Shown piece after piece: positions 1 through 64,000 of a stretch of 64,000 nt of DNA. The translations under genes were made by a program, and so were the position numbers. Every line of letters begins with the position of its first letter. Position 1 is the first letter of the stretch. The notes beneath the pieces are model-generated. The model saw only the letters and a program-made list of their open reading frames with translations. It ran no database searches and was not told where the DNA came from. Source of the DNA: Rebecca billardiae RCC1528 (Eukaryota > Protista > Haptophyta); assembly GCA_965240325.2 (NCBI GenBank), contig OZ251227.1, positions 1,364,001-1,428,000 of the forward strand, given 5' to 3'.

Positions 1-998
1 GCTGATCACGTTCAGCAGCACCTCGGCGCACAGCGGCATCGACGCGGACGCGGCCGACGCCTCCACGAGCAGCTCGAGCAGGTGGTCGCCAAAGGTGGGG
101 GCGGCCGCGAGCGCGACGGCGGTCTCGCTCGAGCGCGAGGCCTCGGCGAGGAAGCGCAGCAGCGCCACGTTCCGCGCCGCCACCTCGTGCGCGGGCGCGC
201 CCATCTCGAGCCCGCAGTCGAGCGCGCCCAGCGCGGCCAGGTGCGCGCTCGACGACTGCAGCATGAAGTGGTTCACGCGCGCGCGGAGGGACATGCGCAG
301 CGTGGAGCGCGCGGCGGGCGCGCCGTGCGGCGGCTCGGGCGGGAGGGGTGGCATCGACCCGCTCGGCGGCACGCTGCCCAGCGCGAACGCATGCAGCATC
401 TCCGCCGCCTGCGCGCGGCCGGAGCGGACGCGGGCACAGGCGCGCGAGGGCGCGCGCGCAGGTGCGCGAGCGCGTGAGCGGTGATCGCGGGGCGGGGCAG
501 GCGGACGTCTCTTCGCGCGCGGCGCTGCGCGTTCGGTGCGGACGCGCGCCCCGGGGCACGCACCGCGATCGCCACCTCCGTCTCTCGCAGCGGCAGCAGC
601 TCGGCGACCGCGTCGAGCAGCGCGCCGACCTCGTGTGCGAGCATGCGGTCCTCGTGCACGCTCGAGCGGTGGAAGGGGAGGGCGCACAGCGCGCACACGT
701 GCAGGAGGGCGTCCGCGTACGCCTCGTGCCCCTCCGCCAGCGCACGCGCGCAGAAGCGCACCAGCCGCGCCAGCTGGCTGACCTGCGCGAGCGCAAAGCC
801 CTGCGTCGCGTGCACGCGCACGAGCTTGTGCAGCGCGGCGATGTGCGCCGAGTGCGCGCCGCTGGAGTGGCGGCTCTCCATCATGTGGACGGTGCGTTCG
901 AGGAGGCTCACCATACGCCGCCGTCCTGGCAAGCCCGACGACCCCGGCGAGGCCGGCGTCGAGCTGCGCGTCACCGGCACGGGCGCGCGCGACGACAT
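1..998 (-). CDS. CFAP69: Cilia- and flagella-associated protein 69-like (3' end runs off the window); intron 409-563
   Basis: Exon 1 (LERTVHMME...GFALAQVSQL...LCALPFHRSSVHED...LLDAVAELL...EVAIA) follows the CFAP69 N-terminal pattern. A GTGCGT...CGCAG intron at 563-409 joins in frame to an open exon (AAEMLHAF...AEVLLNVIS) that reaches base 1. Confidence 0.75.
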
Positions 999-1216
999 GG
1001 TTCTTGTCGCGCGTCGTAACCGCGAGTTCTCAGCCGATGTGTGGGTGGCTGGACCTTGTAACGACCTGGTTGCTGCTGAGGAAGTTTCGACTGTCGTCTC
1101 AAAGGAATCAAGGGCTCAAGCTTGATCCAGCAGCAAGCACTAATTCATCAATCGCCGCCGCCGCCATCGTTTTTTTTGTCCAAGAGTCGAGAGACGCTCT
1201 GAGTGCGCACACCGCG

Positions 1217-1840
1217 ATGCTTCGCTCGGCGCTCAAGGCTCTCGGCTTCCACGCGCGCGAGCGCGTGGGGTCCGACCACTGGGGCAACGTGTACTACGTG
1301 GTGCGCAAGCGCCCGCTCGAGAGCGCGGGCTCGACCAACTGGAGCGACCTGCGCAAGTGTGAGGAGCGGCACGTTGACTGGTTTGACGGCGGCTCGCGGT
1401 GTGGCGAATACTCGCCCGAGAAGCTGCCGCCCGAGTGGTCGTCGTGGCTCAGCTACAAGCGCATGGAGCCGCCCATCGAGCTTCCCCCGCCTGCAGACGA
1501 GGCCGAGCGCCTCGAGCCCTACGAGCACGCGCGCCTCATGCGGGCCGAGCAGATCGCCGCCGCGCCGGACAGGGGCGACGAGGGGCGCGCTGTGCCGCGC
1601 ACGACCGTGGTCGGCGGCGTCCTGCCAGACGCGGAGAGCGCTGTCGAGGCGCTCCGCAGTGGCGAGTACAAGCCCGCAGGATGGGCGCCGGACGGTGCGC
1701 GGGCGGGGGGCGTGGGTCGACGGCGCCGGAGAGCAGGTAGCACGCCGCCGCCTGGCCGTGGCGCGGCAGCCGACAAGCCAGCGCCTGCTGACCCTACCCC
1801 TGCCGCTGGGCCTGGCGGCTCGACGACGGAAAGCAGATGA
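1217..1840 (+). CDS. NDUFA12/NDUFAF2 (mimitin) family complex I subunit or assembly factor
   Basis: VGSDHWGNVYY...RHVDW...YSPEKLPPEWSSWLSYKRMEPP matches the family motifs G-x-D-x-x-G-N-x-Y-Y and P-x-E-W-x-x-W-L. ATG 1217 gives a mitochondrial-like start (MLRSALKALGF). Confidence 0.85.
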   Translation: MLRSALKALGFHARERVGSDHWGNVYYVVRKRPLESAGSTNWSDLRKCEERHVDWFDGGSRCGEYSPEKLPPEWSSWLSYKRMEPPIELPPPADEAERLEPYEHARLMRAEQIAAAPDRGDEGRAVPRTTVVGGVLPDAESAVEALRSGEYKPAGWAPDGARAGGVGRRRRRAGSTPPPGRGAAADKPAPADPTPAAGPGGSTTESR

Positions 1841-1978
1841 ACCACAGCAGGCGGAGCCGTTTCTCCTCGAATCACCGTCAAGGTTCCCGGCGTGTTCCTC
1901 GCAACGCCCGCCGATCTGCGACAGTCCCCAGCGGCGGCCTGACAGCTGCTAATTTAATGATACACACACACAAGTCAC

Positions 1979-1981
<3 letters not shown>

Positions 1982-2060
<79 letters not shown>
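1982..2060. repeat. (CA)n microsatellite
   Basis: Uninterrupted AC run of about 40 units; a short run precedes it at 1962-1972. Confidence 0.98.
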
Positions 2061-2065
<5 letters not shown>

Positions 2066-2520
2066 TATAACTATAGAGAGAGCCAATGCTAGGACACTAG
2101 CTACTAGCTCGCTACTCATACTGCGTCACACGGCAAAGTACTCGGCGTGGGCGACATCCGCATCGCGGTCCGATTCATCAGACCGATCACTGGGCGCCGG
2201 AGTCACGGGAGTGTCACTGTCAAGAGTCCCGGCGCGAGTGCCTTATTGAAATAACAGCAGTATTACCGCGCGGGACTATCACACCGAGACCGAGTAGTGA
2301 AGTATCGTGCCGTCCACGCCTCGCCGGGCCTCCCGCCGCCGCCGGCCCCGCGGCGTCAGGCTGCCACCGGCGTCAGCGGCGGCCGTGTAAATGAGTGGCC
2401 GGACCGGCCGGGACGGTTCCCGGACCCGAACGGCAATGGCATTGTCAGCAGGGCGTTGCGGCGTGGCGCTTGCACGTCGGCGCACGGGCCAAGGGCTCGA
2501 TCGAAGCAAGGCGATCCGTC

Positions 2521-2946
2521 TCACCAGCCGCTCGCCGCCTGTTTGAGCACGTACTCAGCCACGTCGGCAATCTGCTCATCATTCAGCCTGAGGAAGTCGG
2601 GCACGCCCTCGCCGTATGCCGGCATCTGCCCCTTGCCCTTGGAGATGAGCGAGACGAGCGCACCTTGCTCGGCGTAGCCGTACTTCTGCAGAGCCTCCTT
2701 CGCGAGTGTCTTGTCCGAGAAGGGGATGACGATGCCACCACCCTCATGGCAAGCAGCACACTTCGCTTCGAAGATCTGCTTGCCGGCGGTCACGTCAGCT
2801 TGTGCGGCCAGCGGGTGCCAAAGTGCGGCAAGCGCAGCCACGCCCGCGGCAGATGCGCCGGCGCACACGCGAGCTGGGGAGCAGGGCGCGCGAATGCGCA
2901 CATGCTGCCCCGAGGCGAGCCCGAGTACGATGGCCACCGCCAGCAT
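2521..2946 (-). CDS. Cytochrome c6-like protein with plastid/thylakoid-lumen presequence
   Basis: Signal-like MLAVAIVLGLAS, then a lumenal A-Q-A cleavage site. Mature part DVTAGKQIFEAKCAACH (CxxCH haem motif), GKGQMPAY (axial Met) and terminal VAEYVLKQAASGW. Confidence 0.92.
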   Translation of the reverse strand: MLAVAIVLGLASGQHVRIRAPCSPARVCAGASAAGVAALAALWHPLAAQADVTAGKQIFEAKCAACHEGGGIVIPFSDKTLAKEALQKYGYAEQGALVSLISKGKGQMPAYGEGVPDFLRLNDEQIADVAEYVLKQAASGW

Positions 2947-3102
2947 TGCCTGCCGGCAGGCAGTTCGGCACGGCGTGGGCGGCCGCAGCGGCGCAGAGGC
3001 AGCGCGTGCGCACTGGAAGCTCGAACCGGCGCGGTCCAGTCCGGCTGGCAGTGGCAAGGTGGAGAAGTTCTTGACAGAAGTGCTCATTCGTGAGGTCAAA
3101 CA

Positions 3103-5022
3103 ATGGCGGAGCGCGCCGGCCAGCCGTTAAACACGGCCTCTCTGCAGAGGGAGCTGCACATCCGCGACCGTGTGCAGCGGCGAGCGATTGCGAGCAAGCG
3201 ACCGGCCGCAACCAATGTGGCTGACGACACCGCGCCGACCTCGCGCGCCGCACACCTGACCAAGCCGAGCATCGCGGCGGAGGCGACCGAGGTCGTGGCG
3301 GCGGCGGGCGGCGGGCATGAGTCTGTCTACAAGGAGCAGCTCTCGCAGCGCGAGCGCCAGCGCATGGCCCACGCAGAGGCGGCGCGAGAGCGCGAGCTTG
3401 CGCGCAAGGCGGAGGCGGAGGCGGCGCGCGTGGCGCGTGCGGTGCGTGAGGCGGTTCGCTCGGAGCGCGAGCGGCAGAGCGCGGCCGAGGCGGAGGCGGC
3501 GCGTGAGTACTGGCCCGTTCGCGTGCGCGAGCAGAAGCGCAGGGGCGGGGCGGCTCGCGCGGGCGCGCACCCGCCCTCTCTCCTCGTCGAGACCGAGCGT
3601 GTGCACGGCCCGTCCAAGGGGCTGCCCATCTGGAACGCGGGCACGCTCAGCTACGAGCCGTACGGCCTGGCGAGCGCGGCGCTCGAGGAACGGCCCAACT
3701 TCAACGTGCAGGAGAGGCGCGCGCGCGGGGAGCAGCCGTTCCGCGTGAACTACCCGATGCCGCCGCGTGGCCGTCCGGCGCCTGCGCCCGCCGCCCGCCG
3801 CGCCGGGCTGACCGCCGAGACACTGCGCGAGGCAACGGAGCAGGAGCCGCAGCAGCCGGAGCAGCGCGCGGCACCTGGCGAGCAGCCGGCGGCGGCGGTC
3901 GCCGCGTCGGCCGTGACGCGCCCGGCCGTCGGCGCACCCGGCGGAGCGGGCGGGCCGCCTTCGCCGCAGAGCGTCGGCCCACCCAGCATCCTCGACCCCG
4001 CTGACGCGCCGCCCGCCTACCTCGCAGGCCGCATGGCGTACTCCACGAATCGGCGGGCGCAGAGCGCGCGAGCCGCGCGGCCCGCGGCGCCCGCCGTGGC
4101 CCTCCGCGCGCGGCCGCCCGTGGCGGGCGCGATCGCGCCGCGCGCGAGCCCGCCCGACACCGCCTTCCGCCGGGCGAAGGACGGCGGTGACGTGCCGCTG
4201 CAGCTGGTGCAGGCGGCGCGCGGGACGCCCGTCGTGTGGACGCGCACGCCGGCGGAGATCGACCGGCGGCACGCCCTCGCCCTCGCCTGGGACGAGTACG
4301 CCGCGGACGAGGCGGGCGCGTTCGGCCGCAAGGACGGCGGGCGGCCGCCCCCGCCGGGCGCGCGCGCGCCGCCTCCGCGGTACACGTGCGCGCAGCTCCT
4401 GGTGCTGTGCTGCGGCGGCGTGCGCGAGCTCGAGCCGACGTACCAGCTCCTCGCCGCGCACGGCGCCTCCGAGCTGATCGCGCACCTCTCGGGCCCGCCC
4501 TCGCCGCTGGGCATTCTGCCGGTCGTGCCTCACCTCGTGCCGCCCCTCAAGGAGGCGCTGTCGACGCGCCAGCCCGCCGTCGTGGCGATCGTGCTCCGGC
4601 TGCTGCAGCAGCTCGTGTGCTGCCACGCGCGCGCGGGGCGCGCGCTGCTCCCCGGCCTGCCCTCCCTGCTCCCGCTCATCGCGCTCTTCGTGGGCTCAGA
4701 CCTGCGCGCGGGCGAGGGCGGCGCGCTGCCCGCGCGCCGCGGCGCCGCCAGGGAGGGCGAGATGGAGTGGGCGCAGGGGCGGCGCGTCAACCTCGGCGTG
4801 CTCGCCAACGAGCTGCTCGAGATGGTCGCGTCGCGGTGCGAGCCCGACGGCGCGCGACTCGTGCGCTCGTACGTCCCGACGTGGGGCACAGCGGCGGACG
4901 GCGGGCGCGCGCACGTGCGGAACAAGCGCGGCGGGGTCGCGGGCTTTGCGCAGCGCGGCTTCGACGCGCCCGGTCGTGGCGCGCGCACCGCTCGCACCGC
5001 GCGGCCTCTTGAGCAGGGCTGA
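3103..5022 (+). CDS. PACRG (parkin co-regulated) family protein with long N-terminal extension
   Basis: C-terminal half PPDTAFRR...GDVP...GVRELEPTYQLLA...ILPVVPHLVPPLKEALSTR...LRLLQQLV...GRALLP...VNLGVLANELLE...VPTW parallels the PACRG domain. Confidence 0.8.
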   Translation: MAERAGQPLNTASLQRELHIRDRVQRRAIASKRPAATNVADDTAPTSRAAHLTKPSIAAEATEVVAAAGGGHESVYKEQLSQRERQRMAHAEAARERELARKAEAEAARVARAVREAVRSERERQSAAEAEAAREYWPVRVREQKRRGGAARAGAHPPSLLVETERVHGPSKGLPIWNAGTLSYEPYGLASAALEERPNFNVQERRARGEQPFRVNYPMPPRGRPAPAPAARRAGLTAETLREATEQEPQQPEQRAAPGEQPAAAVAASAVTRPAVGAPGGAGGPPSPQSVGPPSILDPADAPPAYLAGRMAYSTNRRAQSARAARPAAPAVALRARPPVAGAIAPRASPPDTAFRRAKDGGDVPLQLVQAARGTPVVWTRTPAEIDRRHALALAWDEYAADEAGAFGRKDGGRPPPPGARAPPPRYTCAQLLVLCCGGVRELEPTYQLLAAHGASELIAHLSGPPSPLGILPVVPHLVPPLKEALSTRQPAVVAIVLRLLQQLVCCHARAGRALLPGLPSLLPLIALFVGSDLRAGEGGALPARRGAAREGEMEWAQGRRVNLGVLANELLEMVASRCEPDGARLVRSYVPTWGTAADGGRAHVRNKRGGVAGFAQRGFDAPGRGARTARTARPLEQG

Positions 5023-5212
5023 GGGCGCGGTCGTTTCGTGCTTCTCTGGGGCCTTCTGGCCAGCGGCATCGCACCAACCTGCTGTGCTCGAACGCTGCAG
5101 CCTCACTCCTCAGCCTGCTTATCGTACGAGAGACTCGTGCCGCACTCAGTACGTATAAAAGTACGACAAGCAATCCGAATAAATAATACCGATATACGCG
5201 AGACTGAAAGCA

Positions 5213-6160
5213 ATGGCAGCGTGCGCGCTCACAAGCATGCGGCTTGCCGCGTTTTTGTGCGCGGCGGCACTCGCCGGCGCCCTTCGTCCTTGCGAGGAGG
5301 AGCGGCTGCGCCGCACAGCGATGGAGCCCTACGGAACGCAGACTGATACCCGCCTCACCGAGCTCGGCGTCGGCGGCATCTACGTGACGACGTACTCACC
5401 GCTCAAGGACCGCAGGCAGCGGATGCAGGCGCGCTTCGATCAGCTCGGATGGCGTGTGCTCTTCGTGACGGGCTGGGACCGCGAGTTGCTCACCGACGAG
5501 GACGTGGCGTGTATGTACCCGTCGAACGCGCTCTTCCAGCAGGTCGCCCGCGCTATGAACTTCAAGCTCACGTGGATGCGCGTGGGTGAGCTCTCGCTGT
5601 GCATGAAGCACGCTGCTGCCTACTACGATGGGTACAGCCAGGGCTACCGCCACATCATGGTGTTCGAGGACGATGCCTTCTTCCCGCCCGAGTTCAAGGC
5701 GAATGTGCACGCCCTCCTCTCCCCGGCGGGTGGCAACCTGGCCCTGCCCAGAGATTACCAGCTCGTGTACATGTGCAACTACGTCAAGCCGATTGAGCGC
5801 GACCTGGCGCGGCCCCAGCGGGTCGAGCGCGTGTTGCTCCGGCGCGGGGTGATGCACGGCGCGTGCGGCTATATGCTCTCTCAGTCCGGCGTGAAGTGGC
5901 TCATGGATCACATGCCCTACAAGGGTCCGGCCGACCTCCAGCTCGCGCACGCAGACTTCCCGAGCGCGCCGCCCAAGCAGTACACGCGAGAGCCGTGGAT
6001 TTCATGGCCGGACAAGATCGGGAGGCAGCAGACGCAGAAGCAGTCCCCGCGCTTCTGTCGCACGCCCGACCTCCAGCCATGTTGGGGCAAGACGTGCCCT
6101 AGGCTCACCGTCAACCTCTCGGCGCACATCATCGGTACGCAAAGGCATAAAGCGAAATGA
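5213..6160 (+). CDS. Glycosyltransferase family 25-like, secretory pathway
   Basis: N-terminal signal/anchor, DRRQRM, GELSLCMKH, MVFEDDA (DxD-type) and GYMLSQSGVKWL...PAD, all typical of GT25. Confidence 0.8.
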   Translation: MAACALTSMRLAAFLCAAALAGALRPCEEERLRRTAMEPYGTQTDTRLTELGVGGIYVTTYSPLKDRRQRMQARFDQLGWRVLFVTGWDRELLTDEDVACMYPSNALFQQVARAMNFKLTWMRVGELSLCMKHAAAYYDGYSQGYRHIMVFEDDAFFPPEFKANVHALLSPAGGNLALPRDYQLVYMCNYVKPIERDLARPQRVERVLLRRGVMHGACGYMLSQSGVKWLMDHMPYKGPADLQLAHADFPSAPPKQYTREPWISWPDKIGRQQTQKQSPRFCRTPDLQPCWGKTCPRLTVNLSAHIIGTQRHKAK

Positions 6161-6248
6161 GTCACTGTGCACCACCGGCCCCGGGATGACTGACATGAAA
6201 TCAGAATGCTGATGCTGAGCCTGATACGGTCACAGACATCGTCAATGT

Positions 6249-6251
<3 letters not shown>

Positions 6252-6288
<37 letters not shown>
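6252..6288. repeat. (TA)n microsatellite
   Basis: Pure AT dinucleotide run between convergent gene ends. Confidence 0.97.
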
Positions 6289-6289
<1 letters not shown>

Positions 6290-6983
6290 TATCATCGGAT
6301 ATAGCAGTAGTAGAAAGTAGACGACGAAAATAATAATATATGATTATAATAAAGTCGTACACGTGATCAGACTCAGAGTGACGACGACGATACGCGTTAT
6401 ACGCGCGACTCTGCTGAGTCATGAGCGGTATTCCGCCGCCCGGCCCCGTGCCGAGGCGGTACAGACTACATCAGTTTATTTGTTTTTAAAATAACGCGCG
6501 TAAGCGCGGCTCACGGTGGCAGCAGTTGCCGCGCCATCCTTCATCGCACGCTCTCCGAAGCTAGAGAGGCCCTGGAAACTGGTTTGAATAACCCATGCAT
6601 GACCTCAGACGCAAGAGCACGCCAGTACAGTCATCAGCATGCTGCATAGTGCATGGCGAGCTCAGACCTCAGTACCGGACCCGGAGCCCGGACTGCCGGA
6701 GCAGACTGTGCTGAGATGGTGTCAAGCCACTGACCGTCTGAGCGTCCACCCGGGCCGTACGGGCGTAATGGCCATGGGCCGTACTGGCAATGATAATTAT
6801 AAATGGGCATCAGCAGAGCTCTACGACAGCCGAGCAGACTGTGAGCACGCCAGTCTTGCCCAACAGTCTCAGTCAGCAGTCCGAATCTACACCTCGAGTC
6901 AAGCGCACGGCCACGCCCAGTGCCACCCGGTGATTTATTACACGAACGCGGGTGACCGAGCCTGACGCGCAACTACGCCGTGC

Positions 6984-7895
6984 TTAGGCACCAAACAGCA
7001 CACCGAACGGGCCCTTGCCCGTCACGCACTCGCCAGCGAACATGCCAGCGACGCCGAGCATGGCCAGGCGGCCGTTGTTGATCTCCTTAAGCTTCATCGT
7101 CCTGCGCACATAGCGAGACGGAGCGGGTGCGGTGGCATGTCAGCACCAGTGCATCCCAACACCTCCACGTGGACGAGTGCATCGCATCGCATCGCCAGGG
7201 TGGCGCGGAGCGCGGCAGGGGCAGAGCGACGTACTCAAAGTCCGCATCCGACTTGCAGAACTTCGACTTGAAGCCGAGGGGATCGAAGCTGGTTGAGGGC
7301 GGAGGAACGTGCGTTGGAGGCGCGCATGGCACCGGTCAGCATGCAGCAAAGTAAACTCGTGACGCGCGCGCGCGCGCGGCAGGGTGTGGCCGCGTGCGCC
7401 GAGCGGGCGCAGGGCTCGGTGGAGTACTCACCCGTAGTCGCCGGCCTTGTGGCCCGGCTGGTACAGCTGCTGCGAGCGCAGGCCCTCGCTGAAGGCGATC
7501 GCCAGGAGGATCTGCACATAGGCGGCCGCCGGCACCTGGAACTGCGCCGCAAACGGCGGCCCCGTGATCGAGCCGTACACGTCGCCGGGGAGGCGCGCGA
7601 GATCCTCCACCATGTACCCCGCAGCCGCGAGCATTGCCACCCGGCCGTTGATGATCTCACCCTCCTGCATGTAGCTGAGGTCACCGCCGATCTCGACGTA
7701 CGAGGTCGAGATGCCGAGCGGGTCGAAGCCCTGATCGCCCGGCATCGAGCCGTCGAGGTACGCCGGCTTCTTCATGAAGGGGATGCTCTTCGACATCTCC
7801 ACCATCACCGGCGAACTCCGCGCCGACGCCGTCGCCCGCTGGGGCGCCGGCGCCGAGAAGCCGAGAGCAGCCGCGAGCGCGAAGTGGACGAGCAT
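6984..7895 (-). CDS. Light-harvesting chlorophyll a/c-binding protein (Lhcr-like); exons 7895-7432, 7288-7235, 7101-6984
   Basis: Bipartite presequence ([16 protein letters not shown]), SKSIPF...[20 protein letters not shown] and [12 protein letters not shown] chlorophyll-binding helices. Introns 7289-7431 (GTGAGT..CAG) and 7102-7234 (GTACGT..CAG) restore the frame. Confidence 0.95.
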
Positions 7896-8202
7896 CGTTG
7901 GACCTCCGGATGCTGCAAGCCTGCGCTGGCGGCAAATAAGCGGGTCTAATTTTCGCGCGCCCCGGGTCCGGACCGAGCGGATTCGCCATTCGAGATCGTG
8001 ATCCCAATAGGTAGTGGACCAATGAGACCAACCGGACGGCACGCGCTAGTTCGAGGGAATCTTCCGCTGGGGCGGATTATTTTCCCGCACGCGATGAAAG
8101 TGAAAGCGCGCAATAAACTTTTGTCGGCGCACGACATATCCTGCTAGCCCGTCGGATGGCGGCGGCGCGGCGCGCACCCAGCTGACTGCGCGCCGGCGAG
8201 CG

Positions 8203-9070
8203 ATGCGCGCGCTGCACGCGTCGGTGGAGGTGGCGGTACATGTGTGCTCCTTCTCCGACGTCGACCTACTCGCGCAGGGCCACTACCACCTGCGGATCTC
8301 CGTCCGGGCCGAGGAGGGCGAGAGCGCGCTGCCATTCGCGCTGCTCGGCGGCGCGCGTGTGCGCGCCAGCCTGCCCGCGCACATCGACGACGGCACGGCG
8401 ACGTTTGCGACGTCAAGCGTGTGCATGCGCTACTCGGGTGACACGTTCAGGCTCGACGAGATCGCGCTGTTCCGTCTCGAGCTGCCCATGCGCGAGCTCG
8501 TCGCGAGCCCGTCGGGCGAGGGCCCCGCCCTGCTCGTGCGCGTCGAGCTGATGCTGGCGCGCGGCGCGGCATTCGACGCGCCAAGCGCGGACGGGCGCGC
8601 GCCGACGGACGACGAGCGGCGTGCGCGCTTCGAGCCCGTCGCGGCGCGCACGCTGCGCCTCACGCGCCCGCTGCACAGCGGCAGCGAGTACTACCCGTTC
8701 CACGGAGACGACTTCCACTTTGCGCATGCGCCGATCAGTGTGCACGCCACGCTCATCAACGTGCGCCCGCGGAAGCCGCCCGAGCCGGCGGAGGGCGGCG
8801 GTGCGGGCGGCGGGCTGGGCGCGTCGCGCGCGGGCACGCGCCGCCCGGCCTCCGCCCCGCGCGCACCCGCCGCGCCGCCGCTCGCCCTGGACCGCGCGAT
8901 CGACGCGTGGCTGGGCGCGGCCGACGGCGCTTCGAGTGCGGAGCAGCAGCTGGAGGGCGCGGGCCTGGCCGAGTACGTGCACGCCGTGGCGAGGCTGGCG
9001 CGCGCGCGCGAGCGGCTGCGCAACAAGGTGCTGAGGCTGCGCGACATTCTCGAGCTCGCGCACGAGGGCG

Positions 9071-9103
<33 letters not shown>

Positions 9104-11297
9104 GCGGCGTCGGCGGCGGCGGCGGCGTCGGCGTCGCGAGCGCGGGGGGGTCGGAGCAGGACAGCCGGCCGTGGTGGTCTCGAGTGCTCTCACCCGCGTC
9201 GCCCGCCAGCCGCCGCGCCTCCGCGCCGGACGAGCCGTGGGCGGAGCCCATCGAGCTGCCCGCCGGGCTGCGCGCGCTGCCGCACGCCGAGTGGCTCGCC
9301 GAGCGCGACGCGGCGCTCGCAGCCGGCCGGCCGGCCGCGCCCGCAGCGACGGTGGACGTGGGCGACACGGTCGGCCGCGCGCACGTGCACGGCCAGCGCA
9401 CGGCGTCGACGCTCGCGCGCGACGCGGACGCCGCCGTGGGCACGCCGGTGGCGCGCGCGCGGCGCGGGCTCGCGATCGGCGAGGACGCGTGCGGCGGCGA
9501 GTTCAACGACGCGGCAGCCTCGCGCGCCGCGACGCTCGCCATGGCGGAGGTGCCGCCGCGCCGCACGTCGTACGTGCTCGTCGCGGACGGCGCGCTGCGT
9601 GGCGTGAGCGCGCGGCAGGCGCTCGCGCACCTGCACGCGCTCGCGTCGCAGCTCTTCGACGCGTGGTCGGCGCTGCTCGGGCTGCTCGGCGCGCACGGCC
9701 GCGCAATCTCGCACGTGCTGCGGCGCCGCTGGGAGGTGCGGCAGCGCGAGCGCTGGGGCGAGTCCGTCTTCAGCCAGATCGCCGAGCCATCGGCCGCGCG
9801 CGCGCCCGCGGACGGCGGGGCGTCGTGGCGCGCGCCGCGCTGGCTTGTGCCGTCGGCCGCCGCGCCCTCGTCGGCGCGCGCGCCGAACGGCGCGGCGCTC
9901 GCGCCCGCGCCGCCGCCGCGCGAGCTCGCCGACCGGCTGCGCCGCTCGGCGCACTTCTCCGGGCTGCCGCCGCTGCGGCTCGCGGACACGGCGGGCGACG
10001 GCGGCAGCATGGCGTCTCAGCCGATCCTGCTCGAGGCGCGCACGCCGCCGGCCGACTCCTTCGAGCTGGACGGGGAGGAGGAGGAGGGCGCGCCCACGCC
10101 CTCGCCAGAGCCGATGCTCGCGCGCGTGCGCGCCGCCGCCTCGGGTCGGCCGCAGCCGTCGCAGCCCAAGGTGGCGGTGCACCTCGTCGTGATGGTCCAC
10201 GGCTGGCACGGCTCGGGCCACGACCTGCGCACGCTCAAGAACTACATGCGCACGCTGCTGCCAGACCCGGCGCGGCCGAGCGCGGCCGAGCGCGCGGCGC
10301 GCGCGCGCGGCGCGCCGTCGCCGCCGCCGCCGCCGGTGCGCCGCTTCCTGCTGTCGACGGCGAACGAGGCGCGGACCGCCGAGGCGCCCTCGCTCGAGCT
10401 GGGCGCGGGGCTGGCCGCCGAGGTCCGCGCGTGGCTCCGGCGCGAGCGCCTCGAGCCGTCCGAGGTGGGCCGCGTCTCGTTTGTCGCCTTCTCGCTCGGC
10501 GGGCTGATCGTGCGAGCGGCGCTGGCGCACCCGGACTTGGCGCCGCTGCTGCCCAGGTGAGCGCGCGCGCGGAGGGCGGGTGGGGGCGCGGGCGTGAGCG
10601 TGGGCGGGTGGGCGGGCGCGCGCGCCGAGGACGAGCCACCGCGCCCCCCCGCCGCCCCCGCCGCCGCCCCCGCCGCGCCTGCAGGCTGCACACCTTCGTC
10701 TCCCTCGCGTGCCCGCACCTGGGCATCCGCGCGGGCGCGCACCCGCTCGTCGACAGCGGCGCGCGCGTGCTCAACCGGCTCAAGAGCAGCGCGCTGCTGA
10801 CCGAGCTGCTGCTGCACGACACGGCGGATCCGGCGCACTCGAGGGTCGCGCAGATGGCGGCGCAGCCGGTGCTCTCGCACTTCAAGCACGTGCTGCTGCT
10901 CTCCTCGCCGCAGGACGGCTTCATCCCGCACCACTCGAGCAGGATCGCGCACGACAGCGACGCCGCCGCCGATGCAAAGTGCGCGCCGCGCCGCCGCCGC
11001 GCCGGCGCGAGGGCACACTCGCACGCGCGCGATACGGGGAGCGTGCGGCCGACCGACGGCGCGCGCGCCGTCGCGCACAGGCTGCGCCCGGTGCTCGCCA
11101 AGATGATCAACCAGCTGAACGACTCGCTCGCGCGCGTGCACACCGTCCGGCTCGAGATTGTGTGGCCCGACGCGCGCACGGACCAGTCCATGAGCCTCTC
11201 GCACGCCATCGGCCACGCGTCCCACCTGCAGTTCCTCGAGAACACAACCTTCTACCGCCTCTTCCTGCAGACGATGGGGAGGCGCTACTTGGTGTGA
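8203..11297 (+). CDS. FAM135-like protein (DUF3657 plus DUF676 alpha/beta-hydrolase); introns 10557-10684 and probably 10979-11080
   Basis: N-terminus VEVAVHVCSFSDVDLLAQGHYHLR. C-terminus HLVVMVHGWHGSGHDLR, SFVAFSLGGLIVR, LHTFVSLACPHLG, FKHVLLLSSPQDGFIPHHSSRI and IGHASHLQFLE match FAM135. Confidence 0.88.
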
Positions 11298-11691
11298 AGG
11301 CGCGCGTGGTTTTGTCACCGCCGTGCGTGTTTTGGGCGAGTGCCGCCATCGTGGATTGTGACATCATCACTACCTGCCGGCTACCGCCCTGGACTATCCA
11401 TCAGGCTGGGTAAGATCACGTACGATGCATAGATGTTCGATCAAGTGGAAGTAGCGCGCATGTCCATCGAATATTGTTCAGGCTGTCTCCGGACAGTATA
11501 GATACTACTGACTATCTACTGGATTTGCATACATATGTGTTAAGACTCTGATGAAAGTTGCGACGAATCCCGGATGCCACTCTCAACTCGAACCGACACA
11601 GGCCGCGTAGCCCCTGAAAATCTACGACAACACGCGCGCCGGCCCCACTTTTCGAAGCGCACCCAAACACCCCCCTTGAGCCAGCCTGGCC

Positions 11692-13984
11692 ATGCTGCGC
11701 GCGCGCGGTGCGCTCGCCCTCGTGGTGTCGGCGGCGTCGGCTGCTGTGACGTCGGCGGCGGAGGCGTGCCTCTCCAACCCCGCCCTCGCGGACTCCATCG
11801 GCGGCCCGCCCAAGGCTGGCTCGTGCTGCCAGGAGAGCGTGTGCGGGCTGCCGTGCCCGGAGGACGTGCCGCCGCCGACGAACGGCTACTTGATCGCGGT
11901 GATCCTCGCCATCGTGGCGTTCTGCGGCGTGGGGTTTGGCTCGGCTTTCTTCATCAAGGAGAAGGCGGAGAACTTCTTCGTCGCCGGCCGCACCCTCCCG
12001 CTCTTTGTCGTCGCGCTCACGCTCGCCGCGCAGTCGATCGACTCGAACGCGCTCCTGGGCAACGCGGACCTGTCGTACAAGTACCACTACTGGGACGGCG
12101 CGGTGCTGCCCATCGGCCTGGGGCTGAGCCTCTTCCTCAACGGCGTCTTCCTCGCGCGCCACGTCCACCGCGCCAACGTGCTCACGCTGCCTGACATCTA
12201 TGGGCGCGCGTACGGCCCGGCGGTCGAGGTGCTCGTCTCGATCATCTGCTGCATCTCGTTCATCGCGCTGCTCGCGGGCAACCTGGTGGGCATGAGCGTG
12301 ATCCTGGGCTACCTCGGCGACCTCCCGCTCGAGGCCTCGGTCTTCGTCTCGGGCGTGATCCTCTTCCTCTACACGATCTCGGGCGGTCTCTTCTCTGTCG
12401 CGTACTCGGACGTGCTGCAGTCGAGCATCGGCATCAGCGGCTGCCTCGTGCTCGCGTTCTACTTCATCGCGAACGCGGAGAACGCCGCGCCGCCCCCGTC
12501 CATCGGCTTCCCGGGCTACAAGTACCCCGACCTCAAGGGCGACGGCGGCGCGTGCGACATGTATTCGGGCGTGCAGTGCTTCTGGGACAAGGCGGCGTGC
12601 TGCTACAACGAGGCCAAGTGGTGCAAGGGCGGGAGCTGCCGCGCGGACAACGGCGCGTACCCGTTCGGCGACCTGCCCATCTTCTACTCCGAGATGAGCG
12701 ACCCGAGCGCCCTCGCACCCTTCCCGAACGCCATCTTCTGTGCGCGCGCGCGCCCGACTCGCCCGACTCGCCCGACTCGCCGGGCCAGCTGACGGCGCCG
12801 CGCCTCGCCGCCGCGCGCGCCTCGCAGGGAACTGGGCGACGATCTTCATCCTGGGCTTCGGCAACCTCGCCGCGCTCGACTTCCAGGCGCGGTGTATGGC
12901 CGCGAAGACCGAGAACATCGCGACGATGGGCAACCTGATCGCCGCGGGCCTCACCTTCCTCGTGGGCATCCCGTTTGCCTACCTGGGCGCGATCACTCGC
13001 ACCTACTACGGCCCGGACACGCCGCGCGCGTCCTTCCTCGCGGACACGTGCTCCAGGGCGATCGGCCTGCCGACGTGCGGCCTCTGGCAGCCCGGTGCGC
13101 GCGCGCGCGCGCGCCGCGCGCCGCCCACCGCGCACCGCCCCCGCACGCGCGTCCGCGCGGCGTGCGACTGATCCCGCCATGCCGTGCGCGCGCGCGCGCA
13201 CGCGCGAAACCGACGACGGCCCCGTGCGCGCGCCTTAGACCCTGACGCGTTCATCAAGCTGCTCACGCACGAGGCGCCGCCCTTCCTGGGCGGGTGGACG
13301 CTGATCGCCATCGTCGCCGCGTCGATGTCCACCTCGGACGGCGCCATCCTCGCCCTCTCCACCGTCGTCTCGCACAACCTCGCGACCAAGCTGCCATTTG
13401 GCAAGGACATGAAGAACCTGCTGCTCATCACGCGCATCACCGCCGCGCCCGTCACGCTGGTCGCGTGCTGCCTCGCCGCCTTCTACAAGTCGGAGCACTC
13501 GGCCGGCGCGACGGGGTACCTGCTCATCGTCGCGTTCGACATCATGCTCTCGGGCTGCATCGTGCCGCTCTTCGCCGCCTTCTACCTCGACAAGCCGTCG
13601 CCGGCGGGCGCGCTCTTCTCGGTGGTGGGCGGCTCTCTGCTGCGCGTGATCCTCGAGGTGTCGCTGCCCAAGGACGGCTTCCTGATCCTGCCGTGGAAGG
13701 GCGACGAGTTCCTGGACTACGGCGCGCCCGCCGACTCGCGCCTGCCCGCCTTCATCGACGCGCGCCCGCAGGACCACTGGAACCCCGCGACGTGCGAGCA
13801 GCCGCGGCTGGAGGACTACACGGGCGTCGACTCGCTCGCCGCGCCCGTGTTTGGGTTCATCCTCTACTTCAGCGTCTACTTCATCGAGAAGGCGACGGGC
13901 AAGCCGCTGATCGCGTCGTGGTGGATGGAGCCGGTGAAGGCGCCGGAGGAGGACGCGGACGTGAAGAAGACGACGCAGGCGTGA
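11692..13984 (+). CDS. Sodium:solute symporter (SLC5A7 choline-transporter-like); introns 12740-12827 and 13095-13238
   Basis: ENFFVAGRTLPL, YTISGGLFSVAYSDVLQ and AASMSTSDGAILA SSS motifs, with many TM helices. Both GT..AG introns restore the frame (F-W-N-W and P-D-P-D). Confidence 0.92.
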
Positions 13985-14787
13985 GCACGCGGCGCCCACC
14001 CCCCATTGTACTCTACTCTGCATGCATGCCATCGACAGCTCGACTGACGCGAGAGCGGAGGAGCGCACGGACCGAGCGGGCGGGCCGTGCCGCCGCAGGG
14101 GCGTTTGCGCGCTCTGTGAGTGCGCGGGACCTCGCCATCGTCCGGCGGATGCAGCGAATGGACGAAGAGCGAGTGGGAGGATCCGGAAGCAGGCCCTTCG
14201 GGGCTCGTGCCGTCGCCGCTCGACTTCTGCCTCTCCGGCGTCCGAGTCACGCGCTACTTGAGAACTCGCCTCACGGCGATCCCTGTCCCTGATCCTGCGC
14301 TCAGCGCTGCATCGGGACGCCATCCGCCGATCCCGGCCCTGCAATCTGCAGCGCATCCAGTGACGGGCCGCAGGGTCCGCTGAGTGAGTCGTGTCTCGTG
14401 AGTCGTCTTCGTTAGCATAGCAGCATCAGACTTATGCGCAGCATGTCGTATTCGTATGGCAGCTATGACTGATGATCCTGACGGTCTGATGCCGATGCGC
14501 ACCCGCCCGACTAGCGGACTACCCGGTCTAGTTACAGCCGTCCGTTTACCGTTACGTCTACTACTCAGACCGTCTATAGTGGGGTCGTCAGAGCTCCGAC
14601 CGTTACACTCCCGAGTGACACAATCTCCCGAAATATCGAAATATGAAATATCTCCTCGGTTTGTAACTGTTTGAGTCCGCCGTTTGAGTTCGTTTACTTC
14701 GTGGCCTGTTTTATTTCTACCAGATTCCATTTACTATGTCACGGCGACAAGCCCGTGCCCGCCAGTGGGAATGGGCAGGGCAGTCGC

Positions 14788-16200
14788 CACCGGAAAGGGC
14801 TGCTGGCGGCTGTTTCCCGGGAACAAACTTGGTCCGCCAGCAGCCCTCCCGCCCCGCCCTATCAATACTGCTTGCACCCGCCGCTGGCGGCGCTCGTGGC
14901 GAGGCCCGCTGGCAGCCCCTCTCGCGCCTGGCGACAAATACGCCGCCCGCCCGTAGCTGGCGCTTGCAGAAAGGCCGCCAGCGGCCCTCCCGCCCCGTCA
15001 AATCAATATGCTTGCACCCGCCGCTGGCGGCGCTCGTGGAGTCGAGCGGCAAGGCCCGCTGGCAGCCCCTCTCGAGCCCGGCGACAAATACGCCGCCCAC
15101 CCGTAGCTGGCGCTTGCAGAAGGGCCGCCAGCGGCCCTCCCGCCCCGTCAAATCAATATGCTTGCACCCGCCGCTGGCGGCGCTCGTGGCAAGGCCCGCT
15201 GGCAGCCCCTCTCGCGCCAGGCGACAAATACGCCGCCCGCCCGTAGCTGGCGCTTGCAGAAAGGCCGCCAGCGGCCCTCCCGCCCCGTCAAATCAATATG
15301 CTTGCACCCGCCGCTGGCGGCGCTCGTGGAGTCGTGCGGCAAGGCCCGCTGGCAGCCCCTCTCGAGCCCGGCGACAAATACGCCGTCGGCCCGTAGCCGT
15401 AGGTAGCTGGCGCTTGCAGAAAGGCCGCCAGCGGCCCTCCCGCCCCGTCAAATCAATATGCTTGCACCCGCCGCTGGCGGCGCTCGTGGAGTCGTGCGGC
15501 AAGGCCCGCTGGCAGCCCCTCTCGAGCCCGGCGACAAATACGCCGTCGCCCGTAGCTGGCGCTTGCAGAAAGGCCGCCAGCGGCCCTCCCGCCCCGTCAA
15601 ATCAATATGCTTGTACTCTGCCGCTGGCGGCGCTCGTGGCGAGGCCCGCTGGCAGCCCCTCTCGCGCCTGGCGACAAATACGCCGCCCCGGCCCGTAGCT
15701 GGCGCTTGCAGAAAGGCCGCCAGCGGCCCTCCCGCCCCGTCAAATCAATATGCTTGCACCCGCCGCTGGCGGCGCTCGTGGCGAGGCCCGCTGGCAGCCC
15801 CTCTCGCGCCCGGCGACAAATACGCCGTCGCCCGTAGCTGGCGCTTGCAGAAAGGCCGCCAGCGGCCCTCCCGCCCCGTCAAATCAATATGCTTGCACCC
15901 GCCGCTGGCGGCGCGCGTGGCGAGGCCCGCTGGCAGCCCCTCTCGCGCCTGGCGACAAATACGCCGCCCGCCCGTAGCTGGCCGCTTGCAGAACGGCCGC
16001 CAGCGGCCCTCCCGCCCCGTCAAATCAATATGCTTGCACCCGCCGCTGGCGGCGCTCGTGGAGTCGTGGCGAGGCCCGCTGGCAGCCCCTCTCGCGCCTG
16101 GCGACGAAGGCATACGCCGTCGGCTCGTCGCCCGTAGCTGGTGCTTGCAGAAGGGCCGGCAGCAGTGCTCAAGCAGCCCTCCCGCCCCGCCAAATCATCA
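14788..16200 (+). repeat. Satellite S1 left array, about 10 units of 140-150 bp
   Basis: AATCAATATGCTTG recurs at about 15001, 15151, 15291, 15451, 15600, 15743, 15882 and 16023. The 150-bp units carry a 10-bp insert (GAGTCGTGCG; GAGTCGAGCG in one unit). Confidence 0.97.
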
Positions 16201-16749
16201 GCTTGGCAGCGCGCGCGCCCGCGCGAGGCCGCGCCGCGCGAGGCCGCCCCCGAGGGCGAGGCCGGCACTGTGGCACGCGCGCGCGCGCGCGCGGACGTGT
16301 TCGGAGCTCGCCCAGTCGCACTGATTCCCCCTGGGCTGCCTCAGCGGCCGGGGCCGCGGTGGGTGGCGCGGCGGATGACGCGGCGGACGGCGCGGCCAGC
16401 GGGCGCACGGCGTGGGCCGGCGGGCGCGGCGGCGGCCCCCACCTCTGCTGCGGCGCCGCCGCACACGCCGGCGGCGCGCTCCCACGAGTGGACGCTCTGT
16501 CTGGCTCCCGTCTCTCCGCGCCGCGCGAGCCCGCGCCGCCTGCGCCCGCCGCGCGCCTTAGCGGCGGGGCCGGCGGCGGCGTGGACGAGGTAGCTGTGCA
16601 GGCGGCGGCAGTGTCGGCAGCAGCGGCGGCGCGCCCCACGGGACGAGCATGCCCTTGACCCTCAAGCCGGTGCACGCGCCACCCGCGCACGGTCGCACTC
16701 AGCGGCACCGTGCCCCGCCCGCCGCGGTGGCTGACTCGACGTGAAACGG

Positions 16750-17290
16750 GGGACGGCGTAGTTGGCGTCGGCGTATTGGTTGATGCCCGGCGCAAGCGAG
16801 TCTGCCTGCTGCGGGCCTCGCCACAAGGCTCACACGTGCCGCCACGGCGGCGGGTGCAAACAGTATTGACGTGTTGGGGCGGGAGGGCGCTGCTGGCAGC
16901 CCTTCGACCTGCAAGCGCCATCAGCTGCTAGCTAGGCCTGGGGGCGACGGCGTATTGTCGCCAGGCGCGAGCGGGGCTGCCAGCGGGCCTCGCCACGAGC
17001 GCCGCCAGCGGCGGGTGCAAGCAGTCTTGATAGGGCGGGGCGGGAGGGCTGCCGGCGGACCAAGTTTGTTCCCGGGAAACAGCCGCCAGCAGGCGTTTGC
17101 GCGTACTATTAGCATAAGCTACAGCAGTAGCAGCAGTTATTAGTCTCAGTCGCGCGGGGAGGGCGTCTGCGGGCCCCGCCACTAACGCCGCCAGCGGCGC
17201 TTGGTTCAAGCAGTATCGAATAAGTACACTAGGGGGCGCCGGAGGGCTGCTGGCGGCCCAAGTTTGTTCCCGGGAAACAGCCGCCACCAA
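16750..17290 (-). repeat. Inverted S1 units, including two copies of the S1 terminal cap
   Basis: CCAAGTTTGTTCCCGGGAAACAGCCGCCA at about 17060 and about 17258 is the reverse complement of the cap at about 14804-14832. Confidence 0.88.
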
Positions 17291-17639
17291 GCCTTCGACC
17301 TGGTGGAGCTCGTGTCGGCTTTAACACGTACATGGCGGACGGGGTCCGCAGGCCGCAGGGTCAAGGATAGAGTCTCTGCTGGGGCCTTGAACATTACCAT
17401 GGAGGAGAGCATAGGGCCAAGACTGGTTGCTGGCCCCCGTGCCCAACTATGGCGTGCCCAACGCGGTGACGTCCGTACAGAACTACTCACCCGACACGGG
17501 CTCGCTGCTGCCACATCATGTGTCGCCATCACGCGCGCCTGCGACGCATCACGTCTGCTGCTTCGATGAGCATCAGGTCTGCAACAGACCAAGGAGGAGC
17601 AGCTCACGCGACAGCGCTTTTGCTAGCTGACCAGGGCTA

Positions 17640-20330
17640 TGACGGGTGTGTTGACGTCGTTGTCTCGGCATGTGTCTGCATCAGGCGGGCTTGCAGCATG
17701 CCACGACATCCCGCGGCGGCGAGTCCCCGACGAATAAACAGGGGCGCGAATAAGTACGACTCGTCCGGTTGGCCTACGTGAATCGTGATGTGCTGCTAGC
17801 ACTCGTGAGCTATCAGAGCATGCGCTTGGTGCAAAGCGTGCATGCAATGCTGCTTGCCGCCACCCAGCACACGTGCCGCCTAAGGTGCGCGAGCAGGCCC
17901 AGCCACGCGACGGCAATCGTCAAGGCCGACAAGGCGGTGCGGCGCGGGCGGCGCCGGGCGCGCTGCTCTGGTTGCCGACGATGAGCGGAGCAGCAGCGCA
18001 GCTGCTGGTGCTGCGCCGTGCGCGATCGGCGGATGAGCTACGCGCCAAGTGAGCGCGCATGCCGGCTCGCTGCTTGCCTGCGCACGGGCCGCCTGAGCTG
18101 TGCGAGCACGGGCCGCAGCGACGCAGCCGCGCAGCGGCAATCATCACGGTGGCGCGGCGCGGCGCCGGGCGTGCTGCTCCGGTTGCCGACGATGAGCGGA
18201 GCAGCAGCGCAGCAGCCGCTGCTGCGCCGTGCGTGATCAGTGCATGGAACTAGCGCTAAGTAGGCGCGCATGCCGGCTCGCTGCTTGCCTGCACACGGGC
18301 CGCCTGAGCTGTGCGAGCACGGGCCGCAGCGACGCAGCCGCTCAGCGGCAATCATCACGGCGGCGCGGCGCGGCGCCGGGCGCGCTGATCTGGTTGCCGA
18401 CGATGAGCGGAGCAGCAGCGCAGCAGCTGGTTCTGCGCCGTGCGCGATCGGCGGATGAGCTACGCGCCAAGTGAGCGCGCATGCCGGCTCGCTGCTTGCC
18501 TGCGCACGGGCCGCCTGAGCTGTGTGAGCACGGGCCGCAGCGACGCAGCCGCGCAGCGGCAATCATCACGGCGGCGCGGCGCGGCGCCGGGCGTGCTGCT
18601 CTGGTTGCCGACGATGAGCGGAGCAGCAGCGCAGCTGCTGGTTCTGCGCCGTGCGCGATCGGCGGATGAGCTACGCGCCAAGTGAGCGCGCATGCCGGCT
18701 CGCTGCTTGCCTGCGCACGGGCCGCAGCTGTGCGAGCACGGGCCGCAGCGTCGCAGCCGCTCGGCGGCAACATCATGGCGGCGCGGCGCGGCGCCGGGCG
18801 TGCTGCTCCGGTTGCCGACGATGAGCGGAGCAGCAGCGCAGCAGCCGCTGCTGCGCCGTGCGTGATCAGTGCATGGAACTAGCGCTAAGTAGGCGCGCAT
18901 GCCGGCTCGCTGCTTGCCTGCGCACGGGCCGCCTGAGCTGCGCGAGCACGGGCCGCAGCGACGCAGCCGCTCAGCGGCAATCATCACGGCGGCGCGGCGC
19001 GGGGCCGGGCGCGCTGCTCTGGTTGCCGACGATGAGCGGAGCAGCAGCGCAGCTGCTGGTTCTGCGCCGTGCGCAATCGGCGGATGAGCTACGCGTCAAG
19101 TGAGCGCGCATGCCGGCTCGCTGCTTGCCTGCACACGGGCCGCCTGAGCTGTGTGAGCACGGGCCGCAGCGACGCAGCCGCGCAGCGGCAATCATCACGG
19201 CGGCGCGGCGCGGCGCCGGGCGTGCTGCTCCGGTTGCCGACGATGAGCGGAGCAGCAGCGCAGCAGCCGCTGCTGCGCCGTGCGTGATCAGTGCATGGAA
19301 CTAGCGCTAAGTAGGCGCGCATGCCGGCTCGCTGCTTGCCTGCACACGGGCCGCCTGAGCTGCGCGAGCACGGGCCGCAGCGACGCAGCCGCTCAGCGGC
19401 AATCATCACGGCGGCGCGGCGCGGCGCCGGGCGCGCTGCTCTGGTTGCCGACGATGAGCGGAGCAGCAGCGCAGCTGCTGGTGCTGCGCCGTGCGCAATC
19501 GGCGGATGAGCTACGCGTCAAGTGAGCGCGCATGCCGGCTCGCTGCTTGCCTGCACACGGGCCGCCTGAGCTGTGCGAGCACGGGCCGCAGCGACGCAGC
19601 CGCTCAGCGGCAATCATCACGGCAGCGCGGCGCGGCGCCGGGCTCTCTGCTCTGGTTGCCGACGATGAGCGGAGCAGCAGCGCAGCAGCTGCTGCTGCGC
19701 CGTGCGCGATCGGCGGATGAGCTACGCGCCAAGTGAGCGCGCAAGCCGGCTCGCTGCTTGCCTGCGCACGGGCCGCAGCTGTGTGAGCACGGGCCGCAGC
19801 GTCGCAGCCGCTCGGCGGCAACATCACGGCGGCGCGGCGCGGCGCCGGGCGCGCTGCTCTTGTTGCCGACGATGAGCGGAGCAGCAGCGCAGCAGCCGCT
19901 GCTGCGCCGTGCGTGATCGGTGCATGGAACTAGCGCTAAGTAGGCGCGCATGCCGGCTCGCTGCTTGCCTGCGCACGGGCCGCCTGAGCTGCGCGAGCAC
20001 GGGCCGCAGCGACGCAGCCGCGCGGCGGCAACATCACGGCGGGGCGGCGCGGCGCCGGGCGTGCTGCTCCGGTTGCCGACAATGAGCGGAGCAGCAGCGC
20101 AGCAGCCGCTGCTGCGCCATGCGTGATCGGTGCATGAAGCTAGCGCTAAGTAGGCGCGCATGCCGGCTCGCTGCTTGCCTGCGCACGGGCCGCCTGAGCT
20201 GCGCGAGCACTGGCCGCAGCATCGCAGCTGCGCACTGGCAATCGTCAGGTACTCAATCGAGGCGGGTGCACAGCTGGTTGCTCACGATGAGCAGAGCAGC
20301 CGCGCAGCTGCTGCCGCAATGGGTATGATC
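17640..20330 (+). repeat. Satellite S2 left arm, about 11 units of 207-211 bp plus an outer ~280-bp segment
   Basis: GCCGGCTCGCTGCTTGCC recurs with unit starts near 18058, 18269, 18480, 18691, 18898, 19109, 19320, 19531, 19742, 19949 and 20159. Confidence 0.97.
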
Positions 20331-20959
20331 GTTTGTTACCAGCTCAACAGAGTGGGTGACTCCTACTTGATGCCACTGCGCCTTTCCTGAACACTGGCTC
20401 TACTTGACAATCAACATCTCAATACATATGACCGGAGCAGTGATCAGATGACTACATGTGTCGTCGAGCAACTACCAAGAGCAGAGACAGCCTACAGACG
20501 GTACCTTATTCGTAAGCCACCTGGTCAAAGTAAGCCGCAGCGCAAATGCGTATAGGCTACGTCCTGATTGCTGCTGTCGAGCAAGAAGACGACGCGGTCG
20601 ATGCGCCACGTAGTCGAGTCTGCAACTGCCCAGGGGCAACGACGCGTCCGACTACCAGGTGGTTGTAGTACTCCGCGGTCTGCCAAGTGGTCTTGACCGA
20701 TCAGCGAATGGGCCGTTGTCGTACGCGTTCCTCCGTGCGTAGAGCACCGAGCGCGCACACGGGAATGTACTGCCTTAGAGCATAACGGCTTGAGATGCAT
20801 CAGCGCAGCTGCCAGCTGCTGCTACTTGCTTGGCTGATGATGACGATTATTGTCATCAGCAGCAATATCAGCTGCTGTGAGCCCTGGCCAGCATTCGCGT
20901 CACCCACGCGCGGCTGCGCCTGGCGGCACACTCTGCACATGGCACGTATATGCTCGACG

Positions 20960-23862
20960 GTAGCAAGCTAAGGCGCGCGGCTAACTCGGCGCTCGTTCCA
21001 TGCCTCGATCGCATACCATACAAGGCCAGCAGATTCATCGTCTACTATCATCGGTGCACCCAGCGCCGCGCCGCGCCGCCTTGACGATTGCCGCAGCGTG
21101 GGTGTGCTGCTGCTGCACCTGCTCGCGCAGCTCAGGCGGCCCGTGCGCAGGCAGGCAGCGAGCCGGCATGCGTGCTCACACGGCGCGTAGCCCATCCTCC
21201 GATCACGCATGGCGGAGCACCAGCAGCTGCGCTGCTGCTCCGCTCATCGTCGGCAACCGGAGCAGCGCGCCCGGCGCCGCGCCACGCCGCCTTGACGATT
21301 GCCGCTGAGCGGCTGCGTCGCTGCGGCCCGTGCTCGCACAGCTCAGGCGGCCCGTGTGCAGGCAAGCAGCGAGCCGGCATGCGCGCCTACTTAGCGCTAG
21401 TTCCATGCACTGATCACGCACGGCGCAGCAGCGGCTGCTGCGCTGCTGCTCCGCTCATCGTCGGCAACCGGAGCAGCACGTCCGGCGCCGCGCCGCGCCG
21501 CCGTGATGATTGCCGCCGCGCGGCTGCGACGCTGCGGCCCGTGCTCGCACAGCTCAGGCGGCCCGTGCGCAGGCAAGCAGCGAGCCGGCATGCGTGCTCA
21601 CTCGGCGCGTAGCCCATCCGCCGTGCGCGCACGGAACAACACCGGAAGCTGCGCTGCTGCTCCGCTCATCGTCGGTAACCGGAGCAGCGCGCCTGGCGCC
21701 GCGCCGCGCCGCCTTGACGATTGCCGCCGTGCGACTACGTCGCTGCGGCCCGTGCTCGCACAGCTCAGACGGCCCGTGCGCAGGCAAGCAGCGAGCCGGC
21801 ATGCGCGCTCACTTGGCGCGTAGCCCATCCGCCGTGCGCGCACGAAACAACACCAGCAGCTGCGCTGCTGCTCCGCTCATCGTCGGCAACCAGAGCAGCG
21901 CGCCGGGCGCCGCGCCGCGCCGCCGTGATGTTGCCGCCGCGCGGCTGCGTCGCTGCGGCCCGTGCTCGCACAGCTCAGACGGCCCGTGCGCAGGCAAGCA
22001 GCGAGCCGGCATGCGCGCCTACTTAGCGCTAGTTCCATGCACCGATCACGCACGGCGCAGCACCAGCAGCTGCGCTGCTGCTCCGTTCATCGTCGGCAAC
22101 CGGAGCAGCGCGCCCGGCGCCGCGCCGCGCCGCCGTGATGTTGCCGCCGCGCGGCTGCGTCGCTGCGGCCCGTGCTCGCACAGCTCAGACGGCCCGTGCG
22201 CAGGCAAGCAGCGAGCCGGCATGCGCGCCTACTTAGCGCTAGTTCCATGCACCGATCACGCACGGCGCAGCACCAGCAGCTGCGCTGCTGCTCCGTTCAT
22301 CGTCGGCAACCGGAGCAGCGCGCCCGGCGCCGCGCCGCGCCGCCGTGATGTTGCCGCCGCGCGGCTGCGACGCTGCGGCCCGTGCTCGCACAGCTCAGAC
22401 GGCCCGTGCGCAGGCAAGCAGCGAGCCGGCATGCGTGCTCACTCGGCGCGTAGCCCATCCACCGATCGCGCACGGCGCAGCACCAGCAGCTGCGCTGCTG
22501 CTCCGTTCATCGTCGGCAACCGGAGCAGCGCGCCCGGCGCCGCGCCGCGCCGCCGTGATGTTGCCGCCGCGCGGCTGCGTCGCTGCGGCCCGTGCTCGCA
22601 CAGCTCAGGCGGCCCGTGCGCAGGCAAGCAGCGAGCCGGCATGCGCGCTCACTTGGCGCGTAGCCCATCCGCCGTGCGCGCACGGAACAACACCAGCAGC
22701 TGCGCTGCTGCTCCGCTCATCGTCGGTAACCAGAGCAGCGCGCCGGGCGCCGCGCCGCGCCGCCGTGATGTTGCCGCCGCGCGGCTGCGTCGCTGCGGCC
22801 CGTGCTCGCACAGCTCAGACGGCCCGTGCGCAGGCAGGCAGCGAGCCGGCATGCGCGCCTACTTAGCGCTAGTTCCATGCACCGATCACGCATGGCGCAG
22901 CACCAGCAGCTGCGCTGCTGCTCCGTTCATCGTCGGCAACCGGAGCAGCGCGCCCGGCGCCGCGCCGCGCCGCCTTGACGATTGCCGCCGCGCGGCTGCG
23001 ACGCTGCGGCCCGTGCTCGCACAGCTCAGGCGGCCCGTGCGCAGGCAAGCAGCGAGCCGGCATGCGTGCTCACTCGGCGCGTAGCCCATCCGCCGTGCGC
23101 GCACGGAACAACACCAGAAGCTGCGCTGCTGCTCCGCTCATCGTCGGTAACCGGCGCAGCGCGCCCGGCGCCGCGCCGCGCCGCCTTGACGATTGCCGCC
23201 GTGCGGCTACGTCGCTGCGGCCCGTGCTCGCACAGCTCAGGCGGCCCGTGCGCAGGCAAGCAGCGAGCCGGCATGCGTGCTCACTCGGCGCGCAGCTCAT
23301 TCGCCGATCGCGCACGGTGCAGCAGCAGCTGCTGCGCTGCTGCTCCGCTCATCGTCGGCAACCAGAGCAGCGCGCCGGGCGCCGCGCCGCGCCGCCTTCT
23401 TGGCGGCGGCTGCGACGCTGCGGCCCATGCTCGCACAGCTCAGGCGGCCCGTGCGCAGGCAAGCAGCGAGCCGGCATGCGTGCTCACTTGGCGCGCAGCT
23501 CATCCACCGATCGCGCACGGCGCAGCACCAGCAGCTGTGCTGCTGCTCCGCTCATTGTCGGCAGCCAGAGCAGCGCGCCCGGCGCCGCGCTACGCCGCCT
23601 TGATGTTTCCGCCGCGCGGCTGGGCGTGCTCGCACACCATAGGCGGCACGTGTGCTGGGTGGCGGAAAGCAGCAGTGCATACACGCTTTGCATTAAGCGC
23701 ATGCTCTGATTGCGCACTCACGATTCACGTAGGCCGCGTTGTCCTTGTTCGAGCCCCTGCTCATTCGTTCAGGACTCGCCGCGCGATGTCGTCGCATGCT
23801 GCAAGCCCGATTGATGCAGACAAACACTGTGACAACGCGACGACGAGGACACGCCTGTCGTA
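20960..23862 (-). repeat. Satellite S2 right arm (inverted), about 12 units of 210-211 bp plus an outer segment
   Basis: GCAGCGAGCCGGCATG recurs about every 210-211 bp from about 21155 to 23478. Region 23600-23862 is a diverged inverted copy of 17640-17920. Confidence 0.97.
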
Positions 23863-24194
23863 CTTTAACCTTGGCGAGCTCTCACAAGTGCCACTGTCGC
23901 GTGGGCATGCTGCCTCTTGACGTCGGCTGTCACGAGCAGGCCGATATTGTACACAGAGAAGACGTACAAGGCCACTGTCGCGCGGCAGCATACGTACAGT
24001 ATATCTTCGTCTTTCGAGGCTGATGTGTCGTCGATCGAGGCATGACGGGATGAGGCGGCACGATGTGGTAGCAGCAAACGCCCATGGCCAAGTGCCTACA
24101 GTAAACTTATAAGTTGGACGTGAAGGTCAGCACCCTACCTTGCGCATGTGCATGCTGTCGTCCATGCCCGTCCTGGTGGCTGCTCAGAGCGTCT

Positions 24195-26653
24195 GCTGGC
24201 CTCGCCACCAGCGCCGGCGGCGGCGGGTGCAAGCATATTGATTTGACGGGCGGGCGGAAGGGCTGCTGGCGGCCCTTCTGCAAGCGCCAGCTGCGGGCCG
24301 ACGGCGTATTTGTCGCCGGGCTCGAGAGGGGCTGCCAGCGGGCCTTGCCGCACGACTCCACGAGCGCCGCCAGCGGCGGGTGCAAGCATATTGATTTGAC
24401 GGGGCGGGAGGGCCGCTGGCGGCCTTTCTGCAAGCGCCAGCTACGGGCGGGCGGCGTATTTGTCGCCGGGCTCGAGAGGGGCTGCCAGCGGGCCTTGCCG
24501 CACGACTCCACGAGCGCCGCCAGCGGCGGGTACAAGCATATTGATTTGACGGGGCGGGAGGGCCGCTGGCGGCCCTTCTGCAAGCGCCAGCTACGGGCGG
24601 GCGGCGTATTTGTCGCCAGGCGCGAGAGGGGCTGCCAGCGGGCCTTGCCACGAGCGCCGCCAGCGGCGGGTGCAAGCATATTGATTTGACGGGGCGGGAG
24701 GGCCGCTGGCGGCCCTTCTGCAAGCGCCACTTACGTTACGGCGGGCGGCGTATTATTTTGTCGCCAGGCGCGAGAGGGGCTGCCAGCGGGCCTTGCCACG
24801 AGCACCTGCCAGCGGCGGGTGCAAGCATATTGATTGATTCGTGACGGCGGCCTCAGGCCCACTGACGGGGCGGGAGGGCCGCTGGCGGCCCTAGTCTGCA
24901 AGCGCCAGCTACGGGCGGGCGGCGTATTTGTCGCCAGGCGCGAGAGGGGCTGCCAGCGGGCCTTGCCACGAGCGCCGCCAGCGGCGGGTGCAAGCATATT
25001 GATTTGACGGGGCGGGAAGGCCGCTGGCGGCCCTTCGGCTTCTGCAAGCGCCAGCTACGGGCGGGCGGCGTATTTGTCGCCAGGCGCGAGAGGGGCTGCC
25101 AGCGGGCCTTGCCACGAGCGCCGCCAGCGGCGGGTGCAAGCATATTGATTTGACGGGGCGGGAAGGCCGCTGGCGGCCCTTCGGCTTCTGCAAGCGCCAG
25201 CTACGGGCGGGCGGCGTATTTGTCGCCAGGCGCGAGAGGGGCTGCCAGCGGGCCTTGCTACGAGCGCCGCCAGCGGCGGGTGCAAGCATATTTATTGATT
25301 TGACGGGGCGGGAGGGCCGCTGGCGGCCCTTCTGCAAGCGCCAGCTACGGGCGGGCGGCGTATTTGTCGCCAGGCGCGAGAGGGGCTGCCAGCGGGCCTT
25401 GCTACGAGCGCCGCCAGCGGCGCGGGTGCAAGCATATTGATTTGACGGGGCGGGAGGGCCGCTGGCGGCCCTTCTGCAAGCGCCAGCTACGGGCGGGCGG
25501 CGTATTTGTCGCCAGGCGCGAGAGGGGCTGCCAGCGGGCCTTGCTACGAGCGCCGCCAGCGGCGGGTGCAAGCATATTTATTGATTTGACGGGGCGGGAG
25601 GGCCGCTGGCGGCCCTTCTGCAAGCGCCAGCTACGGGCGGGCGGCGTATTTGTCGCCAGGCGCGAGAGGGGCTGCCAGCGGGCCTTGCCACGAGCGCCGC
25701 CAGCGGCGGGTGCAAGCATATTGATTTGACGGGGCGGGACCGCGGGAAGGCCGCTGGCGGCCCTTCTGCAAGCGCCAGCTACGGGCGGGCGGCGTATTTG
25801 TCGCCCGAGGCGCGAGAGGGGCTGCCAGCGGGCCTTGCCACGAGCGCCGCCAGCGGCGGGTGCAAGCATATTGATTTGACGGGGCGGGAAGGCCGCTGGC
25901 GGCCCTTCTGCAAGCGCCAGCTACGGGCGGGCGGCGTATTTGTCGCCAGGCGCGAGAGGAGCTGCCAGCGGGCCTTGCTACGAGCGCCGCCAGCGGCGGG
26001 TGCAAGCATATTTATTGATTTGACGGGGCGGGAGGGCCGCTGGCGGCCCTTCTGCAAGCGCCAGCTACGGGCGGGCGGCGTATTTGTCGCCAGGCGCGAG
26101 AGGGGCTGCCAGCGGGCCTTGCCACGAGCGCCGCCAGCGGCGGGTGCAAGCATATTGATTTGACGGGGCGGGAAGGCCGCTGGCGGCCCTTCTGCAAGCG
26201 CCAGCTACGGGCGGGCGGCGTATTTGTCGCCAGGCGCGAGAGGGGCTGCCAGCGGGCCTTGCCACGAGCGCCGCCAGCGGCGGGTGCAAGCATATTGATT
26301 TGACGGGGCGGGAGGGCCGCTGGCGGCCCTTCTGCAAGCGCCAGCTACGGGCGGGCGGCGTATTTGTCGCCAGGCGTGAGAGGGGCTGCCAGCGGGCCTT
26401 GCCACGAGCGCCGCCAGCGGCGGGTGCAAGCATATTGATTTGACGGGGCGGGAAGGCCGCTGGCGGCCCTTCTGCAAGCGCCAGCTACGGGCGGGCGGCG
26501 TATTTGTCGCCAGGCGCGAGAGGGGCTGCCAGCGGGCCTTGCTACGAGCGCCGCCAGCGGCGGGTGCAAGCAGTATTGATAGGGCGGGGCGGGAGGGCTG
26601 CTGGCGGACCAAGTTTGTTCCCGGGAAGCAGCCGCCAGCAGCCCTTTCTGGTG
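24195..26653 (-). repeat. Satellite S1 right array (inverted), about 17 units of mostly 140-150 bp
   Basis: CAAGCATATT(TATT)GATT recurs from about 24230 to 26430. The array ends in CAGCCCTTTCTGGTG (26653), mirroring CACCGGAAAGGGCTG (14788). Confidence 0.97.
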
Positions 26654-27928
26654 TAGACCCTTCTGGAATGGGTGTCACGCCCCGTTCAGTGTACCTCTCA
26701 CGGCCGATGGCGGCCCCCACGTGCGTGAGGAATGCGATTCGTGCACTCCTCGGTGACCGGTGAGTGCACGAATCCAGTTGCGGCGCTCGTCCGCCTCGTC
26801 GTCGTCGCACACGAGGTACACTGAAGAGCACGGGTCAGAAGCCAGATCTCTCTGCGCGCTCGCGCCCGCGTGGTGAGGCACTGGCAGGCTTGTTCTCATC
26901 ATCTTGGCCAAGACTGCAGCCTGCCAGATGCGCGATGACGCGTGTGCACGCCTTTCTGCGCGCCATGGGTGCGCGGGGCACGCACCTTGTCGTCATCTAC
27001 GCCGAGGAGGCCTGAACAACCGGCCCACCAACCTGCCGTGACAACGTTCAAATGCAGGCGGCAAGCTGCATGCGCAAACATCTCACGCTCGACAAGGAAG
27101 TGGCGGCGGAGCGAGTAGAGCTGGTATCGTTTGCAGTCCATCTGTCGTTCTACAATCCTGGTTCACCAACTGACACGGGCGCGACGCAGCTAAGGCAGAG
27201 TGCTTGCAGCTTGCAACGCGCCCGCAACCGCGGTTTGCTGCCGCGGCGCGGCGATCGTCACACTGCCGTGCGCTGCGAGTGACCCGTCTGTGTCATGGCG
27301 AAGCACCATGGCAAGGCTTAGCAGCAAGCATTGGCATGATCTTTAGCTACAGCTCAGCGCCCTAGTACGAACATGCGCCAACGACGTGCCATCACTACTC
27401 CGCAATCGCGCCGGTACCCACCACCAGCGGGCAAGCCGCCATTTTACCGCGTTGGCGAATGTCGCCGTTGGGCTCTGGTAGAAATAAAACAGGCCTCGTT
27501 TAGGCTTCAATTCCAGGGTGTAGCATCCGCCTGTGCCAATTTCAGACTGCCAAAATGTGATCTAGACGACGGTGCGATTCTTATGGTGCAAATAGCGAGA
27601 TCACCTTGGAGATCGTGTATCTCCCCTACTAATGTTGCCGAGATCGCGTCGAGATTGAGGCCGTGTATCATCATCTCCAGTATGTGACATCATTTTTTCG
27701 CAAACTTGTCAGCGTGACCGCCCAGCTCATTTCAGGCGAATATTGACATCCCGAAGTTTGAAATTGAGAGCCTCATCTCAAGACGACAGGAAGTTGGATT
27801 TTGGGCCACGCACCCCCCAGACTGATGATCCGACGGTCTGATGCCGATGCGCACCCGCCCGACTAGCGGACTACCCGGTCTAGTTACAGCCGTCCGTTTA
27901 CCGTTACGTCTACTACTCAGACCGTCTA

Positions 27929-28394
27929 TAGTGGGGTCAGAGCTCCGACCGTTACACTCCCGAGTGACACAATCTCCCGAAATCTCGAAATATGAAATAT
28001 CTCCTCGGTTTGTAACTGTTTGAGTCCGCCGTTTGAGTTCGTTTACTTCGTTTAGGCTTCAATTCCAGGGTGTAGAATCCGCCTGTGCCAATTTCAGACT
28101 GCCAAAATGTGATCTAGACGACGGTGCGATTCTTATGGTGCAAATAGCGAGATCACCTTGGAGATCGTGTATCTCCCCTACTAATGTTGCCGAGATCGCG
28201 TCGAGATTGAGGCCGTGTATCATCATCTCCAGTATGTGACATCATTTTTTCGCAAACTTGTCAGCGTGACCGCCCAGCTCATTTCAGGCGAATATTGACA
28301 TCCCGAAGTTTGAAATTGAGAGCCTCGTCATCTCAAGACGACAGGAAGTTGGATTTTGGGCCACGCACCCCCCAGTGGGGCTCTGACCCCTCTA
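27929..28394. mobile_element. ~466-bp MITE, MULE-like (18-bp imperfect TIR, 9-11-bp TSD)
   Basis: TAGTGGGGTCAGAGCTCC (27929-27946) and GGGGCTCTGACCCCTCTA (28377-28394) match at 16/18 inverted. They are flanked by the direct repeat CAGACCGTCTA at 27918-27928 and 28395-28405. Confidence 0.85.
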
Positions 28395-28546
28395 CAGACC
28401 GTCTAGCTAACAACGGTATATCGCTACTTAATAAAATAACTTAATACGATCGAGTGACGACATGCAATATGACGACGATATGCATTATGCTGTATGCATC
28501 GTCATCCGACGCCAACACATATATCGCGTCATCATCGTCATGCTGG

Positions 28547-30469
28547 TCAACTGCTGGCGGTGCTGGCGGGGCATGACGAGTTGGCCAGCGCCGCCACCTT
28601 GCGAGTGACCTTCCGCCAGTCGGCGTGCTCAGCCGCGTGCTCACCCGCGCGCTGGTAGTGCGCTTCGTCGGCCAGCTGGGCCGGGGCGGTGGGCGCGGCA
28701 GCACCACTGCTCGCGTGACCGTCGCGTGCGGCGGCGCCAGCGGTTGCGGTGCACACGAAGGGCTCGGCTGGCAGCTCGGCCTCGCGCACCAGCTCGGCGT
28801 GTTCCGCGGCAAACGCGCGCCAGTGGCACACGAGCGGGTCTCCGGGCGCGCCTGCCGCGGGCACAGCCACCATCTCGCGCGGCTGCGCTCCGTAGTCCAC
28901 GCCCTTGCCGGCGAAGTGGGCGGCGCGGCCGAACGGGCTCGCGTCGTCCTGCCACAGCTTGGCGATCGCGCGCGGCACGGGCATGCACGGCGTGCCGCCC
29001 GCGCTCGGCGCGCCCAGCTTCACCTGGCGGCACGCGCGCGTGCCCTGCAGCGCGGGCCGCACGTGAGGCTTGTACCGCGCGGAGCGGCGCGCGCACTCGG
29101 TGCCGTTGCGCGCGCGCGCGCGCCGCGGCGCCGACGTGTACTCGGTCATCGCGAGCTCGAGCGCGTCCTCCGCGCGCTGCTCGCGCCGCGCGCGCGCGAC
29201 CGCCGCGTCGATGCGCGCCCGCGGCCCGAGCGCCGCCTCGACCGCGCCCGCCGCCCTGCCCCCGCCAAAGTGCGACCACAGCGTCGCGTCGCTCGGCGCG
29301 ATGCGCGCGACGAGCGCGCGGCACGCCGCCTTGTCCGGGCACGCCTCGGCGAGCGTGACGGCGGGCGGCGTGGGCTGCCCCGGCCAGCCCGCGTGGTGCT
29401 TCGCGCTCGGCGCCGCGCGCGTCACCCGCGCCGGCGGCAGCCCCGTGCGCGCGCGCACGAGCAGCGCGTGCTCCTCGACGGCGGCCGCGTCGCCCACGTG
29501 ATCGAACGCGCGCAGCGCGGAGCGCAGCGCCTTGCCGTCCTGCTCGCTGAACGCGTTCCAGTGGCGGCACGCGGGGAGGGGCTCCGAGCCCTCGTACGGC
29601 GGGTAGTCGACGCACCAGCCGATCCCCGCGCGTAGCAGCGTCTGCGACTGCAGGTCGTGCGCGCTCGACGCCCAGTCGGTGAAGTTGCGGCCCCAGCGCC
29701 AGCGGCGCGCGAGCGCGACCGGCTCATCCGGCCCCGCTGCCTCGCACCGCACGAGCAGCCGGCGTCCGCGCACGCGCGCGCGCACGGCGGATGGCTCGGT
29801 CTGGTCGGCCGGCGCGCGCATCATGCGCTCGCACTGCCACGCGGCCAGCTGCCGCCCCATCACCGCCCACTTGTAGTACGACCAGTAGAAGGCGAAGGGC
29901 TCGCGCACGCGCGTCGAAAGCGTCAGCCGGCAGCCGCGCGGCGCGAGCGCGGCGCGCAGCCGGCTGAGCTGAGGGACGCTACCCGCGAAGTAGTCGACGG
30001 GGAAGTGGAGCTCAATGCACAGCCGCAAGAGCGTCGACGCGCTGAGCGGCTGCGTCTCGAGGTACTTGAGCAGCCCGATCCAGTTGCCGTGCTGCGGTGA
30101 ATACCCCCAGTAGAGGCACCGCCCCGCCGCCTGGTGCGCGAGCATGATGTTGCGCATCGTCGTGCCGCCCGTCTTCACGTTGTGCCGGTCGATCCAGATC
30201 GAGCAGTTCGGCTGGGGCCCAGCGTCCACTCGCAGCGTGCCGTCCGGCGAGAGGAGGAAGGCGTCGCCGGCGCCGACAGCAGCGGCCGCCGAATCTGCGC
30301 GTCTGCTCGCGCTGTTGTCCGCGGCGGCGGCGCCCGCTCCGGTCGGGGCCGGGGCCGGAGCCGCCACGTCCGCCACGTCGTGCACGGTGCGCCGGCCTTG
30401 CAGGCCGAGCAGCACCAGGCCAACCATCACCACCGCGAGCACCGCGCGGCCGACGCGCCCCATGCGCAT
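28547..30469 (-). CDS. Golgi-type (type II membrane) sulfotransferase-like protein
   Basis: N-terminal TM anchor; HNVKTGGTT (5'-phosphosulfate-binding loop) and TRVREPFAFYWSYY (3'-phosphate-binding R-x-P...S motif). Confidence 0.8.
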   Translation of the reverse strand: MRMGRVGRAVLAVVMVGLVLLGLQGRRTVHDVADVAAPAPAPTGAGAAAADNSASRRADSAAAAVGAGDAFLLSPDGTLRVDAGPQPNCSIWIDRHNVKTGGTTMRNIMLAHQAAGRCLYWGYSPQHGNWIGLLKYLETQPLSASTLLRLCIELHFPVDYFAGSVPQLSRLRAALAPRGCRLTLSTRVREPFAFYWSYYKWAVMGRQLAAWQCERMMRAPADQTEPSAVRARVRGRRLLVRCEAAGPDEPVALARRWRWGRNFTDWASSAHDLQSQTLLRAGIGWCVDYPPYEGSEPLPACRHWNAFSEQDGKALRSALRAFDHVGDAAAVEEHALLVRARTGLPPARVTRAAPSAKHHAGWPGQPTPPAVTLAEACPDKAACRALVARIAPSDATLWSHFGGGRAAGAVEAALGPRARIDAAVARARREQRAEDALELAMTEYTSAPRRARARNGTECARRSARYKPHVRPALQGTRACRQVKLGAPSAGGTPCMPVPRAIAKLWQDDASPFGRAAHFAGKGVDYGAQPREMVAVPAAGAPGDPLVCHWRAFAAEHAELVREAELPAEPFVCTATAGAAARDGHASSGAAAPTAPAQLADEAHYQRAGEHAAEHADWRKVTRKVAALANSSCPASTASS

Positions 30470-30655
30470 GCTCCGGCGTCGGCCGGCCGCAGCGGTTCTC
30501 GCTTGAACTTACTAGTACCAGTACTGTCGTACAGTTACTATGGTACACAGTACAATACTGCTACTGTAGTCTGTAGCACTAAGCTATGCACACGGGTAAG
30601 TAATACGACTGCGCCAAGACTTGGGCGCGCCGTCCCCCGCGCGCACTCCGCTCGT

Positions 30656-31336
30656 TCAGCTTGTCGGTTTGTCTGCCTCGCGCGTGTAGCCCTCCTCGCC
30701 CTCGTACTCCTGCTGGCTGTCCGCCTCGACATAGCGCCAGCCGCCGTCAGCCGCGCGTTCAAACGCCGAGCTCTCGTGGAGCGTGACCACACGCTCGCTC
30801 AGAATCTTCGAGCGGCTTTTGAGCGTGGCTGGCGCGCGCGCCATGTACTCGACGCTCATCTTACACCGCGCGCGCTCGCTCCCGCCGTCCGCCGGCGCCT
30901 CGTCCACCACCTCGCCCAGCTGCAGCGACTTGAAGTTGTACGAGCCCATGTAGCTCAGCAGCTCCTTGCGCAGACCCTTAGTATCGGCAGCGGCCTTCGC
31001 GTGCGCGGGCGAGAGCAGGAAGTCGGGCAGGCGGTACTGGTACGCGGTGAAGCGCGCGCGTATGAGCTCGTGGACGCTCGTCGCGAGCTCGCCGTCGTGC
31101 AGCCGGCTGCAGCACGAGCCGTACGGCTGTCCGCTGCCGCAGCCGCACGGCGTGTCGGCCGTCGGTCGTCGATCGCCCGACGTGCGCGCGCGACCAAAGC
31201 CTTTCGAGGCGGCGGCGAGCGGCTGTGCTCGGCGGGTGATCGCGCACCGGCGGAGCGGCAACGCGGTCTGGCTGCCAACCGCATGCGCGAAGCCCGCGCC
31301 CGTCCAGCCGAGGAGGAGGAGAAAGCCCGTCCACAT
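30656..31336 (-). CDS. YchJ/SEC-C-motif protein, probably plastid-targeted
   Basis: PCGCGSGQPYGSCC (SEC-C), ELIRARFTAY and LHESSAFER..GGWRYVEAD match YchJ. Hydrophobic signal-like start MWTGFLLLLGW. Confidence 0.85.
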   Translation of the reverse strand: MWTGFLLLLGWTGAGFAHAVGSQTALPLRRCAITRRAQPLAAASKGFGRARTSGDRRPTADTPCGCGSGQPYGSCCSRLHDGELATSVHELIRARFTAYQYRLPDFLLSPAHAKAAADTKGLRKELLSYMGSYNFKSLQLGEVVDEAPADGGSERARCKMSVEYMARAPATLKSRSKILSERVVTLHESSAFERAADGGWRYVEADSQQEYEGEEGYTREADKPTS

Positions 31337-31661
31337 CGCGAATGGCGGCCAGCCGGCAGCCGGGCACGTCGCGGGGCGGCCGTGCAAGATCGGCGATCGC
31401 CCGGACCAGCCCGCGCTTACCCCGCCGGCGCGGCGGGCCGCTGACCTTCACCTTGCCACGCCAGCCGCTCGCGTCTCGAGAGGCGGACGCTGGCATCTCG
31501 GCGCGCTCGCACAGGCCGCCGCTGGCAGGTTCCCGCCTCCACGGGGGGACCGAGGGGCCTGGTCTGCGCGCTCGGCTCCTGCCTCCGCGCCGCGCACGCG
31601 CCACCTTGCGCCTCGCTCCTCCCCGCCGCGGCATTTTGCGCCGCGCGACGGCGACGGCCCG

Positions 31662-33065
31662 ATGGCGAGCGCCGAGGGCAAGTTTGCGCCCGGCCAGATC
31701 GTGTTCGTGCCGGACGATGAGCGCGTGTGCCGCGCGTGCCGCGTGATCCGGTGCAACGGCTACCCGCCGCGCATGGCGATCACGCTCGAGCCCGTCGACG
31801 GCTCGCCCGCCTTCGAGCCGAGCGCCGAGGCGGCGGCCGGCATCGAGGAGGCGGATGCGCTCTCACTCGCCGGCTCGCCCGACCTGTCCAAGCTGACGCA
31901 CCTGAGCGAGTACGCGATCCTGCACGACCTGCGCACGCGGTACGAGCGCGACGAGATCTACACCAACGTCGGCACCATCCTCGTCTCCATCAACCCGTTC
32001 AAGGACGTGAGCGGCTCGGACGCAGACGTGCTGGCGCGCGCGCGCGCGGCGGACGCGCGCGCGTGGGACGAGCTGCCGCCGCACGTGTTCGTGCTGTCGG
32101 AGCACGCGTACCGCGACGCGCTGCGCGAGCGGCGGCCGCAGTCCATCCTGATCAGCGGCGAGTCGGGCGCGGGCAAGACCGAGTCCACCAAGCTGTGGCT
32201 GCGCCACCTGGTGAGCCGCTCGCAGGGCGCGGGCAGCGCGGCCGGCTCGGCCGCCTCGCAGATCGAGGCGTCGCTGCTCGCGTGCAACCCGGTGCTCGAG
32301 TCGTTCGGCAACGCGGCGACGACGCGCAACCACAACTCCTCGCGCTTCGGCAAGTGGATCGAGGTCTCGCTCGACGCGAGCGCGGGCGGCAGCATCTGCG
32401 CCGCTCGGCTCACGTCGTATCTGCTCGAGCGCTCGCGCGTGACGGGGCACGCGCGCGGCGAGCGCAGCTTCCACGCCTTCTACCAGCTGCTCGCGGGCGT
32501 GGCGGCGGACGGCGGGCTGGGCGCGCGGCTGCGCCTCGAGCCGCGCCCCGCGGCGTACCGCTACCTCCGCCCGGCCGGCGCCGACGACGCGCCGGCGCTC
32601 GCGCGCGCGGACGCCGAGCGGCGCGGCCAGTGCTCGCGCGCGCTCGCGAGCCTGGGGCTGGGCGGCGCGGAGGAGGCGGCGCTCGACGCGGTGGTCGCGG
32701 CGGTGCTGCACGTGGGCAACGTGGGCTTCGAGGCGGCGAGCGCGGGCGAGCACCAGGACGACGGCGCCGCCGTCTCGCCCGCCAGCGCCGCCGACCTCGA
32801 CGCGACAGCCTTCCTGCTGGGCGTGGGCGCGGAGTCGCTCGCTGACGCTCTCACGGTGCGGCTTGTCGGTCGGTTCCCCGCCGTGCGCGTGCCGCTGTCG
32901 CTCGCGCACGCGAACGCGCAGCGCGACGCGCTGGCGCGTGCGCTTTACGCCGCGCTCTTCGACGACCACCTCTTCGCCGAGCTCAACCGCCAGATGCACG
33001 GCCTCTCGCACGGCGGCGGCGGCGGCGGCGGCGGTGGCGGCAGCGGCGGCGGCGGCAGCGGCGGC

Positions 33066-33096
<31 letters not shown>

Positions 33097-35418
33097 GCAG
33101 CGGCAGCGGCAGCGGCCTGTACGTGGGCTGCCTCGACATCTTCGGCTTCGAGTCGTTCGAGACGAACGGGATCGAGCAGCTGCTGATCAACTACGCGAAC
33201 GAGCGGCTGCACCACCTCTTCAACGTGCACGTCTTCGAGATGGACCTGCGGCAGCTCACGGACGACGGGATCGAGGTGCTGGACGCGGGCGCGCACGCGG
33301 CGCTTGCGTACGGCGACAACGCGGCCGCGCTCGCGCTGCTGCACGGCGGGCCGCGCGCGGGGGTGGGCGGCGGGGGCGGGCCGCTCGCGCCGCCGCCCGC
33401 CGGCTCGGTCCTCTCCCTCCTCTCCGAGGAGGTCACGCTGCCCAACGGCTCGGACGCCAACTACCTCGAGAAGCTGCTCGGCGGCGTGCGCGCCCAGCCC
33501 ACGTTTGTCGCGCCCAAGGGCGGCGCGGCGCGCGGCGAGTTCGGCGTGCGGCACTACGCGGGCGAGGTGACGTACCGCGTGGAGGGGTTCATCGAGAAGA
33601 ACCGCAACGCCGTGCCGACCGAGCTCGTCGGGCTGCTCGCCGCCTCCTCCGTCGGGCTGCTCGCGCGCGTCTTTGGCGAGCTCAAGCGCGCGGCCGACTC
33701 GGCCGCGGCCGGCGCGGGCGGCGGCGCGCGGCAGCGCGGCGCGGCCGGCGGCGGCGCGCGCCGCCCGTCGGCGGCGGGCGGGGCGGGCGGTCGCGGCGCG
33801 CTCTCGGCGGTGTTCACGCGCTCGCTCGACGCCCTCCTCGAGCGCCTCGGCGCCACCTCCATCCACTTCGTCCGCTGCGTCAAGCCCAACTCGGCGCTGC
33901 TCGCCGGCTCATTGCACGCGCCCTTCTGCATGGCGCAGCTGCGGTACATGGGGATGCTCGCACTCGCTGCGGTGCGCAAGCGCGGGTACGCGCACCGGAT
34001 GGGGCACGCGGCGTTCCTCGAGCGGTACGCGATGGTGCTGCCGCACGACGTGGGCGCCGCGCTCCCCGCCCTCGACCCGTCCGCGCGGCGCGGCCTGTGC
34101 GAGCGCGCGCTCGGCGCGCTCGCCCCCGCGCTCGCGCGGAGCGGCGGCGCGGCCGCGGCCGCCGACGGCATGGCGCCGTTTGCGGTCGGGCGCTCGCTCG
34201 TGTGCATGCGCGCGCCGCTGCACGTGGCGCTCGAGGCGGCGCGCGAGGGTGCGGTGCGCACGCACCTGCTCGAGCGCGTGCGCGCGGAGGCCTCTGCGCG
34301 CCACCCCGACCTCGACGCGCTGCAGCAGGTCGTGGGCCTCGCGCTCGAGGTCGGGCTCGAGGCCAACGCGGACGTGCAGGGGGCGCTCGCCACGCTGCGC
34401 ACGCTGCGCGAGCGGAACGAGGTGGCGGCGTCGCTCGCGGAGGTGCTTGAGCGGGGCGCGCTGGCGCACGGCGAGGTGCCGCGCGTGCAGGAGCTGCTCG
34501 CGCGCGCCGAGCGCCTCGGCGTCGACGCCGCGCTCCTCGGCCGCGCGCGCGCGCTCGTCGAGCGCGCGGCGCAGAGCGGTGTCGCCGAGGAGCGGCTGCG
34601 CGCGGCGCTGCACTCGGCCGCCGAGCCGGGCGCGGCGCCGGCGGAGGTGGCGAAGGCGCTCGGCGCGCTGGTCGAGGCGGCGTCGCGGCTCGACGTCTCG
34701 CCCGAGCTCGTGCAGCAGGCCCGGCGCGAGTCCGAGGCGGCGGCCGAGCGCGCGCGCGTGTTGCACGAGCTTGGCGCGCTCGCGGCCGCGTCGGCCGGCG
34801 CGCCGCTGTCGGGGGCGCAGGGGGCGCGGCTGGACGAGCTGCTGCAGCGCGCGGCGGCGCTGGGGCTGGGGCGCGCGGCGGAGGTGCGCGCGGCCGAGGG
34901 GCGGCAGGCGCGCGACGACGAGCACCGACGGCGCGAGGCCGAGGCGGCCGCGGCCGCCGCGGCGAAGCAGGCGGCGGCGGCGGCGGCGGCGGCGGCGGGC
35001 GCGGGCGCGGCGGCCGCGCCCACGCCCGCCGCGCCCGCCGGCGCGGCGCAGCCCGAGCGGCCGCACCCGCGGCTGCCCGCGCTGCCGCCGGCGCCCGGTG
35101 CGCCCGGCACGCCGCGCGTGCAGGTGCCCGACCTCTTCGCCTCCGCGCAGCCCGGCCCGCAGCTCCCGCCGCTGTGCCAGCCGCTCGCGCAGCGCCTCGC
35201 CGCTCTGGAAGCGGAGGGGCTGGGCGTGTGGCGCGTGGTGCACGCGGCGCTGCTCGGCGGGGGGTCGGGCGGCGCGCAGGGCGGCGAGTGGCGGCTGGTG
35301 CGCGGGCGGCTGTTCCTCTCGGCGGACCAGCTCACGCTGCGCTGGGTGCCCGCCGCGCCCGTCGAGGGCGCGCGCGGCAAGGCGCCAATGGCGCTCGCGC
35401 GCGCGCCCTCCGGCGGAA

Positions 35419-35453
<35 letters not shown>

Positions 35454-35866
35454 TTCCTGGGCCGGCTGCTCAGCCCGGGGGGCAAGCCTGCGGCGGGTGG
35501 CGCGGCGGAGGCGGCGGCGATGATGCGCGCGGCGGCGGGCCTCACGCTCCCCGTCGGCTCGATCGAGTCCATCTCCATCGGCCCGCAGTCGGCTGAGACG
35601 CGGCAGGCGCTCTCCGCTGCCGCGGCCGAGGGCGTGCCCACACCGGCCATGTACAACGTGCTCGCGCTGGGCGCGGCGCCGAGCGCGCACGCGCGCGGGG
35701 CGCACGTGGAGCTGCTCGCGGACGACGTGGAGAGCGCGCTGCTGCTGGTGTGCACCGTGCAGGAGCTCTGCTTCCGCTTCGACACGCCCGTCGCGCGCCG
35801 CGGCCGGTACGGCGCGCTGCACCGCGCGCAGCAGCAGTGGCACTCAGCACACGAGCGACTGTCAGC

Positions 35867-35901
<35 letters not shown>

Positions 35902-37275
35902 GCCGGCCGGGCCAGCCGCAGCCGGCGCGCGACTCGCCCGTGCTGCCGCTGCTGCGGCCGCTGGCGGACATGCTCGAGGCGGCGGCGGGCTGGATGGACA
36001 TGGACGCCGTGCGCAGTGACGAGCTCTGGTGCGCGCGGGGCGCACGGCGCGCCACGCGACCCGCCCGCGCCTATTGCGCGCCGCCCACCGCCCGCCGCGC
36101 GCCGCGCGCCGCCCTCCCGCGCCCTCCCTCCCAGGCTGCTCGTCGAGCTGCTCGAGGTGCCGCTCCCGCCCGGGCTGGTGTGGGTGCCCACGCCCGCGCG
36201 GCCGGGCGCGAGCGCGGACGTGCGCGCGCCGCGCGTCGGCATCTGCGACGAGCTGACGGGCGCGGTGCTCGCGGGCCACCCGTATGAGGGCTTCTTCAAA
36301 GCCAAGCTCGTGCGGCTGCGCCAGGGCCACGTGGCCGCGCACATGCAGACGGACGCGCAGGGGCTCGTCGAGGCGGCGCTCGAGTGGCGGGGGCGCGCGG
36401 CGCGCGAGGCGGCGGAGGGCGGCGCGCCGCCCGGCGCGCCGCCGCCGCCGCCCCACGCCGCCGCGCGGCCCGCGCCGCCCGGCGCGCCGCCGCCCTCCGC
36501 GCGCGCGCACGCCGCCGAGCCGCCGCCCGCCGTGCAGTGCTACCAGGCGGTGCTGGGCGGCTCGGTCGACGGCGTGCAGCTCTACCTCGAGAGCGGCGGC
36601 GTGGTGGACGCCTTCTACAGGGAGGAGATGGGCTGGGAGGGGGTCGGCTCCGACTGGGCGTGGACGCGGCCCAACATGGGCACCACGCCGCTCAACTACG
36701 CCGCGACAATGTCCGACGTGATCGGCGACGACGTGGCCGCGCAGATCACGCGCGTCCTGCTCGAGCGCGGCGCCGACCCGTTCCGCGACGACTGCCGCAA
36801 GGAGTGGTACCTGCCCGTGCACAACGCCGCGGCCAACGGCGCGCGCCTCACGGTCGAGGTGCTGCTCGGCCACGACGGCGCGCTCGCGCGTGCGACCACG
36901 GGCGAGGGGCAGAGCGTGCTGCACACCGCGGCGCTGTGCGAGCGCGCGGAGGACGGCGCGCGCGTGGTGGAGCTGCTGCTCGCGCACGGCGCGGACGCCT
37001 CGTTCGCCGAGCCCTTCGACGAGGAGACGCCGATGCACTGGTTCGCCGCGCGCGGGCGCGAGCGCGAGGTGGCGCTGCTGTGCAACGCGGGCGCCTCGCC
37101 GCTCGCGCAGAGCCGCGCGGGGCACACGCCCGTGCGGCTGAGCGAGCGCAAGCTGGACGAGCTGCTCGAGGGGCCCGCGCCCGCGGGGCCAGAGGCGCAG
37201 GCGCGCGAGGCGCGCGTGCGCGGCTACACCACCACCATCGACCTGTTGCGCAACGTGATGGCGGCCGCGGAGTGA
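31662..37275 (+). CDS. Unconventional myosin with PH-like, CEP164-like WW and ankyrin-repeat tail; intron 36029-36134
   Basis: ISGESGAGKTES (P-loop), NHNSSRFGK (switch I), LDIFGFE (switch II) and FVRCVKPN. A GTGCGC..CCCAG intron joins to the 36016-37275 frame, which has TPLNYAA, PVHNAA, VLHTAA and TPMHW ankyrin repeats. Confidence 0.92.
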
Positions 37276-38114
37276 CGCAGTGGACCCGTGTGATCTGACG
37301 ACACTGCTGACCGCGTAGTCATCTGCGTCTGCCAGACATGAGTTGGTGCCAGCGCGACCAGACTGAGGCATGAGCGGCTGATGAGCGCATCGTGCCGCGG
37401 TGTCCATCGTCGTCGTGATGTCATTCTCCCGCCGGCTTTCTAAAGGGCCGTCCCAGAGTAGTATTATATGCGTCAGCGGCAGACAGGCCGAGCCGGCCCG
37501 ATCAGTGGCCGCATTGAGGCGCCGCCCCGGCGGCACTCGCGGGCCGACGGCCCACGTGCGCGCACTGGGAAACCAGCCACCGCGACGGGTCGCCGTTCCC
37601 GGCCGCTCCGACGCGCAGAATACATCCGCGTGGGCGCTCCGGGTGTATTATTCTGCCCATTCCAGTACTCGTCGACGGCGCCAACCTCGGCCGGCAACGC
37701 CGCCGCCCCCCCGCAGGGTCCTGGCGGCGCTCTGTGGGCGCGCGAGCCGAGAGGCGCAGCGCATCCGGGCTGGCTGCCGCACATGCCGATCGCCAGCGCC
37801 AACTCGCAGCCGCGGACGCGCGCGGCGCCGCGCGCTGTGCTCGCCCGAAGGAGAAGGCGCCGCTGCAGCGCAGTACCCCCATAGGACCCCTACCCCGCCC
37901 CCCACGGCATCCATCGTTTTCGCTTTTCACTCTCAGTGGAGCGTCAAGAACTGCGTCCTTCGGCTGTCGCCTGTCGGCTCGCTCCCCGCCCAACCGGCAA
38001 GGGGAGTCCTTGCTCCACCGCCGCTGGTCGTTGGACCCATGTTCAATGTGAGTCGATCCACCGGACGTCGGCGAGATGCCGAGATTCGTCATCCCGATCA
38101 CTGATGAGCAGCGG

Positions 38115-38876
38115 ATGCGTGTCGTCCTTCAACGCGCGGCGTCGGCCAGCGTGACGGTCGAGGGGGCCGTGGTGAGCTCGTGCGAGGGCCCCTGCCTCGT
38201 CGCTCTCGTCGGCCTCGGCCCCGACGACGACGAGCGGGACGTGGTGTGGACGTGCGACAAGTTTCTCAACATGAAGCTCTGGCCGGACCCGTCGGGCAAA
38301 CCATGGCGCATGTCCGCCGAGGACAAGGGCTACGACGTGCTGCTCGTGTCACAGTTCACCCTGTACGCCACCTTCAAGGGGCGGCGCCCAGATTTCAGCC
38401 GCGCGCTGCGACCCGATGTCGCGTCCGCGCTGTACGAGAATATGGTCAACCACGCGCGGCGCGAGCGCGCGGGCCGGGGCCGAGTGCTCGACGGGCAGTT
38501 CGGCGCGCTCATGCAAGTGTCGCTGGTGAACGATGGTCCGGTGACGATTACGCTCGATTCGCGCGACCCATCCGTGGTGCTGCCAACGATCAAGCCTCGC
38601 TGGCAGCCAAAGCCCGCGAGCGGCAGCGGAGGCCGGGCGCCCGAGCAGAGGACGGCTGCCAGCGGCACCGTTCAGCCGCCGCCGCTGCTGAACGTCATCA
38701 TCCGCGAGCAGCCGGCACGGCCCGGTGCGCCTCCGCCCATAAACCCGGTCATTGTGAGCATCGACATCAATGACGTGCAGCCTGCCCGCCTCGCGGACAG
38801 TCATCCTGCGGGCAACTCCGATGAGTCCGAGCCACGCGCCACAGCCGGTCAGCCACCGTCGCCAGAGTCGGGATGA
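38115..38876 (+). CDS. DTD1: D-aminoacyl-tRNA deacylase with C-terminal extension
   Basis: MRVVLQRA, VSQFTL, RRPDF and GQFGALMQVSLVNDGPVT (Gly-cisPro motif). Confidence 0.93.
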   Translation: MRVVLQRAASASVTVEGAVVSSCEGPCLVALVGLGPDDDERDVVWTCDKFLNMKLWPDPSGKPWRMSAEDKGYDVLLVSQFTLYATFKGRRPDFSRALRPDVASALYENMVNHARRERAGRGRVLDGQFGALMQVSLVNDGPVTITLDSRDPSVVLPTIKPRWQPKPASGSGGRAPEQRTAASGTVQPPPLLNVIIREQPARPGAPPPINPVIVSIDINDVQPARLADSHPAGNSDESEPRATAGQPPSPESG

Positions 38877-39451
38877 CGTACTGCGCTGCGCGATGATAAT
38901 AATTGATATTCTGAATATGTCTGAGTCTCATCGTCTAGTATGGCGGGCTTCCAAGCCGTCGCTTATGCCGTCCGTCCCCCTTGCGCTTCTCGTTGCAACT
39001 TAGTATAGTGTCATCGGAATCTGAATGATGTCCCGGTAAGCCTGTCGTCAGACGTCAGTCTGTGTCGTCACTCACAGCCGCGTGCATTGCTGGCAGCATT
39101 GGCATCATTTATTGTGTAACTTTTACAATGACGACAATCACAGTGTCATTCTCGGAGCAGTGCAGAGCTACCGCGTCCGCTAACTCACAGGAGACAGCCG
39201 TGAGCATGCTGAAAATCGCCACGGCAAACCGGACGCACCCCAACCGGCCGGACTGCAGTAGATCTGCACGCCTTCAAGGCAATGGCGCCGGGATACCAGC
39301 TGTCCAGGATCTGCACCACGATCCAAATATGGGGGTACGCGAAAAGCGGGCACGCAGTGCCACGCACGGTTTTCGCAAAGGAGCGGCAGAACCGAGAACG
39401 GGTGCCGCTTAGGCTTGGCGGCGGTGGCCATCCTGGGACGGGACCGGGAAC

Positions 39452-39940
39452 ATGGCGGGGCACCACAACCAAGGATGGCGCGACTTCGAGGATGCACCGG
39501 AGGACGACCTCGTCATCATTCGCTCCATATGTGGACTTAACGCCTCGACTTCGCGATTCCGCGCCGTCTCCATGTGTGGCGTGGTCGGCCTATCGGCCGG
39601 TGCAGCAAACGCGTCGATCATCAACATCACGGGCATCAAGGCGTTCACGCTCAGCGGAGCATCGTTCACGCCATTCACGCTCACTGGGATCAATGCGGGC
39701 AACGTGCGCATCGCGCAGGGATACATGGGGAGTGGGAGTGCGGTCAGCGTATTCAACGTGAAAGTGGCATCACCCTCTCTCACAGGCGCATCCGCGCTGC
39801 AGGCGTTCAACGCGAGCATAGCCTCGCCCTCGCTTGCGTCGGCAGTGGGTCTGGAGGACTTCAACTATGGTATCGCCAACCCGAGGTTGGTCGAAGCCGA
39901 AGGCGAGGTTGATGGCGGTGACATCATCCCCGCGGAATGA
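39452..39940 (+). CDS. Hypothetical protein (possibly the last exon of a spliced gene)
   Basis: Protein-like, non-repetitive 162-aa ORF. A possible acceptor CTTAG lies at about 39412. No family recognised. Confidence 0.4.
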   Translation: MAGHHNQGWRDFEDAPEDDLVIIRSICGLNASTSRFRAVSMCGVVGLSAGAANASIINITGIKAFTLSGASFTPFTLTGINAGNVRIAQGYMGSGSAVSVFNVKVASPSLTGASALQAFNASIASPSLASAVGLEDFNYGIANPRLVEAEGEVDGGDIIPAE

Positions 39941-41699
39941 CATCCGGCCAGCAGAGGCCGGGGCCCGATCCGCTGTCTCGTCATAATTCTGTCTGCGACA
40001 GTAGCCTCACCGTTGACAAGTGCTGTCGACGTCGTCAGGCCGACTCCAGATGAATATCATGCGCGGCATCCTGGCATCGCGGTTGTCCGGCTTGCTGCCA
40101 GCGGCTCAGTCTGCAATTCGGACACTTATTGGCCTAGAGTGTGCACTTAACTCTTAACTTAAGCGCGGCGCGCGGTCTCAACCGAGTCCGTGAGTCGGGG
40201 AGTCGGGACTCCCGGACTCCGGGGGGCGGCCCGGTGGCCGGGTGGTGGGCCGTGAGGGTCATGGCGGCCCCGGCTGGCACCAGCTGAGCCCGAGCAGTCT
40301 AAGTCACTGACACTGAGTAGACCTTCTGAGTGATCTGCGTCTGACCGTAGATTCATCAGTCCGATACTAGACATTTGTAGTTGTCATAACTGATTGACTC
40401 AGCGGTCTCGAATGACGATTGACGAATATATCAGACGATGAATAAGTATTAAATAATATCACCCGTACCAGTAGCTAGCTGCTACCGTGGCCTACTGGCA
40501 GCCTACTATTGAGTACTAGGTGGCACCGAGACAGGGCCACGCGGACCAGTCAGTCTCGTGAATCGTGCCACCTCGTCGATTCTCATTCCGATGAATCAGG
40601 CTACACTCAGACCGACGGTCCGCCTGCGGCTGCGGCCGGCAGCGCAGACTGTCTGTCTGCAGCTAGGCGCCCCGCAGCCGCAGAGCCACCGGGCCGTTGG
40701 CCGCGGTCACACCACCCTATTAGAACTTTAGATGTTTAATACTCATGCCAGCAGCGCGGCTCAGCGCCGTCGTCGCGCCGATGCGGGCGATGGCGGCAGC
40801 AAACTGATTCTGCAATATGAGGATTAATAATAAGAATAATAACGACACAGTCACAGGGCTATCCGAAGACTAAGGCGTCAGCCCGCGCAGGTCTCCTGCC
40901 TTAATTATTGCCGTCGGCACTGCTCGACAGACGACACGGATCGTCGACCGAATTTAGTGTCGACAGGTGGCGTGCGGTCCCAGACCCAGAGCCAGAGCCT
41001 GTCGTAGTAGTACCGTGTCCGCGTGCCGCCCGCCGCCGTCAGCCCGTCAAGCACCGCTGAGTAAGCTATCTAGTATCTCAGCTAAAGCTTCGGAGCGTCG
41101 CGTCTTGAGCTGCTCGGCAGCCGCGAGTCCACCTGCGCTGCGCAGCTCGCATGGCCATGGGCCTTATGCTGCGCCCTAGTCTGAGGGGCAAGAGTGCAGG
41201 ACCGGGTGTCAGACAGCCGTCTCCGACTGTCCGAGCCGTTGGCCCTTGCCCTCGGCCCTGGCGTGGTCCGTTGGTCCGAAAGCCGCAAAAAAAAGCGAAA
41301 ATGGCAGCGCAGAGTTCCAAAAATAAGCAACGGGCGACGTACGACGGACGTTCGACGACGCGACGACGACGGTTGGCGCGCCATCAATAATCAAATTGAG
41401 TCATTAGTGGTCAGTCAGCAGCAGAGATTCTGGGGCTGCTGTCCTGTTTGGCGCATCGCTCCCGCGCGCTCGGTGATTGGCTGCGCGCGCCGGCAGAAAG
41501 GTTCCAACCGAGCCTCGAACCTCGAGCGCTTTGCCAGCGCTTGCTGCGGAGGGCAGAAGCGCGAGCCGGTGGATTCACGCGGTCTCGATCGGGTCGGCGA
41601 AGTGGGTCAGGGTCGTACCCGCGCTCTCCTTCGAACCCGTCGGCGCTCGCTGCGTAGAGAGCGCGCAGCATGCGTGATCGCCGGGTGTGTGTGCTGGCG

Positions 41700-44600
41700 A
41701 TGTGCATCGTGTGGCTGGCCCATGCGATCCTGGTGCCGGGCATGCCCGTCGAGCCGCTGACGCCCCTGGCAGCCGGAGCTGCAGCACACCGGGCGCGAGC
41801 CACGGCCCGTGACGATGGCCCTCGGTCTGCGTCCGCGTCAGTGGTTGCCGGCGTGAGGCGTGGGCGGCGTGGACTCCGAGGAGCCCGGCCCACGGGCGCA
41901 CAGCGCTCCGCGCCATCGTATTCCTCCCCGGCATCGGCAGCAACCCCTGTCGCACCCGAGCGCACCGGCCGCGCGGGAGAGAGCGGAGCGCGGCGGCTGC
42001 ACGAGCACGCGCGGGGCAAGTATGAGCGCCGCTGGAACCCGTGGCGCGCGCCAAAGCAGCCCTTCCCGCCTCCGCCGTCAAAGCCGCCGCAGCCGCCGCA
42101 GCCCCCGCCGCCGCCACAACCACCGGGGTCGCCGCCAGCACCGCCTTCACCGCCAGCACCTTTGCCGTTCTCACCGCCTCCCTCACCGCCCTCGCCGCCG
42201 GCGCCGCCGACGCCGCCCTCGCCGTTCCCGCCGCCCCACAACCCGCCCAAATCGCCGCCGCCGTCGGTGTACGCCCTCACGCCGTTCTCGCCGCCGCCCA
42301 GGCCACCGCCCGAGCGGCACATGCCGCGCGCGCCGCCGCCCAGGCCTCCGCCGCCCAACCCGCCGCCCAACAAGTACGCTCCGCGCCCGCCGCCGCCGTG
42401 GTGGGACCACTCGCCGCACCCTCCGCCGACGCCGCCTCCTGCTCCGCCTTCGCCGCCGCTGCCTCCCCCACTGCCCTCGCCGCCCCCCTCGCCGTCCCCG
42501 GCACCGCCGCCGCCTGATCCGAGCCCACCGCCGCCGCCGAACCTCCCGCCGCCGCCGCCGCACGCACCACCTCGCCCGCCAAACGCGCCTCACCCGCCGA
42601 CGCCGCCCCCACCGGCCCCGCCGCCCGTGCCGCCGCCGCCAGCACCACCGCCGACGCCGCCGCCGCCGTCGGCGCCGCCGAGCCTGCCGCCGCCGAGCTC
42701 TCCACCGCCGCCGCCGCCGTTGCCGCCGCCATCGCCGTCGCCGCCGCAGCCGCCGTCGCCGATGCCCCCGCATTCGCCGCCGGCGCCGCCTCCGGGTCCG
42801 CTGCCGCCGCCGGGCGCACCGCCGCAGCCGCCGCCGCCATCACCGTCGCCCCCGCCGCCTTCGCCCGTGCCGCCGCCGCCGGTGCCGCCGCCGCCGCAGC
42901 CACCGTCGCCGCAGCCGCCCTCGCCGCAGCCGCCGGCGCCGCAGCCGCCGGCGCCGCAGCCTCCCTCGCCGCAGCCGCCGTCGCCGCAGCCTCCCTCGCC
43001 GCAGCCGCCGGCACCGCAGCCACCGGCGCCGCAGCCACCGGCGCCGCAGCCGCCAGCGCCGCAGCCGCCGGCGCCGCAGCCGCCTTCGCCGCAGCCGCCG
43101 GCGCCGCAGCCGCCCTCGCCGCTGCCGCCCTCGCCGCAGCCGCCCTCGCCGCTGCCCCCGTCGCCACGACCGCCTTCGCCGAGCCCGCCGTCGCCGCTCC
43201 CGCTGTCGCCGCGTCCGCCTCCGCCGTCACCTCCGCCTAACGCGACAGCAGCCGCTGCGGCGGCGGCGTCAGCTGCGGCGGCGGGCGCGTCCCATGGCGG
43301 CGCGGGCGGCGCAGGCGGCGCCGCGGCTGGTGCTGCGGGAGCCGCGGGCGCGGCCGGCGGCAGCATCGCGCCACGGGGTGGGCCAGGCGGTGGTGGCCCC
43401 GGCAGCGGCGGCGGCTCAGCCGGTGGCGCTGCTGACACAGGCCCAGGCGGCAGCGCTGGCCCTGCGGCCGGCGACGCGGCCTCTGGCGGCTCGTCTGGAG
43501 AGGGCGCTGCTGGCGGCGGCGCTGCTGGCGGCGGCGCTGACGGCGGCGGCGCGGCCGGCGGTGGCGGCGCTGACGGCGGTGCGGCCGGCGGCGATGCGCC
43601 CGGTGGTGCTGCTGGCGACGCTGCGGCAGGCGACTCGCCTGGAGAAGGCGCGGCCGGCGGCGCGGCCGCAGCCCGCGGCCCGGCTGGCGGCGCGTCTGCA
43701 GCCGGCGGCGCGACCGGCGGCGGCACAGCCGGCGACAGCGCGGCCGGCGGCGGCGCGGCCGGCGGTGGCGGCGCTGACGGCGGCTCGGCCGGCAGCGGCG
43801 GCGCTGGCGGCGGTGCGGTCGGCGGCGGTGCGGTCGGCGGCGGTGCGGCCGGCGGCGATGCGCCCGGTGGTGCTGCTGGCGACGCTGCGGCAGGCGACTC
43901 ATCTGGAGAAGGCGCGGCCGGCGGCGCGGCCGCAGCCGGCGGCGCGGCCAGCGGCGCGGCCGGCGGCGGCGGCGCGGCCGGCGGCGGCGGCGCGGCCGGC
44001 AGCGATGCTGCCGGGGCCGACTCGTCATCGAGCACGGGCCCGGGCGCGGGCGCGGGCGCCGGTGCTGCATCGAGCAGCAGCGGGAGCCAGTCCGCGAACG
44101 GGCCGGGTGCCGCCGGCCCGCCCGGCGCTGCAGCGAGCGCAGGCGGCATCAGTGGGACCGGCCAGCGGCTCGCAGCTCTGCTCTCGGAGCGCAAGCGCTC
44201 GGTCGCGATCGGCGGTGGCGCGTTCCTCCTCCTCATCGCGCTGCTCGCGCTCGCCGCCGCGATGTTCTCGCGCCGCCGCGTCGTCAAGCAGCCGCCAGCG
44301 CCGGCGACCAGCTCGACGCGACACGTCTCCTTCGCGCCCGGCATTCGCGAAGCGCGCAGCGGCGGCCGCGGGGCGGCAGGCGCGCGCGCGCCGGCGGGCG
44401 ACCTCGAGTCTCCTCTGCTGAGCAGCGGCGAGAGCATGGAGAGCGACGTGCCCGACATGTCGACCCTCAGCCGGCGCGGCAGCCGGCGAGATGGCGACGA
44501 CTCGCGCCACTCGCGCGACGACTCGCGCCGCTCGTCCGGGCCTCCGTCGCCCGGCTTGACGGCCGAGCCGGACTGGGTGCCGCAGTCGGGCACGCAGACG

Positions 44601-45143
44601 CCCATCACCGCCGTGCCCAGCCCGTCGCGTGTCGACTCGCCGAAGCGCTCGTCCCGCCGGCCGCGCTTCTCCGAGACCTCCGTGCCGCAGGCCCAGCGCA
44701 GCTCCGGCCGCGCATCTCCGGTGCACATGGGCCGGGCCACGGCCCGCCGGTCTCAGCCGGAGTCGATGCTGGCGCCGCGGCTGGCTGTGATCCAGCAGCA
44801 GATGGGCGGGGGCGGGGCGGCGGCCGGGGCGGCGGGCGAGGCCGAGATGACGCCCAGGCCTTCGTCAGGGGAGACGTCCGTGCCGCCCGCGATCTCGCCC
44901 TTTCAGCAACCGCGCTACGCGGCCACGTTTCCCGCACCGCTGCGGCCGACGAGTGAGCGCCCGCGCGGCGAGCCCGCGTCGCTGCGCCTCCCACGGGAGG
45001 CCCAGGACGACGAGCCCTTCATCCCGCTCCCGCGCCCACAGACGGGCGCGACGACCCAGCGCAAGGTGCACAAGCCGGCAGCGCGCGCACCAATCGAGCA
45101 GAGCAAGTCCCCACGAGCCGCGCGCATGTCCGAGCCGTACTGA
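41700..45143 (+). CDS. Extensin-like Pro-rich / Gly-Ala-rich single-pass membrane protein
   Basis: Hydrophobic start, ~390-aa poly-Pro region with [10 protein letters not shown] pentapeptide repeats, Gly-Ala region, TM helix [21 protein letters not shown] followed by RRR, and a Ser/Arg-rich tail. The start codon is uncertain. Confidence 0.75.
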
Positions 45144-45431
45144 TCGAGTGATCGGCCGTGTCACGTAAGTGCCGAGCCCGGTAGTTACGGTGCACTGGTC
45201 TGCAGCACTGACAAGTGACAGTGACACTCACTTCTGACTTCAGACTCAGAGTCAGACGCGAGTGAAAAACCAGTACGAAGTTGAGGGCGCACGGCCGCCC
45301 TGCTTAGTCATCAGTTCAGCATCAGCCGTCAGTGGCACCGGGCGCGCGGCTCGGGCCTCGGGTGAGCAGCAGCCACCGTGACCGTAAGGCGTAATAACCG
45401 CGCGTTATTATTTCTGGCGTTATACTCTCTC

Positions 45432-45470
45432 TATATATATGTATATATATATATACATATACATATACAT
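45432..45470. repeat. (TA)n/(TACATA)n microsatellite
   Basis: TATATATATGTATATATAT...ACATATACAT run. Confidence 0.9.
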
Positions 45471-46358
45471 CCATCAGCCCATGCAGGCAGACAGCAATGG
45501 CAGGCTACCGGCACGCTTCAGCCATCGCAAGCCTCTCGGCGTGGGCCCGCTGCATCGGCGGGCCAGCCCGGAGCCCTCCTCAGCCACGCGCGCGGCGGCA
45601 GATTCGCAGAAGCCCTGCGTATGCCCGCCGCGTGCGCAAGGCCCAGCGGCGATGCCACGTGGTCGTGGGCGGCCGTTGCGCGGCGCGAGGAGGGCCAGGG
45701 CCATGTCCTAAGTCTCGACTCCGCCGCGTCGCACGCAGTCGAACGCGCGCTCATGCGTGCGCAGCTGCGATGGCGCCCCAACCGTCCTAGCCTCCCCAGC
45801 GGCCAAGCTCGCCGCCACCGCCGCCGAGCTCGCCGCCGCCCTCGGCGCGCCTGCAGACAGACCGAGCGAGACTTCATCGGTGCCAATGTGCCATCACCGC
45901 TGCCCGCGGCAGGCGCACGCGCGGGGCGGCGCGGCGCGGCGGGCTCGAGCCTCGAGGCGCGGCGCCCCCGAGCGCGGCAGCGCGTGCTCCGAAGTGCGAT
46001 GGCCACCCCTGCGAGTACCGTCGCGCGAGCGCGCGCTGCCCGGCCCGGCGGCCCGGCCCGGGCGGCGCGGCCGGGGCGCGGCGCGGGGCCGGCGCCGCCC
46101 GCGGCCGGCTGGCGCCGCCCGCGGGGCCGCGCCGGCGCCCGCTAGCAGCTCGTGAGCGGAATAAGGCGATGTGCTGCCCTCGTCGTCGCGCATCATTCAT
46201 CGCTACTACATATGTCGTAAGCAGGGTTGGGATGGCTTGCAACAGCGTTAGAGTACAGGGGTGAGGACTGAGGCAGAGGCACGAGGACGCCGGGCCGGCG
46301 CCGTCTCAGCAGGCGGCACGGCGTGGTAGTGGGCAGAACGATGACGCAAACCATCAGA

Positions 46359-47057
46359 TCATGCAAAGCAAAACTCCTCCTTGGTGCCGTCAGCAATGGC
46401 TTGGACCGCCTCGCACCAGTGCTTCTTTGCAGTGGCAACCGCATCAGCCGACTTGGCCTTGAACTCGCGCTTCGCGAAATCCTTGGCATGGAGCACCTTG
46501 AAGAAGATGTGGCCAATGTCCGAGTTGAGCAGGCGGTGTGCCTTGTACTGTGCGACCGAGCCCTCCACGAGATCATCGTCGATCGTGCGCATGATGTCGC
46601 GCATGGTGAAGGCCCCCTCCTCTTTCTCAGCACACTCCTCCCACGCGAGCTCGAGCATCGAGACGTCCACGCCGAGCTCAGACGGGTCGCACTCAGCGAC
46701 CTTGACGTACTCCTTGAGCAGGTCGGCCGGCTTCGCTTTGGGCTTGGCCTTGCCGCTCGGAGGGAACGCGCAGTGGATGGCCTTCGAGGCGATCGTGTGA
46801 ATGTGGTCGTCCGCGTCGACAAGCGTGTAAACGACACCCTTGACGGCGCTTGGCTTGCTTGACTGCACCACGCCGAGCCCGAAACGTCCCTTCTGGTCCT
46901 CAAACTCGCACACAGACCCCTCGGCGAGGACGGGCTGCTCGCTCATCTGGTCTGCCTTGGGAGCGCCCTTCATGACCACGCGCGACGTTCCCACACGCGT
47001 AGACTGTGGGTGCCACCCCACCGCCGCGAACGTGAGCGCGAAAAGGACGGTCAGCAT
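46359..47057 (-). CDS. Probable plastid protein resembling the N-terminal region of cyanobacterial/plastid RNase II
   Basis: Signal plus transit-like start. EGSVCEF, LVDADDHIHTI, LELAWE and AQYKAHRLLNSDIGHIFFK resemble the RNase II N-terminus. No RNB catalytic domain. Confidence 0.6.
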   Translation of the reverse strand: MLTVLFALTFAAVGWHPQSTRVGTSRVVMKGAPKADQMSEQPVLAEGSVCEFEDQKGRFGLGVVQSSKPSAVKGVVYTLVDADDHIHTIASKAIHCAFPPSGKAKPKAKPADLLKEYVKVAECDPSELGVDVSMLELAWEECAEKEEGAFTMRDIMRTIDDDLVEGSVAQYKAHRLLNSDIGHIFFKVLHAKDFAKREFKAKSADAVATAKKHWCEAVQAIADGTKEEFCFA

Positions 47058-48303
47058 TTTCGACGCTCGAACTCCCCGTCTTTCGGACCGCGCGCGAACT
47101 GCCGAAGTTTCGGTGGCGATGTGCGGACACGAATTCTGAAACTTGATGAAGCCTGGTCATTGGAAGGTGTATTGAGATGATTTGAGATAGGATAGATCGC
47201 GAGTTCGATTTATTATAGATTTTACGACGATGATATCACTATTGAGAGGCCCGCCGCGGTCTTGATCACCCAGCTGCGGCCTGCGGAGCCCGTTCGCTCT
47301 GGTGGTGAGTCAGCTGGCGTGCGCACGGGAAGGAAGGACACATGGCGCCTGACGCCGGGGTGGCGCTCAAGCGCATCGCCTCACGCGTGCGCGTGGCGGC
47401 GTGCTGTGCCTGTGGCCCTGGACGGATGCCTGAGCAGTCCGAGCTCGGCGGGCGGCTGAGGCGTACTGCTTGCGCATCAGGTGGTGGGCACGTGGCGCGG
47501 CGACACTCACATCAGCAATCACTTCTGTCTTTTATTGGGCACCGCGCGGTCGATCAGACTATTGAATGTCTATTTCAGAACAGCGAGTCGATCGTCACTC
47601 AGAGATGCTAGTAGTAGTACGCTGACTGAGCCGGTCTACAGACGGTACCGTCTGTACTAGACCTCGCGCCCCGGGCCGCGCCGTCAGCTCGTGGTGCCAC
47701 GGGTATGCGCACGAGCTCGTGCTTGGCTGCAGCTCCTCAGAGGACTGCCACAGCTGGCTGGCTCAGAGCTTGTTCGCGAGTGCTGAGGTGCGGCGTGGCC
47801 TGCGCGGTGCGCCGCAGCGGTTAATGCGTTGCTCGATCCTGCACTACGGCTACGCTACGTCTTGACTCGCGAGGGAGGCGCCGATATCGGGGCTGTGTGC
47901 AATGCGTCATGGCCGCCCGGCGCAGAGCCGACGCCGCACGACGCAGCCCTCAGCCAACACCAGCGAACACGGTCTGCTATGCCGGAATTCTGGCGAGTTG
48001 GGGCCTTATTGAGGCGTATTTGGTCCTTCGATCGGCTGGGGGGAGCCCGGCCCCCCCAGACCCCCCCAGAGAGTCTGAATGCACCCCTGCTGGACTTCCC
48101 GGACAGTGACCGGAGCCGCACAGGCTCGAAAGTCCCTCGTGGCAGCACGTCAGCACGAGAAGAGTTAGAGGGTGGCCTGAAGATGGCAACCGGACCGTGG
48201 GCGTGAGCTCGGCCGCCTGGCTCAGGCTAGTGAATGGCAGGCAGGAGTGAGGTGATGATACGGCGCATTGCGCTCCCACCGTGAGTGACCGTCCTCTTTG
48301 TAC

Positions 48304-48806
48304 AGGCAATCGCGGGCAATAAGGAGCTGTCACGTTAAGAAACTGGGGCTTGCTATCTGCGGATCTAGCCTAGAAACTGAGACTAGCGATTGGCTGGTTC
48401 GCTATTACGCATAGTCACACTAAGAAACCGGGACTACGTCGTCGCGGCTGACAGTGACGAGTGGTCCGCCGAGGCGCAGTGCCCGTGGGACGCGGCGCGC
48501 GGCCCGACTACGAGTACAGGCCAAGTCCCGACTTCTCCTGATCGGACTGACTCCTGGCCACTGCACCGCAGCATCCATGCAACATCATGCCAGATTTGCT
48601 CCAAAATGGCCCAAATTTTTCTTCGGCCTCGCCGGCCGGGCCTAAAGACTCAGCGGGGGGCTCTCGGCCCCCCTGCGCCCCCCGCGCCTGCGCGGCGGGC
48701 GGACCGAGCTAAGAAACTGAGACTCCGTAGGCGCTCGGGCTACCGAACGGCTAAGAAACCGAGACTAGCCGTGAGATCTCTGACTCCTTATTGCCCGCGA
48801 TTGCCT
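48304..48806. mobile_element. ~503-bp MITE-like element with 23-bp perfect TIRs and subterminal repeats
   Basis: AGGCAATCGCGGGCAATAAGGAG (48304-48326) is inverted at 48784-48806. Five copies of about CTAAGAAACYGRGACT lie near the two ends. No clear TSD. Confidence 0.8.
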
Positions 48807-48929
48807 AGTCTTAGACTACAATCGTCAGTTATTGTGCCAATAACCCTACATGTCAACAATTACAATAATTTAAAATTATATCTAAATTGATAAATAAATA
48901 TTAAACTTCTAAAAATCATGACATCCTCG

Positions 48930-49469
48930 TCAGAAGCAATCTCCCCGCAGCAGGAGCTTCGGGTAGCTGCCGACCCCGTTACCCTGGTGCGGCGAGCCGT
49001 GCGGGAAAATGAGGATGGAGCCCGCGCGCGGCACGATCGTGCGCGTGACGACGGGTTCTCTGCCGTCGTCGTGCCCGTCGCCGCTCGCCCAGTCGGCGAG
49101 GCGGTCGAGGAACTCAGTCTCGCCGCCCTCGCCCTCGGGAATGTCTGCCAGGTAGAGGAGGAAGCTCGTCGTCGTCTGGCGCCCTGTCACGTCATCGACG
49201 CGCACACCATCCACGTGGGGCGCGATAAAGCCGCCGACCGGATACGAGATGATGCGCATGTCTGAGCAGATCCCCTCCACGCGCAGCGCGCGCGGGAGTC
49301 GGGCGCAGAGCTCCGCGGCGAGCTCGGCGTCCCTGAAGAAGTATCGCGTCGCGTACATGTTCTTCGAGCACTTCGACGGCGGGACGTCGTGCATGATCCC
49401 GCGCAATCGCTCGAGGATCTCCTCCTCAAAGCACCCATGTATGTAGACGGGCGCGTCGACGCCCGCCAT
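48930..49469 (-). CDS. 2OG-Fe(II) oxygenase (prolyl-4-hydroxylase-like)
   Basis: YPVGGFIAPHVD (HxD), SFLLYL, EGGETEF and PRAGSILIFPH..PHQG..PKLLLRGD. Confidence 0.88.
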   Translation of the reverse strand: MAGVDAPVYIHGCFEEEILERLRGIMHDVPPSKCSKNMYATRYFFRDAELAAELCARLPRALRVEGICSDMRIISYPVGGFIAPHVDGVRVDDVTGRQTTTSFLLYLADIPEGEGGETEFLDRLADWASGDGHDDGREPVVTRTIVPRAGSILIFPHGSPHQGNGVGSYPKLLLRGDCF

Positions 49470-49618
49470 CGTGGTCCCCTCGGCGTCGTCCGTCTCATCG
49501 ACAATTCCGCCAAAGAAAATTCCGCCGGCCGCTGAGCGGGGCGGCTGTCATCAATGGCGCCAGCTCCTCGCCGGCTGGCCAGCTGGAAACGCCGCGCGTG
49601 ACGTCACGAGCGGGCCAG

Positions 49619-51642
49619 ATGGGGGAGGAGGAGTTGGGCGAGCGCCTGTCGGCCGTGCGGGCCTTCTGCACCGTCGTCTCGCGCGGGGAGGACGCGGGGT
49701 TGGAGGACGAGCCGCTGATGCGCTCGCTCATCAAGGTGCTCGATGCGCCACACGCTGCGCTGCGCACCGCCGGCCTGCGCGCGCTGCGCCTCGCGTGCGC
49801 GACGCCAGCGCGATGGGCGTGGGTCGCGCGCCTTCGGCTCGACCGACGCGTGCTCCGCAGCCTCGAGAACGCCGCGGCCGCGCTCGACGAGCGCGTGCAG
49901 GCGCTCAAGTTTGTGCGGCACGCGTGCAGCAGCTCGGAGCGCGCGCGGCTGCCGCACATCTTTGCGCGCGCGCTCGTGCGGCTCGCGGACGAGCCGGGCG
50001 ACGCGCTGCGGATGCACGCGCTCGAGTCGCTGCGCGAGCTCGCCGCGCGCGACGCGTACCTCGCCACGTCGTGCGGCGCGCTGCGCGTGCTGCTCGACGC
50101 GCTCGCGGCCGACGACGGCGGCGGCGACGGCGGCGCGCACGGCGGCGGCGGCGGCGGCGGCGGCGTGGGTCACGGCGGTGGGCACGCGGGCGTGGGCGCC
50201 GCGGCGATGCGGGGCGGGCCGGTGGACGAGGCGTCGGCGGCGCCGATCGCGCTCACCTTCGTGCTGCTCCTCGACCAGCCGGCCACGCGCGCACTCGTCA
50301 GGCCCCGGCTCGCTCTGGCTAAGCTGTGCGCGCCGCTGATAGCGGTCAGCGGTGCCGCCTCCGCGCCGAGCCGCATGCGCGCCGCGCGCACGCTGGTGCT
50401 GCTCGCGCGGTCGTGGACGGGGCTGCTGCTGCTCAGCGCGACGGGCACGCTGCGCAGCGCGATCGACGCCCTCGCCGACGCGGGCGCCGAGGGCACGCCG
50501 CCGCTCCTAGAGATTTGCGAGCGCGCGCCGCTGCTGCGCGCGCACCTGCCTGCGCGCGCGCGCACGCGCACGAGCGCGAGCGTGGCGTGCGTGCTCGCGT
50601 ACCGCGCGGTCGCGCTGCTCGCGCTGCTGCACGCGGGCGCGGCGCGCGCGCTCGAGCGTGTGTGCTGCGAGCAGCTCAGCGCGCCGCTCGGCGCGCGCGC
50701 GCAGCAGGTGCTCGCTCTGCTCACGAGTCACGCCGCTGCGCTTGGCGTCGGCGACGGCGCGCGCTCGCGCGCCGGCGGCGACGGGAGCGGCGACGGCGGC
50801 GGCGGCGGAGGGGGCTGGGAGAGCGGCTGGGGCGGCGTCGGCGCGCATGGCCTCGCGCCGCCGAGCGACGCGCTGCTCCGCTCCGCGCTCGCGCACGCCG
50901 CGTGCGCGCACACCGAGGCGGAGGCGTGCGCGCCGTGCGAGCTGCTCGCTCTCCTGGCCGCGGACGCGCGCAGGCCACGGGCGGCCGAGGGCGGAGGGGG
51001 CGAGGGAGGGCGGGGCGGCACGCGCGAGCACGCGGTGCAGCGCGCGGCGGCGGGCGGCGCGGCGGGCGGCGCCGCCGCCGCCGCCGAGGGCGGCGGCGGC
51101 GGCGGCACGCCGTCCGCGCCGCCTCGGCCCGCCCTGGGCACGCCGCCGCGCACGCCGCCGCGCACGCCGCCGCGCACGCCGCCGCGCCTCAGCCTGGCGC
51201 TGGCTGCGCTCGAGCGCACGGCCAGCCCGCTCTGGCAGAGCCGGGGCTTCGGCGCGGCCGCGGCGGCCGCTGGCGGCGGCGGCGGCGGCGCGGGGCCGAC
51301 GTCGCCCGCCTCCGCCGCGCGCGGCGTGCTGGGCCGCGCGCGCTCCTTCTCGGCTGACGTGGCCGGTCTGCGCGCCCGGGCGGAGGCGGAGGCGGCGGAG
51401 GAGGTGCGCGCGGCGCACGCGCGGCGCGCGCCGCCGCGCGACGGGGCGGAGGCGGGCGGCGCGGAGGGCGACGAGATGGCGGAGGACGGGCTGTCGGACG
51501 ACGAGGCCGAGGGCGACGGCGCGGAGCTCGACGAGCTGCGCGCGCTGCGGCTGTGGTGTCGCCGTCCCATGCGCGCGGCCGAGCTGCGCGCGCTCAGGTT
51601 TCGCAATGGCGCGCGCCGCGCCGCGCATGACGGCGGCGCGCT

Positions 51643-51673
<31 letters not shown>

Positions 51674-54379
51674 CCGGTGGTGGGCGGCGCGCAGAGGCTG
51701 CGGCTGCTGCTCGGTGCGGAGGGCGCGCCGCCCAGCGCCGCGCTGCCTCCGCCGGGCGCGGGCGCGGCGGCCGCAGAGGCGCGGTGCGCGGCCTTGCTTC
51801 GGCGCGCGGCGGTCGCGCGCTCCGCCGATCCCGCCGACTGGGATTGGACGGCGGTGGCCGAGCTGTGTGCGCACGAGCTGAGGGAGTGCGGCGCGGCGGG
51901 CGTGGGGCTGCGGCGCACCAAGCTGCCCTCACGGCTGCTCAAGCTGTGGGCGCCGCTCAGCGGCGGGCTGCTCCCGAGCACGCCCGTGCGCGCAGCGCGC
52001 GCCGCGCGCCGCGCCGCTGCCGGCCGCCCCCGCGCCGTGCGCGCCCCCGCGCCCAGCGCGTGGCGCTCGCGCCCAGCGCGTGGCGGCTCACGCGTCGCGC
52101 CTTGCGCGCGCGCGCGCGCGCGCCGCGCCGCGCCGCCGGCTGGCTCGCAGGCCGACGACGACGGCGCGCGCTGGGCGGGCTGGGCGCTCACGCAGGTGGC
52201 GGACGCGCTCGCGCAGAGCCCGGACGGGGCTGAGGCCTTGCGCGCGCGGCTGCTCGCGCCGCTCGCGTGCGCGTGGTGGGCGTGGGCGCTCGAGCTGTGG
52301 CAGGGGCAGCAGCTGTCGCCGCCGGGGCCGCGCGACGCGGCGGGGCCGCGCGCGCGCGGCGCCGACGGCCCGGCGGCCTCCGCGAGCGCGGCGCGCGCGG
52401 CGCTCGCGGACGCGTGCGCGCACGCACACGTGAGCCCAAGTGCACTGCCGCCGCTCCGCGCGCTGTGCCGCACCGGCTGCGCCGAGTACGCCGCCCTGCT
52501 CGGCGCCCTCTCGACGAGCGGCGCAGGCCGGGCGCTGCTGCGCCGCGCGCGCGGCTGGGACGGCCCGCGCGCGCTGCTGCAGGCCGCAGCGGCCGCGCTC
52601 GAGCACGGCTCGGCGCGCGCGCTCGGCGCGAGCGCGCTCGCGGCCGCGCGCGCTCTGCTCCGGGGCTTGGAGTACAGCGGCGCCGCGGCCGAGGCGCGCG
52701 CACTGCTCGCCGAGGCGGGCGGCGCGCGCGCGCCCGCGCTGCGGCGCGTGGCGGTGGCACAGCTGGGCTGGCTGCTGGCGCAGGCGACGCGCGCGCTCCG
52801 CGCCGACGCGGCCGCCTCCGCCGCGGAGTCGGCAGCACCCACAACGGCGGGCGCGCGCGCCGAGCGCGCCGCTTCAGACGCGCCCCAAGGCGCCGCCGCG
52901 CCCGCGCCGCCGCTCTGTGCCGTTGGTCAGTGGAGCTGCGCGCAGCTGTCCGCGCATCTCGCCGACGCGGACGGCGGTGTCGCCGGCGCGGCCGGCTGGG
53001 CGCTCGAGCGCGCCGCGCGCGGCGGCGCGGCCGAGGCGGTCGCGCGCGCCGTGAGCGCACCCGCCACGCTGCGCGCGCTGCGCGCGCGCGCGCCCGCGGC
53101 CGCGGCGACATGCGACGAGTGCGCGCGCGCCCTGCTGTGCCGAGCAGCGGGCACGGCGCGCGGGCTGAGCGCACTGCAGGGGCCGGCGCTCGGCGCGTGG
53201 GCGTCGGCCGAGCTCGAGCGCTGGGCGCGTGGCGAGGCGGCCGCGCGGCTCGTGCGCGCCGAGGCGTCGCAGGTCGAGGCGCTGCGCCTACTCGACAGCC
53301 GGCACCACGGCGGCGTGCTGCTGCGCACGCCCGCGCGGCTCGCGCGCGCGTCCACGCCAGCAGGCACAGAGTCTGCCGCTCGGATGGCGCGCGCGAGCTC
53401 GGGGCTCGCGCTCGGCGGCGCGGCGCGCGCGCCGACCCCCGAGGGGCAGCGGCCGCAGCGCATGCGCGCGGGCTCCACGCCGCCGCTGCCGCCGTCGCTC
53501 GGCACGAGCGCCGCCGCCGCGCCGCCCGGACCACGCGCGGCCGATGCCGCGCCGCCCGCCGCCGAGCCGGCCGAGCGCGCGGCGCCCTCGCAGCGCGCGC
53601 ACGGCTGCGCCGCCGCGAGCATGGCGGCGGCCGCGCTGCCGCCACTGCCGCCCTCGACGCGCGCGCACGCGGCGCGGGCCACCGACGGCCAGCGCGAGCG
53701 CGCGCAGACGGGGCCGGCGCCCGTGCCCGTCTCCGTCACCTCGGCCGAGGGCACACCCGTCCCCACGCGCGCCGCCCCCGCCGCCTCGGCACCCGCGGCC
53801 GCCGCCGCCGCCGCCGCGGCCGACGCGCCGGCCGACAGCGCGTGCGCGTGCGCGGACGGCTTGCACCTGTACGCAGAGCTGGCGCGCACGGAGGGCGGGC
53901 GCGAGCTGCTCCGGCCCGTGCTGCTCGAGTGCGTGCGCGCCGCGGCGGACGAGGGCGGCGCTCACGCGCAGCGCGCGCGCCGCGTCGCGGTGTGGGCCGT
54001 GGCCAGCGTCGCTGCCGTGCTCGAGGGCCTTCCGCTCGCGGACGAGCTGTGCGCCGCGCGCGCGGACGAGGCGGCGGCGGGCGAGCACGGCGGCGCGCCA
54101 CCGCCGCGCGGCGCCGTGCAGCTGCTCGCGCACCTCGCGGCCACGAGCGCGACGCTCTCGCTCCGAGGCTCGTGCGTGTGCGCGCTCGGCCTGCTGGGCG
54201 GCTGCGAGCACGCGCGCGCACCCCTCGAGGCCGCGCGCTGGGTGCCCAACGCGCTCGGGATTGCGCTGCCCGCCCACCCGGCGTTGCTCTTCAGCGTGCC
54301 GACGCAGGACGGCCCACCCGGCCTGCGCGCGGCCGGGGCGGCTCCGGAGGGAGCAGCGCCCGCACCGCACACCAGCTGA
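49619..54379 (+). CDS. RICTOR: RICTOR/Avo3-like TORC2 subunit; probable in-frame intron 51986-52150
   Basis: ERVQALKFVR, ALESLRELA, LLLDQPATRALVR, RSWTGLL, WDW, HLYAELARTEGGRELL, AVWAVASV and LSLRGSCVCALGLL occur in the RICTOR block order. Confidence 0.8.
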
Positions 54380-55443
54380 CACAGTGCGTGTACGCGCAGC
54401 AGCGGAAAGCTGGCGGCGGCACTTCCCGACCGGACCCAATGACGTCGATTGCCACCGACAGCCACCGTGACCGATTGCCCGATTGACGGGCGATTGGCAG
54501 CAGCTGGCGGCAGCATATATCATCGATGATTATCACTATCAGCCGACTAGTCTTAGTGGCACTCTGTTAGTCGTCGTAATATACTATAGTTAACGACGGC
54601 GGTGATGAGAATAATATATCACAGTGAACAAAAACGGGATTATCGTTACCGTAACCCGTCCGAGGCGTCCGACACGAGCCGATTTTCGGGGAAATTCTCG
54701 CGCGGGCCGCACGAGCGCACAGACGACGCTACGGTGGTCGCGCAGGCGCCTGGCGAGTGCCCCGGGCATGGGACTGCAACATCCCACCCAGCCTCCCCAT
54801 CCCTCCGCCCCTCTCTGCCTCGCCGGGTTGCACGCGGCTGGCCGGTCACGTAGCTCGTGGTGAGCCATTCGTGAGCGTGGAGCCCTGCTGCTCAGTGCGG
54901 CGATGCAGCGAGGCGAAGCGGCGCGTAAGATGGCGCATCTTACTCCGAATGCAGTCTGCTGCCAGCACAGCCGCCCTCGCCGGAGTGCCTGGTCGTCACC
55001 TTCGTTGTGTGCACCTGTCGCGCGCTGCTGTGAACAAGCGAAGTCTCAGGCCTCCCCGGAGCCATTCAAACACGCTCGTCCTCGACGAGGCGTGCGCGAG
55101 GCACCGCGCGAGCGCAGGAGCGGCCCTTCCTAGCATACTCCTGCACGGCCATCCACCTCGCCACAGCCTGCCATGTCACACTCCTCCCCGCACGCAGTGC
55201 TCGCATGCCGCGTGCAAGTCGGTCGACTGACCTGGTAGGAGGGTGCACAGAAATATTCGACTGCGAGGAGACGGCAGCGAGCCCACGCGCGCGGCGCCGT
55301 CCCACGCTTCATTGTGCTGTTCTAGACCAGTCGCGCGCCCGCGGCACCGCGCCCGCCATCTCCGCGTCGCGTGCCAGTCCACGCCGCGCGCGTGGCTCTC
55401 GACGTGTGCGTCGAGGGCGTCGTGCGTCCGATTCGTACCCGCA

Positions 55444-55741
55444 TGTATTCAACAAATACGACAAATCGCTGAGCTGAACGCACCTCGTCGCGCGATGGCA
55501 TGGTCGCGCTGTGTGGCGTCGCTCGCCGCAGGAAATTCGGTACGCGACGAGAGCACGGCGCACGCGCTCGGCGCGGCGTGGGAGGCGGGGCGGTGGTGTC
55601 CTCGAGCCATCCCGCCCGCGCCGCGGTGCGCCAGCCGCCACCTCGCCGCGCCGTGGCCCATGCCGCGCGGCAGGTGTCGACCAGATCGACCTTGCCGCCC
55701 AAAAGAGGGCCGCACCGGAAATTCTGTATTTGTTGAATACA
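55444..55741. repeat. Perfect 16-bp inverted repeat pair enclosing a 298-bp segment
   Basis: TGTATTCAACAAATAC (55444-55459) and GTATTTGTTGAATACA (55726-55741). Confidence 0.85.
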
Positions 55742-56764
55742 GACTTACCCACGTGCCCGCGATGCGGCGGCGCCTGTGGCGGCGGCGTGGTGCGGCGGCG
55801 GCGGCGCGGGCAGCCTGACGGGCCAGATAGGGCGCGCCAGGTCGGGGCGATCGTGATGGGATGGTTCCATACGCATCAGTGCGTGCTCCTGTGCATCCCA
55901 AGAGCGCGCTGGGCGCCCTCTCTCGCGCCTATGCCCATCCCACGCGGTCTGAGAAGCCTCTGTTTGGACACCGTTGGCTGCGCGCTCGGTCGTGGCTGCC
56001 CGGCGGGTCGGAGAGGTCGAGGCGAGCCGGGTCGTTCGCGACGGACGATGCCTATGGGTCATGGCGAGTGCCAGCACGCAGCTCGGGCGCGCGCCCGGCG
56101 CCTCCTCGCCGCGCTACATCCACACCAAGATCTGGCCCAAAAACAGGCTTCAAGAGCGAAAGTCAGTCTGGGAGCTGCTCAGGCCGCTGTGTGCGGTTTG
56201 GCGGCGTACAAACTTGTGGAGCGGGTGCCCACATGGGTTGAGCACAATGCTATAGAACGTTTTTCCGCGAAACACCACTTCCTCGCCTCTCCGCGCGCGT
56301 GCCGCGCGGCCCCCGTGAAGTCATCTTAACAGCTCACGTGTGGCCGCCCGTGGAGCGAGGGTGGGCGAGGAGGGGCGGGCGAGGGTGACGCCGCCCCGGG
56401 GAACCGCCTTGGTAAGCCGGCCGACGCCTCGCAGCCCCCCTCGCGGCAAAAATGCGCGCACGCCCGCCGCTCGGAGCGCGCCATCGATTCGAATGGGCGT
56501 GCGCACGAACGACCATGCTCAAACGGCTTCGGCCCGATCTTTCTCCACTGTGATATGACCGCGTTCCGCGGTCCTTTTCCGTAGAACGAACGTAGTTCGG
56601 GGCCCGCGGTGGCGGTGCACCCTCCGTCGCAGTCGTCCCGTACACGTGTAACTAGACTCCATCCAGCGGCGCGCCGCCCAGCGCCGCGCCGCCGCCGGCG
56701 TGCGCCGAGTGTGGACTGTCGGTCGTCGGCCGAGCTGCCCTCATCACAGACGGCCCTTACCTGA

Positions 56765-57275
56765 CCCCCTGCGCGTGCGCGACGGCCGACAGGCGGATGC
56801 GACTCGGCGTGATCGACGCACGAGCGCGACTCTTGCACGCCAGGCCACCGGCGGAGCTGACTGACAGCCAGGGAGCCGGACGGCGCGGGACCGCGCGGAT
56901 TCGATCGTTCGTTCGGGCCTGCCGCTGACCGTCGTCGCCGCGACGCCAGCAGCGCAGGAGTAGATGATCTGCAGGTCAGTAGGGTTCGACCTGCGCGCCT
57001 GCGCGACGGCCGACAGGCGGGCGCGAGGCGTGAGCGACGCATGAGCGCGACTCTACGTGCACACCAGGCACCACGCGGCCGAGCTGACTGACCGCGAGCC
57101 AGGGAGCACGGTGCGAGCAGCCATGCAGCACCGGTGCTTGCGCGCGCCGCGCGTGCACGGGGTGACACACCTCGGCCAGGCTCGGCACGCGTCGCAGAGG
57201 CACGGCCAGCTCTGGGCACGCCAGGCGCCCAGGCCACGCGGAGCTGACAGCCACGGGGAGCCGACGGCGCGCGGG
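56765..57275 (+). repeat. Degenerate direct repeat, two copies about 225 bp apart plus a partial third
   Basis: GCGCGACGGCCGACAGGCGG...GAGCGCGACTCT...GAGCTGACTGAC...GCCAGGGAGC at about 56777 and 57001, with a partial third copy at about 57216-57270. Confidence 0.75.
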
Positions 57276-58750
57276 GCCGCGGCCAGTTCCGAGTTCGACT
57301 TGCGCCTGCTCTGAAGAAGAGTTCTGGGAGACCCTGGCGGAGAGGCATGGCAAGGGGGGCGTGTGGTGAAGTCGGAGACTCAGAGATCGATCAGTCCGGC
57401 ATCATGCGCCGCTGCCCCCGAGCTTGCGAGAGCCCGAACACAGGGCGGCGGCTGCGGCGGCGGCGGCACGGCCGCGCGGCCGGCCGCGCAGGCATCGACA
57501 GGGCGCGGCAGGGGCGTGCGGAGTGACTAGTGAGCGGGCACGAACGCGATGTCGACGGCCGTCGGGACCCGCCGCAGACGCGCGCTCCAGGCGCCACTCG
57601 GCACTCGCCACGCGCACCTGCCCATCGAGCGCCCCCTTGCGGACCAACCAAGAGTCGTCGCGGCTCGCTCGCCACCCCCGAACGAAGAAACCTGCACACG
57701 TCGTCCTTGCGACGGCGGCAGGTTTTGAGCTCGCCAGCTCGGTAAGTCAGTGACTATGGAATGGGCTGGCAACGAATAGCTGCGCGGGTATTTTCAATAA
57801 GGCTTGCGGGTTTTAGACTCTAGATACCAACCGCCGCGAAGCCAAGTTCATATTCATCAAGGCGGAGGCAAACTAAAAGAGTCCGGTCATACGCGACCCG
57901 CTTCCTCTGCAATCCCAGCTTTCGGCATACGCGGGTACTACGATACATTATGGCCCGCGGTGAAGATAAATACGATGAGAGTCGTTGATACTGACTCGTT
58001 GCGGCGGCGAGGCCATATTTATTTATTACTATGGTCACACATGAACGAGAGGCTACCCACAATTACCCTGCCTGGCGCATTTGGGCGTGGGTTTCGTTGA
58101 TTCCTCTGTTCACTATTCAAGACGGCGGACGCGCCCTTTTTCGACGCTAATGCACCTGTAAGGGAGTCTCAAAATCGAAACTCGGTCTCCTCCAGCCCTA
58201 AAAAATCGCCCCCCGTCCCTTTTTTCTTGATCAAAGATCTTTTTGAAACGTGGTTCGGGCCCGCTGGTGCGGGCTCCACGCTGCGCGCTCCGCCCTGCAC
58301 CGCGGGCCATAAATAACGTCAAACGTGAACGTCGGTTGACGGCAGTACGTCGGTACGCCCGTACGCCGTACGGCGGCGCGTGATGCTCCGGGGATGCTAG
58401 TGATATAAGGTATAGTAGTATATATATTCCTGACGACTGTCACAATACCGCCGCGCGCCATTATTGCCATGCCGATGCTGCTGGTATCATCGATCCGCTT
58501 CATACGAATCAGATCCGATCCTATCCGACGATGCAGAGCGACGTTGATGAACGGCTGCAACGGATGCGGGCCGCGGCGTCGCGCGCTCTGAGTCTGGGCG
58601 CATTCGGAGTGTCGCCCAGTGCGTACGTCAAACGTGGGTGCGACAATCGCCTCAGGTCAGTGAAGCAGCTCCAAGCAAGACGGCTGCCATGGTATTTCAT
58701 CGGATGGTGCGTCGCGTCGCTGCCCCCACGCTGCGCGCGCTCGCTGTGCG

Positions 58751-59155
58751 CTAGCTGGCGGCCACGCTCAGCATGGACGGCTTCTTGGCCTTGCCACCCC
58801 GCCCTCGCCCGCCGCGCTTGCGCGGCATGCGGCCGCAGGCTTCGTCGTGCCGGCCGTCAGTGCAGGGTGCGTACGCGTGTAGCGCGTGGTCTATGGCGTC
58901 CCCAGTCCCATCGTCGTCGTGCGACGCCGCGAGGGCCGCCTTGAGCGACTCGTTCTCGAGCAGAGCGATGCGCAGCCGCTCCTTGAGCGCGTCGATGCGC
59001 TGCTCGAGGACGCGCTCGCGGCGCGTGCCCCTCCGCGCGGCAGGTGAGTTTGCGGGGCTCACTTGCACCGGCGTGACGCACCCGGCGACCCCCACCGTCG
59101 TGACAGGCGTCGACGGCGACGCGAGGGCCGCGAAGACCGGCAGGCGCGACGGCAT
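58751..59155 (-). CDS. Small hypothetical coiled-coil protein with basic C-terminus
   Basis: LEQRIDALKERLRIALLENESLKAAL heptads and a basic PRKRGGRGRGGKAKK tail. It lies head-to-head with the WD40 gene. Confidence 0.55.
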   Translation of the reverse strand: MPSRLPVFAALASPSTPVTTVGVAGCVTPVQVSPANSPAARRGTRRERVLEQRIDALKERLRIALLENESLKAALAASHDDDGTGDAIDHALHAYAPCTDGRHDEACGRMPRKRGGRGRGGKAKKPSMLSVAAS

Positions 59156-59392
59156 TTCGTGAGCTGCTGGACGTTTTGCGATCCGGCTGCGACCAAACGT
59201 TTCATGAATCTGAAAGTCTGAAGGGACGGTCCGGTCCGGCCGTTACGTACGCGGCGGTTCCGGGCGCGCGGGCGTGGCCCGTTCCTGTGCGCATGGCGGC
59301 AGGGCCGGTAAAGCGGTAAACCGTACGGGCGCGCACGAGCGAGCGCGAAGGCGTCGTCCGGGTGGAGCGCGGATCCCGCGGGCGGCGCAGCC

Positions 59393-59699
59393 ATGCGGCA
59401 GTCGAGCACGTCCATACGCATGCCGGGGCAGGCGGACACGCACGCCCTCGCCAAGTGGCGCGAGAAGGCGGCGGACGTGGTGGAGGAGAAGCGGCAGAAG
59501 AAGGAGCAGCACCACCAGGTGGTCCGGCTCGGGCTGCGCCAGGCGGCGGAGCTGATGGCGGACCGCAGGCTGCCGATGCGGCGCGGCTCGGCCCAGCTCT
59601 CCCACCGCTCGGTCGCGAGCGGGCACTCGGTCGGCCTCGCCGACTCGGAGACAACGTCGCACCCGCCCTCGCCCGGCAGGCGGCGCGAATCGATTGCGC

Positions 59700-59731
<32 letters not shown>

Positions 59732-62700
59732 AAGCCGATGGTGGCGGCGGAGGACGAGGCGCCCCGGCAGTACCGGCTCCACCCGATCCGCGTGCGCATG
59801 CAGACGCGCAAGAAGGAGGAGCTGCGCATCCACACCGACCGCGTCGTGCACCTCGGCGCGCTCGGCCTGCTCGCCACGTGTGAGAGCAACGAGCGCGGCG
59901 CGACGCTGTGGGACGCGAACGACCTGCAGGCGGTGGGCCGGCTGCAGCACCCGTCGCAGGTGCTCGACGTGGTGCACGCGCGCGGCCCCTCGCTCATCGT
60001 CGGCGCGGGCATCGCCTCGGGCATCGTGTGCTGGGACGAGTCCCTGCTGTTTGAGCAGCAGCGCATCCACTCGCTTGAGCCCGTGCTCTCTCTCGCGTGG
60101 CACGCGGGGAGCGGCCGGCTGTTCGGCGGGGACGCGCACGGCGTGATCCGGCGGTGGGAGCTGCGCGGCTGCACCGAGGTCGGCGCGCACAACCCGATGC
60201 GCGCGCACACCGACTTCGTCAACGCGCTGCTCTGCCTCGACGACGGGCGCGCCGAGCTGCTCGTGTCGGCGTCGTCGGACAGGAGCGTGCGCCAGTGGCA
60301 CACGGAGACGGGGCGCGAGGTGCGCGCGCTGCGGCACCACGGCGCGGCGGTGCACTCGCTCGCGCAGCTGACGGGGCACCGCCTCCTCGTCTCCGCCGCG
60401 CGCGAGCGCGACATCTACCTCTGGTCGCCGTACGACCACACGCGGCCGGTGCCGCTCAAGGGGCTGCCGCACGAGGCGCCCGTCGTGTTCGTTACAGACG
60501 TGGGGCGCAGCTCGCCCGAGCTGATCTCGGCGGACGCGGAGGGCGTGGTGAAGGTGTGGGACGTGCGCTCGAACTACGGCCCCGTGCAGACCATCCGCCC
60601 GCTGCCGCGCGCCGTGCCGCAGCACACGCACGAGCCCTTCTACACGTGCGCGTACTCGCGCGAGCGCTCGTCCCTCTTCTGCGCGTCCTCGGTCGAGTGG
60701 CGCGTGCACAGGCCGCTGGAGCACCAGGGGCGCTCGGCGTCGGGGCCGATCGGCGCGGTGGCGTTCAACCACGCGACGTGCGAGCTGCTCCTCGCCTCCG
60801 ACGCCGGCGTCTCCGTCTGGTCGCTCGGCACCGGCCAGTCCATCGTCGCGATGCCGTCCCTCGGTCACACGGAGGTGGTGGCGATGCTGTTCGACCCAGA
60901 CGACACGCACCTGCTGACCGCGCACGCGGACGGGGGCGTGCGGCTGTGGGCGTACAGCGTGGCGCGCGCGCACGAGCGGCTGCACCTGATCGCGCAGCTC
61001 GCGCAGCTCGACGCCGAGGCCGCCCACCTCCTCGTCGTGCCGCAGCCCTCGCGCCGCCGCCGGTTCGGCGTGCTGGTGGCGACCGCGGCCGCGGGCTCGG
61101 CCGTCAAGCTCTTGTCGCTGATGCGCGGTAGCCCGCTCGAGCAGCCGCGCCCGCTGGAGATGTTCACGCCGCTGTGCGCGGGGCCGCGCGAGCTGTGCGT
61201 GTCCGAGGCCAAGGGCCTCGTCGCCATCTTCGGCGCCGACCGCCCGCGCGCGCTCGAGCTGTGGGACACGGGCGGCGAGCGCGTGAAGCTGCGCACCGTG
61301 CTCAAGCTGCCGCACGGCATCGTGAGCGCCGCCTTTGCAGATTCGATCTCGACGCTGCTGCTGCTCACGGCGGACGCGGCGCTGTGCCTGTTCGAGCTGC
61401 CGCGCGTGTCGTGGACGATGCGCATGCGCATCGACCCCGGCCTCCCGCGCCGCGCGCCGCGCCTGCTCTGGGACGAGGACGAGTCGATGCTGCTGTGCTG
61501 CGCGCCCTCGTCCGCGGACGCGCCCGCCTCGCTCACACTGATGGACGTGGCCGGCTCGGTCAAGGCGGAGGTGGACGAGGACGAGGCGGCGGCGAGGGCG
61601 GGGGCGGAGGCGGCGGCGGGGCAGGGCTGGCTGCCCGAGCTCGACCAGCCAGGCCGCGCCGCCGCGCCGCGCGCGCCCAACGCGCCGCGCGCGGGCGGCG
61701 GCGGCGCGGGCGGCGGGCGGCGCGCGAGCGGCCGCCGCCCGTCTGAGGCCGGGCTGCGGCGCGCGCGCGCGCTCACCTCGGCGCACAGCGGGCGCGCGCG
61801 CGCCGCGCCGACGGCGGCGCTGCGGCAGCACGTCGAGGGCCGGCCGAGCTGCGTGTACGCCTCCGCGCCCATGCACGAGCTCGGCGAGGTCGAGGTCAGC
61901 GCCGAGTGGGAGGGCGCGACCGAGCGCGCGGACGACGCGCTCACCGTGTGGCGGCTGCTGGGGCAGGACACGGTGTGCCTCGGCTTCTACTCGGCCGAGG
62001 TGCACGTGCGCACGCTCGACGGGCGGCTGTACGGGCGGCTCGGGTACGGCGGCGGCATGCTCGGCTCGTGGACCGCGCCGCCGGTCGCGACCAGCGGCGC
62101 GCTCGTCGCGCAGCTGGGCGCGCAGGGTGGCGGCGCCTCGAGTCCGCACGGCGGATCCCGGAGGGCGAGTCACCGGCGCGCGCGCGCCACGCAGCAGGCG
62201 GCGCTCGTCGCGGACGAGGACGTGGCCGGGATGTCCGAGCACCTGCTCGCGCTGCGCCACCTCATCGGCAACGACATGGCCAACCCGCTCGCCGCGGCCG
62301 ACCAGCACCTCGCCATCGCCGCGCTGGACGCCCGGCTCGAGCCGGCGCCGCCGCAGCAGAGCTACTTTCACACGCCGCCCGCGCGCGCGCCCGCGCTGCC
62401 CAAGCCCAAGGCCAAGCCCAAGGCGAAGCGCAGCAAGGCGGACGGGCCGGGCGCCGAGCGCGGGCCCGCGCTCGCGACGAGCCCGCCCGGCCAGCTGCCG
62501 CCCGTCGCGCGCGGCGGTCGCGCGGGCGCCGAGGCCGCGGACAAGCCGCCGACGCCCGTCTTTGGGCGCGAGCGGCGGCGTGCGCTCGGCCTCGCCGCGC
62601 CGCACGCCGCGCCGACGTCGCGCGGCGCCGCCGGCTCGGCGGCCGCCGAGCCAGACGCCGGCTCGGGCACCGGCGCGTCGGCCACCGCGCTGCCGCCGCT

Positions 62701-62863
62701 GCAGCCCAGCGTCAAGCTCGACCGCCGGGTCTCGCTCTCCAACCACAACCCGGCGACCAACCCTCGTCTCCGCAGGAACTGGACACAGGGGCAGGGCCAG
62801 GGGGAGGGCGAGCTCGAGTCCCGCGTGCCAGGCGTGTCGGGCGCCATCAGCGAGGGACCCTGA
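59393..62863 (+). CDS. WD40-repeat protein
   Basis: AHTDFVNAL...SASSDRSVRQW, HHGAAVHSL...IYLW, ISADAEGVVKVWD and TAHADGGVRLW. Confidence 0.88.
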
Positions 62864-63045
62864 CAATGATCATGACGATGAGTCTCATGATGACGACGAC
62901 GATGGCAGCGCAGCAGACGACAGCAGAACGCGGCGCAGTTTGTAATCATAAATAACCGAACTGGCATATCGTCGCGTACGCAGTATCCGGAGGCTCCGGC
63001 GATTACTCTGATGATCGATCAATAATAATATATGATGAACGACGA

Positions 63046-64000
63046 TCAAATGTCCGTCGTCAAGTGGTGCGTAATGCGTTGCAGCTGTGCGCGAAGAGTC
63101 TCGAGCTCATCACACGCGCGCTGGTGTTCGGCACGCTCGAGCGCGCGCTCCGCGCGCTCAGCGCCCAGCTGCTGCACCACCGCTGCCTGTGCACGCGCGC
63201 TCGCCGCGAGCCACGCGGCCAGGCGGGGCAAGCCATGCGCATGCGCCTCCTGCATGCCCTGAGCGACCGCCAGATCAGCCGAGCCCTCCTCCAGCGCGCA
63301 CGCGGGCTCGAGCAGGGCGGCGGTCAGCGGCGGCTCACCCGCGGACGCGCTGCCACGCGTGCGCATGCGCTTGGCCGCGAGCGAGGTGGCAGGAGCCGCA
63401 TCTGCCACGCACTCGCCAGGTGCCGGCGCCGCGGCGGCGGGGTCCTCGCCGCGGGGGCGCACGCAGCCGCCGAGAAGCGCGGCCTGTGCGGCAGCCTCCT
63501 CCGGCCGAGGGAAGTTGAGCGGCCGTGCGTCCAGCAGCCGGCGCGCGCGCACCAGGTCGTCGTATGCGCGCGCAGCCTCCTCCTCCGACTGCAGGTTTGA
63601 TCCTGCGCGGTAAATGGCGCCCCTGCAACTGAATTGGACCTGCCAGCGCACCTTGCTCCCCGAGCTGTGGCTGGCCCGCGCGACGCCGTAGTACCGGCTG
63701 CTGGAGCCGCCGTGCTTGAACGGGACGGTGCGAGCGGCCCTGCTGCTGCAGCCGAGGGCGGCACTGACCTCCGTCGCCTGCTCCACCGCCGCCACCACCA
63801 CCTCCTCGCTCTCCCCCTCCTCCTCCTCCTCCTCCTCCTCCTCCTCCCCCTCCTCCTCCTCCTCCTCCTCCTCCTCCTCGTCACCGTCGTCGTCATCGCT
63901 GCTGCCTATGATGGCAGACTCGCCCTCGCCCTCGCGCGGGAAGTTGAGCAGCTTCACGCCCACCAGCCCGAGCTTGCGCACGAGGTCGTCGCGCGCGCGT
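63046..64000 (-). CDS. AP2/ERF-domain transcription factor (at least 2 AP2 domains; 5' end outside window)
   Basis: SSRYYGV...RWQVQF...SEEEAARAYD...LNFP, preceded by the end of another AP2 domain (ARARDDLVRK...LLNFP). Poly-Glu linker and C-terminal coiled coil. Confidence 0.88.
   Translation of the reverse strand, partial: RARDDLVRKLGLVGVKLLNFPREGEGESAIIGSSDDDDGDEEEEEEEEEEGEEEEEEEEEEGESEEVVVAAVEQATEVSAALGCSSRAARTVPFKHGGSSSRYYGVARASHSSGSKVRWQVQFSCRGAIYRAGSNLQSEEEAARAYDDLVRARRLLDARPLNFPRPEEAAAQAALLGGCVRPRGEDPAAAAPAPGECVADAAPATSLAAKRMRTRGSASAGEPPLTAALLEPACALEEGSADLAVAQGMQEAHAHGLPRLAAWLAASARAQAAVVQQLGAERAERALERAEHQRACDELETLRAQLQRITHHLTTDI

What the first reader, a model, noticed from the sequence alone, without database searches (positions are those of the whole stretch)
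14703..27495. 12.8-kb transposon built as a giant palindrome of two nested satellite pairs
Seen: TIR - S1 array (+) - filler - S2 arm (+) - unique ~630-bp core - S2 arm (-) - S1 array (-) - filler - TIR. It has perfect 22-bp TIRs, a TCGT target duplication, and no recognisable transposase. Roughly 9-10 kb is mirror-image tandem repeat. Established: Foldback-type elements have long modular inverted arms. I cannot match GGCC termini plus a non-TTAA 4-bp TSD to a superfamily (Harbinger uses 3-bp TWA, hAT 8 bp, MULE 9-11 bp; Sola, Ginger and Academ have 3-4-bp TSDs but other typical termini). Inference: a possibly undescribed non-autonomous family that moves satellite arrays as a unit. Best candidate for a new system in this window.
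Basis: partly seen in the sequence, partly recalled or inferred. Interest (0 to 1): 0.88.

Follow-up and report, generated by a model that had tools for sequence, protein, structure and literature searches.

The report
Satellite-laden foldback transposon in an alga
A real, recently inserted 12.8-kb jumping gene with no protein of its own carries two kinds of tandem repeat in roughly mirrored arms; this layout is a known kind, its ends are compatible with known transposon groups, and the enzyme that moves it is still unidentified.

Summary
The element is real. It spans 14703-27495, has perfect 22-bp TIRs, and duplicated 4 bp (TCGT), shown by an empty paralogous site at 27820-28375. The host is a pavlovophyte-like alga. 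Contigs from another sample hold many variants of the right end, so it belongs to a dispersed family. It is not a true giant palindrome: the arms have different repeat numbers, carry arm-specific variants and show no mirror order, which also argues against an assembly artefact. A third, decayed copy of the 140-bp satellite sits inside. I found no coding signal. Best reading: a non-autonomous cut-and-paste foldback transposon (Tetris/Galileo architecture) whose inner 211-bp satellite pair is probably an older passenger foldback; I could not find that passenger's ends. The claim that no superfamily fits is too strong: Sola (4-bp TSD, variable ends) and Kolobok (RR..YY ends; KolobokP TSDs 3-5 bp) are both compatible. 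Membership cannot be tested without the transposase. The scan has already noted many satellite-bearing foldbacks on other DNA of this genome, one with two nested satellites (unchecked notes). Verdict: a new variant of a known kind, of modest interest.

The parts
14699..14702 (.). left target-site duplication TCGT
   Evidence: single copy in the empty paralog
14703..14724 (+). left 22-bp TIR
14725..14787 (+). left subterminal spacer; only weak, non-significant likeness to the right subterminus
   Evidence: p=0.11
14788..16197 (+). S1 left arm: array-start motif with CCCGGG-centred palindrome (14814), then about 9 units of 140 bp, last one decayed
16198..16763 (.). GC-rich (80%) filler; low-complexity open frames, no coding signal, no Pfam or Atlas lead
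17495..17938 (+). outer, non-tandem part of the left S2 arm; matches 23623-24087 inverted, identity falling outward from 92% to 70-80% (gapped)
17939..20317 (+). S2 left array, 11 units of 211 bp, two unit subtypes
20318..21055 (.). unique core, 55% GC, non-coding, with a small internal hairpin near 20808-20882
21059..23622 (-). S2 right array, 12 units of 210-211 bp
23623..24087 (-). outer, non-tandem part of the right S2 arm
24195..26653 (-). S1 right arm, about 17 units, ending in the array-start motif (26609)
26654..27473 (.). right subterminal region (820 bp) with a strong hairpin at about 26685-26825; multi-copy and variable in sample X1
   Evidence: z=-4.5
27474..27495 (-). right 22-bp TIR
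27496..27499 (.). right target-site duplication TCGT
14467..14702 (+). left part of the interrupted host repeat unit (continues at 27500-27820)
27820..28375 (+). intact tandem paralog of the host unit, which is the empty site; about 99% identical to the interrupted copy

Best explanation
A non-autonomous cut-and-paste DNA transposon of foldback architecture with a layered interior. SHOWN: it inserted as one 12,793-bp block into one of two tandem copies of a 556-bp host repeat, duplicating 4 bp; it encodes no detectable protein; its right end belongs to a dispersed, variable family. INFERRED from established TIR-transposon biology: a DDE transposase encoded elsewhere binds the 22-bp TIRs, excises the block and inserts it with a 4-nt stagger. 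On ends alone my odds are Sola about 35%, Kolobok about 25%, PHIS about 15%, other known about 10%, undescribed about 15% (judgement, not a test). INFERRED: the S1 arrays are the element's own arm repeats, possibly secondary transposase-binding sites as in Galileo, and they grew separately in each arm by slippage or unequal exchange. The S2 pair with its decayed 440-bp outer arms is an older, separate foldback element carried as a passenger.
For: TIR, TSD and empty site. Recent insertion: TIRs and TSDs perfect, host paralogs about 99% identical. Family: 49 contigs of sample X1 lie on 26620-29400, spread over identity bands from 80 to 100%, with up to 11 contigs at one place. Cover runs over the right subterminal region, stops at 27497 and is absent over the next 400 bp and the neighbouring gene. 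One contig reaches the TIR and has 27 further letters that do not fit, read as a second insertion site (side inferred from how record 4 is reported). No coding. Separate arm evolution. Two layers of different age: outer TIR 100% identical, S2 outer arms 70-92%; S1 and S2 are unrelated. Precedent: PMC4079207. Unchecked scan notes describe stand-alone foldbacks with opposed ~214-bp satellites and different ends elsewhere in this genome.
Against: No termini or TSD could be found for the inner S2 element: the best candidate pair (17362/24142) scored at the 55th percentile of control pairs. I could not test whether the 214-bp satellite of the earlier notes is homologous to S2. Motif sharing between subtermini and S1 was not significant (p=0.21), so the binding-site role is only an analogy. 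No transposase was found, and no second full-length copy was seen. The identity of sample X1 is coded, and contig depth is not copy number.
Confidence: 0.62

Rival explanations
1. One integral design: both satellite pairs are standard parts of this family, built up inside a single lineage by arm elongation, with no nested insertion.
For: No TSD or termini at the S2 boundary. The S2 pair sits centred between S1 arrays. An unchecked note reports another foldback with two nested satellites (s1-339000).
Against: The S2 outer arms are far more decayed than the outer TIRs. S1 and S2 are unrelated. The extra S1 remnant at 16764-17295 makes the interior asymmetric. Notes report ~214-bp satellite foldbacks with other ends.
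Confidence: 0.18
2. A macro-transposon or chimera: the left end of a short S1 foldback (14703 to about 17300) and the right end of a second family member were used together by the transposase and carried the S2 foldback lying between them.
For: S1(+), filler, S1(-) at 14788-17295 already forms a small foldback with its own outward array-start motifs. The two subtermini differ in length (63 vs 820 bp).
Against: No convincing relic TIR behind the S1 remnant (p=0.23). Asymmetric subtermini are normal for deletion derivatives of autonomous elements (own knowledge).
Confidence: 0.12
3. The ends are two bases further out (14701-27497), the element makes no target duplication, and the 4-bp repeat is partly element sequence (Spy-like or recombinase-like insertion).
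For: This parse is formally allowed by the empty site, with one TIR mismatch. The X1 contig matches exactly to 27497 before diverging. A note reports a no-TSD TIR element in this genome (s1-341195).
Against: It needs a TIR mismatch plus a roughly 1-in-256 coincidence between target and element ends. The 4-bp parse has zero mismatches. Two shared flank bases are also explained by target preference or by chance (about 1 in 16).
Confidence: 0.05
4. Assembly or long-read artefact (foldback chimera or collapsed repeats).
For: No read or contig spanning the element could be examined. Short-read contigs of the same or a nearly identical strain stop at the edge of the host repeat (28368).
Against: A foldback chimera gives identical mirror arms; these differ in unit number and sequence and show no mirror order. 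An artefact would not create a TSD that matches an empty paralog. Flanking assembly agrees with independent contigs at 99.7-99.9%.
Confidence: 0.03

Closest known systems
Foldback elements with tandem repeats in their arms: Tetris (Drosophila virilis), Galileo, FB (PMC4079207)
   Same: Non-coding, long modular inverted arms: flanking domain, variable number of tandem repeats (about 220 bp in Tetris), inner domain, unique middle; flanked by a TSD; autonomous partner not found for Tetris either.
   Different: TSD is 4 bp here against 8-10 bp in Tetris; two unrelated satellite pairs rather than one; 12.8 kb long; the true outer TIR is only 22 bp, with unlike spacers between TIR and array on the two sides.
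Sola superfamily (PMC10741241; PMC3627910)
   Same: 4-bp TSD, variable termini, short TIRs allowed, size range reaches over 15 kb. A Sola-type transposon was noted elsewhere in this genome (unchecked, s1-358223).
   Different: No transposase to compare. The Sola2 examples read have AT-rich AWWT TSDs, whereas this one is TCGT. From memory, Sola2 ends are GRG and Sola3 ends GAG with TTAA, neither matching; Sola1 is the open option.
Kolobok superfamily, incl. KolobokP (PMC9587614)
   Same: RR..YY termini (here GG..CC) and a 4-bp TSD; KolobokP families make 3-4 or 4-5 bp TSDs; known from algae and protists.
   Different: Canonical Kolobok is TTAA-specific, which is not met. KolobokP has long terminal direct repeats, which are absent here.
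PHIS superfamily: PIF/Harbinger, Tourist, Pangu, Nuwa (PMC4482050; PMC12730594)
   Same: Short TIRs starting with G or GG. From memory, the first nine bases resemble PIF/Tourist TIR starts.
   Different: PHIS groups make 0-, 2- or 3-bp TSDs. The symmetric, mismatch-free parse here is 4 bp; 2- and 0-bp parses need a TIR mismatch and a 3-bp parse needs asymmetric ends.

Membership tests
TIR (cut-and-paste) DNA transposon, non-autonomous | terminal inverted repeats | tested here: met
   22 bp perfect
TIR (cut-and-paste) DNA transposon, non-autonomous | target-site duplication confirmed by an empty site | tested here: met
TIR (cut-and-paste) DNA transposon, non-autonomous | dispersed related copies | tested here: met
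   right end only: many variant contigs in sample X1, cover ending at the TIR; full-length copies not seen
TIR (cut-and-paste) DNA transposon, non-autonomous | no own transposase | tested here: met
   a very decayed remnant cannot be excluded
Foldback architecture (Tetris/Galileo/FB type) | long inverted arms with internal tandem repeats of variable number around a middle domain | tested here: met
   against the description in PMC4079207
Mutator/MULE (most foldbacks) | 8-11 bp TSD | tested here: not met
   4 bp against PMC6446971
Sola | 4-bp TSD | tested here: met
Sola | AT-rich AWWT target (Sola2 examples) | tested here: not met
   TCGT; one site only, in a genome of about 70% GC
Sola | Sola-type DDD transposase in a TIR-sharing copy | not testable with these tools
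   no genome-wide DNA search available; no autonomous copy found
Kolobok | RR..YY termini | tested here: met
   GG..CC
Kolobok | TTAA-specific TSD (canonical groups) | tested here: not met
   TCGT
KolobokP | long terminal direct repeats | tested here: not met
   no direct repeat joins the two ends in the self-comparison
Kolobok | Kolobok DDD/E transposase in a TIR-sharing copy | not testable with these tools
   no autonomous copy found
PHIS (PIF/Harbinger, ISL2EU, Spy, Pangu, Nuwa) | 0-, 2- or 3-bp TSD | tested here: not met
   best parse is 4 bp; 0- and 2-bp parses are possible only with a TIR mismatch; one site only
Ginger | TG..CA termini | tested here: not met
   GG..CC
CMCT (CACTA, Chapaev, Transib) | CA..TG termini in most cases, 2-5 bp TSD | tested here: not met
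   termini GG..CC
Inner S2 pair as a separate nested transposon | own termini and own TSD | tested here: inconclusive
   none significant; arms are decayed, so an old TSD may be lost

The most novel reading that the evidence does not exclude
The 22-bp GG..CC ends with a non-TTAA 4-bp duplication belong to an undescribed transposase lineage of pavlovophyte algae, and that lineage routinely mobilises 10-kb-plus blocks of paired satellites, so spreading satellite arrays between genes.
Probability: 0.13. Interest if true: 0.6.

Novelty: new variant of a known kind. Interest (0 to 1): 0.3.

Why it matters
It is a clean, dated example (filled and empty site side by side) of a transposon carrying about 8.6 kb of satellite DNA into a gene-dense region. 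It also shows that the two arms of a foldback homogenise their repeats mostly separately. It extends satellite-bearing foldback architecture, mostly tied to Mutator and P elements with 7-11 bp TSDs, to an element with a 4-bp TSD in a little-studied algal class. It becomes more important only if the partner transposase proves to be a new lineage.

Tried and rejected
Exact 22-bp TIR: absent from metagenome and viral contigs; one hit in prokaryote genomes lies inside a bacterial ORF with no partner, so it is chance. The 18-bp TIR gave 35 metagenome hits, none extending or paired, so chance. The S1 start motif is absent from viral contigs. Filler ORFs: no Pfam hit, no codon signal against host-gene controls, no Atlas lead; the single phmmer hit P0009 is a repeat protein matching 31 residues many times, rejected. 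Variant places in the right filler show no codon pattern (p=0.47; crude test). CAAGG-type ends for the inner S2 element, a relic TIR behind the S1 remnant, and a motif shared by subtermini and S1 all failed their controls. The S1 unit does not fold better than shuffles (z=-0.65). No Rfam match. Look-up of the symporter's last exon for a junction-spanning contig found nothing. The findings search by sequence was blank. The primary Sola, PIF and superfamily-table papers were not held, so Sola subgroup termini and the PIF/Tourist likeness rest on memory. One paper was fetched by a wrong DOI and not used.

Full report
Setting. The window is from a very GC-rich eukaryote. A flanking glycosyltransferase has its best non-self match in Diacronema lutheri at 62%, which points to a pavlovophyte haptophyte. 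Short-read contigs from two public runs match the flanking assembly at 99.7-99.9%. The element lies between the 3' ends of two convergent genes: a sodium:solute symporter (stop at 13984) and an orphan 640-aa ORF (stop at 28547).

Ends and target. A perfect 22-bp inverted repeat sits at 14703-14724 and 27474-27495 and occurs nowhere else in the window. The host sequence is a 556-bp unit duplicated in tandem: the first copy (14467-14702 plus 27500-27820) is interrupted, the second (27820-28375) is intact, and the two are about 99% identical. This gives a true empty site. Of the parses it allows, only the one with a 4-bp TCGT duplication has mismatch-free TIRs; 2-bp and 0-bp parses each need a mismatch. 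Perfect ends and near-identical paralogs indicate a recent insertion (inference).

Interior. Tandem arrays total 8.56 kb. S1 and S2 are unrelated.

Not a true palindrome. Units carry arm-specific variants, and within-arm distances are smaller than between-arm distances (p=0.004 for S1, 0.026 for S2). Units at mirror positions are no more alike than random pairs. So the arrays grew and homogenised mostly within each arm. A few inner units of the right arms resemble left-arm types (S1 R15-R16, S2 R10), which suggests shared ancestry or occasional exchange (inference). This also argues against a read-foldback artefact, which would give identical arms.

No protein. The fillers score like intergenic DNA in all six frames under a codon model that recognises host genes. 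Pfam, Atlas and phmmer searches of the longest frames gave nothing credible.

It has relatives. One public sample, X1, holds part of the right end. Laid on 26620-29400, it gave 49 contigs spread from 80 to 100% identity. They cover the right subterminal region, stop at 27497, and leave the next 400 bp and the neighbouring gene bare. One contig ends at the TIR with 27 unmatched letters. Judged by how another minus-strand record is reported, these lie outside the TIR, which means a second insertion site whose flank also begins with TC. Caveats: the sample is coded, depth is not copy number, a filter drops some contigs, and only the right end was laid.

How it most likely works. A transposase encoded elsewhere recognises the 22-bp ends, cuts the block out and inserts it with a 4-nt stagger (inferred from established TIR-transposon biology). 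The interior looks layered: the outer ends are perfect, whereas the outer parts of the S2 arms have decayed to 70-92%. I read the S2 pair as an older foldback carried as a passenger. Unchecked notes of this scan describe stand-alone foldbacks with opposed ~214-bp satellites and other ends in this genome, but I could not test their homology to S2. My search for the inner element's own ends and TSD failed its control, so nesting is likely but not shown. A role of S1 as extra transposase-binding sites is an analogy to Galileo (PMC4079207); my motif test was not significant.

Comparison with what is known. [quoted passage not shown] It fails the Mutator TSD test and the Ginger and CMCT termini tests. 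It meets Sola's 4-bp TSD, and Sola ends are variable, though the Sola2 examples have AT-rich targets. It meets Kolobok's RR..YY ends but not TTAA specificity; KolobokP shows that the group can make other 3-5 bp duplications, but its direct repeats are absent here. The TIR start recalls PIF/Tourist (memory), but PHIS groups make 0-3 bp duplications. I therefore file it in no superfamily. Repbase assigns non-autonomous elements by matching TSD length and terminal sequence to known families (PMC4455052), which I could not run.

Verdict. Real, young and structurally striking, but a variant of a known kind in a genome where the scan has noted many satellite-bearing foldbacks. What remains open is the transposase. 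Interest 0.3; chance of a new transposase lineage about 13%.

Noticed in passing
window 27901-28416 (and the interrupted, right-truncated copy starting at 14549): The host repeat contains a MITE-like element of about 516 bp with imperfect ~45-bp inverted ends flanked by TA, as in Tc1/mariner. The 556-bp tandem duplication is offset from it: it starts 80 bp upstream and stops 41 bp before the right end. Sample X1 holds diverged relatives over 27922-28302.
   Followed up: partly
window 26685-26825: Nested hairpin in the right subterminal region, z=-4.5 against shuffles; covered by an identical 134-nt contig in X1. Function unknown.
   Followed up: partly
window 17939-23622: S2 has two unit subtypes (about 88% to each other, 95-98% within) interleaved in both arms, hinting at a higher-order repeat.
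   Followed up: partly
window 28547-30469 (-): 640-aa ORF with host-like codon signal but no Pfam hit and no homolog except itself among the candidates scored (length-limited search).
   Followed up: partly
window 41670-45143: Long Pro/Ala-rich low-complexity ORF; a C-rich 15-bp repeat (42546-43226) is followed by a G-rich one (43503-43989), forming a loose inverted pair.
   Followed up: no
window 8203-11297, 30966-36287, 49598-54379, 59393-62863: Ordinary neighbours: FAM135/DUF676 esterase-like gene split over two frames, myosin, RICTOR, WD40 protein.
   Followed up: no
window 16101-16658 (+): Ala/Gly-rich open frame in the GC-rich filler that could be a captured gene tail; no support from codon model, Pfam or Atlas.
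   Followed up: yes
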